43,867 bases of DNA, from positions 1 to 43,867 of the forward strand of contig DATDJD010000095.1 in the NCBI GenBank assembly GCA_036520695.1, given 5' to 3'. Under the pieces are notes generated by a model. It saw only the letters and a program-made list of their open reading frames with translations, did no database searches and had not been told where the DNA came from. Positions 1 through 43,867 of this stretch are shown piece after piece. Source of the stretch: Actinomycetota bacterium. Its GTDB lineage: Bacteria > Actinomycetota > UBA4738 > HRBIN12. Both the position numbers and the translations under genes were made by a program. The number at the start of each line of letters is the position of its first letter. Positions within the stretch are counted from its first letter, which is position 1.

Positions 1-1063
1 CGTTCTGGCGTTCCCCGATCGTGACGAAGCCGGTGTCCGTGCGGATCTGGAACGGTTCCAACCCGCTGAAGGTGGGGAGCCGGTCGTCGAAGGAGGGCAC
101 CGTCCTCGGCGGGAGCTGCCGAACCGCCTCCGCGATCGCGACCGTGTGCTCGGGTGTGGTGCCGCAGCAGCCACCCACGATGTTGACCAAGCCTGCGTGC
201 GCGAACTCCGCCAGGAGCGAGCTGGTGACATCGGCTGTTTCGTCATAACTGCCGAACGCGTTGGGGAGGCCGGCATTGGGGTAGCACGCCACCGGGACAT
301 CGGCGATGCGTGAGAAGGCCTCGACGTACGGTCGCATCTCGGTCGCGCCCAGCGAGCAATTGATGCCGACGACGAGCGGTTCGGCGTGTTCCACGGATGT
401 CCAGAACGCCTCGACGGTCTGACCGGACAGGGTTCGGCCGCTCCGGTCGACGATCGTCACCGAGATCCAGCGGGGGAGTTCCGGCGCGACGTCGATGGCG
501 GCCGCGATGGCAGCCTTGGCGTTGAGGGTGTCGAAGATCGTTTCGATCAGTAGGAGGTCGACCCCGCCGTCGCGGAGCGCCGCGATCTGGTCGGCATATG
601 CCTGGTAGACGTCGTCGTAGGAGACGGTCCTGAACGCGGGGTCGTCCACCTTGGGGGACAGTGACAGGGTCACATTCAGCGGACCCAGCGAGCCCGCGAC
701 GAACCGGTCGTCGAAGGCATCGGCGGCCTCTCGAGCGAGTTTCGCACCCTGGACGTTCATGTCGTGGACGGCGTCTTGAAGGCCGTAGTCGCCCTGGCCG
801 ATCGACGTGGCGGTGAAGGTGTTGGTGGTGGTGATGTCGGCGCCCGCCTCGAAGTACGCGTGGTGGATCCGCGACACCATCTCGGGGCGGGTGATGTTCA
901 ACAGGTCGGGGTCGCCCTTGACGTCGCGGTCGTGTGTGGCGAATCGGTCGCCGCGGAACTCCTGTTCGGAGAGTCCTTCGCCCTGGAGCAGGACCCCCCA
1001 GGCGCCATCGAGGACCAGGATCCGACGGTCCATGAGCTCCCGCAGTCGCACCGCCGTGTCCAT
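1..1063 (-). CDS. metH: Cobalamin-dependent methionine synthase MetH, N-terminal part (homocysteine-binding domain and start of the pterin-binding domain). The 3' end runs off the left edge of the window.
   Basis: Not in the ORF track because it has no stop inside the window. My reverse-strand translation from ATG (comp. 1061-1063) reads [31 protein letters not shown]...ITTTNTF...VGINCSLG...NAGLPN...[12 protein letters not shown]...[11 protein letters not shown]. These are the Hcy-methyltransferase Zn-site motifs followed by the IGER start of the pterin domain. The frame is open to base 1. Confidence 0.85.
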
Positions 1064-1168
1064 GCGTTCACCCTAGCCGCCGGTCCGAGATCGCGACCAG
1101 CACCGTCGCCCCCAAGGAGGACTGCATCGTGTTGGCACAGGCGGAGCCCTCCGGGGTAGGCTGCGCGC

Positions 1169-1693
1169 ATGAGCCAGGGCCTCCCGGACATGATGCGACG
1201 CGAATCGCGCCGCCCGTTGGGTCCACATCAGCCTGAGCAGGCTCCGCGCCGCACGAAGCGTGAGACCGCGACCGCCCTCGCTGGGGTGCCGATGTTCGCC
1301 GGGTTCTCGAAGCGGCACCTGCATCGGCTGGCAGACGAGACGGACGTCTTGTCGTTCGCGCCGGGGCAGGCGATCGTCAGCGAGGGTGACCCGGGTGAGA
1401 CGTTGTTCGTCGTGCTGACGGGCCAAGGTAAGGTCACCCGCGCCCGACGGAAGGTGGGCTCGGTGATGCCGGGCGACTTCTTCGGTGAGCTCTCGGCGAT
1501 CGACGGCGGCCCGCGCAGCGCCTCGGTGATCGCGGAGACTCCGATGCACGTGCTCCGGCTGTTCCGCCGGACATTGATGTCGTTGATCAACGACGAACCG
1601 CAGGTCACCATGAAACTGCTGGACGGCATCGTTCGGAGGGTTCGCCAGGTCGAGCGGTTGCGCAGCCAGGCCGACCGTTCCGACCAGGTCTAA
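1169..1693 (+). CDS. Stand-alone cyclic-nucleotide-binding (CNB) domain protein with no recognisable output domain
   Basis: ORF 1169..1693. FAGFSKRHLHRLADE...GDPGETLFVVLTGQGKV...GDFFGELSAIDGGPRSASV fits the cNMP-binding beta-barrel with the FGEL...RSA phosphate-binding cassette. A TAGGCT hexamer lies 6 nt upstream of the ATG. Confidence 0.8.
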   Translation: MSQGLPDMMRRESRRPLGPHQPEQAPRRTKRETATALAGVPMFAGFSKRHLHRLADETDVLSFAPGQAIVSEGDPGETLFVVLTGQGKVTRARRKVGSVMPGDFFGELSAIDGGPRSASVIAETPMHVLRLFRRTLMSLINDEPQVTMKLLDGIVRRVRQVERLRSQADRSDQV

Positions 1694-1712
1694 CGCAACT
1701 CGGTCCCTGCCC

Positions 1713-2642
1713 TCAGCTCGACGCGATCAACGAATCCAGCTCCGCCAGCGTGGCGGCATCCAGGGCGACATCGCCGGCCGCCGCATTCGAGCGAACGTGG
1801 TCGGGGTTGCGACTCCCCGCGATCGCACTGGTCACGCCCGGCTGGTGTCGATTCCACGCCAATGCGAGCTGTGCCAGCGTGATGTCGAGGCGCTCGGCGA
1901 CCGGTCGCAGAGAATCCACGATCGGCAAGGCGCGCGTCAACTCGGCGTCGCCGAAGATCGTTTCATCACCGACCGTGCGCCAATCGCTGATCTCAGACAC
2001 GGTGTTCCGATCGACGGCGCCGGTGAGGAGCCCGAAGGCGAGCGGTGCATAGCTGACGACCCCGGTCCCACGTTCGCCACACCAGGCGATCAGATCGCGT
2101 TGCTCGAGGTCCAGCATGTTGAATTGGGGCTGCAGGGAGTCGACGTGGCGGATCGCCTCACACCGCCCGATGAGATCGCGATCGAAGTTCGATACGCCGA
2201 TCCAGCGCACGAGCCCTTCGTCCACGAGGGTGCTCATCGCGCCCCAGGTGTCTTCGATCTGGATGTCTCCTTCGTCCGGCCAGTGGAGCTGGTAGAGGTC
2301 GATGCGGTCGGTGCCGAGGCGTTCTAGAGAAGCCCGGCATCCCCGCCCCACGTCGTCGGGGCGGAACCCGCTTCCCTCGGGGGCAGGTGCGAGCTTGGAG
2401 GCGAGCACGACGGCGTCGCGTCGCCCGTCCAATGCCCGGCCGACGAGCCGCTCCGATACACCATCGCCATAGACCTCGGCGGTGTCGATCCAGTTGATCC
2501 CCGCATCGATCGCGGCGTGCATCGCACCGATGACGGCGTCGTCGGATTCGTTGGGTCCCCACGGGCCACCACCTGCTTCCCACGCGCCGTAGCCGACCAC
2601 CGACAGATCTGGTCCGTTCGAGCCCAATCGTTTCGTCTGCAT
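1713..2642 (-). CDS. Aldo/keto reductase family oxidoreductase
   Basis: The 309-aa ORF reads MQTKRLGSNGPDLSVVGYGAWEAGG...AIDAGINWIDTAEVYGDGVSERLVGRAL...IDLYQLHWPD...IGVSNF, which are typical AKR motifs. A TAGATT hexamer lies 6 nt upstream of the ATG. Confidence 0.9.
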   Translation of the reverse strand: MQTKRLGSNGPDLSVVGYGAWEAGGGPWGPNESDDAVIGAMHAAIDAGINWIDTAEVYGDGVSERLVGRALDGRRDAVVLASKLAPAPEGSGFRPDDVGRGCRASLERLGTDRIDLYQLHWPDEGDIQIEDTWGAMSTLVDEGLVRWIGVSNFDRDLIGRCEAIRHVDSLQPQFNMLDLEQRDLIAWCGERGTGVVSYAPLAFGLLTGAVDRNTVSEISDWRTVGDETIFGDAELTRALPIVDSLRPVAERLDITLAQLALAWNRHQPGVTSAIAGSRNPDHVRSNAAAGDVALDAATLAELDSLIASS

Positions 2643-2749
2643 CTGAAGAATCTACCGGTGGTCATCCGGTCGTGACCCGAACTGGCAGTACCCTAGGTTG
2701 CATCCGCAACGACAGCCCGCGATCAGACCAAGGAGCCTCAGACCCCCGC

Positions 2750-4600
2750 ATGAGCAAGACCGTTCAGGAGAAAGAACGGATCGTGATCCGCTTCGCCGGT
2801 GACTCCGGCGATGGGATGCAGCTCACGGGCGACCGGTTCACATCGGCCACCGCGGTCATGGGCAACGACCTGGCAACCCTTCCCGATTTCCCAGCCGAGA
2901 TCAGGGCGCCCGCCGGGACCGTCCACGGGGTCTCGGCGTTCCAGATCCAATTCGCGTCGACCGACATCACCACGCCCGGTGACCATGCCGACGTGTTGAT
3001 CGCCATGAACCCCGCCGCCCTCAAGGCAGACCTGCACACCGTCGACGTGGGCGGCACCGTGATCCTCAACGAAGATGCCTTCACGCAGCGCAACATCGAG
3101 AAGGCCGGGTACGGAGCCGATCCTCGGCAGGACGGCACGCTGGAAGGTTTCCAGATGTTCGAGGTCCCCATGACCTCCATCACCGTTCGAGCGACCGCCG
3201 ATCTCGGCATCTCCAAGAAGGAAGCTGAACGGGCCAAGAACATGTTCGCCTTGGGGCTGGTGTCGTGGATGTTCGGCCGGCCCACCGAGACGACCTTGAC
3301 ATGGCTCGACCGAAAGTTCGGTGGCAAGCAGGAGATCTTCGACGCGAACGTTGCCGCGTTCAAGGCGGGTTACAACTTCGGTGAGACCACGGAGCTGTTC
3401 GCGCAGTCGTACAAGGTGGCTGCCGCGCCGGCGGAGCCCGGCACCTATCGCAACATCGCCGGATCGGTCGCGCTCTCCTGGGGTTTGGTGGCGGCGGCAG
3501 AGCGGAGCGGACTCACGCTGTTCTACGCCAGCTACCCGATCACGCCTGCTTCCGAATTGCTGCATGAACTCAGCCGTCACAAGAACTTCGGCGTGATCAC
3601 CTTGCAGGCCGAGGATGAGATCGCCGCCGCCAACGTGGCGTTGGGCGCGGCGTTCGCGGGCAACCTGGCGGTGACCGGCACCAGCGGGCCAGGTATGGAC
3701 CTGAAGGCCGAGACGCTCGGGCTTGCCGTGATCATGGAACTGCCGATGATCGTCGTCGATGTGCAGCGAGGCGGCCCTTCCACAGGGCTCCCGACGAAGA
3801 CGGAGCAAGCTGATCTGCTGCTCGCGATGTTCGGTCGACACGGCGAATCGCCGTTGCCGATCGTCGCGCCGGCCTCCCCGGCGGACTGCTTCGCCATGGC
3901 GCTCGAAGCGGCGCGCATCGCGGTTCGGTACCGAACCCCGGTGATCATCCTGTCCGACACGTTCCTGTCGAACTCGTCCGAGCCATGGCGATTGCCGGAG
4001 ATCGCCGATCTCCCGGCGATCGAGCCCAACTTCGCGGAGGGCAGAGACGAGACGTCCAACGGTGCCGCGTTCTTGCCGTACGAGCGGGACGAACGCCTCG
4101 CGCGACCGTGGGCGATCCCCGGCACGCCCGGACTGGTGCATCGCATCGGGGGACTCGAACGTGAGGATGGCACCGGCAACATCAGCTATGACCCCGCCAA
4201 CCACGAACGTATGACGCATCTTCGTCAGGCGAAGGTCGACGGCATCGCCGACGATATCCCCGCCCTCGAGGTCGATGATCCCGACGGTGACGCGGCACTG
4301 TTGGTCCTGGGGTGGGGCTCGTCGCTGGGCACGATCAAGGCTGCCAGCCGCCGGGCGCGCGCCGACGGTCACAAGGTGGCGACGGCGCACCTACGCCACC
4401 TCAACCCGTTCCCGGCCAACACGGGCGATGTGGTCAAGGCCTACGAGAAGGTGCTGATCCCCGAGATGAACTTGGGCCAGCTCGCGATGTTGATCAGGGC
4501 CAAGTTCCTCGTGGATGCCATCAGCTTCACCAAGGTCCAGGGACTCCCGATCTTCGCGGAGGACCTGGAGCAGGAGATCCTGCGGGTACTCGATGAGTGA
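2750..4600 (+). CDS. korA: 2-oxoglutarate/2-oxoacid:ferredoxin oxidoreductase, alpha subunit
   Basis: In track ORF 2672..4600, the segment IRFAGDSGDGMQLTGDRFTSATAVMGNDLATLPDFPAEIRAPAGT and the later TGTSGPGMDLKAE...VDVQRGGPSTGLPTK are KorA-type. I prefer ATG 2750 (MSKTVQEKE) because AGGAG at 2731-2735 precedes it. The GTG 2672 extension has no SD. Confidence 0.9.
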   Translation: MSKTVQEKERIVIRFAGDSGDGMQLTGDRFTSATAVMGNDLATLPDFPAEIRAPAGTVHGVSAFQIQFASTDITTPGDHADVLIAMNPAALKADLHTVDVGGTVILNEDAFTQRNIEKAGYGADPRQDGTLEGFQMFEVPMTSITVRATADLGISKKEAERAKNMFALGLVSWMFGRPTETTLTWLDRKFGGKQEIFDANVAAFKAGYNFGETTELFAQSYKVAAAPAEPGTYRNIAGSVALSWGLVAAAERSGLTLFYASYPITPASELLHELSRHKNFGVITLQAEDEIAAANVALGAAFAGNLAVTGTSGPGMDLKAETLGLAVIMELPMIVVDVQRGGPSTGLPTKTEQADLLLAMFGRHGESPLPIVAPASPADCFAMALEAARIAVRYRTPVIILSDTFLSNSSEPWRLPEIADLPAIEPNFAEGRDETSNGAAFLPYERDERLARPWAIPGTPGLVHRIGGLEREDGTGNISYDPANHERMTHLRQAKVDGIADDIPALEVDDPDGDAALLVLGWGSSLGTIKAASRRARADGHKVATAHLRHLNPFPANTGDVVKAYEKVLIPEMNLGQLAMLIRAKFLVDAISFTKVQGLPIFAEDLEQEILRVLDE

Positions 4601-5603
4601 GATCCACACGATGAACAAGAAGGACTTCACATCCGATCAGGAGGTGCGCTGGTGTCCGGGCTGCGGTGACTACGCGATCCTGTCGGCGGTCCAGGGCTTC
4701 ATGCCGGAACTGGGCATCGAGCCGCACAAGACGGTGTTCGTCAGCGGCATCGGCTGCAGCGGCCGGTTCACCTACTACATGGACACCTACGGGGTGCACG
4801 GCATCCACGGGCGCGCGCCCGCCCTCGCGACCGGCATCGCGACCGCCAACCCCGACCTGTCGGTCTGGGTCGTCACGGGCGACGGCGATGGTCTGTCGAT
4901 CGGTGGCAACCACCTGATCCATGCCCTTCGCCGGAACGTGAACCTGAAGATCCTGCTGTTCAACAACCAGATCTACGGGCTCACGAAAGGCCAGTACTCA
5001 CCCACCAGCGAAGAGGGCAAGGTCACGAAGTCGACACCGTTCGGCTCGGTCGATCACCCGTTCAATCCGATCGCGGTGGCGCTGGGCGCCGAAGCGACCT
5101 TCGTAGCGCGCACGATCGACAACGACCGTCAGCACCTCACCGAGGTGCTGCGCCAAGCCGCGGCGCACCGCGGGACCGCGTTCGTCGAGATCTATCAGAA
5201 CTGCAACGTGTTCAACGACGGTGCGTTCGACCTGCTGCGCGAGAAGTCGCAGGGTGTGCACCACCAGATCCGGCTGGTCGACGGCGAGCCGATCATCTTC
5301 GACGAGGGCAGCAAGTGCGTCATCGTGGGTGACAACGGACGGCTGCAGGTCCACCCGACCGCTGAGGTCGATCCCGAGCGCATCGTCGTGCATCAGGCGG
5401 GCGGACGTCCGTCGCTGCCGTTCGGACTCGCGCACCTGTCGTTGGGCCCACACGAGGCGACGTGCTTCGGGGTGTTCCGCAACTTCGAGCGCCCTGTGTA
5501 CGGCGAGGCGATGCACGCCCAGCTCCAGAGCGCCCGCGAGCGTCTGGGCGCCGGGGACCTGCAGTCGCTCCTGCACGGCGGCGACACATGGACGGTCGCG
5601 TAG
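4593..5603 (+). CDS. korB: 2-oxoglutarate/2-oxoacid:ferredoxin oxidoreductase, beta subunit (TPP-binding)
   Basis: MSEIHTMNKKDFTSDQEVRWCPGCGDYAIL...SGIGCSGR...GDGDGLSIGGNHL are KorB motifs. ATG 4593 overlaps the korA stop (ATGAGTGA, 4593-4600). The upstream part of track ORF 4515..5603 lies inside korA. Confidence 0.9.
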   Translation: MSEIHTMNKKDFTSDQEVRWCPGCGDYAILSAVQGFMPELGIEPHKTVFVSGIGCSGRFTYYMDTYGVHGIHGRAPALATGIATANPDLSVWVVTGDGDGLSIGGNHLIHALRRNVNLKILLFNNQIYGLTKGQYSPTSEEGKVTKSTPFGSVDHPFNPIAVALGAEATFVARTIDNDRQHLTEVLRQAAAHRGTAFVEIYQNCNVFNDGAFDLLREKSQGVHHQIRLVDGEPIIFDEGSKCVIVGDNGRLQVHPTAEVDPERIVVHQAGGRPSLPFGLAHLSLGPHEATCFGVFRNFERPVYGEAMHAQLQSARERLGAGDLQSLLHGGDTWTVA

Positions 5604-5629
5604 ACCCTGAGCTCGTCCCTCGTGCTTGT

Positions 5630-6817
5630 TCAGTCGAGGCCGGGAGGCCGGAACTTCGCGAGGGCTTCGGTGGAGACCTGCTCGACCTGTTGCAGTTCCT
5701 CGACCAAGCCGGGGAGGACGTCCAGCAGGGCGTCGACATCGTCGCTCGTGCTGGCATGACCTAACCCGATCCGGAAGGTACTGGTATTGGGCAGGCCGAG
5801 TCGATCCAACACCGGGGAGGCATCCTCGGGCCGGCCGTTGCACATGGAACCGGCACCCAAGCGGAGCCCTCGGTCGTCCAACGCCATCATCAGCGTGGGG
5901 GCATCGAGCCCGTCCACACTGAAGCAGACGAGGTGGGGGGTGCGGTGGGTCGGGTGTCCGTACACATGGGCCCCCGGGACCGACCCCTCGATGCCCTCTC
6001 GCAAGCGAGCCGTGAGCGCCCATTGGGCAGCAGCCGCATCCCCCATGGACGCCAGGGAAACCCGCAGCGCTGCCGCCATGGCGGCGATCCCCGGTGTGTT
6101 CTCCATGCCCGAGCGCCGCTTGCGCTCACGATCGTCTCCGCACGGGTAGGCCGTGACGGCGACGCCTCGCCGGACGTACAGCGCTCCGACCCCCGGCGGC
6201 CCTCCGAACTTGTGGGCGGACAGGGACAAGAGGTCGACGCCGAGCCCGTCGACGTCGACCGGCAAGCGGCCCACGGTCTGACAGGCATCGGTGTGGAAGC
6301 GAACCTTCGACCCACGAGCCAAACGCGCCGCTTCCCCCACCTGTTGCATCGTGCCCAGTTCGTGATTCGCATGTTGGACGCTGGCCAGCAGTGTGCCCGG
6401 CACCCGCACCTCGGCGGCGAAGCGATCCATGTCCATGCGTCCGTAGTCGTCGGCGGGGATCTCGACGATCTCGAAGCCGTCACTCGCCAAGACGTTGCCC
6501 ACGCCACCGACGGATGGGTGTTCCACGGCGCTCACCACCACCCGGCTTCCGAGCTCGCGCATCGCACGGACGCCACCCCAGATCGCGAGCGCGACAGACT
6601 CGGTGCCGCCAGACGTGAACACGATCTCATCGGCTTGGGCGCCGATCGCGTCGGCGACCGCCTCCCGCCCGTCATCCAACAAGGAACGGGCGTGGCGCCC
6701 CGGCTCATGGATCATGAGTGGGTCCCCGAACGTGTCGACGGCCGCGATGAATGCTTCGCGAGCCTCGGGCAAGAGGGGAGTGGCAGAGGCCCCGTCGAGA
6801 TAGATGGTGTTCACCAC
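5630..6817 (-). CDS. Class V aminotransferase, cysteine desulfurase (NifS/IscS-like)
   Basis: The 395-aa ORF contains [23 protein letters not shown], the PLP lysine in [22 protein letters not shown], and a C-terminal GAGSMCNG active-site Cys loop. The start is GTG. A TAGGCT hexamer lies 7 nt upstream. Confidence 0.85.
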
Positions 6818-6910
6818 GATCGTCAGCCTAGCCGGGCGACCCTCGTTCGAGCCGGATACCCCTCCTCACCAGTGCATCTTGATCTTCGTTCCCCGCTTGC
6901 GGCCGCACGA

Positions 6911-7408
6911 TCAGGGGATCAGATGCAGCGTGAAGATGAAGTCTCTGCCGTCGTAGACCTTCGTCGCGTAGCCTCGTACGTTGACGTAGGCACCCGTGCC
7001 GCCGGTGACGGCAAAGGTGCCGTTGAGGCCTTCGACCCACTCACCCAGCACCCCGGTCGTGACGATCGATCCGCGATCGATGTTCGGTCCGGACCTCATC
7101 GTGAAGACCTGCGTGCAGATGTTGGTGTTCCCGCCTTCGTAGGTGCACGTCTCGCGGAGTCGTCCCACGATATCTCCGTCGACGTCTTTGCTCGGTCCGT
7201 TGACGGTGATGATCTGACCGTCGACCCTGCCCTCGGCCCGAAGCCCATAGAAGCGACACCTGACGCCTGGTCCTCCACAGTGCCCTGTGTTCACTTCGAT
7301 CGCTTCAGGCTCAGAGATCCCGCCCTGGCCCCCGAGGGATACGCCGAGCCAAAGGCCCGACGACAGGAGGACCGCGACCAGCGTTCCGATGCTCAGCGTC
7401 TTGTACAT
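6911..7408 (-). CDS. Secreted hypothetical protein with an allene-oxide-cyclase/dirigent-like barrel signature
   Basis: The start is ATG 7408 (MYKTLSIGTLVAVLLSSGLWLGVSLG, a signal peptide) with GGAGGGGAG just upstream. The C-terminal LNGTFAVTGGTGAYVNVRGYA resembles the AxTGGTGxYxxARG motif of AOC-barrel/dirigent-like domains. There are four Cys residues. The functional call is tentative. Confidence 0.65.
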   Translation of the reverse strand: MYKTLSIGTLVAVLLSSGLWLGVSLGGQGGISEPEAIEVNTGHCGGPGVRCRFYGLRAEGRVDGQIITVNGPSKDVDGDIVGRLRETCTYEGGNTNICTQVFTMRSGPNIDRGSIVTTGVLGEWVEGLNGTFAVTGGTGAYVNVRGYATKVYDGRDFIFTLHLIP

Positions 7409-7526
7409 GCCACTCCCCTCCGTTCGCGTCCCCGATCGGGGAACGGAGAGAACCATGGCGGGTCGACATCGGAACCACGGCAAGGATCGAGCAAGAAGTG
7501 CGCAAAGGACGCCCTGTGTTCGCTGG

Positions 7527-8216
7527 TCAGGGGGTGGCCGGTTGTTTGTCCTTCAGGAACACGCCCCAGTAGAGGACTCCGGCGATGATGCCCCCCGCGA
7601 GAGGACCGATCAGCCACACGTACCAGTTGGACCAGTCGTTGGTGGCTAGCGCAGGCCCCAACCAGCGAGCGGGGTTCATGGCCGCGCCCGTGTACGGCCC
7701 GAAAGCCATGATGTCGAACGCGATCACGAGGCCGATCGTGAGGCCCGCCGTCTTGGCGAAGGGGCCCCGGTCATCGACCGCCGTTCCGAACACGGCGAAC
7801 ACCAGGAAGAACGTGCACGTGGCCTCGATCAAGATCCCTTTGCCGATCGCGATGCCGTCACCGAGGGCAGGGATGCCTCCGTTGCCGGCGGCGAACATCG
7901 TCTCGGGGACCAGGAACTTCAACAGGAACGCTCCGGCGATGGCCCCGGCGAATTCGGCGAGGATCAAGATGCCGGCCCGCGTGGACGGGATCTTGCCGGT
8001 CACCCACAGCGAGGCGGCGACGGCGGGGTTGACGAGACCGCCCGACACGGCTGCGGTCACGGAGATCATGATCGCGAGCGCCAGGCCGTGCGCTAAGGCA
8101 ACGCCGGTGAGGTCGAGTTGACCCGCGGCGTTGAGCACGACCGCTCCCGCTCCGATGAAGATCAGCGTGAACGTCGCGACGAATTCAGCGACGGCTGCTT
8201 TCGCGTTGCTGTCCAA
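7527..8216 (-). CDS. aqpZ: MIP-family aquaporin/glycerol-facilitator channel
   Basis: Two NPA boxes are present (GGLVNPAVA and AAMNPARW) with six hydrophobic segments. The long track ORF (to 8759) is antisense to the receiver-domain gene and is rejected. The likely start is TTG 8216, preceded by GGGAGGGG at 5 nt. GTG 8231 is the alternative. The predicted length (about 229 aa) is typical of AqpZ. Confidence 0.85.
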   Translation of the reverse strand: MDSNAKAAVAEFVATFTLIFIGAGAVVLNAAGQLDLTGVALAHGLALAIMISVTAAVSGGLVNPAVAASLWVTGKIPSTRAGILILAEFAGAIAGAFLLKFLVPETMFAAGNGGIPALGDGIAIGKGILIEATCTFFLVFAVFGTAVDDRGPFAKTAGLTIGLVIAFDIMAFGPYTGAAMNPARWLGPALATNDWSNWYVWLIGPLAGGIIAGVLYWGVFLKDKQPATP

Positions 8217-8343
8217 GGGTTCCCCTCCCACGTCTGCACCGGTTCCTCGGTCGGGGCGGAGCCTATCCGAGCCCGCGGCGCGCAGCAAAGACGGCGACGT
8301 CGGGAGAAGGAGGGCCAGGCGCGTTGCGTAGTATCGTGCCTGC

Positions 8344-8730
8344 GTGGACGTGCTCCTCGTGTCGCCCGACCCTGCCTCTCGTGACCAGATGGCGTTGTCC
8401 GTGCGAAGCGTCGAGCGCGCGCTGCGGACCGAGCTTCGTTTCCGTGCGGCGGCCAACGGCGAACTGGGGATCCGAGCCGCGCTCAGGGATCGTCCCGACA
8501 TCGTGGTGGCCGACGAGATCGCCTCACGTGCCGGGGCGTTCGCGCTGGCGAAGGCTCTGCGGGATGACTCGGTGCCGTTCACCGGGATCATCGTGATCCT
8601 GTTGGAACGCAAGCACGACGCATGGCTCGCGAGATGGTCGGGGGCCGATGCCTGGTACGTGAAGCCCGTGGACCCGTTCGAGCTGGCGGATCGGCTCCTC
8701 GAACTGGTCAGCGAGAAGGAGAGCGCGTGA
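8344..8730 (+). CDS. Stand-alone response-regulator receiver domain (atypical, with a degenerate acidic pocket)
   Basis: VLLVSPDPASR...PDIVVADEIASRAG...IIVILLERK...YVKPVDPFEL fits the CheY-like fold. The phospho-acceptor Asp and the Lys of KP are present. The N-terminal DD pair reads SP, and the conserved Thr/Ser reads Leu. No output domain and no kinase gene lie nearby. The start is GTG. Confidence 0.75.
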   Translation: MDVLLVSPDPASRDQMALSVRSVERALRTELRFRAAANGELGIRAALRDRPDIVVADEIASRAGAFALAKALRDDSVPFTGIIVILLERKHDAWLARWSGADAWYVKPVDPFELADRLLELVSEKESA

Positions 8731-9014
8731 AGATCAAAGGCACCGACAAGCGCACCCAACGAGAGTTCCTCGTCGAGCAGGTGATCGAGAACGGTGGTGC
8801 CTCACCGTGGGATGGGCAACCGTTCAGTCCCGACTACGCCGTCACCCTGGTGAATGCGCTCCGCGACGCCGAAGAGGCAGGTTCCAAGCTGGAGGAGGCG
8901 CTCGAGGTCATCGCCGATCTGCGGCCGGGATTCACCTTGGCCGAAACGAGCATCCTGGGTCCGCTCGATCTTCATCTCGGGCGACTCAACCGTAACCTGG
9001 TCCAGCAGGGCTAG
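8727..9014 (+). CDS. Hypothetical 95-aa protein, translationally coupled to the receiver-domain gene
   Basis: GTG 8727 overlaps the upstream stop (GTGA, 8727-8730) and is preceded by AAGGAG (8716-8721). G/C is high at third codon positions. I recognise no family (VKIKGTDKRTQREFLVEQVIENGG...). The upstream part of track ORF 8622..9014 lies inside the receiver gene. Confidence 0.6.
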   Translation: MKIKGTDKRTQREFLVEQVIENGGASPWDGQPFSPDYAVTLVNALRDAEEAGSKLEEALEVIADLRPGFTLAETSILGPLDLHLGRLNRNLVQQG

Positions 9015-9026
9015 AGGAGGCCAGTC

Positions 9027-9257
9027 ATGTCGGTCGGGGAGAATGGGTTCGGCGTCCAGATCCGCGAGGCCGACGACGGCTGGCGTGTCGTCATCCTCGA
9101 CGATTCCGGGAGCGTCGTGTCCGAGCGGACCTGCCGGGACCGATCGGAGGCCCGGGTCTTCGCGTCCACCGTCCGACAACACATCTACTGGCTGTCTGCC
9201 GATCGGTTCCGTACCTACTACCGGCTCGGCGCCGTCCGCCCCGCGGGGGTCTCCTGA
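9027..9257 (+). CDS. Hypothetical 76-aa protein, possibly YegP/DUF1508-like
   Basis: GAGGAGG lies 6-7 nt upstream of ATG 9027. DGWRVVILDDSGSVVSERTCRDRSEARVFASTVRQHI resembles the G-WR-x-L-x-x-NGE-x-x-x-SE-Y-x-S...A motif of DUF1508 repeats. This is a resemblance only. Confidence 0.6.
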   Translation: MSVGENGFGVQIREADDGWRVVILDDSGSVVSERTCRDRSEARVFASTVRQHIYWLSADRFRTYYRLGAVRPAGVS

Positions 9258-9364
9258 TGGGCTTCAACTACCAACAGCCGGGCAAGGTCAAGAAGATCGA
9301 TCTGATCATCTTCGGCGTCGCGCTCGCGGTGATCGTGGCGCTGGTGCTGTGGGCGATCCTGTAG
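9257..9364 (+). CDS. 35-aa single-pass membrane peptide (below the ORF-track size cut-off)
   Basis: ATG 9257 shares its A with the upstream TGA (TGATG). The translation is MGFNYQQPGKVKKIDLIIFGVALAVIVALVLWAIL, followed by TAG at 9362-9364. By my count, 33 of 35 third codon positions are G/C, as in real genes here. It contains one clear TM helix. Confidence 0.55.
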   Translation: MGFNYQQPGKVKKIDLIIFGVALAVIVALVLWAIL

Positions 9365-9374
9365 GCCGTCGTCG

Positions 9375-9755
9375 ATGACCTCGGCATCGTCGGCGTTGGA
9401 TTTCTGCTACCTCACCACCACCGGGCGAGTGTCAGGCACGCCTCACCGCATCGAGATCTGGTTCGCCCTCCAAGACGACACCGTCTACCTGATGGCTGGA
9501 GACCGCGACCGCAGCGACTGGGTGCGAAACCTGATCGTGACCCCCGAGGTGACGCTGGAGATCGGAGACCGCAAGCGGGCGACGACCGCTCGCGTGGTTG
9601 CCGACGGCACCGAGGAAGACGCGCTGGCGCGCCGACTGCTCCTGGAGAAGTACGGCGACCGGCAGGGTTCGGGTGATCTGAACGTGTGGGGACGATCCGC
9701 GCTGCCGGTCGCGATCGACTGGCCGGTGGGCACCAGCTACACCTCGCTGGGCTAG
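9375..9755 (+). CDS. Deazaflavin (F420)-dependent nitroreductase/quinone-reductase family protein (DUF385, PNPOx-like split barrel)
   Basis: LTTTGRVSGTPHRIEIWF...VYLMAGDRDRSDWVRNLIVTPEVTLEIG matches the TTxGRKSGxxR...W(Y/V)xNLxAxPxVxV pattern of the Ddn/DUF385 family. Confidence 0.7.
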   Translation: MTSASSALDFCYLTTTGRVSGTPHRIEIWFALQDDTVYLMAGDRDRSDWVRNLIVTPEVTLEIGDRKRATTARVVADGTEEDALARRLLLEKYGDRQGSGDLNVWGRSALPVAIDWPVGTSYTSLG

Positions 9756-9769
9756 GGATCGCTGCCTGT

Positions 9770-10060
9770 TTAGCCTTCGTCGAAGCCGATCGAGAAGAGT
9801 CGCTCCAGGTCGTGTTTGGAGTAGACCTGGAAGCTGATCAGGGTCTCTGTCCGTTCCACGCCTTCGACCTTGGCGATGCCGCCTGGGATCACCGAGGCCA
9901 GATCCTGGTGATCGGCGACACGCACGATCGCGATGAGGTCGAACTCGCCGGCGACCGAATACACCTCGCTGACGCCGTCGAGTCCGGCGATGGCCTGGGC
10001 GGCCTCGGGGATCACATCGATCTCACACTGGATCAAGACGACTGCGTGGACGGTGCTCAT
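9770..10060 (-). CDS. Lrp/AsnC-type ligand-binding (RAM) domain protein without an HTH
   Basis: ATG 10060 (MSTVHAVVLIQCEIDVIPEAAQAIAGLDGVSEVYSVAGEFDLIAIVRV...VEGVERTETLISF) is preceded by AAGGAG. This is the typical AsnC_trans_reg fold. At 96 aa there is no room for a DNA-binding domain. Confidence 0.75.
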   Translation of the reverse strand: MSTVHAVVLIQCEIDVIPEAAQAIAGLDGVSEVYSVAGEFDLIAIVRVADHQDLASVIPGGIAKVEGVERTETLISFQVYSKHDLERLFSIGFDEG

Positions 10061-10089
10061 GACGGGTTGAGGGCTCCTTCCGGCGCCGA

Positions 10090-11262
10090 TCAGGCGCGCT
10101 CCAACACGACGGCCAACCCCTGGCCTCCTGAGATGCACAGAGTGGCCAGGCCCAGCTGCAGGTCGCGACGTCGCAGCTCGTAGGCAAGGGTCAGGATGAT
10201 CCTGGCTCCGCTCATCCCGATCGGATGGCCGAGGGAGATACCGCCGCCCTTGGTGTTGAGGCGCTCACGATCGAACTTCAGTTCACGCTCACAGGCGATC
10301 ACCTGGGCGGCGAACGCTTCGTTGATCTCGATCGCATCGAAGTCATCGATCGTGCAGCCCAACTGATCCATGACCTTCTGGGTCGCCGGGACGGGGCCGA
10401 TCCCCATGATCTCCGGCGGGACGCCGGCCCACGACATGGCGGTGACGACGGCGAGCGGTTGGCGTCCTTCGGCTCGAGCCCGTGACTCGCTCATGAGCAC
10501 CATGGCCGCGGCGCCGTCGGTGATACCACTGGAATTGCCTGCCGTGACGCTGCCGCCGTCGCGGAACACGGGCCTGAGTGCGCCGAGGGACTCCATACTC
10601 GACCGCGGGCGGACATGTTCGTCCGCTGTCACGGTGATGGTGTCTCGGCCCGCTGTGACGTCGAGCGGGGTGATCTCTTCGGCGCGGAGGTCGGCGCCTT
10701 CGACGGCTTTGCGTTGTGAGCCGAGCGCGAACTCGTCCTGCTCCTCACGAGAGATGTCGTAGCGATCCACCAGGTTCTCCGCGGTCTCACCCATGATCAA
10801 TCCGCAGAGCGGATCGAGGAGGCCGTCGCGATACATCGCGTCGACGACCTCGGTGTTGCCCAGCCGATGACCGCGCCGCATATCCGGCAGCAGGAAGGGC
10901 ACGCGGGTCATGTTCTCCATGCCGCCGACGAGCACGACCTCGGACTCACCGAGCATGATCTGCTGTGTCCCCAGCTGGGTGGCTTTCATCCCCGAACCGC
11001 ACGCGATGTTGACGTTGTACGCGCTGACCTCCAGCGGTACGCCGGCTCCGATGCTCACCTGGCGCCCGGTGTTGGGACCGTTGCCCGCCTGTCGGGCGTG
11101 ACCCATGATCGTTTGGTCGACCTGGCCGGGTTCGATGTTCGCCCGGCGCATCGCCTCGACGGCGGCCTTCGTGCCGAGTTCGACCGCGGGCGTGTCGGCG
11201 AACGAGCCCATGAACGCCCCGATCGGCGTGCGTGCGCCCTCGACGATGACCGCTCGCTCCAT
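10090..11262 (-). CDS. Acetyl-CoA C-acetyltransferase (thiolase II)
   Basis: The 390-aa ORF contains NIACGSGMKA (active-site Cys), NEAFAAQV and GGGISLGHPIGMSGARI...LCISGGQG. A TAGACT hexamer lies 6 nt upstream of the ATG and overlaps the stop of the upstream gene. Confidence 0.92.
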   Translation of the reverse strand: MERAVIVEGARTPIGAFMGSFADTPAVELGTKAAVEAMRRANIEPGQVDQTIMGHARQAGNGPNTGRQVSIGAGVPLEVSAYNVNIACGSGMKATQLGTQQIMLGESEVVLVGGMENMTRVPFLLPDMRRGHRLGNTEVVDAMYRDGLLDPLCGLIMGETAENLVDRYDISREEQDEFALGSQRKAVEGADLRAEEITPLDVTAGRDTITVTADEHVRPRSSMESLGALRPVFRDGGSVTAGNSSGITDGAAAMVLMSESRARAEGRQPLAVVTAMSWAGVPPEIMGIGPVPATQKVMDQLGCTIDDFDAIEINEAFAAQVIACERELKFDRERLNTKGGGISLGHPIGMSGARIILTLAYELRRRDLQLGLATLCISGGQGLAVVLERA

Positions 11263-11271
11263 ACGTCCAGT

Positions 11272-12963
11272 CTAGCCGTCGGTTCGTGCGGCCTCTGGGG
11301 TGCTCCGCGTCGCCCCCCGACGTTCGCTCCGTTGCGACCGATGTCGTTGGGCCAGTACGCGCGCGATCACGGCGCCGCCGTCGACAGGTTCGGCGGGCGC
11401 GACGTCGGCTCGAAGCACCGAACCCGGGTGACGCTGGAGCCATGAACGGACCGCCGCAAGTTCGTCGGCTCGGTCCCGGGAGCAGGGGAGCGAGAGCCGT
11501 GGATCACCACTCGGTCCGGCCGCCGTGAGGAGTGCACCGTGATCGAACCGCATGATCGAGCCGTCCGCCGTCGACACATCGAGGTGCCCGGCCCCAACGA
11601 TCCATGCGTCGTGACGATCGCGGTGGAGCGCCGTGGCAAGGGCGCCGAGTCGATCGCGGACCAGGGCCGCCTGTTCGTAGCGCTCTTGGGTCGCAAGGTC
11701 ATCCATCTGGCGTTCGAGCGCTTCGAGGAGCCCGCCCGGTGAGGCGGTCAGGGAGGAGACGAGCCCGCGGACGAGCTCTCCGTAGCGCTCGGGGTCGGTC
11801 CTGCCGTCGCACGGAGCGAGGCATCGGTTCATGTCCGCGAGGACGCACGGCGCGAACCGTGTCGTCCGGCGCATGGAGGCGGTGCATCGGCGGATCGGGA
11901 CGACGGATTCCAGCGCGTCCTTCACCTCTCGGGCTCGTGCGGCGCCGGCGAACGGACCGAGGTAGCGACAGCCGTCATCGGGTTTGACGGTGTAGACGAC
12001 CTTCAGACGGGGGTACGCCTCGGCCGGATCGAGCTTGAGGTACGCGCCCTTGCGCCACCCTTTGCCCCGACGGTTGTAGGGCGGCTCGTGGGTGCGGATC
12101 AAGCGAGCTTCGACGACCAAGGCCTCGAGTTCTCCTTGGCACTCGATGCCTTCGACCGTGTGGATCTCCTCGAGCAAACGCTCGACCTTCTTGCGCTCGT
12201 CGCCGTAGAAATACGATTTCACGCGCGTGCGAAGATCGTTCGACTTGCCGACGTAGAGCACCTGGCCCTCACGCCCCCGGAAGACGTAGACGCCGGTAGC
12301 GTGCGGCAAGGCGTCGGCCAGATGGATCTTGCCGAAGTTGGGTCGACCTTTCGCCCGGACCACCTCGTGGAGATCGCCGAGCGTGCGGATGCCGAGCCGA
12401 CCACCCAACGCCAGCAAGCCGTGCAGCACTTCGGCGCAGGCGTCGGCATCGTCGAGTGCGCGGTGGATGGGCTTCACGCGGGTCCGGAAGTACTCGGCCA
12501 GGGTGCGCAACTTCACGTTGGGTACGTCGGGCCACACGATCCGGCGGGCCAAACGGGCGGTGCACACCGGCGGTCCTGGCAGCACGGGGTAGTCCAGGGT
12601 CGCGAGGTTCTCGTTCAGGAACGCGAAGTCGAACCGGGCGTTGTGGGCGACGATCGTCGCCCCCCGCGCGAACTCCAGGAAGGCGGGCAACACCTGTTCG
12701 ATCGGAGGTTCGCGCGCGACGAGGCGATCGTCGATCCCGGTGAGGTGGGCGATGCGGGCGGGGATGTGTTCGCAGGGGTTGACGAGCGACTGGAACGACC
12801 CCAACCGTTGACCGCCCAGGTAGCGCACAGCGCCGACTTCGGTGATGCGGCTGTTCCGAGGTGAGCCGCCCGTCGTTTCAAGGTCGACGACGCAGAACTC
12901 GACCTGGTCCAGTGGCACGCCCTGGTCGAGCGTGGTCTGGATCGGTTCGGCCAGCACCGCCAT
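11272..12963 (-). CDS. DEDDh 3'-5' exonuclease (DnaQ-like) fused to a GIY-YIG (UvrC N-terminal-like) nuclease domain
   Basis: The Exo motifs are FCVVDLETTG, IVAHNARFDFAFL and HRALDDADACAEVL. They are followed by GVYVFRGREGQVLYVGKSNDLRTRVKSYF, a GIY-YIG motif. From memory, the architecture resembles mycobacterial Rv2191. The start is ATG 12963, or GTG 12957, which has better SD spacing. Confidence 0.85.
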   Translation of the reverse strand: MAVLAEPIQTTLDQGVPLDQVEFCVVDLETTGGSPRNSRITEVGAVRYLGGQRLGSFQSLVNPCEHIPARIAHLTGIDDRLVAREPPIEQVLPAFLEFARGATIVAHNARFDFAFLNENLATLDYPVLPGPPVCTARLARRIVWPDVPNVKLRTLAEYFRTRVKPIHRALDDADACAEVLHGLLALGGRLGIRTLGDLHEVVRAKGRPNFGKIHLADALPHATGVYVFRGREGQVLYVGKSNDLRTRVKSYFYGDERKKVERLLEEIHTVEGIECQGELEALVVEARLIRTHEPPYNRRGKGWRKGAYLKLDPAEAYPRLKVVYTVKPDDGCRYLGPFAGAARAREVKDALESVVPIRRCTASMRRTTRFAPCVLADMNRCLAPCDGRTDPERYGELVRGLVSSLTASPGGLLEALERQMDDLATQERYEQAALVRDRLGALATALHRDRHDAWIVGAGHLDVSTADGSIMRFDHGALLTAAGPSGDPRLSLPCSRDRADELAAVRSWLQRHPGSVLRADVAPAEPVDGGAVIARVLAQRHRSQRSERRGATRSTPEAARTDG

Positions 12964-12996
12964 CGCCTCCGTCGGAAGGGGCCGAACGGAAGACGC

Positions 12997-13025
12997 ACGT
13001 TATCGAACACCTGTTCGGATGTCAA
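12997..13025 (-). promoter_or_regulatory. Sigma-A-type promoter with a LexA (Cheo/SOS) box in the spacer
   Basis: The minus strand reads TTGACA (13025-13020), then the 17-nt spacer tCCGAACAGGTGTTCGA, then TAACGT (13002-12997). The spacer contains GAAC-N4-GTTC. The plus strand reads TCGAACACCTGTTCGG (13003-13018), matching 11 of the 12 defined positions of TCGAAC-N4-GTTCGA. The site lies about 35-60 nt upstream of the nuclease gene start. Confidence 0.65.
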
Positions 13026-13065
13026 GGTTGGACGGGTCGGGCGTCGTGACGAAGCTCACGCGTGG

Positions 13066-13677
13066 TCAACCTCGAGGGTAGAGCGCGTCTTCCACGAGCG
13101 AGGCCAGGAGCTGCTCCACAGCGAGGTGGCATTCCTGGATATGCGAGGTGATCGTGGAGGGGATCCGGACGGCGACGTCGGCGATGGGCGCCAGGGCGCC
13201 GCCCGACTCGCCGGTCAGCGCGATCGTCTTCATCTCCTGGCTCCGAGCCTGTTCGGCGGCACGGATCACGTTCTCGGAGTTGCCGCTCGTGGAGATGGCG
13301 ATCAGCACGTCACCGGCTCGCCCGAGCGATTCCACCTGCCTCGCGAATATGCCCTCGACGCCGAAGTCGTTCGCGATAGCCGTCAACAGCGAGGTATCGG
13401 TGGTGAGAGCGATCGCGGGGATCGACGGTCTGGGGTTGTCGATCGTGAGGGTGCTGACGAATTCGGTCGCCAGATGTTGCGCGTCCGCGGCGCTGCCCCC
13501 ATTGCCACAGATCAGCATCGTGGCTCCGACCTCCAGCGCATCCACGAGCACAGATGCGGCCGCCACGATGTCGTCCAGGCACGCATCTCGGGTGGCGGTC
13601 GCGGTGTCGGCCGTCCGTTGCAGGTAGCGCCCTGCTGCCTCCGCGAAGGCGTCCCGTGCTCCGGTGTCGGTGCTCAC
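13066..13677 (-). CDS. gmhA: D-sedoheptulose-7-phosphate isomerase (SIS domain)
   Basis: MLICGNGGSAADAQHLATEFVS...ISTSGNSENV are GmhA SIS motifs. The GTG start overlaps the gmhB stop (GTGA, 13674-13677). Confidence 0.88.
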   Translation of the reverse strand: MSTDTGARDAFAEAAGRYLQRTADTATATRDACLDDIVAAASVLVDALEVGATMLICGNGGSAADAQHLATEFVSTLTIDNPRPSIPAIALTTDTSLLTAIANDFGVEGIFARQVESLGRAGDVLIAISTSGNSENVIRAAEQARSQEMKTIALTGESGGALAPIADVAVRIPSTITSHIQECHLAVEQLLASLVEDALYPRG

Positions 13678-14258
13678 GCAGATGCCTCCCGTGTCCGCGC
13701 GGCTCCAGGCCCAGGAGCCACGATCCCCGCGATGATATCGACGGCTGCTGCAAGGTCCGCGACGACATGGTCGGCAATGGCCCCTCCTCGCGCTCGCTCG
13801 TGCGCTCCATGGCCCGTGAGGACGAGGATCGTCCTGGCGCCGATCGCTCGACCCATGCCCATGTCGCTGGCGTGATCACCCACGACGAAGGCTTCCGCCG
13901 GGTCGAAACCGAAGCGATCGGCAGCTTCCACGGCCATACCGGGCAGAGGCTTGCGACAGTCACACCCGTCCTCGGGCGGGTGGGGGCAGAACAGCACCGC
14001 ATCGACGGTGGCGTCCTGTTCGGCCAGCATCGAGCGCAACCGTTCGTGGATGCGAGTCAGCTGGTCGGGCGTCAGCAGGCCACGACCGACCTGCGCTTGG
14101 TTGGTCACGATCGCGATACCCAGGCCCAGCTCACGGAGTCGGCGGATCGCAGCGGCCGCACCCGGCAGCAACTCCAGTTGGTCGGGTTCGTCGAGGTGGT
14201 CGACTTCGACGTTGATGGTGCCGTCGCGGTCGAGCAAGGCGAACCGCCGACCGGTCAT
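13674..14258 (-). CDS. gmhB: D-glycero-D-manno-heptose-1,7-bisphosphate phosphatase (HAD-IIIA)
   Basis: FALLDRDGTIN (DxDGT nucleophile motif), VTNQAQVGRG, and the Zn-binding CPHPPEDGCDCRKPLPGM are present. The ATG overlaps the upstream stop (ATGA, 14255-14258). Confidence 0.88.
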   Translation of the reverse strand: MTGRRFALLDRDGTINVEVDHLDEPDQLELLPGAAAAIRRLRELGLGIAIVTNQAQVGRGLLTPDQLTRIHERLRSMLAEQDATVDAVLFCPHPPEDGCDCRKPLPGMAVEAADRFGFDPAEAFVVGDHASDMGMGRAIGARTILVLTGHGAHERARGGAIADHVVADLAAAVDIIAGIVAPGPGAARTREASA

Positions 14259-15301
14259 GTCCTGACCGGGGTCCAGGTTTCATCTCCACGACGCGCCCGC
14301 ACCCCGCTGGGGTCGAAGTCGAACGGCGCGAACTGCCCGCCCATGGCTTCCAGCGACGCTCGCACCTGCGCCCGGACGTCGGGTGAACATGCGATGAGCA
14401 AGTATCCGCCGCCGCCGGCGCCGCAGATCTTCCCTCCCGTGGCGCCGGCGCCACGAGCGACGTCGAGCATGGCGTCGATGGGGGTGTCGTCGGTGACGTG
14501 CGGGTTCATGCGCTTCTTGGACTCGAACGCGTCGCTCAACATGGCGCCCAGATCCTGCAGCTCCCCGTGCTCGATCACCTCGCGCATCGTGAAGGCCATC
14601 TCGACGAGTTGCTTCATGCCCAAGAGCGTTTCCTCGCGCCCTCGGCGGAACAGCTCGATCTGGGTGTCGATCAGGCCCACGTTGCGCCGTACGTTGCCCG
14701 TGTAGCACAGCAAGAGATTCCTTCGCAGGTCTTCCAGGCGAGATGGGTCGGCATCGACGGGGGACACACGTGTGCCCGCCGCGAGGAACTCGATCAGGTT
14801 GCAGCCGCCGAACGCCGCGGCGTACTGGTCCTGCCATCCACCGCTGATGGCGAGGTCGTCGCGCTCCACGGCATACGAGAGCTCGGCCAGTTCTTCTGCC
14901 GTGAGCGAACGGTCCTGCGTCATGGCCAATCCCGCGACCACGGCGGTCACCAGAGCCGAAGATCCACCGAGGCCGCTGCCTGGAGGAGCCTCGGATTCGA
15001 TGTCGACCTCGACGCCGATGTCGACGCCCATGCGTGCGATCGCCGCCTTGGCCAGGTCCATGACCCCGTCGTACTCGGGAGGCTCGTCCAGGTTGTATTC
15101 CACCAGGTGCCCGAGATCGAGCGATCGAACCCGCACCTGTCGATCTGCACGGGGTTCGATGCTCACACGGACGTAGTGGTCGATCGTCGCGGACAGGACC
15201 GCCCCGCCGTGCTGGGTGTACCAGTGCGGGAAGTCGGTGCCACCACCCACGAAACTGATCCGCAGGGGTGCGACAACGTGGATCCGGGTCTGTTCGGCCA
15301 T
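14255..15301 (-). CDS. hddA: GHMP-family sugar kinase, D-glycero-D-manno-heptose-7-phosphate kinase-like
   Basis: From ATG 15301 the protein reads MAEQTRIHVVAPLRISFVGGGTDFPHWY...PPGSGLGGSSALV...KICGAGGGGYLL, a GHMP kinase with the HddA-type N-terminus. The upstream part of track ORF 14255..15538 overlaps whiB in another frame. Confidence 0.8.
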   Translation of the reverse strand: MAEQTRIHVVAPLRISFVGGGTDFPHWYTQHGGAVLSATIDHYVRVSIEPRADRQVRVRSLDLGHLVEYNLDEPPEYDGVMDLAKAAIARMGVDIGVEVDIESEAPPGSGLGGSSALVTAVVAGLAMTQDRSLTAEELAELSYAVERDDLAISGGWQDQYAAAFGGCNLIEFLAAGTRVSPVDADPSRLEDLRRNLLLCYTGNVRRNVGLIDTQIELFRRGREETLLGMKQLVEMAFTMREVIEHGELQDLGAMLSDAFESKKRMNPHVTDDTPIDAMLDVARGAGATGGKICGAGGGGYLLIACSPDVRAQVRASLEAMGGQFAPFDFDPSGVRARRGDETWTPVRT

Positions 15302-15338
15302 GGTGGACCCGGTCAGTCTAGGTGCCCGAAGGCTGGTG

Positions 15339-15617
15339 TCAGGCGACCTGACGTTGGAGTCGCCGCCGCTGTTGTTCGGTGAGGCCGCCCCACACGCCGT
15401 AGCGCTCGCCGTTCTTGAGCGCCCACGCCAGGCATTCCTCTTTGATGCGGCATGTGTTGCAGAAGGTGAGCGCGGGACCGGCTTCTTCTTCGGAGATCGG
15501 GAAGAACAGGTCTGGGTCGATACCGAAACATGCTGCACGGTCTTGCCAGAAGTCCGGTGGTGAAGGATTCCTCGGTAGGAGATCGATGTCGACGTTCGGG
15601 AACCGTTCGATCCTCAC
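15339..15617 (-). CDS. whiB: WhiB-family Fe-S transcription factor
   Basis: The four Cys residues are in AACFGIDPDLFFP...FCNTCRIKEECLAWAL. GVWGGLTEQQRRRLQR gives the WhiB beta-turn GVWGG plus the basic tail. The GTG start is preceded by GGGGGAGG. Confidence 0.88.
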   Translation of the reverse strand: MRIERFPNVDIDLLPRNPSPPDFWQDRAACFGIDPDLFFPISEEEAGPALTFCNTCRIKEECLAWALKNGERYGVWGGLTEQQRRRLQRQVA

Positions 15618-15767
15618 GCGTTGCTACCTCCCCCTCGGATCCGCCGCGGCGGCAGTCTTCTCGCCGCGAAGGATGATTCATAACAGAGCGATGGCGCCCA
15701 ACGGAAGGGGTCGAAGGCACGCAATCTCTGGACCCCCGGGCGAGGGACAGGAAATGACCCGAAATGG

Positions 15768-16655
15768 CTAGTCCTGCGGGTGGGCAGGCTCGAAGCGAAG
15801 ACCATCGGGCGTCGTCAGCGACGCTTCACGCGAGGCCCAACCCACCCGGATGATGGCGACGGTCGTCCCTCCGGCAACCGTGGCTGCGCTCGTGACCAGT
15901 CCGACCTCGGTGCCGGCGTCGAACACGGGTGTTGCGGGTGCCACGACCCCTTCGGCTCTCCGGAAACGCAAGACGCTGGGAGGATGGCCGAGGTTGCGGA
16001 TCTTGGCCACCGATTCCTGACCCAGGAAGCAGCCCTTCGTGGTGTCGATGGCTTCGTCCAGGCCGACCTCGGCAGGGAGGGCACCCTCCGGGAAGTCGAT
16101 GCCCATGCGCGGGTCCCCTCGCAGGATCCGCCATCGCTCCAAGGCGGGGTCATCCACCTGCGCCAGGCCGGCAGTGGAGTCGTTCGCGGCCCACGGTGGA
16201 TCGGCGCCGTCGTGCGCGACCAGCACGTCGCAGCCCGGCCCCAGGAGCGAGGGACGCAACCCCGGTCCGTCGAACCGTTCGCCTGCCCCGCCGATCAGCG
16301 TCCATACCGAGTATCCGGCGCTCATGTCGGCGAGGCTCACGTCGGAGGAGAGCACGTAGACCGACAAGAGGTCGATCATCGCGCGAGGTTGTTCGCTCGA
16401 TTGCAGCAACCAGAATCCACCTGAGTCCCTACCCACCATGAAGTCGGCGCGGATCCGTCCCGTCGGGGTCAGGAGGAAGGAACGTCGGGCTTGTCCGGGG
16501 TCGAGGGATGCGACGTCGGTCGTGACCAGATCGTGGAGCCACGCCGCGGCGTCCGACCCCGTCACGCGCAGGATCCATCGTCCTTCGGATCGGGCGAATG
16601 CTCGTCCACCTTCGATCGCGGCGAGCTCATCTGCCGTTGCGTCCATCGTTCCCAT
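15768..16655 (-). CDS. ygfZ: Folate-binding YgfZ/CAF17-family protein (GcvT-like fold)
   Basis: The 295-aa ORF has a GcvT-like N-terminal region and the YgfZ signature TKGCFLGQESVAKIRNLG (K-G-C-[YF]-x-G-Q-E). Confidence 0.8.
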   Translation of the reverse strand: MGTMDATADELAAIEGGRAFARSEGRWILRVTGSDAAAWLHDLVTTDVASLDPGQARRSFLLTPTGRIRADFMVGRDSGGFWLLQSSEQPRAMIDLLSVYVLSSDVSLADMSAGYSVWTLIGGAGERFDGPGLRPSLLGPGCDVLVAHDGADPPWAANDSTAGLAQVDDPALERWRILRGDPRMGIDFPEGALPAEVGLDEAIDTTKGCFLGQESVAKIRNLGHPPSVLRFRRAEGVVAPATPVFDAGTEVGLVTSAATVAGGTTVAIIRVGWASREASLTTPDGLRFEPAHPQD

Positions 16656-16678
16656 CGCTCTGCGAGGATATCGACCTC

Positions 16679-17812
16679 GTGGACGTTCCCCGCACCCTCG
16701 TGGTCACGAACGACTACCCGCCTCGCGTGGGTGGCATCCAGCGAACCCTCGAAGCGTTGGTCAAAGAGTTTCCGGCCGACGGCGTCGGTGTGTTCTGCCC
16801 AACGTGGGATCAGGCGGCCGGATTCGACGCTGACGCCCCCTACCGCGTGTTCCGGCAGTCCGAACGAACGATGTTGCCGACGCCGGAGGTCGGGCGCCGC
16901 GTCCGGGCGGCCGTCGCCGAGATGGGCGCCGAGGTGGTGCTCTTCGGCGCGACCTATCCCTTGGCGATGTTGGGCCCCGGGCTCGCTGCCCATGGCACGC
17001 CGTACCTGGCTGCGGCGCACGGTTTCGAGTACTGGCTCTCGGTGGCTCCCGGGTCCCACAGTTTGATGCGATACGCCACGTCGAAGGCCTCACGAGTGCC
17101 GGTGATGTGCAGCGAGTTCATCGCCCGCACGGTGCGAACCGCCGTGCCACGGTCGGTACCGGTTTCGGTGCTTCATCCCGGCGCCGACGTCGACGTGTTC
17201 CGCCCGGATCTGCCGTCCGAGGACCTGCGGGCGCGACACGGGATCGCCGACCGACCGCTTGTGGTCTGTGTGAGCCGGTTGGTGGCGCGCAAGGGCCAGG
17301 ATGTGCTGATCCGCGGCATGGAGCGAGTCCGTCAGCGCGTGCCGAACGCAGCGCTCCTCATCGTGGGTGGTGGTCCCTATGAGGCGAAGCTCCGTTCGCT
17401 GGCCGAAGCGGCCCCAGCCGATTCGGTCTTCTTCTCCGGGCAGGTCTCGGAAGAAGACCTCCCGCGGTATTACGCGGCGGGCGATGTCTTCGCGATGCCG
17501 TGCCGGACCCGAGCGGCCGGCATGGAGGTCGAGGGCTGGGGGAACGTATTCATCGAAGCGGCGGCCTGTGCCAAGCCGGTGGTGGTGGGTGATTCCGGTG
17601 GCGCGCGAGAAGCATTGATCGATGGCGAGACCGGTCTGTTGGTCGACGGAGCCGATGTGCCCGCGGTGGCCGACGCGGTCGCCGACCTCTTGAGCGACCC
17701 GGTTCGCGCCCGAGCCATGGGCGAGGCGGGCCGAACTCGAGTCCTCGCGAACCACACCTGGCCGGCGGTAGCGGCGCGTCTTGCGCTGTGGCTCCAGGCG
17801 GCGGCTCGCTGA
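16679..17812 (+). CDS. GT4-family (GT-B) glycosyltransferase, PimB-like mannosyltransferase candidate
   Basis: RTLVVTNDYPPRVGGIQ is the N-terminus. The E-x7-E region is EGWGNVFIEAAACAKPVVVGDSGGAREALIDGETGLLV. I start at GTG 16679 because the upstream 27 codons of the track ORF overlap ygfZ on the other strand. Substrate is inferred only from family resemblance. Confidence 0.75.
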   Translation: MDVPRTLVVTNDYPPRVGGIQRTLEALVKEFPADGVGVFCPTWDQAAGFDADAPYRVFRQSERTMLPTPEVGRRVRAAVAEMGAEVVLFGATYPLAMLGPGLAAHGTPYLAAAHGFEYWLSVAPGSHSLMRYATSKASRVPVMCSEFIARTVRTAVPRSVPVSVLHPGADVDVFRPDLPSEDLRARHGIADRPLVVCVSRLVARKGQDVLIRGMERVRQRVPNAALLIVGGGPYEAKLRSLAEAAPADSVFFSGQVSEEDLPRYYAAGDVFAMPCRTRAAGMEVEGWGNVFIEAAACAKPVVVGDSGGAREALIDGETGLLVDGADVPAVADAVADLLSDPVRARAMGEAGRTRVLANHTWPAVAARLALWLQAAAR

Positions 17813-17876
17813 GAGATCGTCTTCGGCACCAGGCACCCGTGGGACCGGGGACCGGCACCGGGGTACCCTGGCGCTC

Positions 17877-18596
17877 ATGCACGGATCGGAACCGGGGGAC
17901 AGGACCGCGGGAACGCAGGAACGAAGGTGTCCGGAGTGCGGCGCCCTCGTCGGTGACGACGCTCGCTGGTGCGGCCAGTGCTTCCGCTCGTTGATCCAAC
18001 CGGTCCCTGAGGCCGAGCCCGCACCCATCTCTCCAGCAGAGGTACCCGGTCGTCCAGCGGATGTTCCGAACCAGCCTTTGTCCTCGGTCGGCTCGACGCC
18101 GGCTGCATCGCCGGAGGTCGTGTCTCAGCCGACGTGGCCTTGCCCCGCGTGCGGGAACGACAACCGGTTGGAACTGGACGTGTGCGAGGTCTGCGGGACC
18201 TCGTTCGCGGCCATGATGCGTCAGGACGAAGCACCGGTGCGGACCGATCCGAGGGAGGCGGTGAAGTGGTCGCTCATCTTCCCCGGCCTCGGTCACAGGA
18301 AAGCCGGTCGGGGACCCGACGGTCTGGCGCGTGGTGTGCTGTTCGTATTGGTGCTCTCGATGGCGATCCTCACCGGTCTGTCGGGGTTGTCGTCTCCGGT
18401 CGGGGTCGGCATCTTCCTGTTCTATGCGGTCACCTCCGTGGTGGTCTACGTAGGATCGGCCGTCGAGGCATCCCGGATCGCGCAGGGCGGCGAGCCGTTC
18501 ATCAGCGCCCGACAGCTGCTGTGGGTCACCGTCGCGCTGATCCTGGGGTCAGTTGCTCTCTTGGCGATGTCCGCCGTGTTCGCGGCGCGACGATGA
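17877..18596 (+). CDS. Double zinc-ribbon membrane protein (hypothetical)
   Basis: From ATG 17877 (MHGSEPGD) there are two CxxC...CxxC ribbons, CPECGALVGDDARWCGQC and CPACGNDNRLELDVCEVC. Three to four hydrophobic helices follow. A TACCCT hexamer lies 7 nt upstream. Confidence 0.7.
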   Translation: MHGSEPGDRTAGTQERRCPECGALVGDDARWCGQCFRSLIQPVPEAEPAPISPAEVPGRPADVPNQPLSSVGSTPAASPEVVSQPTWPCPACGNDNRLELDVCEVCGTSFAAMMRQDEAPVRTDPREAVKWSLIFPGLGHRKAGRGPDGLARGVLFVLVLSMAILTGLSGLSSPVGVGIFLFYAVTSVVVYVGSAVEASRIAQGGEPFISARQLLWVTVALILGSVALLAMSAVFAARR

Positions 18597-18634
18597 ACCG
18601 AACCAGCTGTTGCAGACGGTAGGATTCCGGGCCC

Positions 18635-19075
18635 ATGGAGCACGCTGAAGGCTCGATCGTGATCGAAGCACCGCTCGAAGACGTGATGGAGGTCATCGAG
18701 GACTACGAGTCCTACCCGGAGTGGGCAGACGTTCGCACCGTCGATGTTCGGGTTCGAGGGGAGGGTGGCCGCGCCACCGAGGTGGCGTTCGAGGTCGACG
18801 TGCCGGTCCTGGGCAAGGCGTCGTACACGCTGACCTACCAGTACGCGCCCGGCGACACCGGTCTTTCGTGGGTCACGACCGACGCCCGTGGAGCGATCCG
18901 GGACATCCGAGGCGAGTACCTGCTGGATGAACTCGACGAGGGAGACACGAAGGTCACCTACCGGCTCGGGGTCGAACTCGGGGTCCTGGTGCCTGGGTTC
19001 CTTCGAACCGAGGGTGCCAAACGTGTCATCGAGAACGCCCTCGAGAAGCTCAAACGCCGCGTCGAGATGGGCTGA
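18635..19075 (+). CDS. SRPBCC (START/cyclase-dehydrase-like) family protein
   Basis: The 146-aa ORF reads SIVIEAPLEDVMEVIEDYESYPEWADV...YTLTYQYAP...IRDIRGEYLLDELDEGDTKVTYRL, the typical polyketide_cyc2/SRPBCC pattern. Confidence 0.8.
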   Translation: MEHAEGSIVIEAPLEDVMEVIEDYESYPEWADVRTVDVRVRGEGGRATEVAFEVDVPVLGKASYTLTYQYAPGDTGLSWVTTDARGAIRDIRGEYLLDELDEGDTKVTYRLGVELGVLVPGFLRTEGAKRVIENALEKLKRRVEMG

Positions 19076-19081
19076 ATAGCC

Positions 19082-19184
19082 CCCGAGTGGAGAAGCCTTG
19101 GGGCTCAAGTAGTGAGCGCAGCGAGCGGTAGTCCCGAGTAGAGAAGCCTTGGGCGGCTCAAGTAGCGAGCGTAGCGAGCGATAG
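19082..19184. repeat. Imperfect direct tandem repeat, two copies of about 51 nt, each ending in two YAGYGAGCG 9-mers
   Basis: Copy 1 (19082-19131) is CCCGAGTGGAGAAGCCTTGGGGCTCAAGTAGTGAGCGCAGCGAGCGGTAG. Copy 2 (19133-19184) is CCCGAGTAGAGAAGCCTTGGGCGGCTCAAGTAGCGAGCGTAGCGAGCGATAG. The nested 9-mers lie at 19110-19118, 19119-19127, 19163-19171 and 19172-19180. The repeat is intergenic and ends 9 nt before the -10-like TAAGAT of the next gene. Confidence 0.9.
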
Positions 19185-19204
19185 CCGCCACGTAAGATGA
19201 CCGT

Positions 19205-20401
19205 ATGCGAGTCGTGCTGTTCACCGGGAAGGGCGGCGTGGGCAAGACCACGGTGGCGGCCTCGACCGCGGTCCGCTCGGCGTCTGGGGGTGCGCGGACC
19301 CTGATCATGTCGACGGACCCGGCACACTCGCTGGGCGATTCCTTCGAAGTCGAGATCGGCTCACAGCCCACGCTCATCAGCGATCGGTTGTGGGCCCAGC
19401 AGATCGACGCGCAGGATCGACTCGAGGACAACTGGCGCGAGATCCAGGACTACTTCATCCAGCTCATGAACTGGGCTGGGACCGAGACGATCCAGGCAGA
19501 AGAACTGACGGTGATCCCCGGGCTGGACGAGATCTTCGCGTTGATCGACGTGAAGACCAACGTGGAATCGGGCGACTACGACATGCTCGTCGTCGACTGC
19601 GCGCCCACCGCCGAGACCTTGCGGTTGCTGAGTCTGCCCGAAGTCATGAACTGGTACATCGAGCGTATCTTCCCCGTGGAACGCAAGGTCGTGCGAGCAG
19701 TGCGACCGATCGTTTCGAAGATGACCACACTGCCGATCGCGGGGGACAAGGTGTTCGCTGCCGTGGAGCGACTCCACCGCAACCTCGACGACGTGAAGAC
19801 GATCCTGACGGACGAGAAGGTGTCGTCGGTTCGGTTGGTGGTCAACCCCGAGAAGATGGTGATCGCAGAAGCGCGTCGCACCTACACCTACCTCGGGTTG
19901 TTCGGCTACCGGGTGGACGCGGTGGTGGTCAACCGGATCATCCCGGAGGAGGTGAACGACCCCTACTTCGGCAAGTGGAAGGACATCCAGGCCGAGCACC
20001 TGGCCACGGTCGCCGAGTCGTTCGAACCCGTGCCGATCCTGCGCGCTCGATTGTTCGATCGGGAGATGGTCGGGGTGTCGCTGTTGGAGGAGATGGCCAC
20101 CGAGGTCTACGGACAGCTCGACGCGACGGCGATCCTGTTCCACGACGACCCCATCCGGGTTCGCAAGCACGGGGAGGAGTACGTGCTATCGATGCGGCTG
20201 CCCTTCGTCTCGCGCGACGAGATGGACGTTCATCGTCGCGGCGAAGAGCTCTACATCCGTGTGGGTTCCTACAAGCGGAACCTGATCTTGCCGCAGACCT
20301 TGAAGCGCTTGGTCGTGAGGGAAGCGAACTTCGCGGGTGACCACCTGGAGATCACGTTCGGGCGTGCGCTGGAGCCCATCGACGAGCGACCAGGGACCTG
20401 A
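19205..20401 (+). CDS. ArsA/Get3-family ATPase with a C-terminal HSP20-like domain
   Basis: MRVVLFTGKGGVGKTTVAAS is a deviant Walker A. MSTDPAHSLGD is the ArsA signature. The C-terminal EEYVLSMRLPFVSRDEMDVHRRGEELYIRVGSYKRNLILP resembles the ArsA_HSP20 domain. TAAGAT lies 6 nt upstream of the ATG. Confidence 0.88.
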   Translation: MRVVLFTGKGGVGKTTVAASTAVRSASGGARTLIMSTDPAHSLGDSFEVEIGSQPTLISDRLWAQQIDAQDRLEDNWREIQDYFIQLMNWAGTETIQAEELTVIPGLDEIFALIDVKTNVESGDYDMLVVDCAPTAETLRLLSLPEVMNWYIERIFPVERKVVRAVRPIVSKMTTLPIAGDKVFAAVERLHRNLDDVKTILTDEKVSSVRLVVNPEKMVIAEARRTYTYLGLFGYRVDAVVVNRIIPEEVNDPYFGKWKDIQAEHLATVAESFEPVPILRARLFDREMVGVSLLEEMATEVYGQLDATAILFHDDPIRVRKHGEEYVLSMRLPFVSRDEMDVHRRGEELYIRVGSYKRNLILPQTLKRLVVREANFAGDHLEITFGRALEPIDERPGT

Positions 20402-20403
20402 CG

Positions 20404-21372
20404 CTGCCACCCACACAGGCGATCGGCATCGACGTCGGCGGGACAAAGACCGCATCGTTGCGTGTGAGCGACGACGGGACGGTGCTGGCCCGCGATGTGC
20501 GACCGACGCCCGCCGATGATCAAGCAGCCACCCTGGCGACGATGGTCGGGTCGGCCAACGCGGTCATGGATCCGGCGGTGGGTTCGGTCGGGATCGCCGC
20601 CGCCGGTCTCGTCGAAGTCGAGACCGGCATCTTGCGGTTCGCTCCCAACCTCGCGTGGCGCGATGTACCCCTGACGGCCCATGTCAGCGATGCGCTCGGG
20701 TTGCCTTCGTGCGCCGACAACGACAACACCGCGGCAGCGTGGGGGGAATCCCGTGTCGGTGCGGGTGTAGGGGTTCGCCACATGGTGTTCGTGGGCGTGG
20801 GGACCGGGATCGGCGGCGGGTTCGTCATCGACGGGCGGCTGGTCCGCGGGGCGCATGGGTTCGCGGCCGAGATCGGACATATCGTCGTCGAACCTGATGG
20901 TCCGCGTTGCGGCTGTGGGAACCGGGGCTGCTGGGAGCAGGTGGCGAGCGGCACCGCCATCACCCGGGCAGGACGTGGCGCTGTCCGACGGCATCGGTAT
21001 TCCGATCTCGTCGAGCGGTCGGGAGACGATCCCAACGCTGTGACCGGCGCCATGGTGACCGAAGCAGCCCGCGCGGGTGACACCGCCTCGTGCGGGATCC
21101 TCGTCGAGGTAGGGCACCGACTGGGTCAGGGGATCGCCGCGTTGGTGAACGTCCTCGACCCCGACCTGGTGATCGTGGGTGGCGGCGTATCCGATGCGGG
21201 GGATCTGGTGCTTGCCCCTGCGCGGGATGCGTTCGCGCGGTTCGTGGAAGGGGCCGGGTCGCGGCCCTCGGTGCCGCTCGTTGCGGCACGGCTGGGTGGC
21301 GATGCCGGAGCGATCGGTGCCGCATTGCTGGCCATGGAGCGCTTCGACCGAGGAACGGGAAAGCTTCGATGA
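20404..21372 (+). CDS. glk: ROK-family sugar kinase (glucokinase-like) with a non-canonical start
   Basis: AIGIDVGGTKTAS (phosphate-1 motif), GAHGFAAEIGH, and the Zn motif CGCGNRGCWEQVASG are present. The track ORF starts at TTG 20458, downstream of the conserved IGIDVGGT. No ATG, GTG or TTG exists in frame between the TGA at 20338-20340 and 20458. I place the start at CTG 20404, with CTG 20398 as the alternative. The gene identity is solid but the start is uncertain. Confidence 0.8.
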   Translation: MPPTQAIGIDVGGTKTASLRVSDDGTVLARDVRPTPADDQAATLATMVGSANAVMDPAVGSVGIAAAGLVEVETGILRFAPNLAWRDVPLTAHVSDALGLPSCADNDNTAAAWGESRVGAGVGVRHMVFVGVGTGIGGGFVIDGRLVRGAHGFAAEIGHIVVEPDGPRCGCGNRGCWEQVASGTAITRAGRGAVRRHRYSDLVERSGDDPNAVTGAMVTEAARAGDTASCGILVEVGHRLGQGIAALVNVLDPDLVIVGGGVSDAGDLVLAPARDAFARFVEGAGSRPSVPLVAARLGGDAGAIGAALLAMERFDRGTGKLR

Positions 21373-22256
21373 AGATCGGCGTGTCGCTTCCGGTGTTCAC
21401 GCACGATGTCACTCGCCCTCTCGAGGTCGCAGCGCTCGCTCGCGAACTGGCGCTCGACGGAGCGTTCTCGCCCGACCACCTCTTCCCGCCGATCTTCTAC
21501 CCGCCGTCGGGCCCTGAACGGCCTGCGCTGGAGGCATTCTCGGTCTTGTCGGCCGTCGCGGCGCGTGAGCCCGGCCTCGCCGTGGGCACGCTGGTTGCCC
21601 GGGTGACCTTGCGTCCGCCGGGCATGCTCGCGAAGCAAGGCGCTGCCCTCGACGCGATGTCCGGCGGCCGCGCCATCCTGGCACTGGGGACCGGTGATCG
21701 CGCGTCATTGCCCGAGCACGAGCGCTACGGCATCCCGTTCCCATCCGTCGCCGACCGGATCGCGCTCCTGGAGGAAACGGTCTCGGCCTTGAAGGCCCTG
21801 TTCTCAGGCGATCGCTACGGAGGTGGCACCCATGTGCCTGCGATGCAGGGTCCACTGCTGCCCCCCGGCTCGCCCGACGTGTGGGTCGGTGGCTTGTCGG
21901 ACCCTGTGATCGCGGTGGCTGCACGGGTCGCCGATGCCTGGAACGGTTGGGGGCTGGATGCAGCGGGGTTCGCCGCGAAGGCCGCGCGCCTGCGTGAACT
22001 CGCCGATGGCCGTTCCGTCGATCCCACCTGGGGCGGCATCGCCCTCGTTGGCCGCGACGACGCGGAGTTGGATCGGTTGCGCACCGCGAGGGCCGACAAG
22101 GGCCTCTCGCTCGAAGGCGTGTGGACGGGCACCACGGATGAACTGCGGCGTTTCGCCGACGACCTGGAAGCCGCCGGCGCATCGTGGTTCATCGTGTTGC
22201 CGGTCGGCCCGGCCGATCGTCTCGAGGTCATCGCGGAAGCGTTCCGATCGCGATGA
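21369..22256 (+). CDS. Luciferase-like monooxygenase (LLM) family oxidoreductase, probably F420-dependent
   Basis: From ATG 21369 the protein reads MKIGVSLPVFTHDV...GAFSPDHLFPP...LEAFSVLSAVAAREPGLAVGTLV...ILALGTGD, the LLM TIM-barrel pattern. ATGA overlaps occur at both ends (21369-21372 and 22253-22256). The upstream 93 codons of the track ORF lie inside the kinase gene. Confidence 0.7.
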   Translation: MKIGVSLPVFTHDVTRPLEVAALARELALDGAFSPDHLFPPIFYPPSGPERPALEAFSVLSAVAAREPGLAVGTLVARVTLRPPGMLAKQGAALDAMSGGRAILALGTGDRASLPEHERYGIPFPSVADRIALLEETVSALKALFSGDRYGGGTHVPAMQGPLLPPGSPDVWVGGLSDPVIAVAARVADAWNGWGLDAAGFAAKAARLRELADGRSVDPTWGGIALVGRDDAELDRLRTARADKGLSLEGVWTGTTDELRRFADDLEAAGASWFIVLPVGPADRLEVIAEAFRSR

Positions 22257-22867
22257 ACGAACCCTCGAACCTCACCAGCACCGAGTTGAAGCGTGCGAAA
22301 CGGGATGTGCGACGGTCGACGTTGGCGGCTCGGGACGCGATCGAACCGTCGGTCCGAGCCGAACTCGCACGTGCGGTCGCGCATCGATTCCTCGCGCTGC
22401 CCCAGATGGATACGGCGCGCATCGTGTTGGCGTTCTGGTCGTTCGGCTCCGAGTTGCCGATGTCACCGTTGATCGAGGCCATGCAGAGCCGCGGCATCGC
22501 GGTGGCGCTGCCGCATATCGTTGAGGGCGAGATGCTGCCGCGACGCTATGAGCCAGGGGACCTCCTGACCGAAACCTCGTTCGGGGCGCTCGAGCCGACG
22601 GAGGGCGCACGCGTGGATCCCGAGACGATCGACGTGGTCGCGACGCCGGCGGTCGCGTTCGACAGGAAGGGCGCTCGCGTCGGCTACGGCGGTGGGTTCT
22701 ACGACCGGTTCTTCCCTCGCACCCGGGCCGAGTGCCTGCGCGCCGGCGTCGCGCTGGGCGTGCAGGTGCTGCCGCCCGGTGAGTTCCTCCCGGGGGGCCA
22801 TTTCGATCTGCGGGTTGACCTGATCGTGACCGAGACCGAGACGATCCGATGCCCCCAGGAACGGTAG
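22253..22867 (+). CDS. 5-formyltetrahydrofolate cyclo-ligase (MTHFS)
   Basis: KRAKRDVRRSTLAARDAI...IVLAFWSFGSELPMSPLIE...ALPHI...VVATPAVAFDRKGARVGYGGGFYDRFF are the MTHFS motifs, including G-x-G-x-G-[YF]-YD-R. Confidence 0.85.
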   Translation: MNEPSNLTSTELKRAKRDVRRSTLAARDAIEPSVRAELARAVAHRFLALPQMDTARIVLAFWSFGSELPMSPLIEAMQSRGIAVALPHIVEGEMLPRRYEPGDLLTETSFGALEPTEGARVDPETIDVVATPAVAFDRKGARVGYGGGFYDRFFPRTRAECLRAGVALGVQVLPPGEFLPGGHFDLRVDLIVTETETIRCPQER

Positions 22868-23484
22868 CGCCCTCGCCGCCGACCGGTTCCGGGGCGAGAT
22901 CCTGGCGGCAGGTCGAGTTCGCGGCCCTCGATTTCGAGACGACCGGACTGGACCTGCGTACCGATGAGGTGGTCTCGTTCGGTGTGGTGCCCATCACCCA
23001 CGGGAGGATCGCGATGCGCGGCGCGGTTCACCAATTGGTCGCGCCGCCGGTGCCTCCGTCGCCGCGGTCGCAGACGATCCATCAACTTCGACCCCAGGAT
23101 CTGGCCGGCGCGCCCGACCTGGTCCACGCCCGTGAGCGGCTGCGCGAGAGTCTGGAGGGACGGTTCCTGCTGGTGTGGTTCGCCGAGATCGAGCTGCATT
23201 TCCTGCGGCAGATCTTCGGTGGGTCGGCGCGTCGATGGCGGCGTCGCACGATCGATGTTCGTAACCTGGCGATCGCGTTCGAGGGTCAGCCACGGGAGCG
23301 GCGGCAGCAGCGAGGCTACGCCCTCTCGGCTTCGGCGGAGCGCCATGGGGTCCCCGTCGCCGATGCACACGACGCCCTCGACGATGCGTTGGTGACCGCA
23401 CAGTTGTTCCTCGTCCTCGCGACGGGGCTGCGAACCGGCGGCCAGGCCAGTCTCAGGAACCTTCGCCGCACGGCGGCGACGTGA
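22849..23484 (+). CDS. DEDDh 3'-5' exonuclease domain protein (DnaQ/epsilon-like)
   Basis: FAALDFETTGLD is Exo I. HDALDDALVTAQLF is Exo III. The Exo II region is divergent (LLVWFAEIELHFL). The gene overlaps the MTHFS gene by 19 nt. Confidence 0.75.
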   Translation: MPPGTVAPSPPTGSGARSWRQVEFAALDFETTGLDLRTDEVVSFGVVPITHGRIAMRGAVHQLVAPPVPPSPRSQTIHQLRPQDLAGAPDLVHARERLRESLEGRFLLVWFAEIELHFLRQIFGGSARRWRRRTIDVRNLAIAFEGQPRERRQQRGYALSASAERHGVPVADAHDALDDALVTAQLFLVLATGLRTGGQASLRNLRRTAAT

Positions 23485-23503
23485 CGAGAGCGTCGCGGCC
23501 GAC

Positions 23504-23533
23504 TTGAACAACCGTTCAATCTCGATGTATAAG
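23504..23533 (+). promoter_or_regulatory. Sigma-A-type promoter with a GAAC-N4-GTTC palindrome over the -35 element
   Basis: TTGAAC (23504-23509), an 18-nt spacer and TATAAG (23528-23533) form the promoter. TTGAAC-AACC-GTTCAA (23504-23519) is a perfect 6+4+6 palindrome. The predicted transcript would begin near 23540 with the hairpin GTGGGCGC-TCGA-CGGCGTCCAC (23540-23561), then GGAGGA, then the start at 23590/23593. Confidence 0.55.
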
Positions 23534-23589
23534 GGTTCCGTGGGCGCTCGACGGCGTCCACCCCACGCTGACGACGACGCAGGAGGACC

Positions 23590-24687
23590 GTGATGACCGA
23601 CGAACACCGCTCGCCGCTGCACGCATGGCACGAGGCCCAGGGCGCTGAGGTCCTGATCGAGGACGGCTGGCCCTGGTACATGCACGAAGGCACCGACCCG
23701 CTGGCGGAATACGAGGCCGTGCGCACCGGTACCGGCATCTGGGATCTGTTCTCGACCAGCAAATACGAGGTCACCGGCCCGGATGCCGCTCGCTTGATCC
23801 AGCGCCGGTTCACCAACACGGTCACCGGCATGGCGCCCGGCTCGGTCCGCTACGGCGCCTTCGTGAATGCCGACGGACTCATGGTCGACGACGGCAACGT
23901 CTACAAGCTCGCCGAGGACCGCTTCTGGATCATGATCAACACCGCCGATCTCGATGGTTGGTTCCGCGAAACCGCCGACGGTCTCGACGCGCAGATCGCC
24001 CACCGCACCGAAGAACTCGCGATGATCGCCGTGCAGGGCCCTACATCGCACGACACGCTGCAGGGTCTGACCGCCGGTGACCTCAGCGAACTCGGCTACT
24101 TCCGGTTCTGGCCCGAGCCGACCACCGTGGCCGGGGCGTCTGCCTGGATCACCCGCACGGGGTTCTCCGGTGAGAAGGGGTACGAGATCGTCCTCGACCC
24201 CGGTGACGCGCAAAGCGTGTGGGACGCGTTGATCGCGGCGGGCGCCACGCCGTTCGGACTCACCGCGATCGATCTCGCGCGGACCGAGGTCGGGCTCATC
24301 ATCATCGCCGTGGACTACAACCCCGCGGAGATCTCGCCCTACGACCTGTCGATGGACAAGTTCATCAAGACCGACACGGAGAACGTCGCGGTCGAGGCGC
24401 TGTCGTCTTATGGGGCGACGCCACCGAAGCGTTTCAAGACACTGAAGATCGAAGGCGACGCGATGCCCGACTACGGCGCCGCCGTCACGAAGGACGGCGT
24501 CCAGGTCGGTGTCGTCACCTCGCCCGCGGTCTCTCCGCGCCTGGGCACGATCGGGCTCGCGATCTTGGATGCCGGCGTCGCGACCGACGGCGAGAAGGTC
24601 GAAGTTGCGGTTGAAGGCGGGACGGCGGCCGCGACGGTCGAGGTCCTTTCGCTCCTCGATCCCAAGAAGGAGAAGCCTCGCGCCTGA
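23590..24687 (+). CDS. GcvT-family aminomethyltransferase (THF-dependent; substrate uncertain)
   Basis: The 365-aa ORF reads SPLHAWHEAQGA...EYEAVRTGTGIWDLFSTSKYEVTGPDAARLIQRRFTN...RYGAFVNADGLMVDDG...IAVQGPTS...GFSGEKGYEI, the glycine-cleavage T-protein fold. It looks closer to demethylase-type members than to canonical GcvT, so I give no symbol. Confidence 0.8.
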   Translation: MMTDEHRSPLHAWHEAQGAEVLIEDGWPWYMHEGTDPLAEYEAVRTGTGIWDLFSTSKYEVTGPDAARLIQRRFTNTVTGMAPGSVRYGAFVNADGLMVDDGNVYKLAEDRFWIMINTADLDGWFRETADGLDAQIAHRTEELAMIAVQGPTSHDTLQGLTAGDLSELGYFRFWPEPTTVAGASAWITRTGFSGEKGYEIVLDPGDAQSVWDALIAAGATPFGLTAIDLARTEVGLIIIAVDYNPAEISPYDLSMDKFIKTDTENVAVEALSSYGATPPKRFKTLKIEGDAMPDYGAAVTKDGVQVGVVTSPAVSPRLGTIGLAILDAGVATDGEKVEVAVEGGTAAATVEVLSLLDPKKEKPRA

Positions 24688-24733
24688 GGGCGCACGGAGA
24701 CCGGCGACGGCACCGGACACAGGCACGAGCATC

Positions 24734-24765
24734 GAAGGGGCGGGCGCCATCGTGCCCGCCCCTTC
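24734..24765 (+). terminator. GC-rich hairpin, candidate intrinsic terminator after the aminomethyltransferase gene
   Basis: GAAGGGGCGGGC (24734-24745), the loop GCCATCGT, and GCCCGCCCCTTC (24754-24765) give a perfect 12-bp stem. It lies 47 nt after the stop codon. No U-tract follows, which is common in high-GC actinobacteria but lowers confidence. Confidence 0.5.
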
Positions 24766-24779
24766 CCTATGCTGACCCG

Positions 24780-25703
24780 ATGACCCGGGGCGAGCTCTTC
24801 GGCGTGGTGCCGAACTTCAGCGAAGGCCGGCGCGCGGACGTCATCGACGAGATCGTCGAGGCGCTGCACGTGCCGGGGGCGCGCGTCGTGTACGCCGAAG
24901 CAGACCCAGACCACAACCGGTTGGACACGACCGTGCTCGGTGACGCCGAGGCGGTCAGGGCCAGCGCGCTGGCTGGGGCCGCCGTCGCTGTGGAGCGGAT
25001 CGACATGAACCGGCATGAGGGTGGCCACCCTCGGATGGGCGCGGCCGACGTGATCCCGTTCATGCCGGTATCGGGTGCGTCGATGCAGGAGTGCGTCGAG
25101 CTCGCTCGAGGGTTCGGCCGGGAGCTCGCCGAGTCGCTGGATCTGCCCGTCTACCTCTACGACCAGGCCGCGTTGCTCCCGGAGCGCGCCTCGCTCGCCG
25201 ACGTCCGGCGAGGGCAGTTCGAAGGGCTGCGGGATGCCGTCGCGGCAGGGGAACGTCTCCCGGACTTCGGCCCGCACGTGATCGGGCCGAAAGGTGCGAC
25301 CGCCGTCGGCGCCAGGAAGCCGCTCGTGGCGTTCAACGTGTACCTCGACGGAACCGACGAACCTGCTGCCAAGGCGATCGCGTCGGCGATGCGAACGTCC
25401 AACGGCGGCCTGCCTGCCGTCCGAGCCATCGGGTTCGCGGTCCCGGAGCGCGGAGGGATCGTCACCGTCTCGATGAACCTGGTCGACCATGAGGTCACCG
25501 GGGTTATGGCCGCCTTCGACGAGGTGACCCGACTCGCGGCCGAGCAGGGCATGGCCGTCACCGATTCGGAGATCGTGGGTTTGGTGCCGGCATCGGCGCT
25601 GGACCCGGGCGACATCGACCACCTGCAGCTCGTGGGGTTCGATCTCGATCGACAGGTGCTGGAGCGGCTGGTGGACGCCGCGGAGGAGGGAACGAACACG
25701 TGA
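24780..25703 (+). CDS. ftcD: Glutamate formimidoyltransferase (FtcD N-terminal-type transferase domain)
   Basis: LFGVVPNFSEGRRADVIDEIVEAL...DPDHNRLDTTVLGD...GGHPRMGAADVIPF are formiminotransferase motifs. TATGCT lies 6 nt upstream of the ATG. Confidence 0.88.
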   Translation: MTRGELFGVVPNFSEGRRADVIDEIVEALHVPGARVVYAEADPDHNRLDTTVLGDAEAVRASALAGAAVAVERIDMNRHEGGHPRMGAADVIPFMPVSGASMQECVELARGFGRELAESLDLPVYLYDQAALLPERASLADVRRGQFEGLRDAVAAGERLPDFGPHVIGPKGATAVGARKPLVAFNVYLDGTDEPAAKAIASAMRTSNGGLPAVRAIGFAVPERGGIVTVSMNLVDHEVTGVMAAFDEVTRLAAEQGMAVTDSEIVGLVPASALDPGDIDHLQLVGFDLDRQVLERLVDAAEEGTNT

Positions 25704-26341
25704 GTGACCTGGAACTGGGCAGCTTGAGCGTCGAGGGGTTCTGCGAGGTATTGGCGTCAGATTCCCCGACACCTGGGGGCGGCGCGGTCGGAGCGATCGA
25801 GGCCGCCGCGGCAGCCTCGCTGATCGCGATGGTGGGCCGGCTCACGGTGGACAAAGCGGGGTTCGAAGACCTCGCCGAGCGGATGCGCGCCATGATCGTG
25901 ACGGCCGATGCTGCGCAGGCCGATTTCCTGCACCTGGCCGATCGCGATGCGCACGCCTTCGATTCCGTGATGGAGGCGTTCCGCATGCCGAAGGAGACCG
26001 ACGAGGACAAAGCTGCCCGATCGGCTGCGATCCAAGCGGGCTACCTCGCCGCCGCGTCCGTGCCGCAGGAGGTCGCGCGAAAAGCCGTCGACCTGATGGA
26101 GCTTGCGGAGGACGCCACCGCGATGGGCAACCCCCAGGCGGCCTCGGACGGATTGTCGGCGGCTGCGTCGCTGTATGCCGGTGCCCTTTGCGCGATCGCG
26201 AATGTGGAGATCAACGCGAGCTCCCTCAAGGACGTGGACACCCGGGCCACGATGCTCGCCGAGCTTGCGTCCCTGAAAGCACGAGCCGATCAGTCACTGA
26301 GGGAATCCCAGACCGCGTTCCAGCTCCGGCTCGCTCCGTAG
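25700..26341 (+). CDS. Formimino-THF cyclodeaminase / methenyl-THF cyclohydrolase family protein (FTCD C-terminal type)
   Basis: FCEVLASDSPTPGGGAVGAIEAAAAASLIAMVGRLT is the cyclodeaminase helical-bundle signature. The GTG start overlaps the transferase stop (GTGA, 25700-25703). The two halves of eukaryotic FTCD are therefore separate, coupled genes here. Confidence 0.85.
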   Translation: MSDLELGSLSVEGFCEVLASDSPTPGGGAVGAIEAAAAASLIAMVGRLTVDKAGFEDLAERMRAMIVTADAAQADFLHLADRDAHAFDSVMEAFRMPKETDEDKAARSAAIQAGYLAAASVPQEVARKAVDLMELAEDATAMGNPQAASDGLSAAASLYAGALCAIANVEINASSLKDVDTRATMLAELASLKARADQSLRESQTAFQLRLAP

Positions 26342-26366
26342 TAGCCGCCTCGGCTGCCACGGATCG

Positions 26367-28037
26367 CTAGAACAGCCCGACGGTCGTGCCGTCTTGGTCG
26401 ATATCGACGTGCTGGAAGGCGGGCGTCTTGCCAAGGCCGGGCATGCGCTGCATGTCACCGCACAGGACCACCACGAACCCGGCGCCGGCGCTGGGAACCA
26501 CTGCCCGCACGGGCAAGCGGAAACCGGTTGGCCGATTCAGCATGAGCGGGTCGTGGCTGAGGGACAGGTGGGTCTTCGCCATGCAGACGGGCATCTCACC
26601 GAACCCGAGTTCCTGCATGCGGGTGATGTCCTTCTCGGCCTGCGGCAAGTAGTCGACGCCGTCGGCGCCATAGACGCGGGTCGCGATCGCCTCGATCTGT
26701 TCCTTCAGGCCCGCGCCGGTCGGCGTCAGGAAATCGAACCTGTTGGTCTTCTCGCACGCCTCGACGACCGCGTGCGCGAGGTCGATCGCGCCCTGTCCCC
26801 CTTGTGCGAACGCACGGTTGACGACCACCGTTTCGGCGCCGGCACCCACCGCCAGGTCCTCGATCAGGGCGATCTCCGCCTCGGTATCGGTCGGGAAGTT
26901 GTTGATCGACACGACGCACGGCAAGCCGTACTGCCGGATGATGTTGATGTGCGCGCTGAGGTTGTCGATGCCAGCGCGCAAGGCCTCGAGATCCTCGTTC
27001 GCGAGATCGTTGAACGCCATCCCGCCGTGGGACTTCGTTGCGCGCACGGTGGTCACCAGCACTGCCGCGCTGGGCGTGAACCCGCCGAACCGACACACGA
27101 TGTCGCAGAACTTCTGGAAGCCGAGATCTGAGGCGAACCCCGCCTCGGTGATCACGTAGTCGGCGAGCTTCAGCGCCACCCGGTCCTCGATGATCGAGTT
27201 GTTGGCGTGGGCGATGTTGCCGAATGGACCGGCGTGTGCGAGAACGGGCTGACCCTCGAGCGTCTGCACGAGGTTGGGCTTGATCGCGTCCTTCATGATG
27301 ACGGTCATGGCGCCACCGGCCTGCAGGTCGTCGGCGGTGACCGGGGTTCCGTCGTAGGTCGAAGCCACCACGATGCGGCCGAGCCGCGTGCGCAGGTCCT
27401 GCAGGTCGCTCGCCAACGCGAAGATCGCCATGACCTCCGAGGCCGCCGCGATCACGAACCCGTCCTGGCGTGGGACGCCGTGTGCCTTGCCGCCCAGGCC
27501 CACGACGATGTTCCGCAGTTCCCGATCATTCATGTCCATCGTGCGGGGCCACGTGATCGATTGCGGGTCGATGTTGAGCACGTTGCCGTGGTAGATCGAC
27601 GCGTCGAGGGCCGCCGCCAGCAGGTTGTGTGCCGCCGCCACCGCGTGGAAGTCACCGTTGAAATGGAGGTTGAACTCTTCCATCGGCACGACCTGCGCGT
27701 AGCCGCCACCGTTGCCGCCGCCTTTGATACCCCAGACCGGACCCATCGAGGGCTCGCGCAGGCAGAGCATGACGTCCTTGCCGATCGCACCCAGGCCCTG
27801 GGTCAGGGACACGCTGGTGGTGGTCTTGCCTTCACCCGCCTTGGTGGGTGTGATCGCCGTGGTGATCACCAGCTTGCCGTCAGGCATGCCGGCGAGCCGA
27901 TCCAGGATCGAAAGATCGATCTTGGCGCGATCCCTGCCGTACTGCTCTAGCTCGTCGTCATGGATCCCGGCGGCGGCTGCGATGTCGGCGATGGGCGTGA
28001 GGGTGGCCTCTTGGGCGATCTCGAGTCCGGACTTCAT
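26367..28037 (-). CDS. fhs: Formate--tetrahydrofolate ligase
   Basis: The 556-aa ORF contains TPTKAGEGKTTTSVSLTQGL (P-loop) and GGGYAQVVPMEEFNLHFNGDFHAV, which are FTHFS signatures. Confidence 0.93.
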   Translation of the reverse strand: MKSGLEIAQEATLTPIADIAAAAGIHDDELEQYGRDRAKIDLSILDRLAGMPDGKLVITTAITPTKAGEGKTTTSVSLTQGLGAIGKDVMLCLREPSMGPVWGIKGGGNGGGYAQVVPMEEFNLHFNGDFHAVAAAHNLLAAALDASIYHGNVLNIDPQSITWPRTMDMNDRELRNIVVGLGGKAHGVPRQDGFVIAAASEVMAIFALASDLQDLRTRLGRIVVASTYDGTPVTADDLQAGGAMTVIMKDAIKPNLVQTLEGQPVLAHAGPFGNIAHANNSIIEDRVALKLADYVITEAGFASDLGFQKFCDIVCRFGGFTPSAAVLVTTVRATKSHGGMAFNDLANEDLEALRAGIDNLSAHINIIRQYGLPCVVSINNFPTDTEAEIALIEDLAVGAGAETVVVNRAFAQGGQGAIDLAHAVVEACEKTNRFDFLTPTGAGLKEQIEAIATRVYGADGVDYLPQAEKDITRMQELGFGEMPVCMAKTHLSLSHDPLMLNRPTGFRLPVRAVVPSAGAGFVVVLCGDMQRMPGLGKTPAFQHVDIDQDGTTVGLF

Positions 28038-28149
28038 GGGTGCGTCGGTTCCTTCCGTTTGATCGGGCGTTCAACGTCGGACGATACGACCCGAAGGCGC
28101 CTGGCTCCAAACGGTCGTTGCGTCGTGCGCGACGTTGGATACTGGTGAC

Positions 28150-28992
28150 ATGGCCGACACGGTTCCTCCCATCCGCAGGAACGTCACCCCCGTTCGCGTG
28201 GTCGCCGTCAACGGTGGGGTGCGCTCGGAACGGCCGGATACCCTGGCCACCGAGGAACCGTTGGAGATCCGTGTCGCGGGACCTGGACAGGACGCGACGC
28301 AGGTGGCGGTCACGATGCGTACCCCCGGGGGCGACTTCGAGCTGGCGGTGGGGTTCCTGTTCACCGAAGGGCTCATCGCGCCGAGCGACGTGGCGCGCGT
28401 GGCCTATTGCGACGACCTCGAGGACGAGGAGCAGCGCTTCAACGTGGTGACGGTCACCTTGACCCGGGCGTTCGACGCCTCCAGCCTGCATCGCAACTTC
28501 TTCGCGACCTCCTCGTGTGGGATCTGCGGCAAGGCGGCGTTGGACGACATCCAGGTGCGATGCGCTCCAGTGGCGTCTGGGCCCGAGGTGGCAGCGTCCA
28601 CGATCGTGGGGTTGCCGGACTCGCTCCGCGCCGGACAACGAGTGTTCGACCGCACGGGAGGGCTACACGCCGCGGGCCTGTTCACGCCCGAGGGCGAGTT
28701 GGTGAGCCTGCGCGAGGACGTCGGCCGTCACAACGCCGTCGACAAGGTGATCGGCGAGCAGGTGCTTGCTGGTTCGGTGCCATCGGCCGAGCGGATCCTG
28801 CAGGTCAGCGGACGGGCGAGTTTCGAGATCGTCCAGAAGGCGGCGGTCGCCGGCATCCCCATCGTGAGCGCCGTGAGCGCGCCCTCGTCATTGGCGGTGG
28901 AAGCGGGGGAGCGCTTCGGGATGACGATCGTGGGCTTCGTGCGGGGCGATCGATGCAACGTCTACAGCCACGCCGAGCGCGTGCTGGCCTGA
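28150..28992 (+). CDS. fdhD: Formate dehydrogenase accessory sulfurtransferase FdhD
   Basis: TEEPLEIRV, SSCGICGKAALDD, GGLHAAGLF and EDVGRHNAVDKVIG are FdhD motifs. I prefer ATG 28150 (MADTVPP) over the track's TTG 28135. GATACT lies 6 nt upstream. Confidence 0.88.
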   Translation: MADTVPPIRRNVTPVRVVAVNGGVRSERPDTLATEEPLEIRVAGPGQDATQVAVTMRTPGGDFELAVGFLFTEGLIAPSDVARVAYCDDLEDEEQRFNVVTVTLTRAFDASSLHRNFFATSSCGICGKAALDDIQVRCAPVASGPEVAASTIVGLPDSLRAGQRVFDRTGGLHAAGLFTPEGELVSLREDVGRHNAVDKVIGEQVLAGSVPSAERILQVSGRASFEIVQKAAVAGIPIVSAVSAPSSLAVEAGERFGMTIVGFVRGDRCNVYSHAERVLA

Positions 28993-29014
28993 CGCTGCAC
29001 GTGCTGGTCCGAAC

Positions 29015-29515
29015 TCAGTCGCCTCGCATCTCCGGCACCCGAGATTCCCAGTCGTAGATGACCGAGGTTCGGAACACCAGGTCGTGCACGGATGCGTTCC
29101 GCTTGCTGACCGCGCTCCAGAACAGGCCCAGCGGGAACAGCACACACGTGAGGGCTCGCAGGAAGGAACGGGCGACGCGGACGCGCTCACCCTTGTCGGT
29201 CTGGATGCGTAAGCCCATGATCCGCATCCCCATCGTGCGCCCCAGGCTGGACCACGCGATCGTGAGCGCCAGCACAGCCACGATCATGGCGACGACGAGG
29301 AACACCGGGAAGTCGGTCTTCGGCCACGTGAATCTGACCGGGTTCCGCAAGAACCGGACCCCGGCGTAGCCGGCGTAGACGATCCCGCAGATCACGGCGA
29401 CGTAGACGATGTCGACCACCATGGCGATGGTCCGAGAGACCACCCCGGCTCGTTGACCCTGTTGCTCGGCGGCGCTCGCCGGGAACAGATGCGAGGCTCC
29501 TGTCGCTTGCTCCAT
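29015..29515 (-). CDS. RDD-family integral membrane protein
   Basis: From ATG 29515 the protein reads MEQATG...GVVSRTIAMVVDIVYVAVICGIVYAG...SVHDLVFRTSVIY. The R..D and HD..T positions of RDD domains are present, with three hydrophobic helices. The start shares one base with the upstream stop (TGATG). Confidence 0.8.
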   Translation of the reverse strand: MEQATGASHLFPASAAEQQGQRAGVVSRTIAMVVDIVYVAVICGIVYAGYAGVRFLRNPVRFTWPKTDFPVFLVVAMIVAVLALTIAWSSLGRTMGMRIMGLRIQTDKGERVRVARSFLRALTCVLFPLGLFWSAVSKRNASVHDLVFRTSVIYDWESRVPEMRGD

Positions 29516-30564
29516 CACCGATCTCCCGAGGGTGGGTCGAGATCCCGGGCTTCTCGACGCAGCACCTTGTCGACGATCCGCGAGACCAGACGATCGGCGT
29601 TCATGCCCTGCACACGGACGGTCTGCACGCTCTCGCTCGCCATGGCGCCGGAGGACTCGCGAACGATCGCCGGCAGGTCGACGTCGTCGATGACCTCCTG
29701 CGCGATCGCCCCCAGGTCGAGGCGATCGATGATCGAGGTGATATCGACCCGTTCGACGATGCGCTCGATGTCGACACCGTCCACGACCTCGTTCAGGTCG
29801 ACGGTGCCGATCACGCGCTGCACGTCGACGCGGTCGATGATCGCGTCCATGTCGACCTTCGCGACGATCGCGTCGATATCGACCCGATCCATGATCTTGT
29901 CGAGGTCGACGTCTTCGACGATGGCGTTCACGTCGACGCGTTCCTTGACGAGGGCGGTCAGGTCGACCTGGTCCATCACGCCCTTCACGATCTCGGGCAC
30001 CAGGATCGCCAGGAACGATGAAGCCGCCTCCAGCGTCTCTGCCTGTGCCGCCTTCCATTGGCCATCGAGCACCCGGGTCGCTCCGCCGGCAACCTCGGTC
30101 GCCTGCTTCGCGAACTTCGGATCGATGACCCATGAGATCAACGGCGCCATGGCCTCGGCGGCCTTGGTGGCTGCTGACGCGGCCGCCTCTGCGGCCGTCA
30201 CGGCGGCACCCAGGCCGGCACCGGCGAGCATCGCCGCCGGGTCTGCCTCGGTTTCGGCGCTCTCGTCGCGTTCTGGCATCGTTGCTCGGAGGGCATCTGC
30301 GAACGCCGTGGCACCCGCCGAGAACATCCCTGCTCCGACCCGCATCCCTTGCTCGAGCAGACCGGCGACCGCGGTGCCGGGGATCGGTGAGCTGGGCGCC
30401 TCCTCGTCCTCCTGGGGGTCATCCATGCCGGCGGCGAGAGCTTCCTCGTAGCTCATCTCGCGGTCGTCGGTCTCGATGCCCTCATCGGAAGGAGGCACGC
30501 GAAGCGGCACGACGTTGTCTGGCTGCTCGTTCGACGGCGTCTCGCCGATCGGGATGCGATCCAT
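29515..30564 (-). CDS. Hypothetical acidic protein with eleven tandem VDxxxIVxx nonapeptide repeats
   Basis: From ATG 30564 (MDRIPIGETPSNEQ...) there is an acidic N-terminus, then an Ala-rich segment, then VDLTALVKER VDVNAIVED VDLDKIMDR VDIDAIVAK VDMDAIIDR VDVQRVIGT VDLNEVVDG VDIERIVER VDITSIIDR LDLGAIAQEVIDD VDLPAIVRE. G/C is high at third positions. I recognise no family. The upstream part of track ORF 29515..31248 is antisense to the fdh gene and is rejected. The start codon is uncertain because the SD is weak. Confidence 0.7.
   Translation of the reverse strand: MDRIPIGETPSNEQPDNVVPLRVPPSDEGIETDDREMSYEEALAAGMDDPQEDEEAPSSPIPGTAVAGLLEQGMRVGAGMFSAGATAFADALRATMPERDESAETEADPAAMLAGAGLGAAVTAAEAAASAATKAAEAMAPLISWVIDPKFAKQATEVAGGATRVLDGQWKAAQAETLEAASSFLAILVPEIVKGVMDQVDLTALVKERVDVNAIVEDVDLDKIMDRVDIDAIVAKVDMDAIIDRVDVQRVIGTVDLNEVVDGVDIERIVERVDITSIIDRLDLGAIAQEVIDDVDLPAIVRESSGAMASESVQTVRVQGMNADRLVSRIVDKVLRREARDLDPPSGDR
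29677..29967 (-). repeat. 27-nt-period coding tandem repeat phased by GTCGAC (VD codons)
   Basis: GTCGAC, or a one-mismatch variant, starts at 29677, 29716, 29743, 29770, 29797, 29824, 29851, 29878, 29905, 29932 and 29962. The spacings are 39, then 27 eight times, then 30. Confidence 0.9.
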
Positions 30565-30673
30565 AGGACCCCAGCATGAACCCCTCCGCTCAGCTTGACC
30601 ACTCGTGGATAAGATGGGCAGGTCCGGCCGCGCCGCGGTCGGGCGGAACGTCAACGGAAGGAGCACTGCCTCG

Positions 30674-32617
30674 ATGAGCAGGACGCTCACCCGGCTGACC
30701 GAGCCGATGGTCCGCGAGGACGGCGAACTGCGTGTCGCGACCTGGGACGAAGCCCTCGATCGGGCTGCCCAAGGATTGCGCCGCGCCGCCGATCGCAACC
30801 CCGGCTGGGGCACAGGGGTGTTCAGTTGCTCCAAGGCCACCAACGAGATGAACTTCGTCGCACAGAAGTTCAGCCGCCAGGTCTTGGGCAGCAACAACAT
30901 CGATAGCTGTAACCGCACCTGACACGCTCCTTCGGTGGTCGGTCTGGCCACCGTGTTCGGAGCCGGAGGCGGCACCAGTTCATATGAGGAGGTCGAGAAC
31001 ACCGACCTCATCCTGCTGTGGGGCTCCAATGCACGAGCCGCACACCCCATCTTCTTCCACCGCGTCCTGAAGGCGGTCAACAAGGGTGCCACGCTGATCG
31101 TGGTGGACCCACGTCGAACCGAGTCCGCCGAATGGGGCGATCTATGGTTGGGTATCGACGTCGGCACCGACATCGCCCTGTCCAACACGATCGCGCGCGA
31201 GATCGTCGTCAACGAGCTGCAGCACCACACGTTCATCGAGCACGCCACGCTGGGCTACTCCGAGTACGTCGATTCGATCATGGACTGGACGCTCGAGCGC
31301 GGCGAGCAGGTCACGGGCGTACCTGCCGACGTGATCCGGGAAGTGGCCCACGCGTACGCGAAGGCCGACCGGGCGATGATCTGCTGGACGTTGGGCATCA
31401 CCGAGCATCACAACGCCGTCGACAACGTGCTCTCCCTGATCAACCTGTCGCTACTGACCGGGCATGTGGGCACGTACGGCAGCGGTGTGAACCCGCTGCG
31501 AGGCCAGAACAACGTCCAGGGTGGCGGCGACATGGGCGCGATCCCTAACAAGCTGCCGGGATTCCAGGACATCGAGAAGGATGACGCGGCACGGCAGAAG
31601 TTCGAAGCGGCCTGGGACGTGCCGATCATCCCGAAGTACGGCTACACCCTGACCCAGATGTTCGAAGCGATGGATCGGGGTGAGTTGACCGCCGCGTACG
31701 TGATCGGGGAGAACCCGGCCAGCAGCGAGGCGGACAAGCAACACACCGAAGTACTCCTCCGCGGCCTCGACACCTTGATCGTCCAGGACCTCTTCATGAC
31801 CCGAACCGCTGAGCTCGCCGATGTGGTGCTCCCGGCGTCGAACGCGTCCTTCGAGTCCGATGGCACCGTCACGAACTCCGAACGTCGTGTGCAACGCGTT
31901 CGCAAGGCGCTGGATCCCCCGGGCGACGCACGTGACGACATCTGGATCATCGCCGAGCTCGCCCGGCGTATGGGTGCGACCGGGTGGGAGGAGGTCACCG
32001 CGGAGGGTGCGTGGGAAGAGCTCCGAACCCTGAGTCCGATGCACGCAGGGATGAGCTGGCAGCGCCTCGAGGACCTTGGAGGCCTCCAGTGGCCGTGCCC
32101 GGACGAAGAGCACCCAGGCACCATGTTCCTGCACGCCCGTCTGTGGGCAGAGGACCCCGCCGAGCAGGGTGCGAAGGCGCCGTTCTCGATCGTCATCGAC
32201 GAGCCACCGGTGGACGAACTCAGCGATGAATTCCCGTTGCGGCTCACCACCGGACGCAGGCTGGATTCCTACAACACGGGTGTCCAGACCGGCGCCTACA
32301 CGTCGCCGCTCCGACGTGGCGAGACGATCGATGTCTCGCCAGAGGACGCGGAGCGGATGGGGTTGGCCGAGGATCAGTGCGTGATCGTGTCCAGCCGTCG
32401 CGGCTCGCTGGAAGTACCGGTCCACGTCGACCCCGCGTTGCGTCCCGGGCTGGTCTTCATGACCTTCCACTTCCCCGACGAGGTGGATACGAACGTGCTC
32501 ACGATCGAGGCGACCGACCCGAAGTCGGGGACCGCTGAGTTCAAGGCGTCGGCCGTGCGCATCGACACGATGCCTGCCGATCGGTCGGTCGGGGTTTCGG
32601 GCGCTGGCGGGGAGTAG
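30674..32617 (+). CDS. fdhA: Formate dehydrogenase catalytic (Mo-bisPGD) polypeptide lacking the N-terminal Fe-S modules. In-frame TGA 30920-30922 is predicted to encode selenocysteine.
   Basis: Track ORFs 30605..30922 and 30935..32617 share one frame and are separated only by the TGA. GSNNIDSCNRT-TGA-HAPSVVGL aligns with the FdhF active-site segment. Downstream are typical MopB and molybdopterin-binding regions (ILLWGSNARAAHP..., the C-terminal TFHFPDE...TDPKSGTAEFKA barrel). ATG 30674 (MSRTLTRLTEPMVRE) has GGAAGGAG 10 nt upstream. Confidence 0.85.
30920..30953 (+). promoter_or_regulatory. UGA (Sec) codon plus a bacterial SECIS-like hairpin
   Basis: UGA at 30920-30922. The stem CGGUGGUC (30933-30940) pairs with GGCCACCG (30946-30953), 8 bp including one G.U. 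The apical loop GGUCU (30941-30945) starts 18 nt after the UGA. Confidence 0.65.
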
Positions 32618-32677
32618 AGTCTCCCGCGTGATGTCGGCCGCCTGCCCCCTCGCGATCGTTCGCTCCTCGGAGGTGCG

Positions 32678-34555
32678 TTGGACCTCCATCTGACGGACGC
32701 ACGGGCCACCGATGACGAACGGGCCGCGGTCGATGGCCTCCTCGGCCCACCGAACAGCTCGTGGGATGGCGCTGCCGTACGGTCCGAGTTCGACCATCGG
32801 GTGGCCAGGGCCGGTAAGGACGCTCGTGGTCAGCGCGACCTCCTGTTGCCCACGCTGCACGCGTTGCAGGCGGGCGTGGGGTGGATCAGCCCCGGCGGTC
32901 TCAACTACGTCAGTGAGCGACTCACCGTGCCGCCTGCCGAGGCCTACGGGGTCGCCACCTTCTACGCCATGTTCAGCGTCGAGGAACGCCCGACGACCGT
33001 CGTGCATGTGTGCGACGACCTCGCGTGCCGGCAGGTGGGTGGTGCCGAGATCCTGTCCCGACTCGAGGGTTCGCAGGCTCATGCGGTGGCGAGCCCCTGT
33101 CTCGGGCTGTGCGAACACGCGCCGGCAGCCTTGATCCAAGTGGCAGGGTCGAAGGCGTCTGACGCCTCGGTGGCGCCGATCACGCCGGAGATCGAAGGGC
33201 TCCTCGCCGCCGGTGGTGCCGCCGCCGGTGATACCCGAGGGGTCAACGATCCTCAGGCCCCTGACTCGCTCCGTCTGCTGCGGCGGGTCGGCGTCGTCGA
33301 CCCGACCTCGATCGACGACTATCGGGCGCATGGCGGGTACGAGGCGCTCCGTCTCGCGCTCGAACACGGCCCGGAGTGGACCCTTCGAGAGATCACCGAC
33401 GCGAAGTTGATGGGTCGCGGGGGCGCGGCGTTCCCGACCGGCGTGAAATGGAAGGCGGTCGCCGAACAGCCGGTGCACCCGCACTACTTCATCTGCAACG
33501 CCGACGAATCCGAGCCCGGCACCTTCAAGGACCGCGTCGTGATGGAGCAGGACCCGTTCGCGGTCATCGAAGCCCTCACGATCGCCGGCGTCACGACCGG
33601 GTGCGAGCTGGGCTACGTGTACATCCGGGGTGAGTACCCGTTGGCGACCCAACGCCTGGAACTCGCGATCGCCGAGGCTCGTCATCACGGGTTCCTCGGC
33701 GAGGACGTGATGGGCCACGGTGCCACCTTCGACATCGAACTGCGACGCGGCGCGGGTGCCTACATCTGCGGCGAGGAGACGGCGCTGTTCAACTCGCTGG
33801 AAGGCAAACGTGGTGAACCGCGGAACAAGCCTCCGTTCCCCGTGCAACGAGGGGTGTTCGGCAAACCCACCGGCATCAACAACGTCGAGACTCTGATCAA
33901 CGTGCTCGAGGTGCTGCCCATGGGCGGCCAGGCGTACGCGGAACTCGGCACCGAAGGATCGACGGGGCCACGGCTGTTCTGCCTGTCCGGCGCGGTGACC
34001 TCGCCGGGTGTGTACGAGTTCGAACATGGCACCACGCTGGGAGAGGTCATCGAGGCGGCGGGTGGTGTCCGCGACGGCAAGCAGCTGAAGGCGGTGTTGC
34101 TCGGTGGCGCCGCGGGGGGGTTCGTCGGGCCTGACCGTCTCGACGTGCGCTTGACGTTCGAGGATGCACGCGCCGGGGGCTACACCCTGGGGTCGGGGGT
34201 CGTGATGGTCTTCGACGAAGACGCGGATCTGACCGATGCGTGCCTGCGCATCGCGCGGTTCTTCCGCGATGAATCGTGCGGCCAATGCGTGCCGTGTCGT
34301 GTCGGCACCGTGCGGCAGGAGGAAGCGCTCCATCGCTTGGTGCAGGGTCGCCTGCTCGGCACCACGCAGGACGAGCTGCGGTTGCTCGAAGATGTGGCCC
34401 AGGTGATGCGGGACGCGTCGATCTGCGGCCTGGGCCAGACCGCCGCCAACGCGATCCAGTCGGCGATCGCATCGCTCGGCGTGTTCGGTGGCGACGCCGG
34501 CGATACGCTCGACGGTGACGCGGTGCCCACCGCGACCGAGGAACAGGAGTCGTAG
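32678..34555 (+). CDS. NuoE-like (2Fe-2S) / NuoF-like (FMN, NAD, 4Fe-4S) fusion, the diaphorase subunit of NAD-dependent formate dehydrogenase (FdsG-FdsB-type)
   Basis: The N-terminus LLPTLHALQAGVGWISPGGLNYVSERL...VCDDLACR...SPCLGLCEHAP is NuoE-type. It is followed by GRGGAAFPTGVKW...ICNADESEPGTFKDR...GAGAYICGEETAL...ESCGQCVPCRVG...ICGLGQ, which is NuoF-type. The TTG start is preceded by GGAGG at 4 nt. Confidence 0.88.
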   Translation: MDLHLTDARATDDERAAVDGLLGPPNSSWDGAAVRSEFDHRVARAGKDARGQRDLLLPTLHALQAGVGWISPGGLNYVSERLTVPPAEAYGVATFYAMFSVEERPTTVVHVCDDLACRQVGGAEILSRLEGSQAHAVASPCLGLCEHAPAALIQVAGSKASDASVAPITPEIEGLLAAGGAAAGDTRGVNDPQAPDSLRLLRRVGVVDPTSIDDYRAHGGYEALRLALEHGPEWTLREITDAKLMGRGGAAFPTGVKWKAVAEQPVHPHYFICNADESEPGTFKDRVVMEQDPFAVIEALTIAGVTTGCELGYVYIRGEYPLATQRLELAIAEARHHGFLGEDVMGHGATFDIELRRGAGAYICGEETALFNSLEGKRGEPRNKPPFPVQRGVFGKPTGINNVETLINVLEVLPMGGQAYAELGTEGSTGPRLFCLSGAVTSPGVYEFEHGTTLGEVIEAAGGVRDGKQLKAVLLGGAAGGFVGPDRLDVRLTFEDARAGGYTLGSGVVMVFDEDADLTDACLRIARFFRDESCGQCVPCRVGTVRQEEALHRLVQGRLLGTTQDELRLLEDVAQVMRDASICGLGQTAANAIQSAIASLGVFGGDAGDTLDGDAVPTATEEQES

Positions 34556-34557
34556 CG

Positions 34558-35547
34558 ATGGCCTCCGCCGTGCCCCTGGAACCGCCGCGCCGGCTGTTCA
34601 CGATGGAGGTCGACGGCACCGAGGTGCGGGTCGCTGACGGCGCCACGATCCTGGACGCGTGCCGTGCCCTCGAGGTCGACACGCCCACGTTGTGTTTCGC
34701 CGACAACCTCACGCCGGTCAACGCCTGTCGCGTGTGCGTCGTCGAGGTCGAAGGCGCCCGGACGCTCGTGCCTGCGTGCAGCCGCAAGGCCGAAGACGGC
34801 ATGAAGATCAAGACGGACACCGAACGCGTCCAGCACTCCCGCAAGCTGGTGATGGAGATGCTCGCGAGCAGCGTCGAGATGGAGCTCACGAGCCCCGATG
34901 TGCACCGGTGGATGGAGGACTACGAGGTCCACCCCGAACGCTTCGGGGCGCAGATGGATCCGTTGCCCGCGGGGGAGCGAGACGATCGCGAGCCCGGTCA
35001 CCACCACGACCCCACCGACCCCACGGTCGCCGAGGGTGTCCATCAGCCGATCAAGATCGACAACGAGCTGTACGTGCGCGACTACTCGCGCTGCATCCTC
35101 TGCTACAAGTGCGTCGAAGCCTGCGGTGTCGACGCACAGAACACGTTCGCGATCGCGGTGGCCGGGCGAGGGTTCGACGCCCGGATCTCAACGGAGTACG
35201 CGGTGGGCCTCGACGAGAGCGCGTGCGTCTACTGCGGCAACTGCATCGGGGTGTGTCCCACGGGGGCACTGATGTTCACGAGTGAGCACGAGCACCGTGA
35301 AGCCGGCACGTGGAACGAGGACGAACAGACCGTGACGAACACGATCTGTCCGTATTGCGGGGTGGGATGCGAGTTAGAGCTGCACGTGCAGGACAACGAG
35401 ATCGTCAAGGTCACCTCGCCCGCGGACCATTCGGTGACGAGCGGGCACCTCTGCATCAAGGGACGGTTCGGCTTCGCGTTCGTGCAATCGCGCAAGGGTG
35501 ACGATCCTTTGGCTCGCAAACGAAGGGCCCGGAAGGAGCGCGACTAG
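34558..35547 (+). CDS. Fe-S polypeptide corresponding to the N-terminal third of a NuoG-type formate dehydrogenase alpha subunit (2Fe-2S, ferredoxin-type 4Fe-4S clusters and the Mo-bisPGD-type 4Fe-4S FS0 motif)
   Basis: TLCFADNLTPVNACRVCVVEV is the 2Fe-2S motif. CILCYKCVEACG and CVYCGNCIGVCPTGAL are 4Fe-4S motifs. TICPYCGVGCELELHV...GHLCIKGRFGFAFV is the MopB N-terminal cluster. The protein then ends in a basic tail, SRKGDDPLARKRRARKERD. Confidence 0.85.
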   Translation: MASAVPLEPPRRLFTMEVDGTEVRVADGATILDACRALEVDTPTLCFADNLTPVNACRVCVVEVEGARTLVPACSRKAEDGMKIKTDTERVQHSRKLVMEMLASSVEMELTSPDVHRWMEDYEVHPERFGAQMDPLPAGERDDREPGHHHDPTDPTVAEGVHQPIKIDNELYVRDYSRCILCYKCVEACGVDAQNTFAIAVAGRGFDARISTEYAVGLDESACVYCGNCIGVCPTGALMFTSEHEHREAGTWNEDEQTVTNTICPYCGVGCELELHVQDNEIVKVTSPADHSVTSGHLCIKGRFGFAFVQSRKGDDPLARKRRARKERD

Positions 35548-36172
35548 TCTGGTACAGACTAGTGGAACCACGCGCGGCGTCGGGGCGACCGGCATCGTCC
35601 TGGCAGGTGGGCGTTCCCAGCGGTTCGGCTCGGACAAGCTCGTGGCTCCCTACCGGGGAGCACCGCTACTGGATCATGCTGTCCTGCGGCTCGCGGAGTG
35701 CACGCGTGAAGTCATCGTCGTACTCGCCCCCGAGGGCGTGGAGCCGTCCTTCCCTCCGGGTGTGTCGGTGCGCACGGTCCGAGACGCCATCGCGGACCAG
35801 GGACCCCTGGAAGGTGTCCTCGCGGGGCTGGTTGCTGCCGGGTCGGATCTCGCGGTCGTGATCGCGGGAGACATGCCCGAGGTCTCGACCGCAGTGGCCA
35901 TGGAGATGCTTCGCGTGGTGGCCAACGACGCCACGGTCCAGGCCGTGACGCTGCAGGATGGCGATCGGTTCCGGCCGCTCCCGCTGGTGGTTCGCACCGG
36001 TCCCGCGCTGGAGGCGGCTCATGCTCTCCGCCATCGCGGTGAAAGGAGATTGCGGGCCCTTCCTGAGGCGCTGCGAACCGCGGTGATCGACGAAGGCACG
36101 TGGCATGGTCTCGACCCGGAACTCGGGACGGTGTGGGACATCGACGAGCCGAGTGACCTACGGGGCCAGTAG
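35498..36172 (+). CDS. mobA: MobA-like NTP transferase (molybdenum cofactor guanylyl/cytidylyl-transferase)
   Basis: GIVLAGGRSQRFGSDKLVAPYRGAPLLDHAVLRL and IAGDMPEV are MobA/MocA motifs. The start is uncertain. GTG 35498 gives a 50-nt overlap with the Fe-S gene. The only other in-frame candidate before the LAGG motif is CTG 35549, 10 nt after GGAAGGAG. Confidence 0.75.
   Translation: MTILWLANEGPGRSATSLVQTSGTTRGVGATGIVLAGGRSQRFGSDKLVAPYRGAPLLDHAVLRLAECTREVIVVLAPEGVEPSFPPGVSVRTVRDAIADQGPLEGVLAGLVAAGSDLAVVIAGDMPEVSTAVAMEMLRVVANDATVQAVTLQDGDRFRPLPLVVRTGPALEAAHALRHRGERRLRALPEALRTAVIDEGTWHGLDPELGTVWDIDEPSDLRGQ
35543..35563. repeat. Perfect 21-nt inverted repeat ACTAGTCTG-GTA-CAGACTAGT
   Basis: The 9-nt arms at 35543-35551 and 35555-35563 have no mismatch. 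It is AT-rich relative to the window. It covers the TAG stop (35545-35547) of the Fe-S gene. Confidence 0.9.
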
Positions 36173-36181
36173 CGTGTCGCG

Positions 36182-37021
36182 ATGACGCACGTCCAGCCAT
36201 GCTCGGTGGGTTCGTTCGAGATCTCGGTCATGTGCCAAGGGTTCGCACCGCTGGCGCTGTCCGATGAATGTCCCGGGCGCCAGGTCGACTGGGAGTCTCA
36301 GCGTCGTCGACATCCCTGGACTTTCCTCGATCTCGGCCACGACGGCGGGTCCTGGCAGTGGCACGTGCACGCGTTCGTGATCCGCGGACCCTCCAGCGTG
36401 GTGATGGTCGATACCGGCACCGGTTCATTCCCGCCTTTCGAGCCATGGGCCGAGTCGCGTCCCGCCGACCAGGCGTATGCCGATGCCGGCGTCGACCCGC
36501 GAGAGGTCGAGGTCGTCGTGATGACCCACCTCCATGCCGACCACGCGGGTGGGGGCCTCGCGAGCGACGGGGAGCCACGGTTCCCCAACGCGCGCTACGT
36601 CGTGCACCCGGCAGACTGGACGTTCTTCGAGGCCAGCGACGACCTGCAGGACTACACCGCGCGTCACGCGTTGGAACGTGTCCAGGAACTCGGCATGCTC
36701 GACATCACCGAGGATGATCGCGAGGTCATGGCCGGCGTCGCGGTGATGCACACCCCAGGCCACACGCCGGGGCACCGGAGCGTCGTCCTGACGGAAGGGG
36801 ATCGAACCGCGCTGCTCACCGGTGACCTGCTCCACCTGCCGATCCAAGCCGAGAACCCCACGTGGCTCTCGAGCCATGACGAGGATCCCGAAACCGGTGC
36901 GACTTCCAGGGCGCAGCTCCTGGGAACCGCTCGTGAACAGGGTTGGACGATCGGGGTCCCGCACTTCGCCGAACCTTTCGGGTCGCTCACGTCGCAGGGC
37001 TGGGTGCAGGGGCAGCGATGA
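36182..37021 (+). CDS. MBL-fold metallo-hydrolase
   Basis: VVMVDTGTG...VVMTHLHADHAGG (HxHxDH motif)...HTPGHTPGH are present. A TAGCGT hexamer lies 6 nt upstream of the ATG and overlaps the mobA stop. Confidence 0.85.
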   Translation: MTHVQPCSVGSFEISVMCQGFAPLALSDECPGRQVDWESQRRRHPWTFLDLGHDGGSWQWHVHAFVIRGPSSVVMVDTGTGSFPPFEPWAESRPADQAYADAGVDPREVEVVVMTHLHADHAGGGLASDGEPRFPNARYVVHPADWTFFEASDDLQDYTARHALERVQELGMLDITEDDREVMAGVAVMHTPGHTPGHRSVVLTEGDRTALLTGDLLHLPIQAENPTWLSSHDEDPETGATSRAQLLGTAREQGWTIGVPHFAEPFGSLTSQGWVQGQR

Positions 37022-37980
37022 CGGCGCGCGATGACGCACCCCAGGGGCGGCGGGTCGTGATCGCCCTCGGGGGGAACGCGCTCCTGCGCCGTGGCGCCGA
37101 GGACACGTTCGAGGAGATGTATCGAGCGTGTCGCGAAGCGGCTGAGCTGATCGCCGACATCGCGGCCATGGGGTGGGAAGTGGTCGTGACGCACGGGAAC
37201 GGGCCTCAGGTGGGACGCATCCTGCTTCAGCAGGAGGCCGCCAGTGATGCCGTCCACCCGATGCCGCTCGATGTGTGCGGCGCCGAGAGTCAAGGACAGA
37301 TCGGCTACCTGCTCCAGGTCACGGTCGGTGATGTCTTCTTCGAGCGCGAGATGGAACGACCGGTCGCGACCGTGCTCACGCTCGCCCGGGTTCGCCCGGA
37401 TGATCCCGCCTTCTCGAACCCCTCGAAGTTCGTGGGGCCCTTCTACGAAGAGGATGAGGCTCGACGATTGGAGTCCGAACGGGGATACATCATGAAGGCC
37501 GATCCACACGGCGGGTGGCGGCGCGTGGTGCCCAGTCCCAAGCCTTACTCGATCGTCGAGACGCCTATCGTTCGACAGCTGGTCGCCGACGGCGTAGTGG
37601 TGATCGCCGCTGGTGGGGGAGGGGTGCCGGTGATCGAAGACGGTCCGCGTCTGATCGGAAAAGAGGGCGTCGTGGATAAAGATCTCGCTGCCGCGATCCT
37701 GGCGACCGAGGTGGAAGCGTCCACGCTGTTGATCCTCACCGACGTGAAGAAGGTCCAGCGGGGCTACGGTTCGTTCATGCCAGAAGACATCGACCGGATG
37801 ACGGTGAAGGAAGCGACCGCGCTCCTGAAGAAGGGGGAGTTCGGTGCCGGATCCATGGGGCCGAAGGTGGAAGCGGCCGCGACGTTCGCACGGTCGGGTG
37901 GCCGTGCGGTGATCGCGGAACTCGCCGATGCACCTGCGGCGCTGGCAGGCGACACCGGCACCCAGGTAGTGAAGGGCTGA
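37018..37980 (+). CDS. arcC: Carbamate kinase
   Basis: From ATG 37018 the protein reads MTARDDAPQGRRVVIALGGNALLRRG...VVVTHGNGPQVG...ESQGQIGY...GGGGVPV...VDKDLAAA, which are the carbamate kinase motifs. An ATGA overlap with the MBL gene lies at 37018-37021. Confidence 0.88.
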   Translation: MTARDDAPQGRRVVIALGGNALLRRGAEDTFEEMYRACREAAELIADIAAMGWEVVVTHGNGPQVGRILLQQEAASDAVHPMPLDVCGAESQGQIGYLLQVTVGDVFFEREMERPVATVLTLARVRPDDPAFSNPSKFVGPFYEEDEARRLESERGYIMKADPHGGWRRVVPSPKPYSIVETPIVRQLVADGVVVIAAGGGGVPVIEDGPRLIGKEGVVDKDLAAAILATEVEASTLLILTDVKKVQRGYGSFMPEDIDRMTVKEATALLKKGEFGAGSMGPKVEAAATFARSGGRAVIAELADAPAALAGDTGTQVVKG

Positions 37981-37992
37981 GTTCCGCCCTCG

Positions 37993-38178
37993 CTACGGTC
38001 CCTCGCCCGGTCTGCGGCCCGGGTTCCTGAACTGATTGACGATGAGGTAGAGCGCGAACACGCCGACCGCAGCGACCAGCAGTGCCAGGAGGCCGACGAA
38101 GAACTTCTCCAGGAAACCAGGCATCTCGGGCCAGAAGGACGCGAGCACGGGGGTGGCGACGAAGCTCATCACGTCCAT
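37993..38178 (-). CDS. Small (58-61 aa) membrane protein, hypothetical
   Basis: This is the C-terminal end of track ORF 37993..39327, whose remainder is antisense to pfkA. MDVMSFVATPVLASFWPEMPGFLEKFFVGLLALLVAAVGVFALYLIVNQFRNPGRRPGEGP has one strong TM helix and very high G/C at third positions. The start is ATG 38178 or ATG 38169. Confidence 0.5.
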   Translation of the reverse strand: MDVMSFVATPVLASFWPEMPGFLEKFFVGLLALLVAAVGVFALYLIVNQFRNPGRRPGEGP

Positions 38179-38238
38179 CCTACCGAACGGGTGCGGGGGC
38201 CTCCCGAGTGCGGCCCGGGCCGCGGGTAGGGTGGATGC

Positions 38239-39267
38239 ATGCGACTGGGCATCCTTACCGGCGGCGGCGATTGCCCTGGTCTGAACGCGGTGATCAGAGC
38301 TTCGGTCCGCAAAGGCATCGGCGAGCACGGCCACTCGTTCGTGGGCTTCCGTGATGGGTGGCGAGGCGTCATGGACGACGAGGCCATCGAGATCGGCATA
38401 CCCGAAGTCACCGGCATCCTTCACCGCGGTGGCACCATCTTGGGGAGCTCCGGCGTGAATCCGATGCGGGTTGACGATGGTCCGGCGAAGGTCCAGGCCA
38501 CCTTCGAACGCCGTGGGCTCGACGGGCTGATCGCGATCGGAGGCGAAGGGACGCTGGGCGCTGCCGCCCAGCTCGCCGAGGAGGGCCTGCGGGTGGTTGG
38601 GGTGCCGAAGACGATCGACAACGACCTGGGCGGCACCGACATCACCGTGGGCTTCCACACGGCGGTGCAGGTGGCGACCGATTCGATCGATCGATTGCAC
38701 TCGACGGCCGAGAGTCACGATCGCGTCATGTTGGTGGAAGTGATGGGCCGCCATGCGGGGTGGATCGCGGTCTACGCCGGCATGGCCGGCGGCGCCGACG
38801 TCATCTTGATCCCCGAGCAGCCGTTCGATATCGATGAGGTGTGCCGGCGACTCCGCATGCGCCACATGCGACGGAGCTCCTTCTCGATCGTGGTGGTGGC
38901 CGAAGGGGCGATCCCTGCCGAAGGCACCCTCCTCCTGCCAGAAGCCGACCTGGACGAGAACGGATTCCCGCGTCTCGGGGGTGTCTCGACGCACATCGCG
39001 CCCGAGATCGAGCAGCGGACAGGGTTCCAGACCCGTGTCACGATCCTGGGCCACGTCCAACGGGGCGGCTCGCCGGTGGCCTTCGACCGTGTCTTGGCGA
39101 CCCGCATGGGTCTCGGTGCAGTCGCTCTGGCCAACGCAGGAGGATGGGGACGGATGGTGGCTCGCCGTGCTCAGGAGATCATCGATGTGCCGCTGGTGTC
39201 GGCCGTCGCGGAGCGGAAGCTCGTGCCGCTCGAGCTCTATCGTGAGGCCGAGGTCTTCTTCGGGTAG
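38239..39267 (+). CDS. pfkA: 6-phosphofructokinase (actinobacterial PfkA clade)
   Basis: MRLGILTGGGDCPGLNAVIR, IGGEGTLGAA, VGVPKTIDNDL and MGRHAGWIA are PFK motifs. A TAGGGT hexamer lies 6 nt upstream of the ATG. Confidence 0.92.
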   Translation: MRLGILTGGGDCPGLNAVIRASVRKGIGEHGHSFVGFRDGWRGVMDDEAIEIGIPEVTGILHRGGTILGSSGVNPMRVDDGPAKVQATFERRGLDGLIAIGGEGTLGAAAQLAEEGLRVVGVPKTIDNDLGGTDITVGFHTAVQVATDSIDRLHSTAESHDRVMLVEVMGRHAGWIAVYAGMAGGADVILIPEQPFDIDEVCRRLRMRHMRRSSFSIVVVAEGAIPAEGTLLLPEADLDENGFPRLGGVSTHIAPEIEQRTGFQTRVTILGHVQRGGSPVAFDRVLATRMGLGAVALANAGGWGRMVARRAQEIIDVPLVSAVAERKLVPLELYREAEVFFG

Positions 39268-39319
39268 ACAGCACCGGGCGGCCGGGCAAGCGATGCCGGA
39301 GCGCCGGTAGAATCCGCGC

Positions 39320-40366
39320 ATGGGCACCTATCGCGTCGACCTGCGTTCCGACACCGTTTCCTCGCCATCCCATGCGATGCGCCGGGCCATGGCTGATGCG
39401 GAAGTGGGTGACGCCTGGTACGGCGACGATCCCACCGCCAACCGGCTCCAGGAGTTGGCGGCCGAACGCACCGGCATGCAGGCAGCCCTCTTCGTGCCCA
39501 CGGGCACGATGGCCAATCAGATCGCCCTGGCGCTGCACGTGCGAACCAACGGCCACCTGGTGGCGTCATCAGCCGTCGCCCACGTCGCCACCACCGAACT
39601 CATGACGTCCGCAGCGCTGTCGGGTATCGCGTTCAGAACGGTGGAACCCGGCGCACGAGGGTGGATCGATGCCTCGCAGGCGCGCTCATTGCTCGAACCC
39701 GACAGCTACTACGACGTGGAGATGATCGATCTGCTGTGTGTCGAGAACACGGTCGGTGGGGCCGGCGGCACGGTGATGCCGGTGGACGAGCTGGCGAAGG
39801 TGCGCACGGTGGCAGCCGAAGCCGGCGTCCCCATGCACATGGATGGGGCCAGGGTGTTCAACGCGGCCGCCGCGGCGGGCGTCGACGTCACCGAGTGGAC
39901 CGGTCACGTGGACACGGTGATGTTCTGTCTGTCGAAAGGACTCGGCGCACCGATCGGCTCGATGATCTGTGGACCCTCTGACTTGATCCGTGAAGCTCGC
40001 AGGCTCTCGATCCTGTTCGGCGGCGCGTGGCGGCAGGCGGGCATGATGGCCGCAGCAGGCATCATCGCGTTGACCGAAGGTCCACAGCGCCTACACGAGG
40101 ACCACGAGCGTGCCCAGACCCTCGCGACGGCGGTGGGCGACCTCCTGCCCAACTCGATCGACCCGGACCAGGTTGCAACGAACATGGTCTTCGTCGACAC
40201 GGAGGCGGTAGGGATGCCGGTCCTCGAAACGGTCGAGCGGTTGGCGGCCCTGGGCGTGGGGGTGACCCATGTGGGCACGCATGTCCGCATGGTCACACAC
40301 GTCGATGTGGACGATGACGGTGTCGCGTTCGCGCTGGAGGCCTGGCGTTCGATCGCTCCGGCCTGA
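39320..40366 (+). CDS. ltaE: Low-specificity L-threonine aldolase (PLP, beta-eliminating lyase family)
   Basis: VDLRSDTVSSPSHAMRRAMADAEVGDAWYGDDPTANRLQE...FVPTGTMANQIAL...FCLSKGLGAPIGS (PLP lysine) are present. TAGAAT lies 6 nt upstream of the ATG. Confidence 0.88.
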   Translation: MGTYRVDLRSDTVSSPSHAMRRAMADAEVGDAWYGDDPTANRLQELAAERTGMQAALFVPTGTMANQIALALHVRTNGHLVASSAVAHVATTELMTSAALSGIAFRTVEPGARGWIDASQARSLLEPDSYYDVEMIDLLCVENTVGGAGGTVMPVDELAKVRTVAAEAGVPMHMDGARVFNAAAAAGVDVTEWTGHVDTVMFCLSKGLGAPIGSMICGPSDLIREARRLSILFGGAWRQAGMMAAAGIIALTEGPQRLHEDHERAQTLATAVGDLLPNSIDPDQVATNMVFVDTEAVGMPVLETVERLAALGVGVTHVGTHVRMVTHVDVDDDGVAFALEAWRSIAPA

Positions 40367-40413
40367 CGACCGAAGGCCTGCAGCGGGAGCCTGAAGACCG
40401 GAGGAAGCACGCG

Positions 40414-41037
40414 ATGGGGATGTTCTCGAAGCACCATCCGCCTGAAGTCGCGGCGCGGATCCCGCCCGGGCAGCGCCTGGTGAAGACGTGGCCGGTGCTG
40501 CATTTCGGGACGATCCCGCAGTTCAACGGGACCGACTGGGATCTGGAGATCTCCGGGCTGGTCGAGGCGCCCTACCGTCTGACCTACCAGGAGCTCCTGG
40601 ATCTCCCACGGTCCACGATCGACGCCGACATGCATTGCGTGACGGGCTGGACCACGCTGGACAACACATGGGAAGGCGTGTCGTTCCGTAGCCTCGCAGA
40701 GCGCGCCCGGCCCACCGCCGAGGCCAAGTGGGTCATCGCGCACTCCTCGATGGGCTACACGTCGAACCTATCGCTGGAGGCCATGGATCAAGACGACGTA
40801 CTGGTGGCCTGGCGCAACCACGGCGAGGACCTCACGCCCGAACATGGCTGGCCGCTGCGACTGGTCGTGCCTCAGCGCTACGCGTGGAAGAGCGCGAAGT
40901 GGCTCACCGGACTGGAGTTCAGCGCGAAGAACGTCCGGGGCTTCTGGGAGGTTCGCGGCTACCACGTGCACGGCGAGCCGTTCGCCGAGGAGCGCTACAG
41001 CTATCAGGAGGGCGCGCGCGCCGAGTTCCAGCCGTAG
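40414..41037 (+). CDS. Small sulfite-oxidase-fold molybdopterin-binding oxidoreductase (YuiH/YedY-like)
   Basis: DWDLEISGLVEAPYRLTYQELLDLP...DMHCVTGWT (Mo-ligand Cys)...GWPLRLVVPQRYAWKSAKWL are present. GGAGGAAG lies upstream. No signal peptide is evident. Confidence 0.82.
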   Translation: MGMFSKHHPPEVAARIPPGQRLVKTWPVLHFGTIPQFNGTDWDLEISGLVEAPYRLTYQELLDLPRSTIDADMHCVTGWTTLDNTWEGVSFRSLAERARPTAEAKWVIAHSSMGYTSNLSLEAMDQDDVLVAWRNHGEDLTPEHGWPLRLVVPQRYAWKSAKWLTGLEFSAKNVRGFWEVRGYHVHGEPFAEERYSYQEGARAEFQP

Positions 41038-41045
41038 GCGGGTGG

Positions 41046-42041
41046 TCAGCCCGCCCCGGCCGTCGGCATCGGACGGTCGTCGACTCCCGGGCCTTCGATC
41101 CGCGGCCCGGGCGCGGTGCGTCGGGTCGTGGCATCGACCGACCTGATCGCGTAGACGTCTGCCTTCTCTGCCCGGCATTCCCACCGCGTGACGTACAGAT
41201 CCAGCATCGCGGTGTCCGGGTTGGTGGCCAGCGACATGATGTAGCCGAGGTCGATCCCTCTGGGAAGCCTCACGATCAACGCCGAGTCGTTCGAGCCGAT
41301 CGCCGCGCGGCGGATCATCGCGCCGGCGCCACAGCGATTCCAGGGACCGCGAGCGAAGTACACGGTGCCTGTCGACTCGTCGATCGTGACGGCGTAGTCC
41401 TCCATGCCGGCCGGTGTCTGGAGCTTCGAGGTGTGACCCGAGACCGTGTCGAAGATGGAAACGGTGCAGCGATCGTGCGCGCACCGCACCCACGCGGCAT
41501 AGCGGGACCCGACGAAGTTCGGGTACAGCGACAACTTGGGTCCGCCGCTGAAGAGCGTTCGGCTGCGCTGGGTGTCGCGATCGAACAGGATCAGTGATCG
41601 GGTCCGGAACTTGTTGGTCGCCCTGAGGAACAAGAGGTAGTCCTGGGATCCCACCGGCCAGTATTCCCAGCCGGGCTCGTTGACCTTCTTGGGGGCAGGG
41701 GAGCGATCGCGGTCGTCGGTGTCGAAGAAGTACAGGTTCGATCGCTTGTTCGTGAACTCCTGGTAGACGATCTCGTTCGTGCCGGCGATGAACGAGCCCT
41801 GCGCCCCAGCGGTACCGGCGCGGTTCGCCCGCATCCGATGACCGGTTTCCGGATCCTCGACGTAGGCATCCGCGTGACGACGCCGATACTCGGTATAGGC
41901 GACCAGGGTGCCGTTCGAACTTGGGGCGTACTGGTCCCCAGGGCCACCCACGACCTTGTCCATCGGCATGCCCGCCTGTACCGCGGGTGTCATCACCATG
42001 CCGAGTGCGCAGGCCACGATCACGATCGACACGCGTCTCAT
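41046..42041 (-). CDS. Secreted hypothetical protein (signal peptide; possibly a beta-propeller-like fold)
   Basis: ATG 42041 (MRRVSIVIVACALGMVMTPAVQA) is preceded by AGGAGGG. I recognise no family. Repetitive beta-strand-like segments suggest a TolB-type propeller only weakly. Confidence 0.65.
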   Translation of the reverse strand: MRRVSIVIVACALGMVMTPAVQAGMPMDKVVGGPGDQYAPSSNGTLVAYTEYRRRHADAYVEDPETGHRMRANRAGTAGAQGSFIAGTNEIVYQEFTNKRSNLYFFDTDDRDRSPAPKKVNEPGWEYWPVGSQDYLLFLRATNKFRTRSLILFDRDTQRSRTLFSGGPKLSLYPNFVGSRYAAWVRCAHDRCTVSIFDTVSGHTSKLQTPAGMEDYAVTIDESTGTVYFARGPWNRCGAGAMIRRAAIGSNDSALIVRLPRGIDLGYIMSLATNPDTAMLDLYVTRWECRAEKADVYAIRSVDATTRRTAPGPRIEGPGVDDRPMPTAGAG

Positions 42042-42142
42042 GGTTCCCTCCTGATCTCGACCATCAGCCACTTGAAGGCCCAGGAGCACCTCAGCGCTTA
42101 CGAGGAGCCTGCGATCAACCAGGATAGATGTGTTGCTCGGCG

Positions 42143-43867
42143 CTACGCCAGGTAGAGGACGATCGAGTCACCGAAGCTGACGGTGCCGCCCGCACCAGGG
42201 TTCTGCCCGATCACGATCGAGCCTCCCGAACCGGGGACCACGAACCATGACACCTCGAGTCCATACTCCGAGGCGCGCGCCTCGGCGGCCGACTTGCTCA
42301 ACCCAGTGAAGCTCGGCGCTGGGAAGGTTTCCGGTCCTAGCGACACCACGATCGTCACGGTGGAACCGTAGGGCCGGGTGATGCCGGCCTTGGGGTCGAC
42401 CGAGATCACCGATCCCCGTTCGACCTTGTTCGAGAAGTCGGTGTCGGGTGAGACCACGAATCCCAGGTCGGTGAGCGCGGCGGTGGCTTCGTCCTCGGTC
42501 GTACCCACGACCTTCGGGATGTCGGCCGGTGGAGGCCCCTTACTGATGACCACGTCGACGGCGCTTCCCTTGGGTTGCATACCTGCCGGCGCCTCGATGA
42601 CCGACCCTTCGGGCACGGTGTCACTGAACTCGCGGCTCTGTGCGCCCAGCGTGAAACCAGCGTCCGCCAGCAGCCCGCGAGCCTTGTCGAGGGTCTTGCC
42701 TTCGATCGAGGGGATCTTCACCGGGGGCGGGCCCAGGGAGGGCGTCAACGTCACGGTTTCGCCCTGCGCGAGGGAGGTGCCTGCGCCCGGCTGCACCTTC
42801 AGCACGTGCTGGGCGGGGATCTGTTCGTCGTAGCGGCCTTCACCGATGCGCACGTCGAACCCCAGATCGGAGAGCTGGCTCTGTGCGTCGGCGATGCTGA
42901 TGCCGGTGAGTGAAGGCACGTCGGCTCGGTGCGGGATCACATACGTCCACACACCCCACGCAGACGCGGCCAGGGCCGCGATAAAGAGCAGGATGCCGGC
43001 TCGTCGACGCCACCGATGCTTCTTCCGCCGCTCGGCTCGGGGGATCGTCACGGTGGTGGTGCCGAACGGTGCGAGATCGTCCTCGGGCAACGACACGACC
43101 CCGGTGGGCACCACGGTGGCGTCGCTCGCGGCCTCGACCACCGGCACGTCGTCGACGATCGCCTGCAACGGCCGCGCAGCCGGCAGCGACGGCGTGATGG
43201 CCTCGATGTCGCTGCGCATGGCGGAGGCCGACTCCGGTCGCAGCTCCCGGTCGCGGTCGGTGGCGCTGGCCACGAAGCCGTCGAGGTCGGCGGGGATCGA
43301 GGGCACCGCCGCGCTGGGCATCGGCACACGCCCCGACAGATGCTTGTAGGCGATGGACATGGCGGTCTCGCCCGTGAACGGCAGTTTCCCGGTCAGGAGC
43401 TCGTAGGTCACGATGCCCAGCGAGTACAGGTCGCTGCGGGGGTCGGCAGGTTCGCCGCGGATCTGCTCGGGTGCGAGGTATTGCACCGTACCGGTGACCG
43501 AGCCCGCCTGCGTCTGGCGACCGTCGGCGTAGGCGCGAGCGAGGCCGAAGTCGGCCACCTTCACGACACCTTCGGTCGTTACGAGCACGTTCTCCGGCTT
43601 GATGTCTCGGTGCACGATGCCCTGACGATGCGCGTGCTCCAGCCCCCGCAGGGTCTGGCGTACGACGTCGGCGGCCTGGGCGGGTTCGAGCGTGCCGTAC
43701 TGGTTCAGCAGCGCGCGGGTTGCCCGGCCGCGCACGTACTCCATGACCATGTAGTAGATGCCGTCCACCGAACCCCAATCGAAGACGGCCACGATGTTGG
43801 GGTGGGACAGGCCGGCCGCGGCGCGTGCCTCACGCCGGAACCGATCGATGAAGGCTTGGTCGCCCGA
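42143..43867 (-). CDS. pknB: Ser/Thr protein kinase with four extracellular PASTA domains (PknB-type). The 5' end runs off the right edge.
   Basis: The frame is open to base 43867 (SGDQAFIDRFRREARAAAGLSHPNIVAVFDWG...). HRDIKPENVLV, DFGLARA and GTVQYLAPE are kinase motifs. A TM segment (ILLFIAALAASAWGVW) follows, then four repeats of about 65 aa of the PASTA type. Confidence 0.9.
   Translation of the reverse strand, partial: SGDQAFIDRFRREARAAAGLSHPNIVAVFDWGSVDGIYYMVMEYVRGRATRALLNQYGTLEPAQAADVVRQTLRGLEHAHRQGIVHRDIKPENVLVTTEGVVKVADFGLARAYADGRQTQAGSVTGTVQYLAPEQIRGEPADPRSDLYSLGIVTYELLTGKLPFTGETAMSIAYKHLSGRVPMPSAAVPSIPADLDGFVASATDRDRELRPESASAMRSDIEAITPSLPAARPLQAIVDDVPVVEAASDATVVPTGVVSLPEDDLAPFGTTTVTIPRAERRKKHRWRRRAGILLFIAALAASAWGVWTYVIPHRADVPSLTGISIADAQSQLSDLGFDVRIGEGRYDEQIPAQHVLKVQPGAGTSLAQGETVTLTPSLGPPPVKIPSIEGKTLDKARGLLADAGFTLGAQSREFSDTVPEGSVIEAPAGMQPKGSAVDVVISKGPPPADIPKVVGTTEDEATAALTDLGFVVSPDTDFSNKVERGSVISVDPKAGITRPYGSTVTIVVSLGPETFPAPSFTGLSKSAAEARASEYGLEVSWFVVPGSGGSIVIGQNPGAGGTVSFGDSIVLYLA

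What the first reader, a model, noticed from the sequence alone, without database searches (positions are those of the whole stretch)
29015..30564. Uncharacterised two-gene module inside the fdh locus: a nonapeptide-repeat acidic protein coupled to an RDD membrane protein
These two genes lie on the opposite strand, between fdhD and the FDH structural genes.

**First gene.** It encodes an acidic, Ala-rich N-terminal half and then eleven consecutive units with consensus V-D-[ILVM]-x-x-[IV]-[IVM]-x-x. At DNA level this is a 27-nt repeat phased by the palindromic hexamer GTCGAC, with eight exact 27-nt spacings. I cannot place the repeat in any family I know. It is not RTX, pentapeptide, LVIVD or collagen-like. 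The hydrophobic pattern (positions 1, 3, 6, 7 of 9) does not give one amphipathic helix face, so a solenoid or short helix-turn repeat seems more likely.

**Second gene.** The RDD-family membrane gene starts on the last base of the first gene's stop (TGATG). This implies stoichiometric co-expression.

Tandem 27-nt units could also vary in copy number by slippage.
Basis: partly seen in the sequence, partly recalled or inferred. Interest (0 to 1): 0.7.

Follow-up and report, generated by a model that had tools for sequence, protein, structure and literature searches.

The report
Nonapeptide-repeat protein paired with RDD

Summary
Gene A (29515-30564, minus strand, 349 aa, here called REP) has 11 units of V-D-[LIVM]-x-x-[IV]-[IVM]-x-x, with eight exact 27-nt spacings between unit starts. 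Gene B (29015-29515, minus strand, 166 aa) is a canonical RDD protein whose ATG shares the A of REP's TGA.

- **GTCGAC:** the hexamer is simply the Val-Asp codons, not a DNA signal.
- **No known family:** REP matches nothing in Pfam, NCBIfam, PDB sequences or PDB folds. It still belongs to a large family: 2,142 representatives of 50%-identity clusters.
- **Pairing with RDD:** in 79 of 80 species-level genomes an RDD gene lies immediately next to REP. The RDD start overlaps the REP stop or lies within 10 nt of it in 68 of 74 loci.
- **Link to fdh:** FDH, FdhD or FTHFS genes flank the pair in only 26 of 80 loci, all from the window's own clade.
- **Copy number:** roughly 3 to 46 units between species. 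Close relatives differ by whole 9- or 18-residue units.
- **Structure:** AlphaFold2 predicts 7-residue helices broken at each V-D.

Best reading (inferred): REP is a cytoplasmic arm of adjustable length, docked by its near-invariant C-terminal module on the RDD protein. Function is unknown.

The parts
29515..30564 (-). REP gene: 349-aa acidic nonapeptide-repeat protein (stop TGA 29517-29515)
   Evidence: ORF and translation. GC3 is 0.83. Third-position bias of substitutions against L005. 254 word-indexed homologues and 2,142 HMM hits among cluster representatives. The N-terminus MDRIPIG is conserved in homologues.
30385..30564 (-). REP residues 1-60: acidic tail predicted to be disordered, carrying the short motif IPIG...NVVPL
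   Evidence: pLDDT is below 50 for residues 1-34 and 50-57. The motif NV[VI]x[LIF] occurs in 91 of 243 family members against 0.2 expected from shuffles. It is present in 17 of 25 fdh-linked loci and 0 of 31 other loci.
29971..30384 (-). REP residues 61-198: Ala/Gly-rich helical region with three long predicted helices
   Evidence: AlphaFold2 helices at 64-94, 109-147 and 149-199. Conserved columns include G79, G115, A116 and W170. No transmembrane-grade hydrophobicity: the maximum Kyte-Doolittle 19-residue mean (KD19) is 1.4.
29656..29967 (-). REP residues 200-303: array of 11 nonapeptide units (27-nt DNA period)
   Evidence: Unit table. TRF period 27. AlphaFold2 predicts 7-residue helices with 2-residue breaks at each V-D. 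Family-wide unit consensus is V-D-L-D-A-I-V-A-R, with Asp at position 2 in 93% of units.
29545..29724 (-). REP residues 281-340: near-invariant C-terminal module RLDLxAIAxEVIDxIDLPxIIRESSGAMASExVxxVRxQGxxADxxVxRxVDxxLRR (overlaps the last two units)
   Evidence: R317 and D324 are invariant across 93 diverse members. R302, S304, G306, A323, D332 and R337 are at least 90% conserved. The module was extracted from 225 homologues. Used alone as a query it retrieved 179 genomic loci.
29513..29517 (-). TGATG junction: the REP stop overlaps the RDD start by one base
   Evidence: Sequence. A tight junction is conserved: overlap in 39 of 74 loci and a 0-10 nt gap in 29 of 74.
29015..29515 (-). RDD-family membrane protein gene (166 aa, three hydrophobic segments, net charge +8)
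   Evidence: Pfam PF06271 at E = 1.3e-14, 55.1 bits against a cut-off of 24.1. Hydropathy. R28, D35 and D145 are invariant in the subfamily.
30565..30673 (.). Divergent intergenic region between REP and fdhA (fdhA start taken as ATG 30674)
   Evidence: Sequence. Homologous loci have an fdhA first ORF of 82-84 aa and about 125 bp of spacer. No sigma-70-like promoter or intrinsic terminator was found by the simple scan.

Best explanation
REP and RDD form a self-contained two-gene operon found widely in Actinomycetota.

**Shown.** The two genes are almost always adjacent and tightly joined. REP has four parts.
- A variable N-terminal region.
- A helical Ala/Gly-rich region.
- An array of 9-residue units whose number changes freely.
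- A near-invariant C-terminal module that ends in a basic tail.

REP has no signal peptide or transmembrane segment in this window and is very acidic. The RDD partner is a small, basic membrane protein with three hydrophobic segments and the family's conserved Arg and Asp residues.

**Inferred.**
- The two proteins are made together and form a membrane complex. REP's conserved C-terminal helix and basic tail dock on the cytoplasmic face of RDD.
- Each repeat unit is a short helix (L-x-x-I-V-x-x). It is started by an Asp N-cap and a hydrophobic staple between Val at position 1 and Ile at position 6.
- The array is therefore a rod- or spring-like alpha-solenoid whose length is set by unit number.
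- The array holds the N-terminal helical domain and its acidic tail at a set distance from the membrane, acting as a tether or scaffold for a still unknown client.
- The fdh position in this window is an inherited feature of one clade, not the module's general context.
For: **Adjacency.**
- An RDD homologue lies directly next to REP in 79 of 80 GTDB species loci, on the same strand in 78.
- Starting from the three most distant RDD hits, a REP gene lies upstream with an ATGA overlap in 3 of 3.
- The junction overlaps or leaves 10 nt or less in 68 of 74 loci.
- No other gene family recurs in more than 12 of the 54 loci without fdh genes.

**Anatomy.**
- The C-terminal module is the most conserved part of REP.
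- Unit number ranges from about 3 to 46, and close relatives differ by whole units.
- AlphaFold2 gave 7-residue helices with 2-residue breaks at V-D in two independent runs, with pLDDT 70-80 in the array.
- Asp occupies unit position 2 in 93% of units, with hydrophobic residues at positions 1, 3, 6 and 7. This fits the textbook N-cap and hydrophobic-staple helix start signal (my own knowledge).
- REP net charge is -39 with no transmembrane segment. RDD net charge is +8, and one of its loops carries 7 Lys/Arg.

**Precedent.** The RDD protein SppI forms a membrane complex with SppA, the product of its neighbouring gene (PMC7568657). Comparative analysis places a conserved intramembrane site of RDD towards the cytoplasm (PMC12419801).
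Against: - No direct test of the interaction was possible. No multimer prediction could be run, and the only apparent REP-RDD fusions (P0040, P0090, P0209) look like frameshift or gene-calling artefacts.
- pTM is low (0.24-0.25), so the three-dimensional path of the array is not established.
- About half of the distant family members have a moderately hydrophobic N-terminal helix (KD19 >= 1.6 in 62 of 118). In those, REP may itself touch or cross the membrane, and its topology could differ.
- One RDD protein has been reported as a Na+/H+ antiporter (PMC5996927). That would make RDD the active part rather than an anchor.
- No client of the proposed tether is known.
Confidence: 0.45

Rival explanations
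1. RDD is the working part, an ion or small-molecule transporter like the Halobacillus RDD Na+(Li+,K+)/H+ antiporter. REP is its cytoplasmic regulatory or gating subunit. The acidic repeat array may sense cations or pH.
For: An RDD protein showed antiport activity that depends on conserved Arg and Asp residues (PMC5996927). The window's RDD keeps R28, D35 and D145. REP is very Asp-rich, with an Asp in every unit. The conserved tight coupling also fits a transporter with a regulatory subunit.
Against: The antiporter result is a single report, and overexpression or deletion of B. subtilis SppI gave no salt or pH phenotype (PMC7568657). A sensor would not be expected to tolerate 3 to 46 units. 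The conserved Asp sits where a helix N-cap is expected, so it is explained structurally.
Confidence: 0.2
2. The pair is an accessory of the formate dehydrogenase. It might tether the soluble Sec-containing FDH to the membrane or move formate or ions for it.
For: The order fdhA, then REP-RDD on the opposite strand, then fdhD and FTHFS, is kept in all 26 fdh-linked GTDB loci and in L001-L004, at REP identities down to about 40%. REP is transcribed divergently from fdhA. The N-terminal IPIG...NVVPL motif occurs in 17 of 25 fdh-linked loci and 0 of 31 others.
Against: 54 of 80 loci have no FDH, FdhD or FTHFS homologue within the flanks of up to 6 kb, and their neighbours are heterogeneous. The fdh link and the motif are both confined to one clade, so shared ancestry can explain both. 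At most this is a lineage-specific use of a general module.
Confidence: 0.12
3. The array is not a solenoid of short helices. It is one long helix with an 18-residue (five-turn) period and two opposite hydrophobic stripes, which assembles into bundles or filaments like actinobacterial coiled-coil scaffold proteins.
For: Two 9-residue units equal five alpha-helical turns exactly (arithmetic). TRF sees a 54-nt period. Recent duplications and indels often involve 18-residue double units, as in P0099, P0105, P0115, P0003 and P0007. pTM is low, so the kinks are not certain.
Against: AlphaFold2 broke the helix at every V-D in both runs. Near-invariant Asp flanked by hydrophobic residues is a helix-start signal, not a coiled-coil pattern. 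Single-unit 9-residue indels also occur, as in P0006 and P0008.
Confidence: 0.15
4. The 27-nt array is a contingency locus that changes length rapidly by replication slippage to vary a surface or envelope property.
For: Relatives at 79-91% identity differ by whole units. Species differ widely in unit number.
Against: The DNA units in the window are only about 62% alike, which is poor substrate for slippage. All changes stay in frame, so no on/off switching is possible. The protein has no export signal.
Confidence: 0.05

Closest known systems
RDD family membrane proteins (Pfam PF06271; B. subtilis YckC and SppI/YteJ; Halobacillus andaensis RDD)
   Same: Gene B is a member. The Pfam score is above the cut-off. 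It has three hydrophobic segments. The conserved Arg, Asp and Asp are retained as R28, D35 and D145.
   Different: This subfamily has its own invariant motifs: P..A...QG..AG at the N-terminus and TSVIYDW at the C-terminus. It is tied to REP, not to SppA. The function of the family as a whole is unsettled (PMC12419801).
SppA-SppI pair of Bacillus subtilis (an RDD protein complexed with its neighbouring gene's product)
   Same: An RDD membrane protein is encoded next to a partner and forms a membrane complex with it (PMC7568657). This is the working analogy for REP-RDD.
   Different: That partner is a signal peptide peptidase with a known fold and activity. REP is an acidic repeat protein with no enzyme domain, and the neighbours of the window's RDD are REP and FdhD, not a peptidase.
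RTX nonapeptide repeats (GGxGxDxUx, calcium-binding beta-roll)
   Same: The period is nine residues, there is a conserved Asp in each unit, and unit number varies (PMC6891781).
   Different: REP units contain no Gly motif, are predicted helical rather than beta, give no Pfam HemolysinCabind hit, and sit in a protein without a secretion signal.
Alpha-solenoid repeat proteins (HEAT, TPR, Sel1, armadillo; my own knowledge)
   Same: They are tandem helical units stacked into an elongated scaffold whose length depends on unit number.
   Different: Known alpha-solenoid units are about 30-45 residues with two or three helices. REP units are 9 residues with one 7-residue helix. Foldseek found no PDB match.

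Membership tests
RDD family (PF06271), gene B | Match to the family profile above the curated cut-off | tested here: met
   E = 1.3e-14, 55.1 bits against a cut-off of 24.1, covering profile positions 2-135 of 137.
RDD family (PF06271), gene B | Conserved Arg before the first membrane segment and two conserved Asp residues | tested here: met
   R28, D35 and D145 are invariant in an alignment of 18 subfamily members.
RDD family (PF06271), gene B | Small integral membrane protein with two or three hydrophobic segments | tested here: met
   Kyte-Doolittle 19-residue peaks of 2.45, 2.83 and 1.74 centred near residues 40, 78 and 127.
RDD family (PF06271), gene B | Cation/proton antiport, as reported for the Halobacillus member | not testable with these tools
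   Needs everted-vesicle assays (PMC5996927).
SppA-SppI type pair | An RDD gene adjacent to a signal peptide peptidase (SppA) gene | tested here: not met
   The neighbours of the window's RDD are REP, which has no Pfam family, and FdhD.
RTX / HemolysinCabind repeats, gene A | GGxGxDxUx nonapeptide matching PF00353 | tested here: not met
   No such hit at E <= 1. The units contain no Gly motif.
Pentapeptide, LVIVD or collagen-like repeats, gene A | Match to the corresponding Pfam repeat models | tested here: not met
   For the window's protein, the only Pfam hit at E <= 1 was GatB_Yqey at 0.32. For 93 diverse members scanned at E <= 0.01 there were only five scattered single-member hits.
Any curated protein family or solved structure, gene A | Significant sequence, profile or fold match | tested here: not met
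   The best NCBIfam hit scored 17.6 bits against a cut-off of 205. The best E-values were 0.43 for PDB phmmer and 0.78 for the PDB profile search. The best Foldseek PDB E-value was 2.3 for the full model, with no match for the repeat domain. No match in plasmid records.

The most novel reading that the evidence does not exclude
REP is the founding example of a new class of alpha-solenoid built from the shortest known helical repeat: a 9-residue unit with one Asp-capped 7-residue helix. It serves as a length-adjustable cytoplasmic arm of an RDD membrane protein, which would give the first experimental handle on what RDD proteins do. In the window's lineage the arm has gained an acidic N-terminal tail with a short docking motif and sits in the fdh cluster, where it might tether the soluble selenocysteine-containing formate dehydrogenase to the membrane.
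Probability: 0.15. Interest if true: 0.8.

Novelty: categorically new. Interest (0 to 1): 0.6.

Why it matters
**RDD proteins.** They are common in bacteria, but their role is unsettled. One member is reported as an antiporter, one as a protease partner, and comparative work calls the domain enigmatic. A subfamily that is almost always co-encoded and tightly coupled with one soluble partner gives a concrete, testable pairing. Cultured hosts are available in Nocardioides, Pseudonocardia, Geodermatophilus and Pedococcus.

**The repeat.** A 9-residue unit predicted to be one capped helix has no counterpart among solved structures. It tolerates from about 3 to about 46 copies. That makes it interesting both for repeat-protein structure and as a possible natural ruler or spacer.

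**Annotation.** The family has at least 2,142 representatives of 50%-identity clusters and no model in Pfam or NCBIfam.

Tried and rejected
- **Family searches for REP.** Pfam, NCBIfam, PDB sequence, PDB profile and two Foldseek searches found nothing usable. Weak hits to Senescence, Flotillin, ApbE and AcrB are single-member or Ala-rich composition matches.
- **Other collections and literature.** A plasmid tblastn gave no match. Literature searches on RDD and on nine-residue repeats found no description of REP.
- **Genome scan.** A tight C-terminal alignment, A3, worked.
- **Third homologue search.** Run with A3, it returned only fragments under 105 aa and no informative fusions. The RDD search returned only stand-alone proteins of about 165 aa.
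- **Apparent REP-RDD fusions.** P0040 and P0090 contain garbled stretches typical of frameshifts, and P0209 is a single truncated case. They were rejected as Rosetta-stone evidence.
- **Long overlapping ORFs.** The 577-aa minus-strand ORF from 31248, the 372-aa ORF 29015-30133 and the 332-aa plus-strand ORF 29453-30451 were rejected as genes. Homologues start at MDRIPIG, and these ORFs are the usual high-G+C artefacts.
- **Signals around the genes.** Promoter, terminator and Rfam scans found nothing.
- **Model coordinates.** They were not available to scripts, so the geometry of the predicted solenoid could not be measured.
Full report
**1. What is in the window**

Two genes lie on the minus strand. 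The first, here called REP, runs from ATG 30564 to TGA 29517-29515 and encodes 349 aa. The second runs from 29515 to 29015 and encodes 166 aa. The second gene's ATG shares the A of the first gene's TGA, giving TGATG. An in-frame GTG three bases upstream is an alternative start.

Pfam annotation of the neighbours gives this map:

| Gene | Coordinates | Strand |
|---|---|---|
| FTCD_N/FTCD | 24780-25703 | + |
| FTCD_C | 25700-26341 | + |
| FTHFS | 26367-28037 | - |
| FdhD | 28135-28992 | + |
| RDD | 29015-29515 | - |
| REP | 29515-30564 | - |
| FDH catalytic subunit | 30674-32617 | + |
| NuoE/NuoF-like fusion | 32678-34555 | + |
| Fe-S subunit | 34558-35547 | + |
| MobA-like | 35498-36172 | + |

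**2. The repeat**

REP residues 200-303 form 11 units with consensus V-D-[LIVM]-x-x-[IV]-[IVM]-x-x.
- The first unit has one extra residue, and the tenth is followed by four extra residues.
- The unit starts are therefore spaced by 30 nt, then eight times 27 nt, then 39 nt.
- Tandem Repeats Finder detects the 27-nt period (8.8 copies, 62% matches) and a 54-nt period.
- Eight units begin with GTCGAC, two with GTCGAT and one with CTCGAC.

The hexamer is the codon pair Val-Asp in a 67% G+C genome. It is enriched in the gene (8.6 per kb against 1.3 per kb elsewhere) only for that reason.

The frame is coding.
- GC3 is 0.83 for REP and 0.87 for RDD.
- Differences from the orthologue in locus L005 fall 67/36/159 on codon positions 1/2/3.

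REP is very acidic, with net charge -39, and has no transmembrane-grade segment. RDD is basic, with net charge +8, and has three hydrophobic segments.

**3. No known family for REP**

- Pfam gave nothing for REP. This also tests and excludes RTX, pentapeptide, LVIVD and collagen models.
- NCBIfam gave only far sub-threshold noise.
- PDB gave nothing by sequence or by profile.
- Among 93 diverse family members, no Pfam family was matched by more than one member.

Two AlphaFold2 runs gave the same secondary structure.
- The runs were the full-length protein with 60 sequences and residues 185-349 with 80 sequences.
- Mean pLDDT was 67 and 74, and pTM was 0.25 and 0.24.
- The N-terminal 60 residues are disordered.
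- Three long helices follow.
- The repeat array is a series of 7-residue helices separated by 2-residue breaks exactly at each V-D.
- A C-terminal helix of about 45 residues ends the model.

Foldseek against the PDB found no significant match for either model.

Over 2,655 in-phase units from the family, position 2 is Asp in 93%, and positions 1, 3, 6 and 7 are hydrophobic. An Asp preceded by a hydrophobic residue, with another hydrophobic residue four positions later, is the classical N-cap plus hydrophobic-staple helix start signal (my own knowledge). This fits the predicted break at each V-D. The low pTM means the overall path of the array is not established.

**4. The family is large and actinobacterial**

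- The word-indexed search found 254 homologues, all unnamed or called hypothetical.
- A profile search of 1.84 billion cluster representatives found 2,142 hits at E <= 1e-3 and 567 at E <= 1e-30.
- All share the layout: a variable N-terminal region, then a start unit LDLTxLV, then the array, then a strikingly conserved C-terminal module: RLDLxAIAxEVIDEIDLPEIIRESTGSMASETVRGVRMQGxxADxxVxRxVDRxLRRR.
- R317 and D324 are invariant across 93 diverse members.
- A scan of one genome per GTDB species with that module gave 179 confirmed loci, of which the best 80 were kept.
- Nearly all are Actinomycetota. Cultured examples are Nocardioides agri, N. koreensis, N. terrigena, Pseudonocardia adelaidensis, Geodermatophilus aquaeductus and Pedococcus cremeus.

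**5. What is conserved around REP**

A tblastn search of the window's proteins against these loci shows an RDD homologue directly next to REP in 79 of 80. It is on the same strand downstream in 78 and convergent in Geodermatophilus. It is absent only in L050, an assembly with evident frameshifts.

The association also holds when starting from RDD. For the three most distant RDD hits on long contigs, the upstream gene is a REP family member that overlaps RDD by ATGA in all three.

Across 74 evaluable loci, an RDD start codon overlaps the REP stop in 39 and lies 0-10 nt after it in 29.

FDH, FdhD or FTHFS homologues accompany the pair in only 26 of 80 GTDB loci, all from the window's own clade, plus the four loci fetched earlier. 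In the other 54 loci, no neighbouring gene family recurs in more than 12. Those that recur are unrelated: an ABC transporter, an acyl-CoA dehydrogenase, an MFS transporter and a small SHOCT-type membrane protein.

The conserved unit is therefore REP plus RDD. The fdh position is lineage-specific.

**6. Copy number**

The close relatives P0003 (91% identity) and P0007 lack exactly 18 residues, which is two units. P0008 lacks nine residues and P0006 has nine extra.

Across species, a regex count of units runs from about 3 to about 46. Recent duplications of 18-residue double units are visible in P0099, P0105 and P0115.

Length change by whole units is thus frequent on evolutionary time scales. 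Slippage as the mechanism is not shown, because the window's DNA units are only about 62% alike.

**7. The RDD partner**

It is a canonical member of the family. The Pfam score is 55 bits against a cut-off of 24. The eponymous residues R28, D35 and D145 are invariant in the subfamily, along with subfamily-specific N- and C-terminal motifs. No solved structure matches it by sequence.

The literature gives three leads.
- A Halobacillus RDD protein behaves as a Na+(Li+,K+)/H+ antiporter (PMC5996927).
- B. subtilis SppI, an RDD protein, forms a membrane complex with SppA, the product of the adjacent gene, and inhibits it. It gave no salt or pH phenotype (PMC7568657).
- A comparative study calls the domain enigmatic and notes a conserved intramembrane site facing the cytoplasm (PMC12419801).

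**8. Most likely mechanism**

Shown:
- Strict adjacency and a tight gene junction.
- A modular REP with a near-invariant C-terminal module.
- A freely variable array.
- Opposite net charges on the two proteins.

Inferred:
- REP and RDD are made together and form a membrane complex.
- REP docks through its C-terminal helix and basic tail on the cytoplasmic side of RDD.
- The array is a rod or spring of short capped helices whose length depends on unit number.
- The N-terminal helical domain, and in this clade an acidic disordered tail, is held at a set distance from the membrane to bind an unknown client.

I put this at about 0.45.

Rivals:

| Rival explanation | Confidence |
|---|---|
| RDD is a transporter and REP is its regulator | 0.2 |
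| The array is a continuous 18-residue-period helix forming bundles | 0.15 |
| The pair is an FDH accessory | 0.12 |
| The array is a slippage-driven contingency locus | 0.05 |

One uncertainty is topology. About half of the distant members carry a moderately hydrophobic N-terminal helix, with a Kyte-Doolittle 19-residue mean (KD19) of at least 1.6 in 62 of 118. The window's clade does not (6 of 94).

**9. A clade-specific feature**

The N-terminal tail carries a short motif, IPIG followed by NVV[P/R]L. It is found in 91 of 243 family members against 0.2 expected from shuffles. It occurs in 17 of 25 fdh-linked loci and 0 of 31 others.

Both traits belong to one clade, so this is only a lead. 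It allows the hypothesis that in this lineage the module was recruited to the formate dehydrogenase.

**10. Verdict**

The finding is real, and its interpretation is largely right. REP belongs to a large family that is not described in any library or paper I could search. It has a repeat type without a known structural counterpart. It is bound genetically to a subfamily of the poorly understood RDD membrane proteins. Function remains unknown, and the fdh context should not be over-read.

I rate novelty as categorically new for REP, while RDD is a known family. I rate interest at 0.6.

Noticed in passing
window 30920-30922 (within fdhA, 30674-32617 +): In-frame TGA inside the motif SCNRT-[TGA]-HAPSVVGL, the canonical selenocysteine position of formate dehydrogenases. 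An 8-bp hairpin begins 13 nt downstream, but its folding energy is not significant (z = -0.6). The same split ORF is called in relatives L001, L003 and L004. The window holds no tRNA genes.
   Followed up: partly
window 30674-35547: The FDH is arranged unusually. The molybdopterin catalytic part comes first. NuoE-like and NuoF-like domains are fused in one gene (32678-34555). The 2Fe-2S/4Fe-4S/Molybdop_Fe4S4 domains, which normally form the N-terminus of the catalytic subunit, are a separate gene downstream (34558-35547).
   Followed up: partly
window 30385-30564 (REP residues 1-60): The disordered acidic tail carries a conserved short motif, IPIG...NVV[P/R]L. It occurs in 91 of 243 family members against 0.2 expected by chance, and in 17 of 25 fdh-linked loci against 0 of 31 others. 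It may be a docking motif. The association is confounded by shared ancestry.
   Followed up: partly
window 24780-28037: One-carbon metabolism genes sit next to the fdh cluster: formiminotransferase and cyclodeaminase as two separate genes, and formate-tetrahydrofolate ligase. Relatives also carry glycine-cleavage T protein genes beside them (L001, L003).
   Followed up: no
L047 5300-6668 (Geodermatophilus aquaeductus): The REP array has about 46 units, the longest seen. Here the RDD gene is convergent rather than co-directional.
   Followed up: partly
L067 (Nocardioides terrigena), REP gene ending near 6180: The array is organised as a higher-order repeat of about 23 residues (VDLTAVVLQR + VDLEAVVTTVLDR), copied about six times nearly identically. 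It is built from the same irregular 10- and 13-residue units that flank the array in the window.
   Followed up: no
L032 and L041; L038 and L039: Two separate REP-RDD pairs occur in the same metagenome-assembled genome, so the module can be present as paralogous copies.
   Followed up: no
L024 and L058: Two loci come from MAGs labelled Planctomycetaceae and Verrucomicrobiae. L024 carries the full actinobacterial-type fdh/FTHFS synteny at 71-77% identity to the window. This is probably contig mis-binning rather than wider taxonomic spread.
   Followed up: no
L050 4871-5281, L056 5131-5508 and about 8 other non-fdh loci: A small membrane protein with a SHOCT-like C-terminus is encoded just upstream of REP in about 10 of the loci that lack fdh genes.
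   Followed up: no

What the first reader, a model, noticed from the sequence alone, without database searches (positions are those of the whole stretch)
30674..35547. Formate dehydrogenase alpha subunit split at the FS0/Mo-domain junction, with the halves encoded in permuted order around a NuoE-NuoF fusion
**Fe-S half (34558..35547).** It carries a NuoG-type 2Fe-2S motif, two ferredoxin-type 4Fe-4S motifs (CILCYKCVEAC, CVYCGNCIGVCP) and the Mo-bisPGD N-terminal 4Fe-4S motif (CPYCGVGC...LCIKGRFGFAFV). It then stops after a short basic tail.

**Catalytic half (30674..32617).** It begins MSRTLTRLTEPMVREDGELRVATWDEAL. In single-chain enzymes this segment directly follows the K-G-x-[FY]-G motif. 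From memory, E. coli FdhF reads LCLKGYYGWDFIN....RLKTPMIRR...VSWDEAL.

**Consequence.** One canonical alpha subunit therefore equals the product of the third gene plus the product of the first gene, with the fused diaphorase (32678..34555) between them. Canonical fdsGBA-type operons keep the alpha subunit intact and last. Placing the FS0 cluster module on a different chain from the Mo domain it normally packs against is unusual. The order cat-diaphorase-FeS suggests a translocation rather than a simple stop-codon split.
Basis: partly seen in the sequence, partly recalled or inferred. Interest (0 to 1): 0.7.

Follow-up and report, generated by a model that had tools for sequence, protein, structure and literature searches.

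The report
Split, selenocysteine formate dehydrogenase operon
The window encodes a formate dehydrogenase whose first iron-sulfur cluster sits on a separate protein from the molybdenum domain; this layout is real, but it is an ancient, widespread family trait that was already noted in one cultured actinobacterium.

Summary
Against intact FdsA (PDB 6tg9_A), the Fe-S protein (34558..35547) covers residues 27-304 and the catalytic protein (30674..32617) covers 308-932, with no gap or overlap. A NuoE-NuoF fusion (32678..34555) lies between the two genes.

The catalytic gene has an in-frame TGA (30920..30922) at the selenocysteine position, followed by a SECIS hairpin.

This is not a local accident:
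- Order cat-nuoEF-FeS, or the part of it each stretch reaches, recurs in 97 classifiable loci from about ten phyla.
- All 66 relatives found through the Fe-S protein keep the TGA.
- All 16 cluster cysteines and the relay lysine K301 are invariant or nearly so in 200 Fe-S homologues.
- The split class forms one clade (61-88% identity, against 40-47% for intact enzymes).
- Intact relatives have the order nuoEF-[FeS·cat], so the split operon is a circular permutation of that order.

Rohwerder et al. 2020 (PMC7176365, Suppl. Fig. S4) described the same architecture as FDH3 (FdhA3/B3/C3) of Actinomycetospora chiangmaiensis and detected all three subunits by proteomics.

Verdict: a real new member of a known but barely characterised kind. 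I found no solved structure or enzymology for it. Interest is modest.

The parts
30674..32617 (+). Catalytic subunit (FdhA-type, 647 aa): Mo/W-bisPGD domains only, no FS0 domain; Sec at residue 83
   Evidence: PF00384 and PF01568 only. Aligns to FdsA 308-932 and to FdhH 60-692. TIGR01591 profile positions 52-672. U-H dyad CNRT-U-HAPSV and the RGQNNVQG arginine motif are present. A GGAAGGAG Shine-Dalgarno-like sequence lies upstream of the ATG.
30920..30922 (+). In-frame TGA read as selenocysteine
   Evidence: Aligned with the active-site Cys/Sec of solved FDHs. TGA is kept in 66 of 66 relatives that were found through the Fe-S protein, i.e. not selected for TGA.
30933..30953 (+). SECIS hairpin (stem CGGTGGTC / GGCCACCG, loop GGTCT), starting 11 nt after the TGA
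   Evidence: Hairpin present in the MFE and centroid folds. Across 163 distinct sequences the six upper pairs are at least 99% paired. The pair whose two bases were both left free by the search pattern covaries: C-G 118, G-C 33, U-A 11.
32678..34555 (+). NuoE-NuoF fusion (625 aa): 2Fe-2S, FMN/NAD(H) site, N3-type 4Fe-4S; no extra ferredoxin domains
   Evidence: PF01257, PF01512, PF10531 and PF10589. NuoF and NuoE NCBIfam matches. PDB matches include FdsB, Fdh1B, NuoF and HydB. GGAGG lies 6 nt before the TTG start.
34558..35547 (+). Fe-S subunit (329 aa): NuoG/HoxU-like 2Fe-2S, two ferredoxin-type 4Fe-4S, and the FS0 4Fe-4S module
   Evidence: Pfam domains. Aligns to FdsA 27-304. 15 of the 16 ligand Cys are invariant and the sixteenth is 99.5% conserved in 200 homologues. 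It lacks the His-Cys3 (N5-type) motif present in FdsA (alignment). Its ATG starts 2 nt after the nuoEF stop.
35329..35487 (+). FS0 module (residues 258-310: CPYCGVGC...LCIKGRFG) including relay lysine K301
   Evidence: PF04879, E = 2.5e-20. TIGR01591 positions 1-60. C264, C267, C271 and K301 are invariant and C299 is 99.5% conserved.
28135..28992 (+). FdhD sulfurtransferase/maturation factor
   Evidence: PF02634, E = 2.2e-67. Syntenic with the operon in most actinobacterial relatives.
35498..36172 (+). MobA-like molybdenum cofactor guanylyltransferase; overlaps the 3' end of the Fe-S gene by 50 nt
   Evidence: PF12804. Directly downstream of the Fe-S gene in nearly all actinobacterial loci. 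Sequence.
26367..28037 (-). Formate-tetrahydrofolate ligase (Fhs), divergent neighbour
   Evidence: Full-length conserved synteny fhs(-)/fdhD/cat/nuoEF/FeS/mobA in relatives such as L011, L013, L014, L029, L030 and L034. I identified it as Fhs from its translation and from my own knowledge; Pfam was not run on it.

Best explanation
The three genes encode one cytoplasmic, selenocysteine-dependent Mo- (or W-) bisPGD formate dehydrogenase.

**Proposed subunits**
- FdhA: Mo domain only.
- FdhB: NuoE-NuoF fusion.
- FdhC: Fe-S subunit.

**Proposed electron path (inferred)**
1. Formate is oxidised at the Sec-ligated metal centre of FdhA.
2. Electrons leave through the pterin to the FS0 [4Fe-4S] cluster. 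FS0 and the relay lysine K301 are supplied in trans by the C-terminal module of FdhC, which docks where the covalently attached FS0 domain sits in single-chain enzymes.
3. Electrons pass along the two ferredoxin-type [4Fe-4S] clusters of FdhC to the N3-type cluster and FMN of FdhB. The [2Fe-2S] cluster of FdhC lies on or beside this path.
4. FdhB reduces NAD(P)+.

**Maturation (inferred)**
- FdhD and MobA, encoded alongside, mature the cofactor.

**Shown versus inferred**
- Shown: domain content, the exact complementarity of the two halves, ligand conservation, the Sec codon with its SECIS, and the conserved operon.
- Inferred: that the three proteins form a complex, the docking geometry, NAD+ as acceptor, and the direction of the reaction.

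**Origin (inference)**
- A single ancient event turned an operon nuoEF-alpha into cat-nuoEF-FeS, which is a circular permutation of the gene order.
- The most economical route is tandem duplication of the operon followed by loss of the outer parts.
For: - **Complementarity.** The catalytic protein lacks FS0 and the Fe-S protein ends with an orphan FS0. Together they tile FdsA 27-304 plus 308-932. They also tile 12 intact Sec alphas with only a 22-residue insertion at the cut.
- **Purifying selection.** 15 of the 16 Cys ligands and K301 are invariant in 200 Fe-S homologues, and the sixteenth Cys is 99.5% conserved.
- **Active site.** The U-H dyad and the Arg motif are present.
- **Selenocysteine.** TGA is kept in 66 of 66 relatives, and the SECIS stem covaries.
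- **Operon.** The nuoEF-FeS spacer is 2 nt, RBS-like sequences precede the starts, and mobA overlaps the Fe-S gene. The order cat-nuoEF-FeS, or as much of it as each stretch covers, is seen in 97 classifiable loci from Actinomycetota, Acidobacteriota, Chloroflexota, Gemmatimonadota, Verrucomicrobiota, Planctomycetota, Spirochaetia, Dormibacterota, Armatimonadota and others.
- **Single origin.** In a neighbour-joining tree of the catalytic subunit, no intact-alpha sequence falls under the common ancestor of the split class. Identity to the window is 61-88% for the split class and 40-47% for the others.
- **Intact relatives.** Enzymes with the same SECIS have the order nuoEF-[FeS·cat in one frame].
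- **Experimental support from a homologue.** In A. chiangmaiensis FDH3, FdhA3 (640 aa, U80), FdhB3 (614 aa) and FdhC3 (316 aa) were all detected in the proteome. They were about 2-3-fold higher on 2-hydroxyisobutyrate, and formate removal depended on selenium (PMC7176365).
- **Link to that homologue.** The congeneric A. lemnae locus L158 has Sec at position 80 of a 642-aa protein and is 63% and 60% identical to the window's catalytic and NuoEF proteins.
- **Not bifurcating by domain content.** The NuoEF protein has no extra Fer4 domains of the kind found in bifurcating HydB/HylB.
Against: - No direct evidence in this organism for expression, complex formation or activity.
- The docking of FS0 in trans could not be modelled.
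- No selenocysteine machinery (selA, selB, selD, tRNA-Sec) lies in the window, so Sec decoding in this genome is inferred from the SECIS and from family-wide conservation.
- NAD+ versus NADP+, and the physiological direction, are not determined.
- The order of events in the origin cannot be resolved. No intermediate, such as an in-place split, was seen among the 27 intact relatives extracted.
Confidence: 0.8

Rival explanations
1. Assembly or sequencing artefact, or a decaying pseudogene: an intact alpha gene was broken and shuffled in this assembly or lineage.
For: the ORF listing shows the catalytic gene as two ORFs because of the TGA. A few relatives, such as L027, L061, L121 and L187, show fragmented tblastn hits typical of frameshifted long-read assemblies.
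Against: The same order and the same cut point recur in about a hundred independent assemblies from many projects and phyla, including Mb-scale contigs and records titled as chromosomes. Ligand residues are conserved at 99.5-100%. TGA with a covarying SECIS is universal. All three proteins were detected in A. chiangmaiensis.
Confidence: 0.02
2. The genes are neighbours but not one enzyme. NuoEF and the Fe-S protein form a HoxFU-like diaphorase serving another partner, and the FS0-less Mo subunit uses a different electron acceptor.
For: The Fe-S protein resembles HoxU, HndD and the NuoG N-terminus. Some Chloroflexota loci carry 0.6-3.6 kb of unrelated genes between cat and nuoEF.
Against: HoxU-type proteins do not carry a Mo-enzyme FS0 domain. 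Here an orphan FS0 with its relay lysine is invariant or nearly so, and the only FS0-less Mo subunit is encoded in the same cluster in every locus with enough flank. The three subunits were co-detected and changed together in A. chiangmaiensis.
Confidence: 0.05
3. It is the same three-subunit complex but with a different physiology: a CO2 reductase working in reverse, an NADP+-specific enzyme, or a flavin-based electron-bifurcating enzyme that also uses ferredoxin.
For: The best PDB matches of the NuoEF protein are the NuoF-like subunits of bifurcating HydABC/NfnABC-type enzymes. Neighbouring genes include fhs and folate C1 enzymes. A 2-oxoacid:ferredoxin oxidoreductase lies at 2672..5603.
Against: The NuoEF protein lacks the extra ferredoxin-type domains that Pfam detects in bifurcating HydB/HylB (comparison from my own knowledge of those enzymes). 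The hosts by record title are mostly soil and aerobic lineages. In A. chiangmaiensis the enzyme is associated with formate removal during aerobic growth.
Confidence: 0.12

Closest known systems
FDH3 (FdhA3/FdhB3/FdhC3) of Actinomycetospora chiangmaiensis DSM 45062 (Rohwerder et al. 2020, PMC7176365, Suppl. Fig. S4)
   Same: Same architecture: a Sec-containing alpha with only the metallopterin part (640 aa, U80, against 647 aa, U83 here), a NuoE/NuoF fusion beta (614 against 625 aa), and a separate Fe-S gamma (316 against 329 aa). The congeneric A. lemnae locus is 63% and 60% identical and falls in the same clade.
   Different: Different organism: here an uncultured actinomycete whose closest MAG is 84-88% identical. 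The paper does not discuss that the cut lies exactly after FS0, that the relay lysine is supplied in trans, the permuted gene order, or the distribution of the family.
Soluble NAD+-dependent FDHs with an intact alpha: R. capsulatus/C. necator FdsABG(D) (6tg9, 6vw7) and M. extorquens Fdh1AB (7e5z)
   Same: Same cofactor set apart from one cluster, and the same modules. The Fe-S half aligns to FdsA 27-304 and the catalytic half to FdsA 308-932. NuoF- and NuoE-like parts are present. The NuoE-NuoF fusion is also found in Fdh1B (PMC7176365 supplement).
   Different: The alpha is one chain in those enzymes and is encoded last. They use Cys, not Sec, according to the PMC7176365 supplement. FdsA has the His-Cys3 N5-type cluster that is missing here (alignment).
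Intact Sec-containing nuoEF-fdhA operons in Latescibacterota, Gemmatimonadota, Planctomycetota, Verrucomicrobiota and Eggerthella (loci L087, L117, L119, L130, L134, L105 and others)
   Same: Same SECIS sequence pattern, and the Fe-S and catalytic parts in the same relative order within one reading frame. nuoEF lies upstream in many of them; L105 shows only the Fe-S and catalytic parts.
   Different: Only 30-47% identical. The alpha is uncut, and the gene order is nuoEF-alpha rather than cat-nuoEF-FeS.
FdhF/FdhH-type and F420/Hdr/HDCR-linked FDH catalytic subunits (1aa6, 7bkb_D, 9t1s_L, 7qv7_S)
   Same: These are the best sequence matches of the catalytic half, with E-values from 1e-124 to 1e-146. 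The active-site motifs are the same.
   Different: They carry FS0 in the same chain (their first roughly 60 residues), and their partner subunits differ.
Formylmethanofuran dehydrogenase FwdB/FwdD (my own knowledge; TIGR03129 match)
   Same: Another FDH-like Mo/W-bisPGD enzyme whose canonical catalytic chain is divided between two polypeptides.
   Different: The cut there lies before the C-terminal cap domain (Molydop_binding), not after FS0. FS0 stays with the metal domain.

Membership tests
Mo/W-bisPGD formate dehydrogenase alpha (TIGR01591 / FdhF-FdsA clade) | Molybdopterin and Molydop_binding domains | tested here: met
   PF00384, E = 1.3e-67; PF01568, E = 3.8e-27.
Mo/W-bisPGD formate dehydrogenase alpha (TIGR01591 / FdhF-FdsA clade) | Active-site Sec/Cys-His dyad and conserved Arg | tested here: met
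   CNRT-U(TGA)-HAPSV and LRGQNNVQG align with the motifs of solved FDHs.
Mo/W-bisPGD formate dehydrogenase alpha (TIGR01591 / FdhF-FdsA clade) | FS0 [4Fe-4S] domain at the N-terminus of the same chain; whole-protein score above the equivalog cut-off | tested here: not met
   The catalytic protein has no PF04879. It scores 634.6 bits, below the 666.25 cut-off, and covers only profile positions 52-672. Positions 1-60 are found on the Fe-S protein (57.1 bits).
FdsABG / Fdh1AB-type soluble NAD+-dependent FDH | NuoF-like FMN/NAD(H) subunit and NuoE-like 2Fe-2S module | tested here: met
   Pfam and NCBIfam matches. PDB matches to FdsB (6vw7_B, 6tg9_B) and Fdh1B (7e5z_B).
FdsABG / Fdh1AB-type soluble NAD+-dependent FDH | Alpha subunit with the NuoG-like Fe-S domain fused to the Mo domain | tested here: not met
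   The two parts are separate genes with nuoEF between them.
FdsABG / Fdh1AB-type soluble NAD+-dependent FDH | Formate:NAD+ oxidoreductase activity | not testable with these tools
   Requires enzymology.
FDH3-type three-subunit Sec FDH (A. chiangmaiensis FdhA3B3C3) | Alpha of about 640 aa without Fe-S domain and with Sec near residue 80; NuoE/F fusion of about 614 aa; separate Fe-S protein of about 316 aa | tested here: met
   647 aa with U83, 625 aa and 329 aa, compared with the published sizes.
FDH3-type three-subunit Sec FDH (A. chiangmaiensis FdhA3B3C3) | Sequence relatedness to the described enzyme | tested here: met
   Tested through the congeneric A. lemnae DW7H6 locus L158: cat 63% and nuoEF 60% identical, Sec at position 80 of 642 aa, inside the split-class clade. 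The A. chiangmaiensis sequences themselves were not retrievable.
Bacterial selenoprotein gene | In-frame UGA followed by a SECIS hairpin | tested here: met
   Hairpin with loop GGUCU starting 11 nt after the UGA. Conserved with compensatory changes. TGA in 66 of 66 relatives. No Rfam family reached its gathering score.
Bacterial selenoprotein gene | [quoted passage not shown] | not testable with these tools
   None in the 43.9-kb window. The rest of the genome is not available.
Electron-bifurcating HylABC-FdhF2 / HydABC-type complexes | NuoF-like subunit with additional ferredoxin-type [4Fe-4S] domains | tested here: not met
   No Fer4 domain on the NuoEF protein; only about 27 residues follow the N3 region.

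The most novel reading that the evidence does not exclude
The split enzyme would be a distinct FDH class, so far recognised only in passing, with these properties:
- It is a single clade.
- It has so far been seen only with selenocysteine.
- It has spread across at least ten mostly soil-dwelling phyla.
- It arose once by circular permutation of a nuoEF-fdhA operon (tandem duplication followed by trimming of both ends).
- The FS0 cluster and relay lysine act in trans.

That would make it the first Mo/W-bisPGD enzyme in which FS0 is on a different chain from the metal domain. The arrangement might allow the Sec- and cofactor-bearing subunit to mature separately before it docks on a pre-assembled Fe-S/flavin module.
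Probability: 0.3. Interest if true: 0.5.

Novelty: new member of a known kind. Interest (0 to 1): 0.33.

Why it matters
- The FS0 cluster is normally regarded as an integral N-terminal domain of the catalytic chain of Mo/W-bisPGD enzymes. Here it is on another polypeptide, and the arrangement is conserved.
- This shows that the FS0/Mo-domain interface can be held together non-covalently. That is relevant to engineering modular FDHs for CO2 reduction and to understanding how these enzymes mature.
- The family is common in soil and freshwater MAGs. At least 556 stretches in species-representative genomes encode a relative of the Fe-S protein, and more than 8000 protein clusters were found, both search-capped lower bounds.
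- It is easily mis-annotated. The catalytic gene is broken at the TGA, the Fe-S protein is labelled HndD, YjgC or '2Fe-2S-binding protein', and neither half reaches the TIGR01591 cut-off. Formate oxidation capacity in such genomes is therefore probably under-called.
- Because one cultured example has already been described, this window adds breadth and detail rather than a new kind of system.

Tried and rejected
- **Fe-S subunit alone.** AlphaFold2 with a 36-sequence alignment gave mean pLDDT 55.8, and the FS0 and ferredoxin regions were below 50. This was too poor for a fold search, so none was run.
- **Rfam and ARAGORN on the window**. No SECIS family reached its gathering score and there is no tRNA-Sec. 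The SECIS was therefore established by comparative analysis instead. The single-sequence fold energy of the region is not exceptional (z = 0.24), so that result alone is not evidence.
- **Apparent second family of Fe-S-only proteins.** The representative search returned proteins of about 360-440 aa. The two clear cases read (P0198, P0218) are intact alphas cut at their own Sec TGA by gene callers, since they end in ...HCARL and ...NCSRA. They are rejected as independent splits.
- **Inserts in some Chloroflexota loci.** The 0.6-3.6 kb between cat and nuoEF holds unrelated small genes in the one locus read, L054. They are not extra subunits.
- **Literature.** Searches for a biochemical or structural study of the split enzyme found only Rohwerder 2020. 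A one-line note on Sulfobacillus (PMC4378227) says Sec FDH catalytic subunits lie next to NuoEFG-like genes.
- **Sulfobacillus not checked.** Whether that arrangement is the same split was not tested.


Full report
**1. What is in the sequence.**

Three co-directional genes occupy 30674..35547.

- The first (30674..32617) contains only the Molybdopterin and Molydop_binding domains.
- The ORF listing splits it at an in-frame TGA (30920..30922) that lies in the motif CNRT-TGA-HAPSV.
- The second (32678..34555) is a fusion. It combines a NuoE-type thioredoxin-like 2Fe-2S domain with a NuoF-type FMN/SLBB/4Fe-4S module.
- The third (34558..35547) carries a NuoG-type 2Fe-2S domain, two ferredoxin-type 4Fe-4S motifs and the Molybdop_Fe4S4 (FS0) domain at residues 258-310. 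A 19-residue basic tail and the stop codon follow.
- FdhD (28135..28992) lies upstream. A MobA-like gene (35498..36172) overlaps the 3' end of the Fe-S gene.

**2. Is it really one alpha subunit in two pieces?**

Yes.

- Against R. capsulatus FdsA (6tg9_A), the Fe-S protein covers FdsA 27-304.
- The catalytic protein covers FdsA 308-932. Against E. coli FdhH it starts at residue 60, just after that enzyme's FS0 domain.
- I extracted 27 intact selenocysteine alphas from related loci and aligned 12 of them with the concatenated window proteins.
- That alignment runs straight through ...CIKGRFGFAFVQSR | TRLTEPMVRE.... The Fe-S tail plus MSRTL forms a single 22-residue insertion.
- The NCBIfam equivalog TIGR01591 is literally divided between the two proteins.
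- Profile positions 52-672 fall on the catalytic protein (634.6 bits, under the 666.25 cut-off).
- Profile positions 1-60 fall on residues 262-320 of the Fe-S protein (57.1 bits).

**3. The TGA.**

The codon aligns with the Sec/Cys metal ligand of solved FDHs.

- A hairpin starts 11 nt downstream, with stem CGGUGGUC/GGCCACCG and loop GGUCU. As far as I recall, this loop matches that of the E. coli fdhF SECIS.
- Relatives collected through the Fe-S protein were not selected for TGA. All 66 in which the site is covered have TGA.
- Across 163 distinct sequences the six upper stem pairs are at least 99% paired.
- The pair left completely free by my search pattern shows C-G 118, G-C 33 and U-A 11. 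These compensatory changes fall at synonymous codon positions.
- The gene is therefore a selenoprotein gene, not a broken one.
- No Sec machinery lies in the window.

**4. Not an artefact and not a local event.**

- In species-representative genomes, at least 556 stretches encode a relative of the Fe-S protein.
- Among the best 80 loci, every locus but two with enough flank (L046, L074) shows cat-nuoEF-FeS. The Fe-S ORF stops 0-33 residues after the KGRFGxxxVQ motif.
- A second scan used the SECIS pattern and returned 120 loci of two kinds.
  - (a) The split order, at 60-88% identity. This group includes the isolate Actinomycetospora lemnae.
  - (b) Intact alphas at 30-47% identity, with the Fe-S and catalytic parts in one reading frame and nuoEF upstream in many of them.
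- By record title, hosts of the split form include Actinomycetota, Acidobacteriota, Chloroflexota, Gemmatimonadota, Verrucomicrobiota and Planctomycetota.
- They also include Spirochaetia, Dormibacterota, Armatimonadota, Eisenbacteria and 'deltaproteobacteria'. Several contigs are Mb-scale, and some records are titled as chromosomes.
- In a neighbour-joining tree of 142 catalytic sequences, no intact enzyme falls under the common ancestor of the split class.
- Identity to the window is bimodal: 61-88% against 40-47%.
- In 200 Fe-S homologues, 15 of the 16 ligand cysteines and K301 are invariant and the sixteenth is 99.5% conserved. K301 is the lysine after the fourth FS0 cysteine, equivalent to the electron-relay Lys44 of FdhH by my own knowledge of that structure.

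**5. How it most likely works.**

- The catalytic chain lacks FS0.
- The only orphan FS0 is on the Fe-S chain of the same operon, and the two tile an intact enzyme exactly.
- The FS0 module must therefore dock on the Mo domain non-covalently and receive electrons from the pterin.
- The Fe-S chain then wires these electrons to the NuoF-type FMN site, which reduces NAD(P)+.
- The Fe-S protein lacks the His-Cys3 N5-type cluster of FdsA (alignment). At least one intact relative, P0218, lacks it too.
- The NuoEF protein has no extra ferredoxin domains, which argues against flavin-based bifurcation.
- Translational coupling signals and the fdhD and mobA neighbours fit a single maturation and assembly unit.
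- The actinobacterial synteny with fhs, plus nearby GCV-T, formiminotransferase and 5-formyl-THF cyclo-ligase genes, suggests a link to folate-bound C1 units. This last point is inference.

**6. Comparison with what is known.**

- Rohwerder et al. 2020 (PMC7176365) describe FDH3 of Actinomycetospora chiangmaiensis.
  - FdhB3 (614 aa) is a NuoE/NuoF fusion.
  - FdhC3 (316 aa) is called a 'separate but homologous' protein that replaces the N-terminal Fe-S domain.
- All three were detected in the proteome and were about 2-3-fold higher on 2-hydroxyisobutyrate. Formate removal needed selenium.
- The A. lemnae locus L158 has Sec at position 80 of a 642-aa protein. It sits in the same clade as the window's enzyme.
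- The window therefore holds a new member of that kind.
- I did not find three points in the literature held here.
  - The precise statement that FS0 and its lysine travel with the Fe-S chain.
  - The circular-permutation relation to nuoEF-alpha operons.
  - The breadth of the family and its so-far uniform use of Sec.
- No matching PDB chain has this split. All solved relatives carry FS0 on the catalytic chain.

**7. Origin.**

- cat-nuoEF-FeS is the circular permutation of nuoEF-[FeS·cat], which is the order seen in intact relatives.
- Tandem duplication of the operon followed by loss of the first nuoEF-FeS part and the last catalytic part would give it in one duplication and two deletions.
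- Fission followed by transposition of one piece is the alternative.
- Nothing here discriminates between them. No intermediates were seen.

**8. Limits.**

- The docking geometry could not be modelled.
- Activity, acceptor specificity and the metal are inferred.
- The remainder of this genome is unknown.

**Verdict.**

The observation and its core interpretation are correct. The feature is a conserved enzyme architecture rather than a genomic oddity, and it has a published precedent. Interest is modest at 0.33.

Noticed in passing
window 30920..30953: The catalytic gene is a selenoprotein gene: an in-frame TGA followed by a SECIS hairpin with loop GGUCU. Every relative checked (66 of 66, across many mostly aerobic soil phyla) keeps TGA. 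No Cys variant of the split family was seen.
   Followed up: yes
window 34558..35547 (residues ~100-160): The Fe-S subunit lacks the His-Cys3 (N5-type) 4Fe-4S motif present in FdsA and NuoG. In its place is an acidic, His-rich stretch (…REPGHHHDPTDPT…), of which G147 and H148-H150 are invariant in close relatives.
   Followed up: partly
window 29518..30564 (-) and 29018..29584 (-): Two minus-strand genes are inserted between fdhD and the catalytic gene. One encodes a 349-aa acidic protein with no Pfam match and a run of roughly 10-residue 'VDxxxIVxxVD' repeats. The other encodes an RDD-family membrane protein. In many relatives fdhD abuts the catalytic gene directly.
   Followed up: partly
window 22184..28037: A folate/C1 gene neighbourhood: 5-formyl-THF cyclo-ligase (22184..22867), glycine-cleavage T protein (23590..24687), formiminotransferase (24780..25703) and formate-THF ligase (26367..28037, minus strand). 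fhs is syntenic with the FDH operon in many Actinomycetota and in some Acidobacteriota and Gemmatimonadota loci.
   Followed up: partly
window 35498..35561: The mobA-like gene seems to start at GTG 35498, overlapping the last 50 nt of the Fe-S gene. A perfect palindrome, TAGTCTG-gta-CAGACTA, begins at the Fe-S stop codon (35545..35561).
   Followed up: no
proteins P0198 and P0218; JGI names: Gene callers truncate intact Sec-FDH alphas at the TGA, producing false 'Fe-S-only' proteins of about 360-440 aa. The genuine split Fe-S proteins are annotated HndD, YjgC or '2Fe-2S-binding protein'. Neither half of the split enzyme reaches the TIGR01591 cut-off.
   Followed up: yes
loci L051, L054-L056, L066, L069, L070, L095, L140 (Chloroflexota): These relatives carry 0.6-3.6 kb of extra DNA between the catalytic gene and nuoEF. 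In L054 it holds unrelated small genes, including one that looks glyoxalase/VOC-like by eye from its translation, and small membrane proteins.
   Followed up: partly
window 2672..5603 and 40414..41037: Elsewhere in the window there are a two-subunit 2-oxoacid:ferredoxin oxidoreductase (POR/TPP domains) and a small sulfite-oxidase-type molybdopterin-binding protein (PF00174).
   Followed up: no
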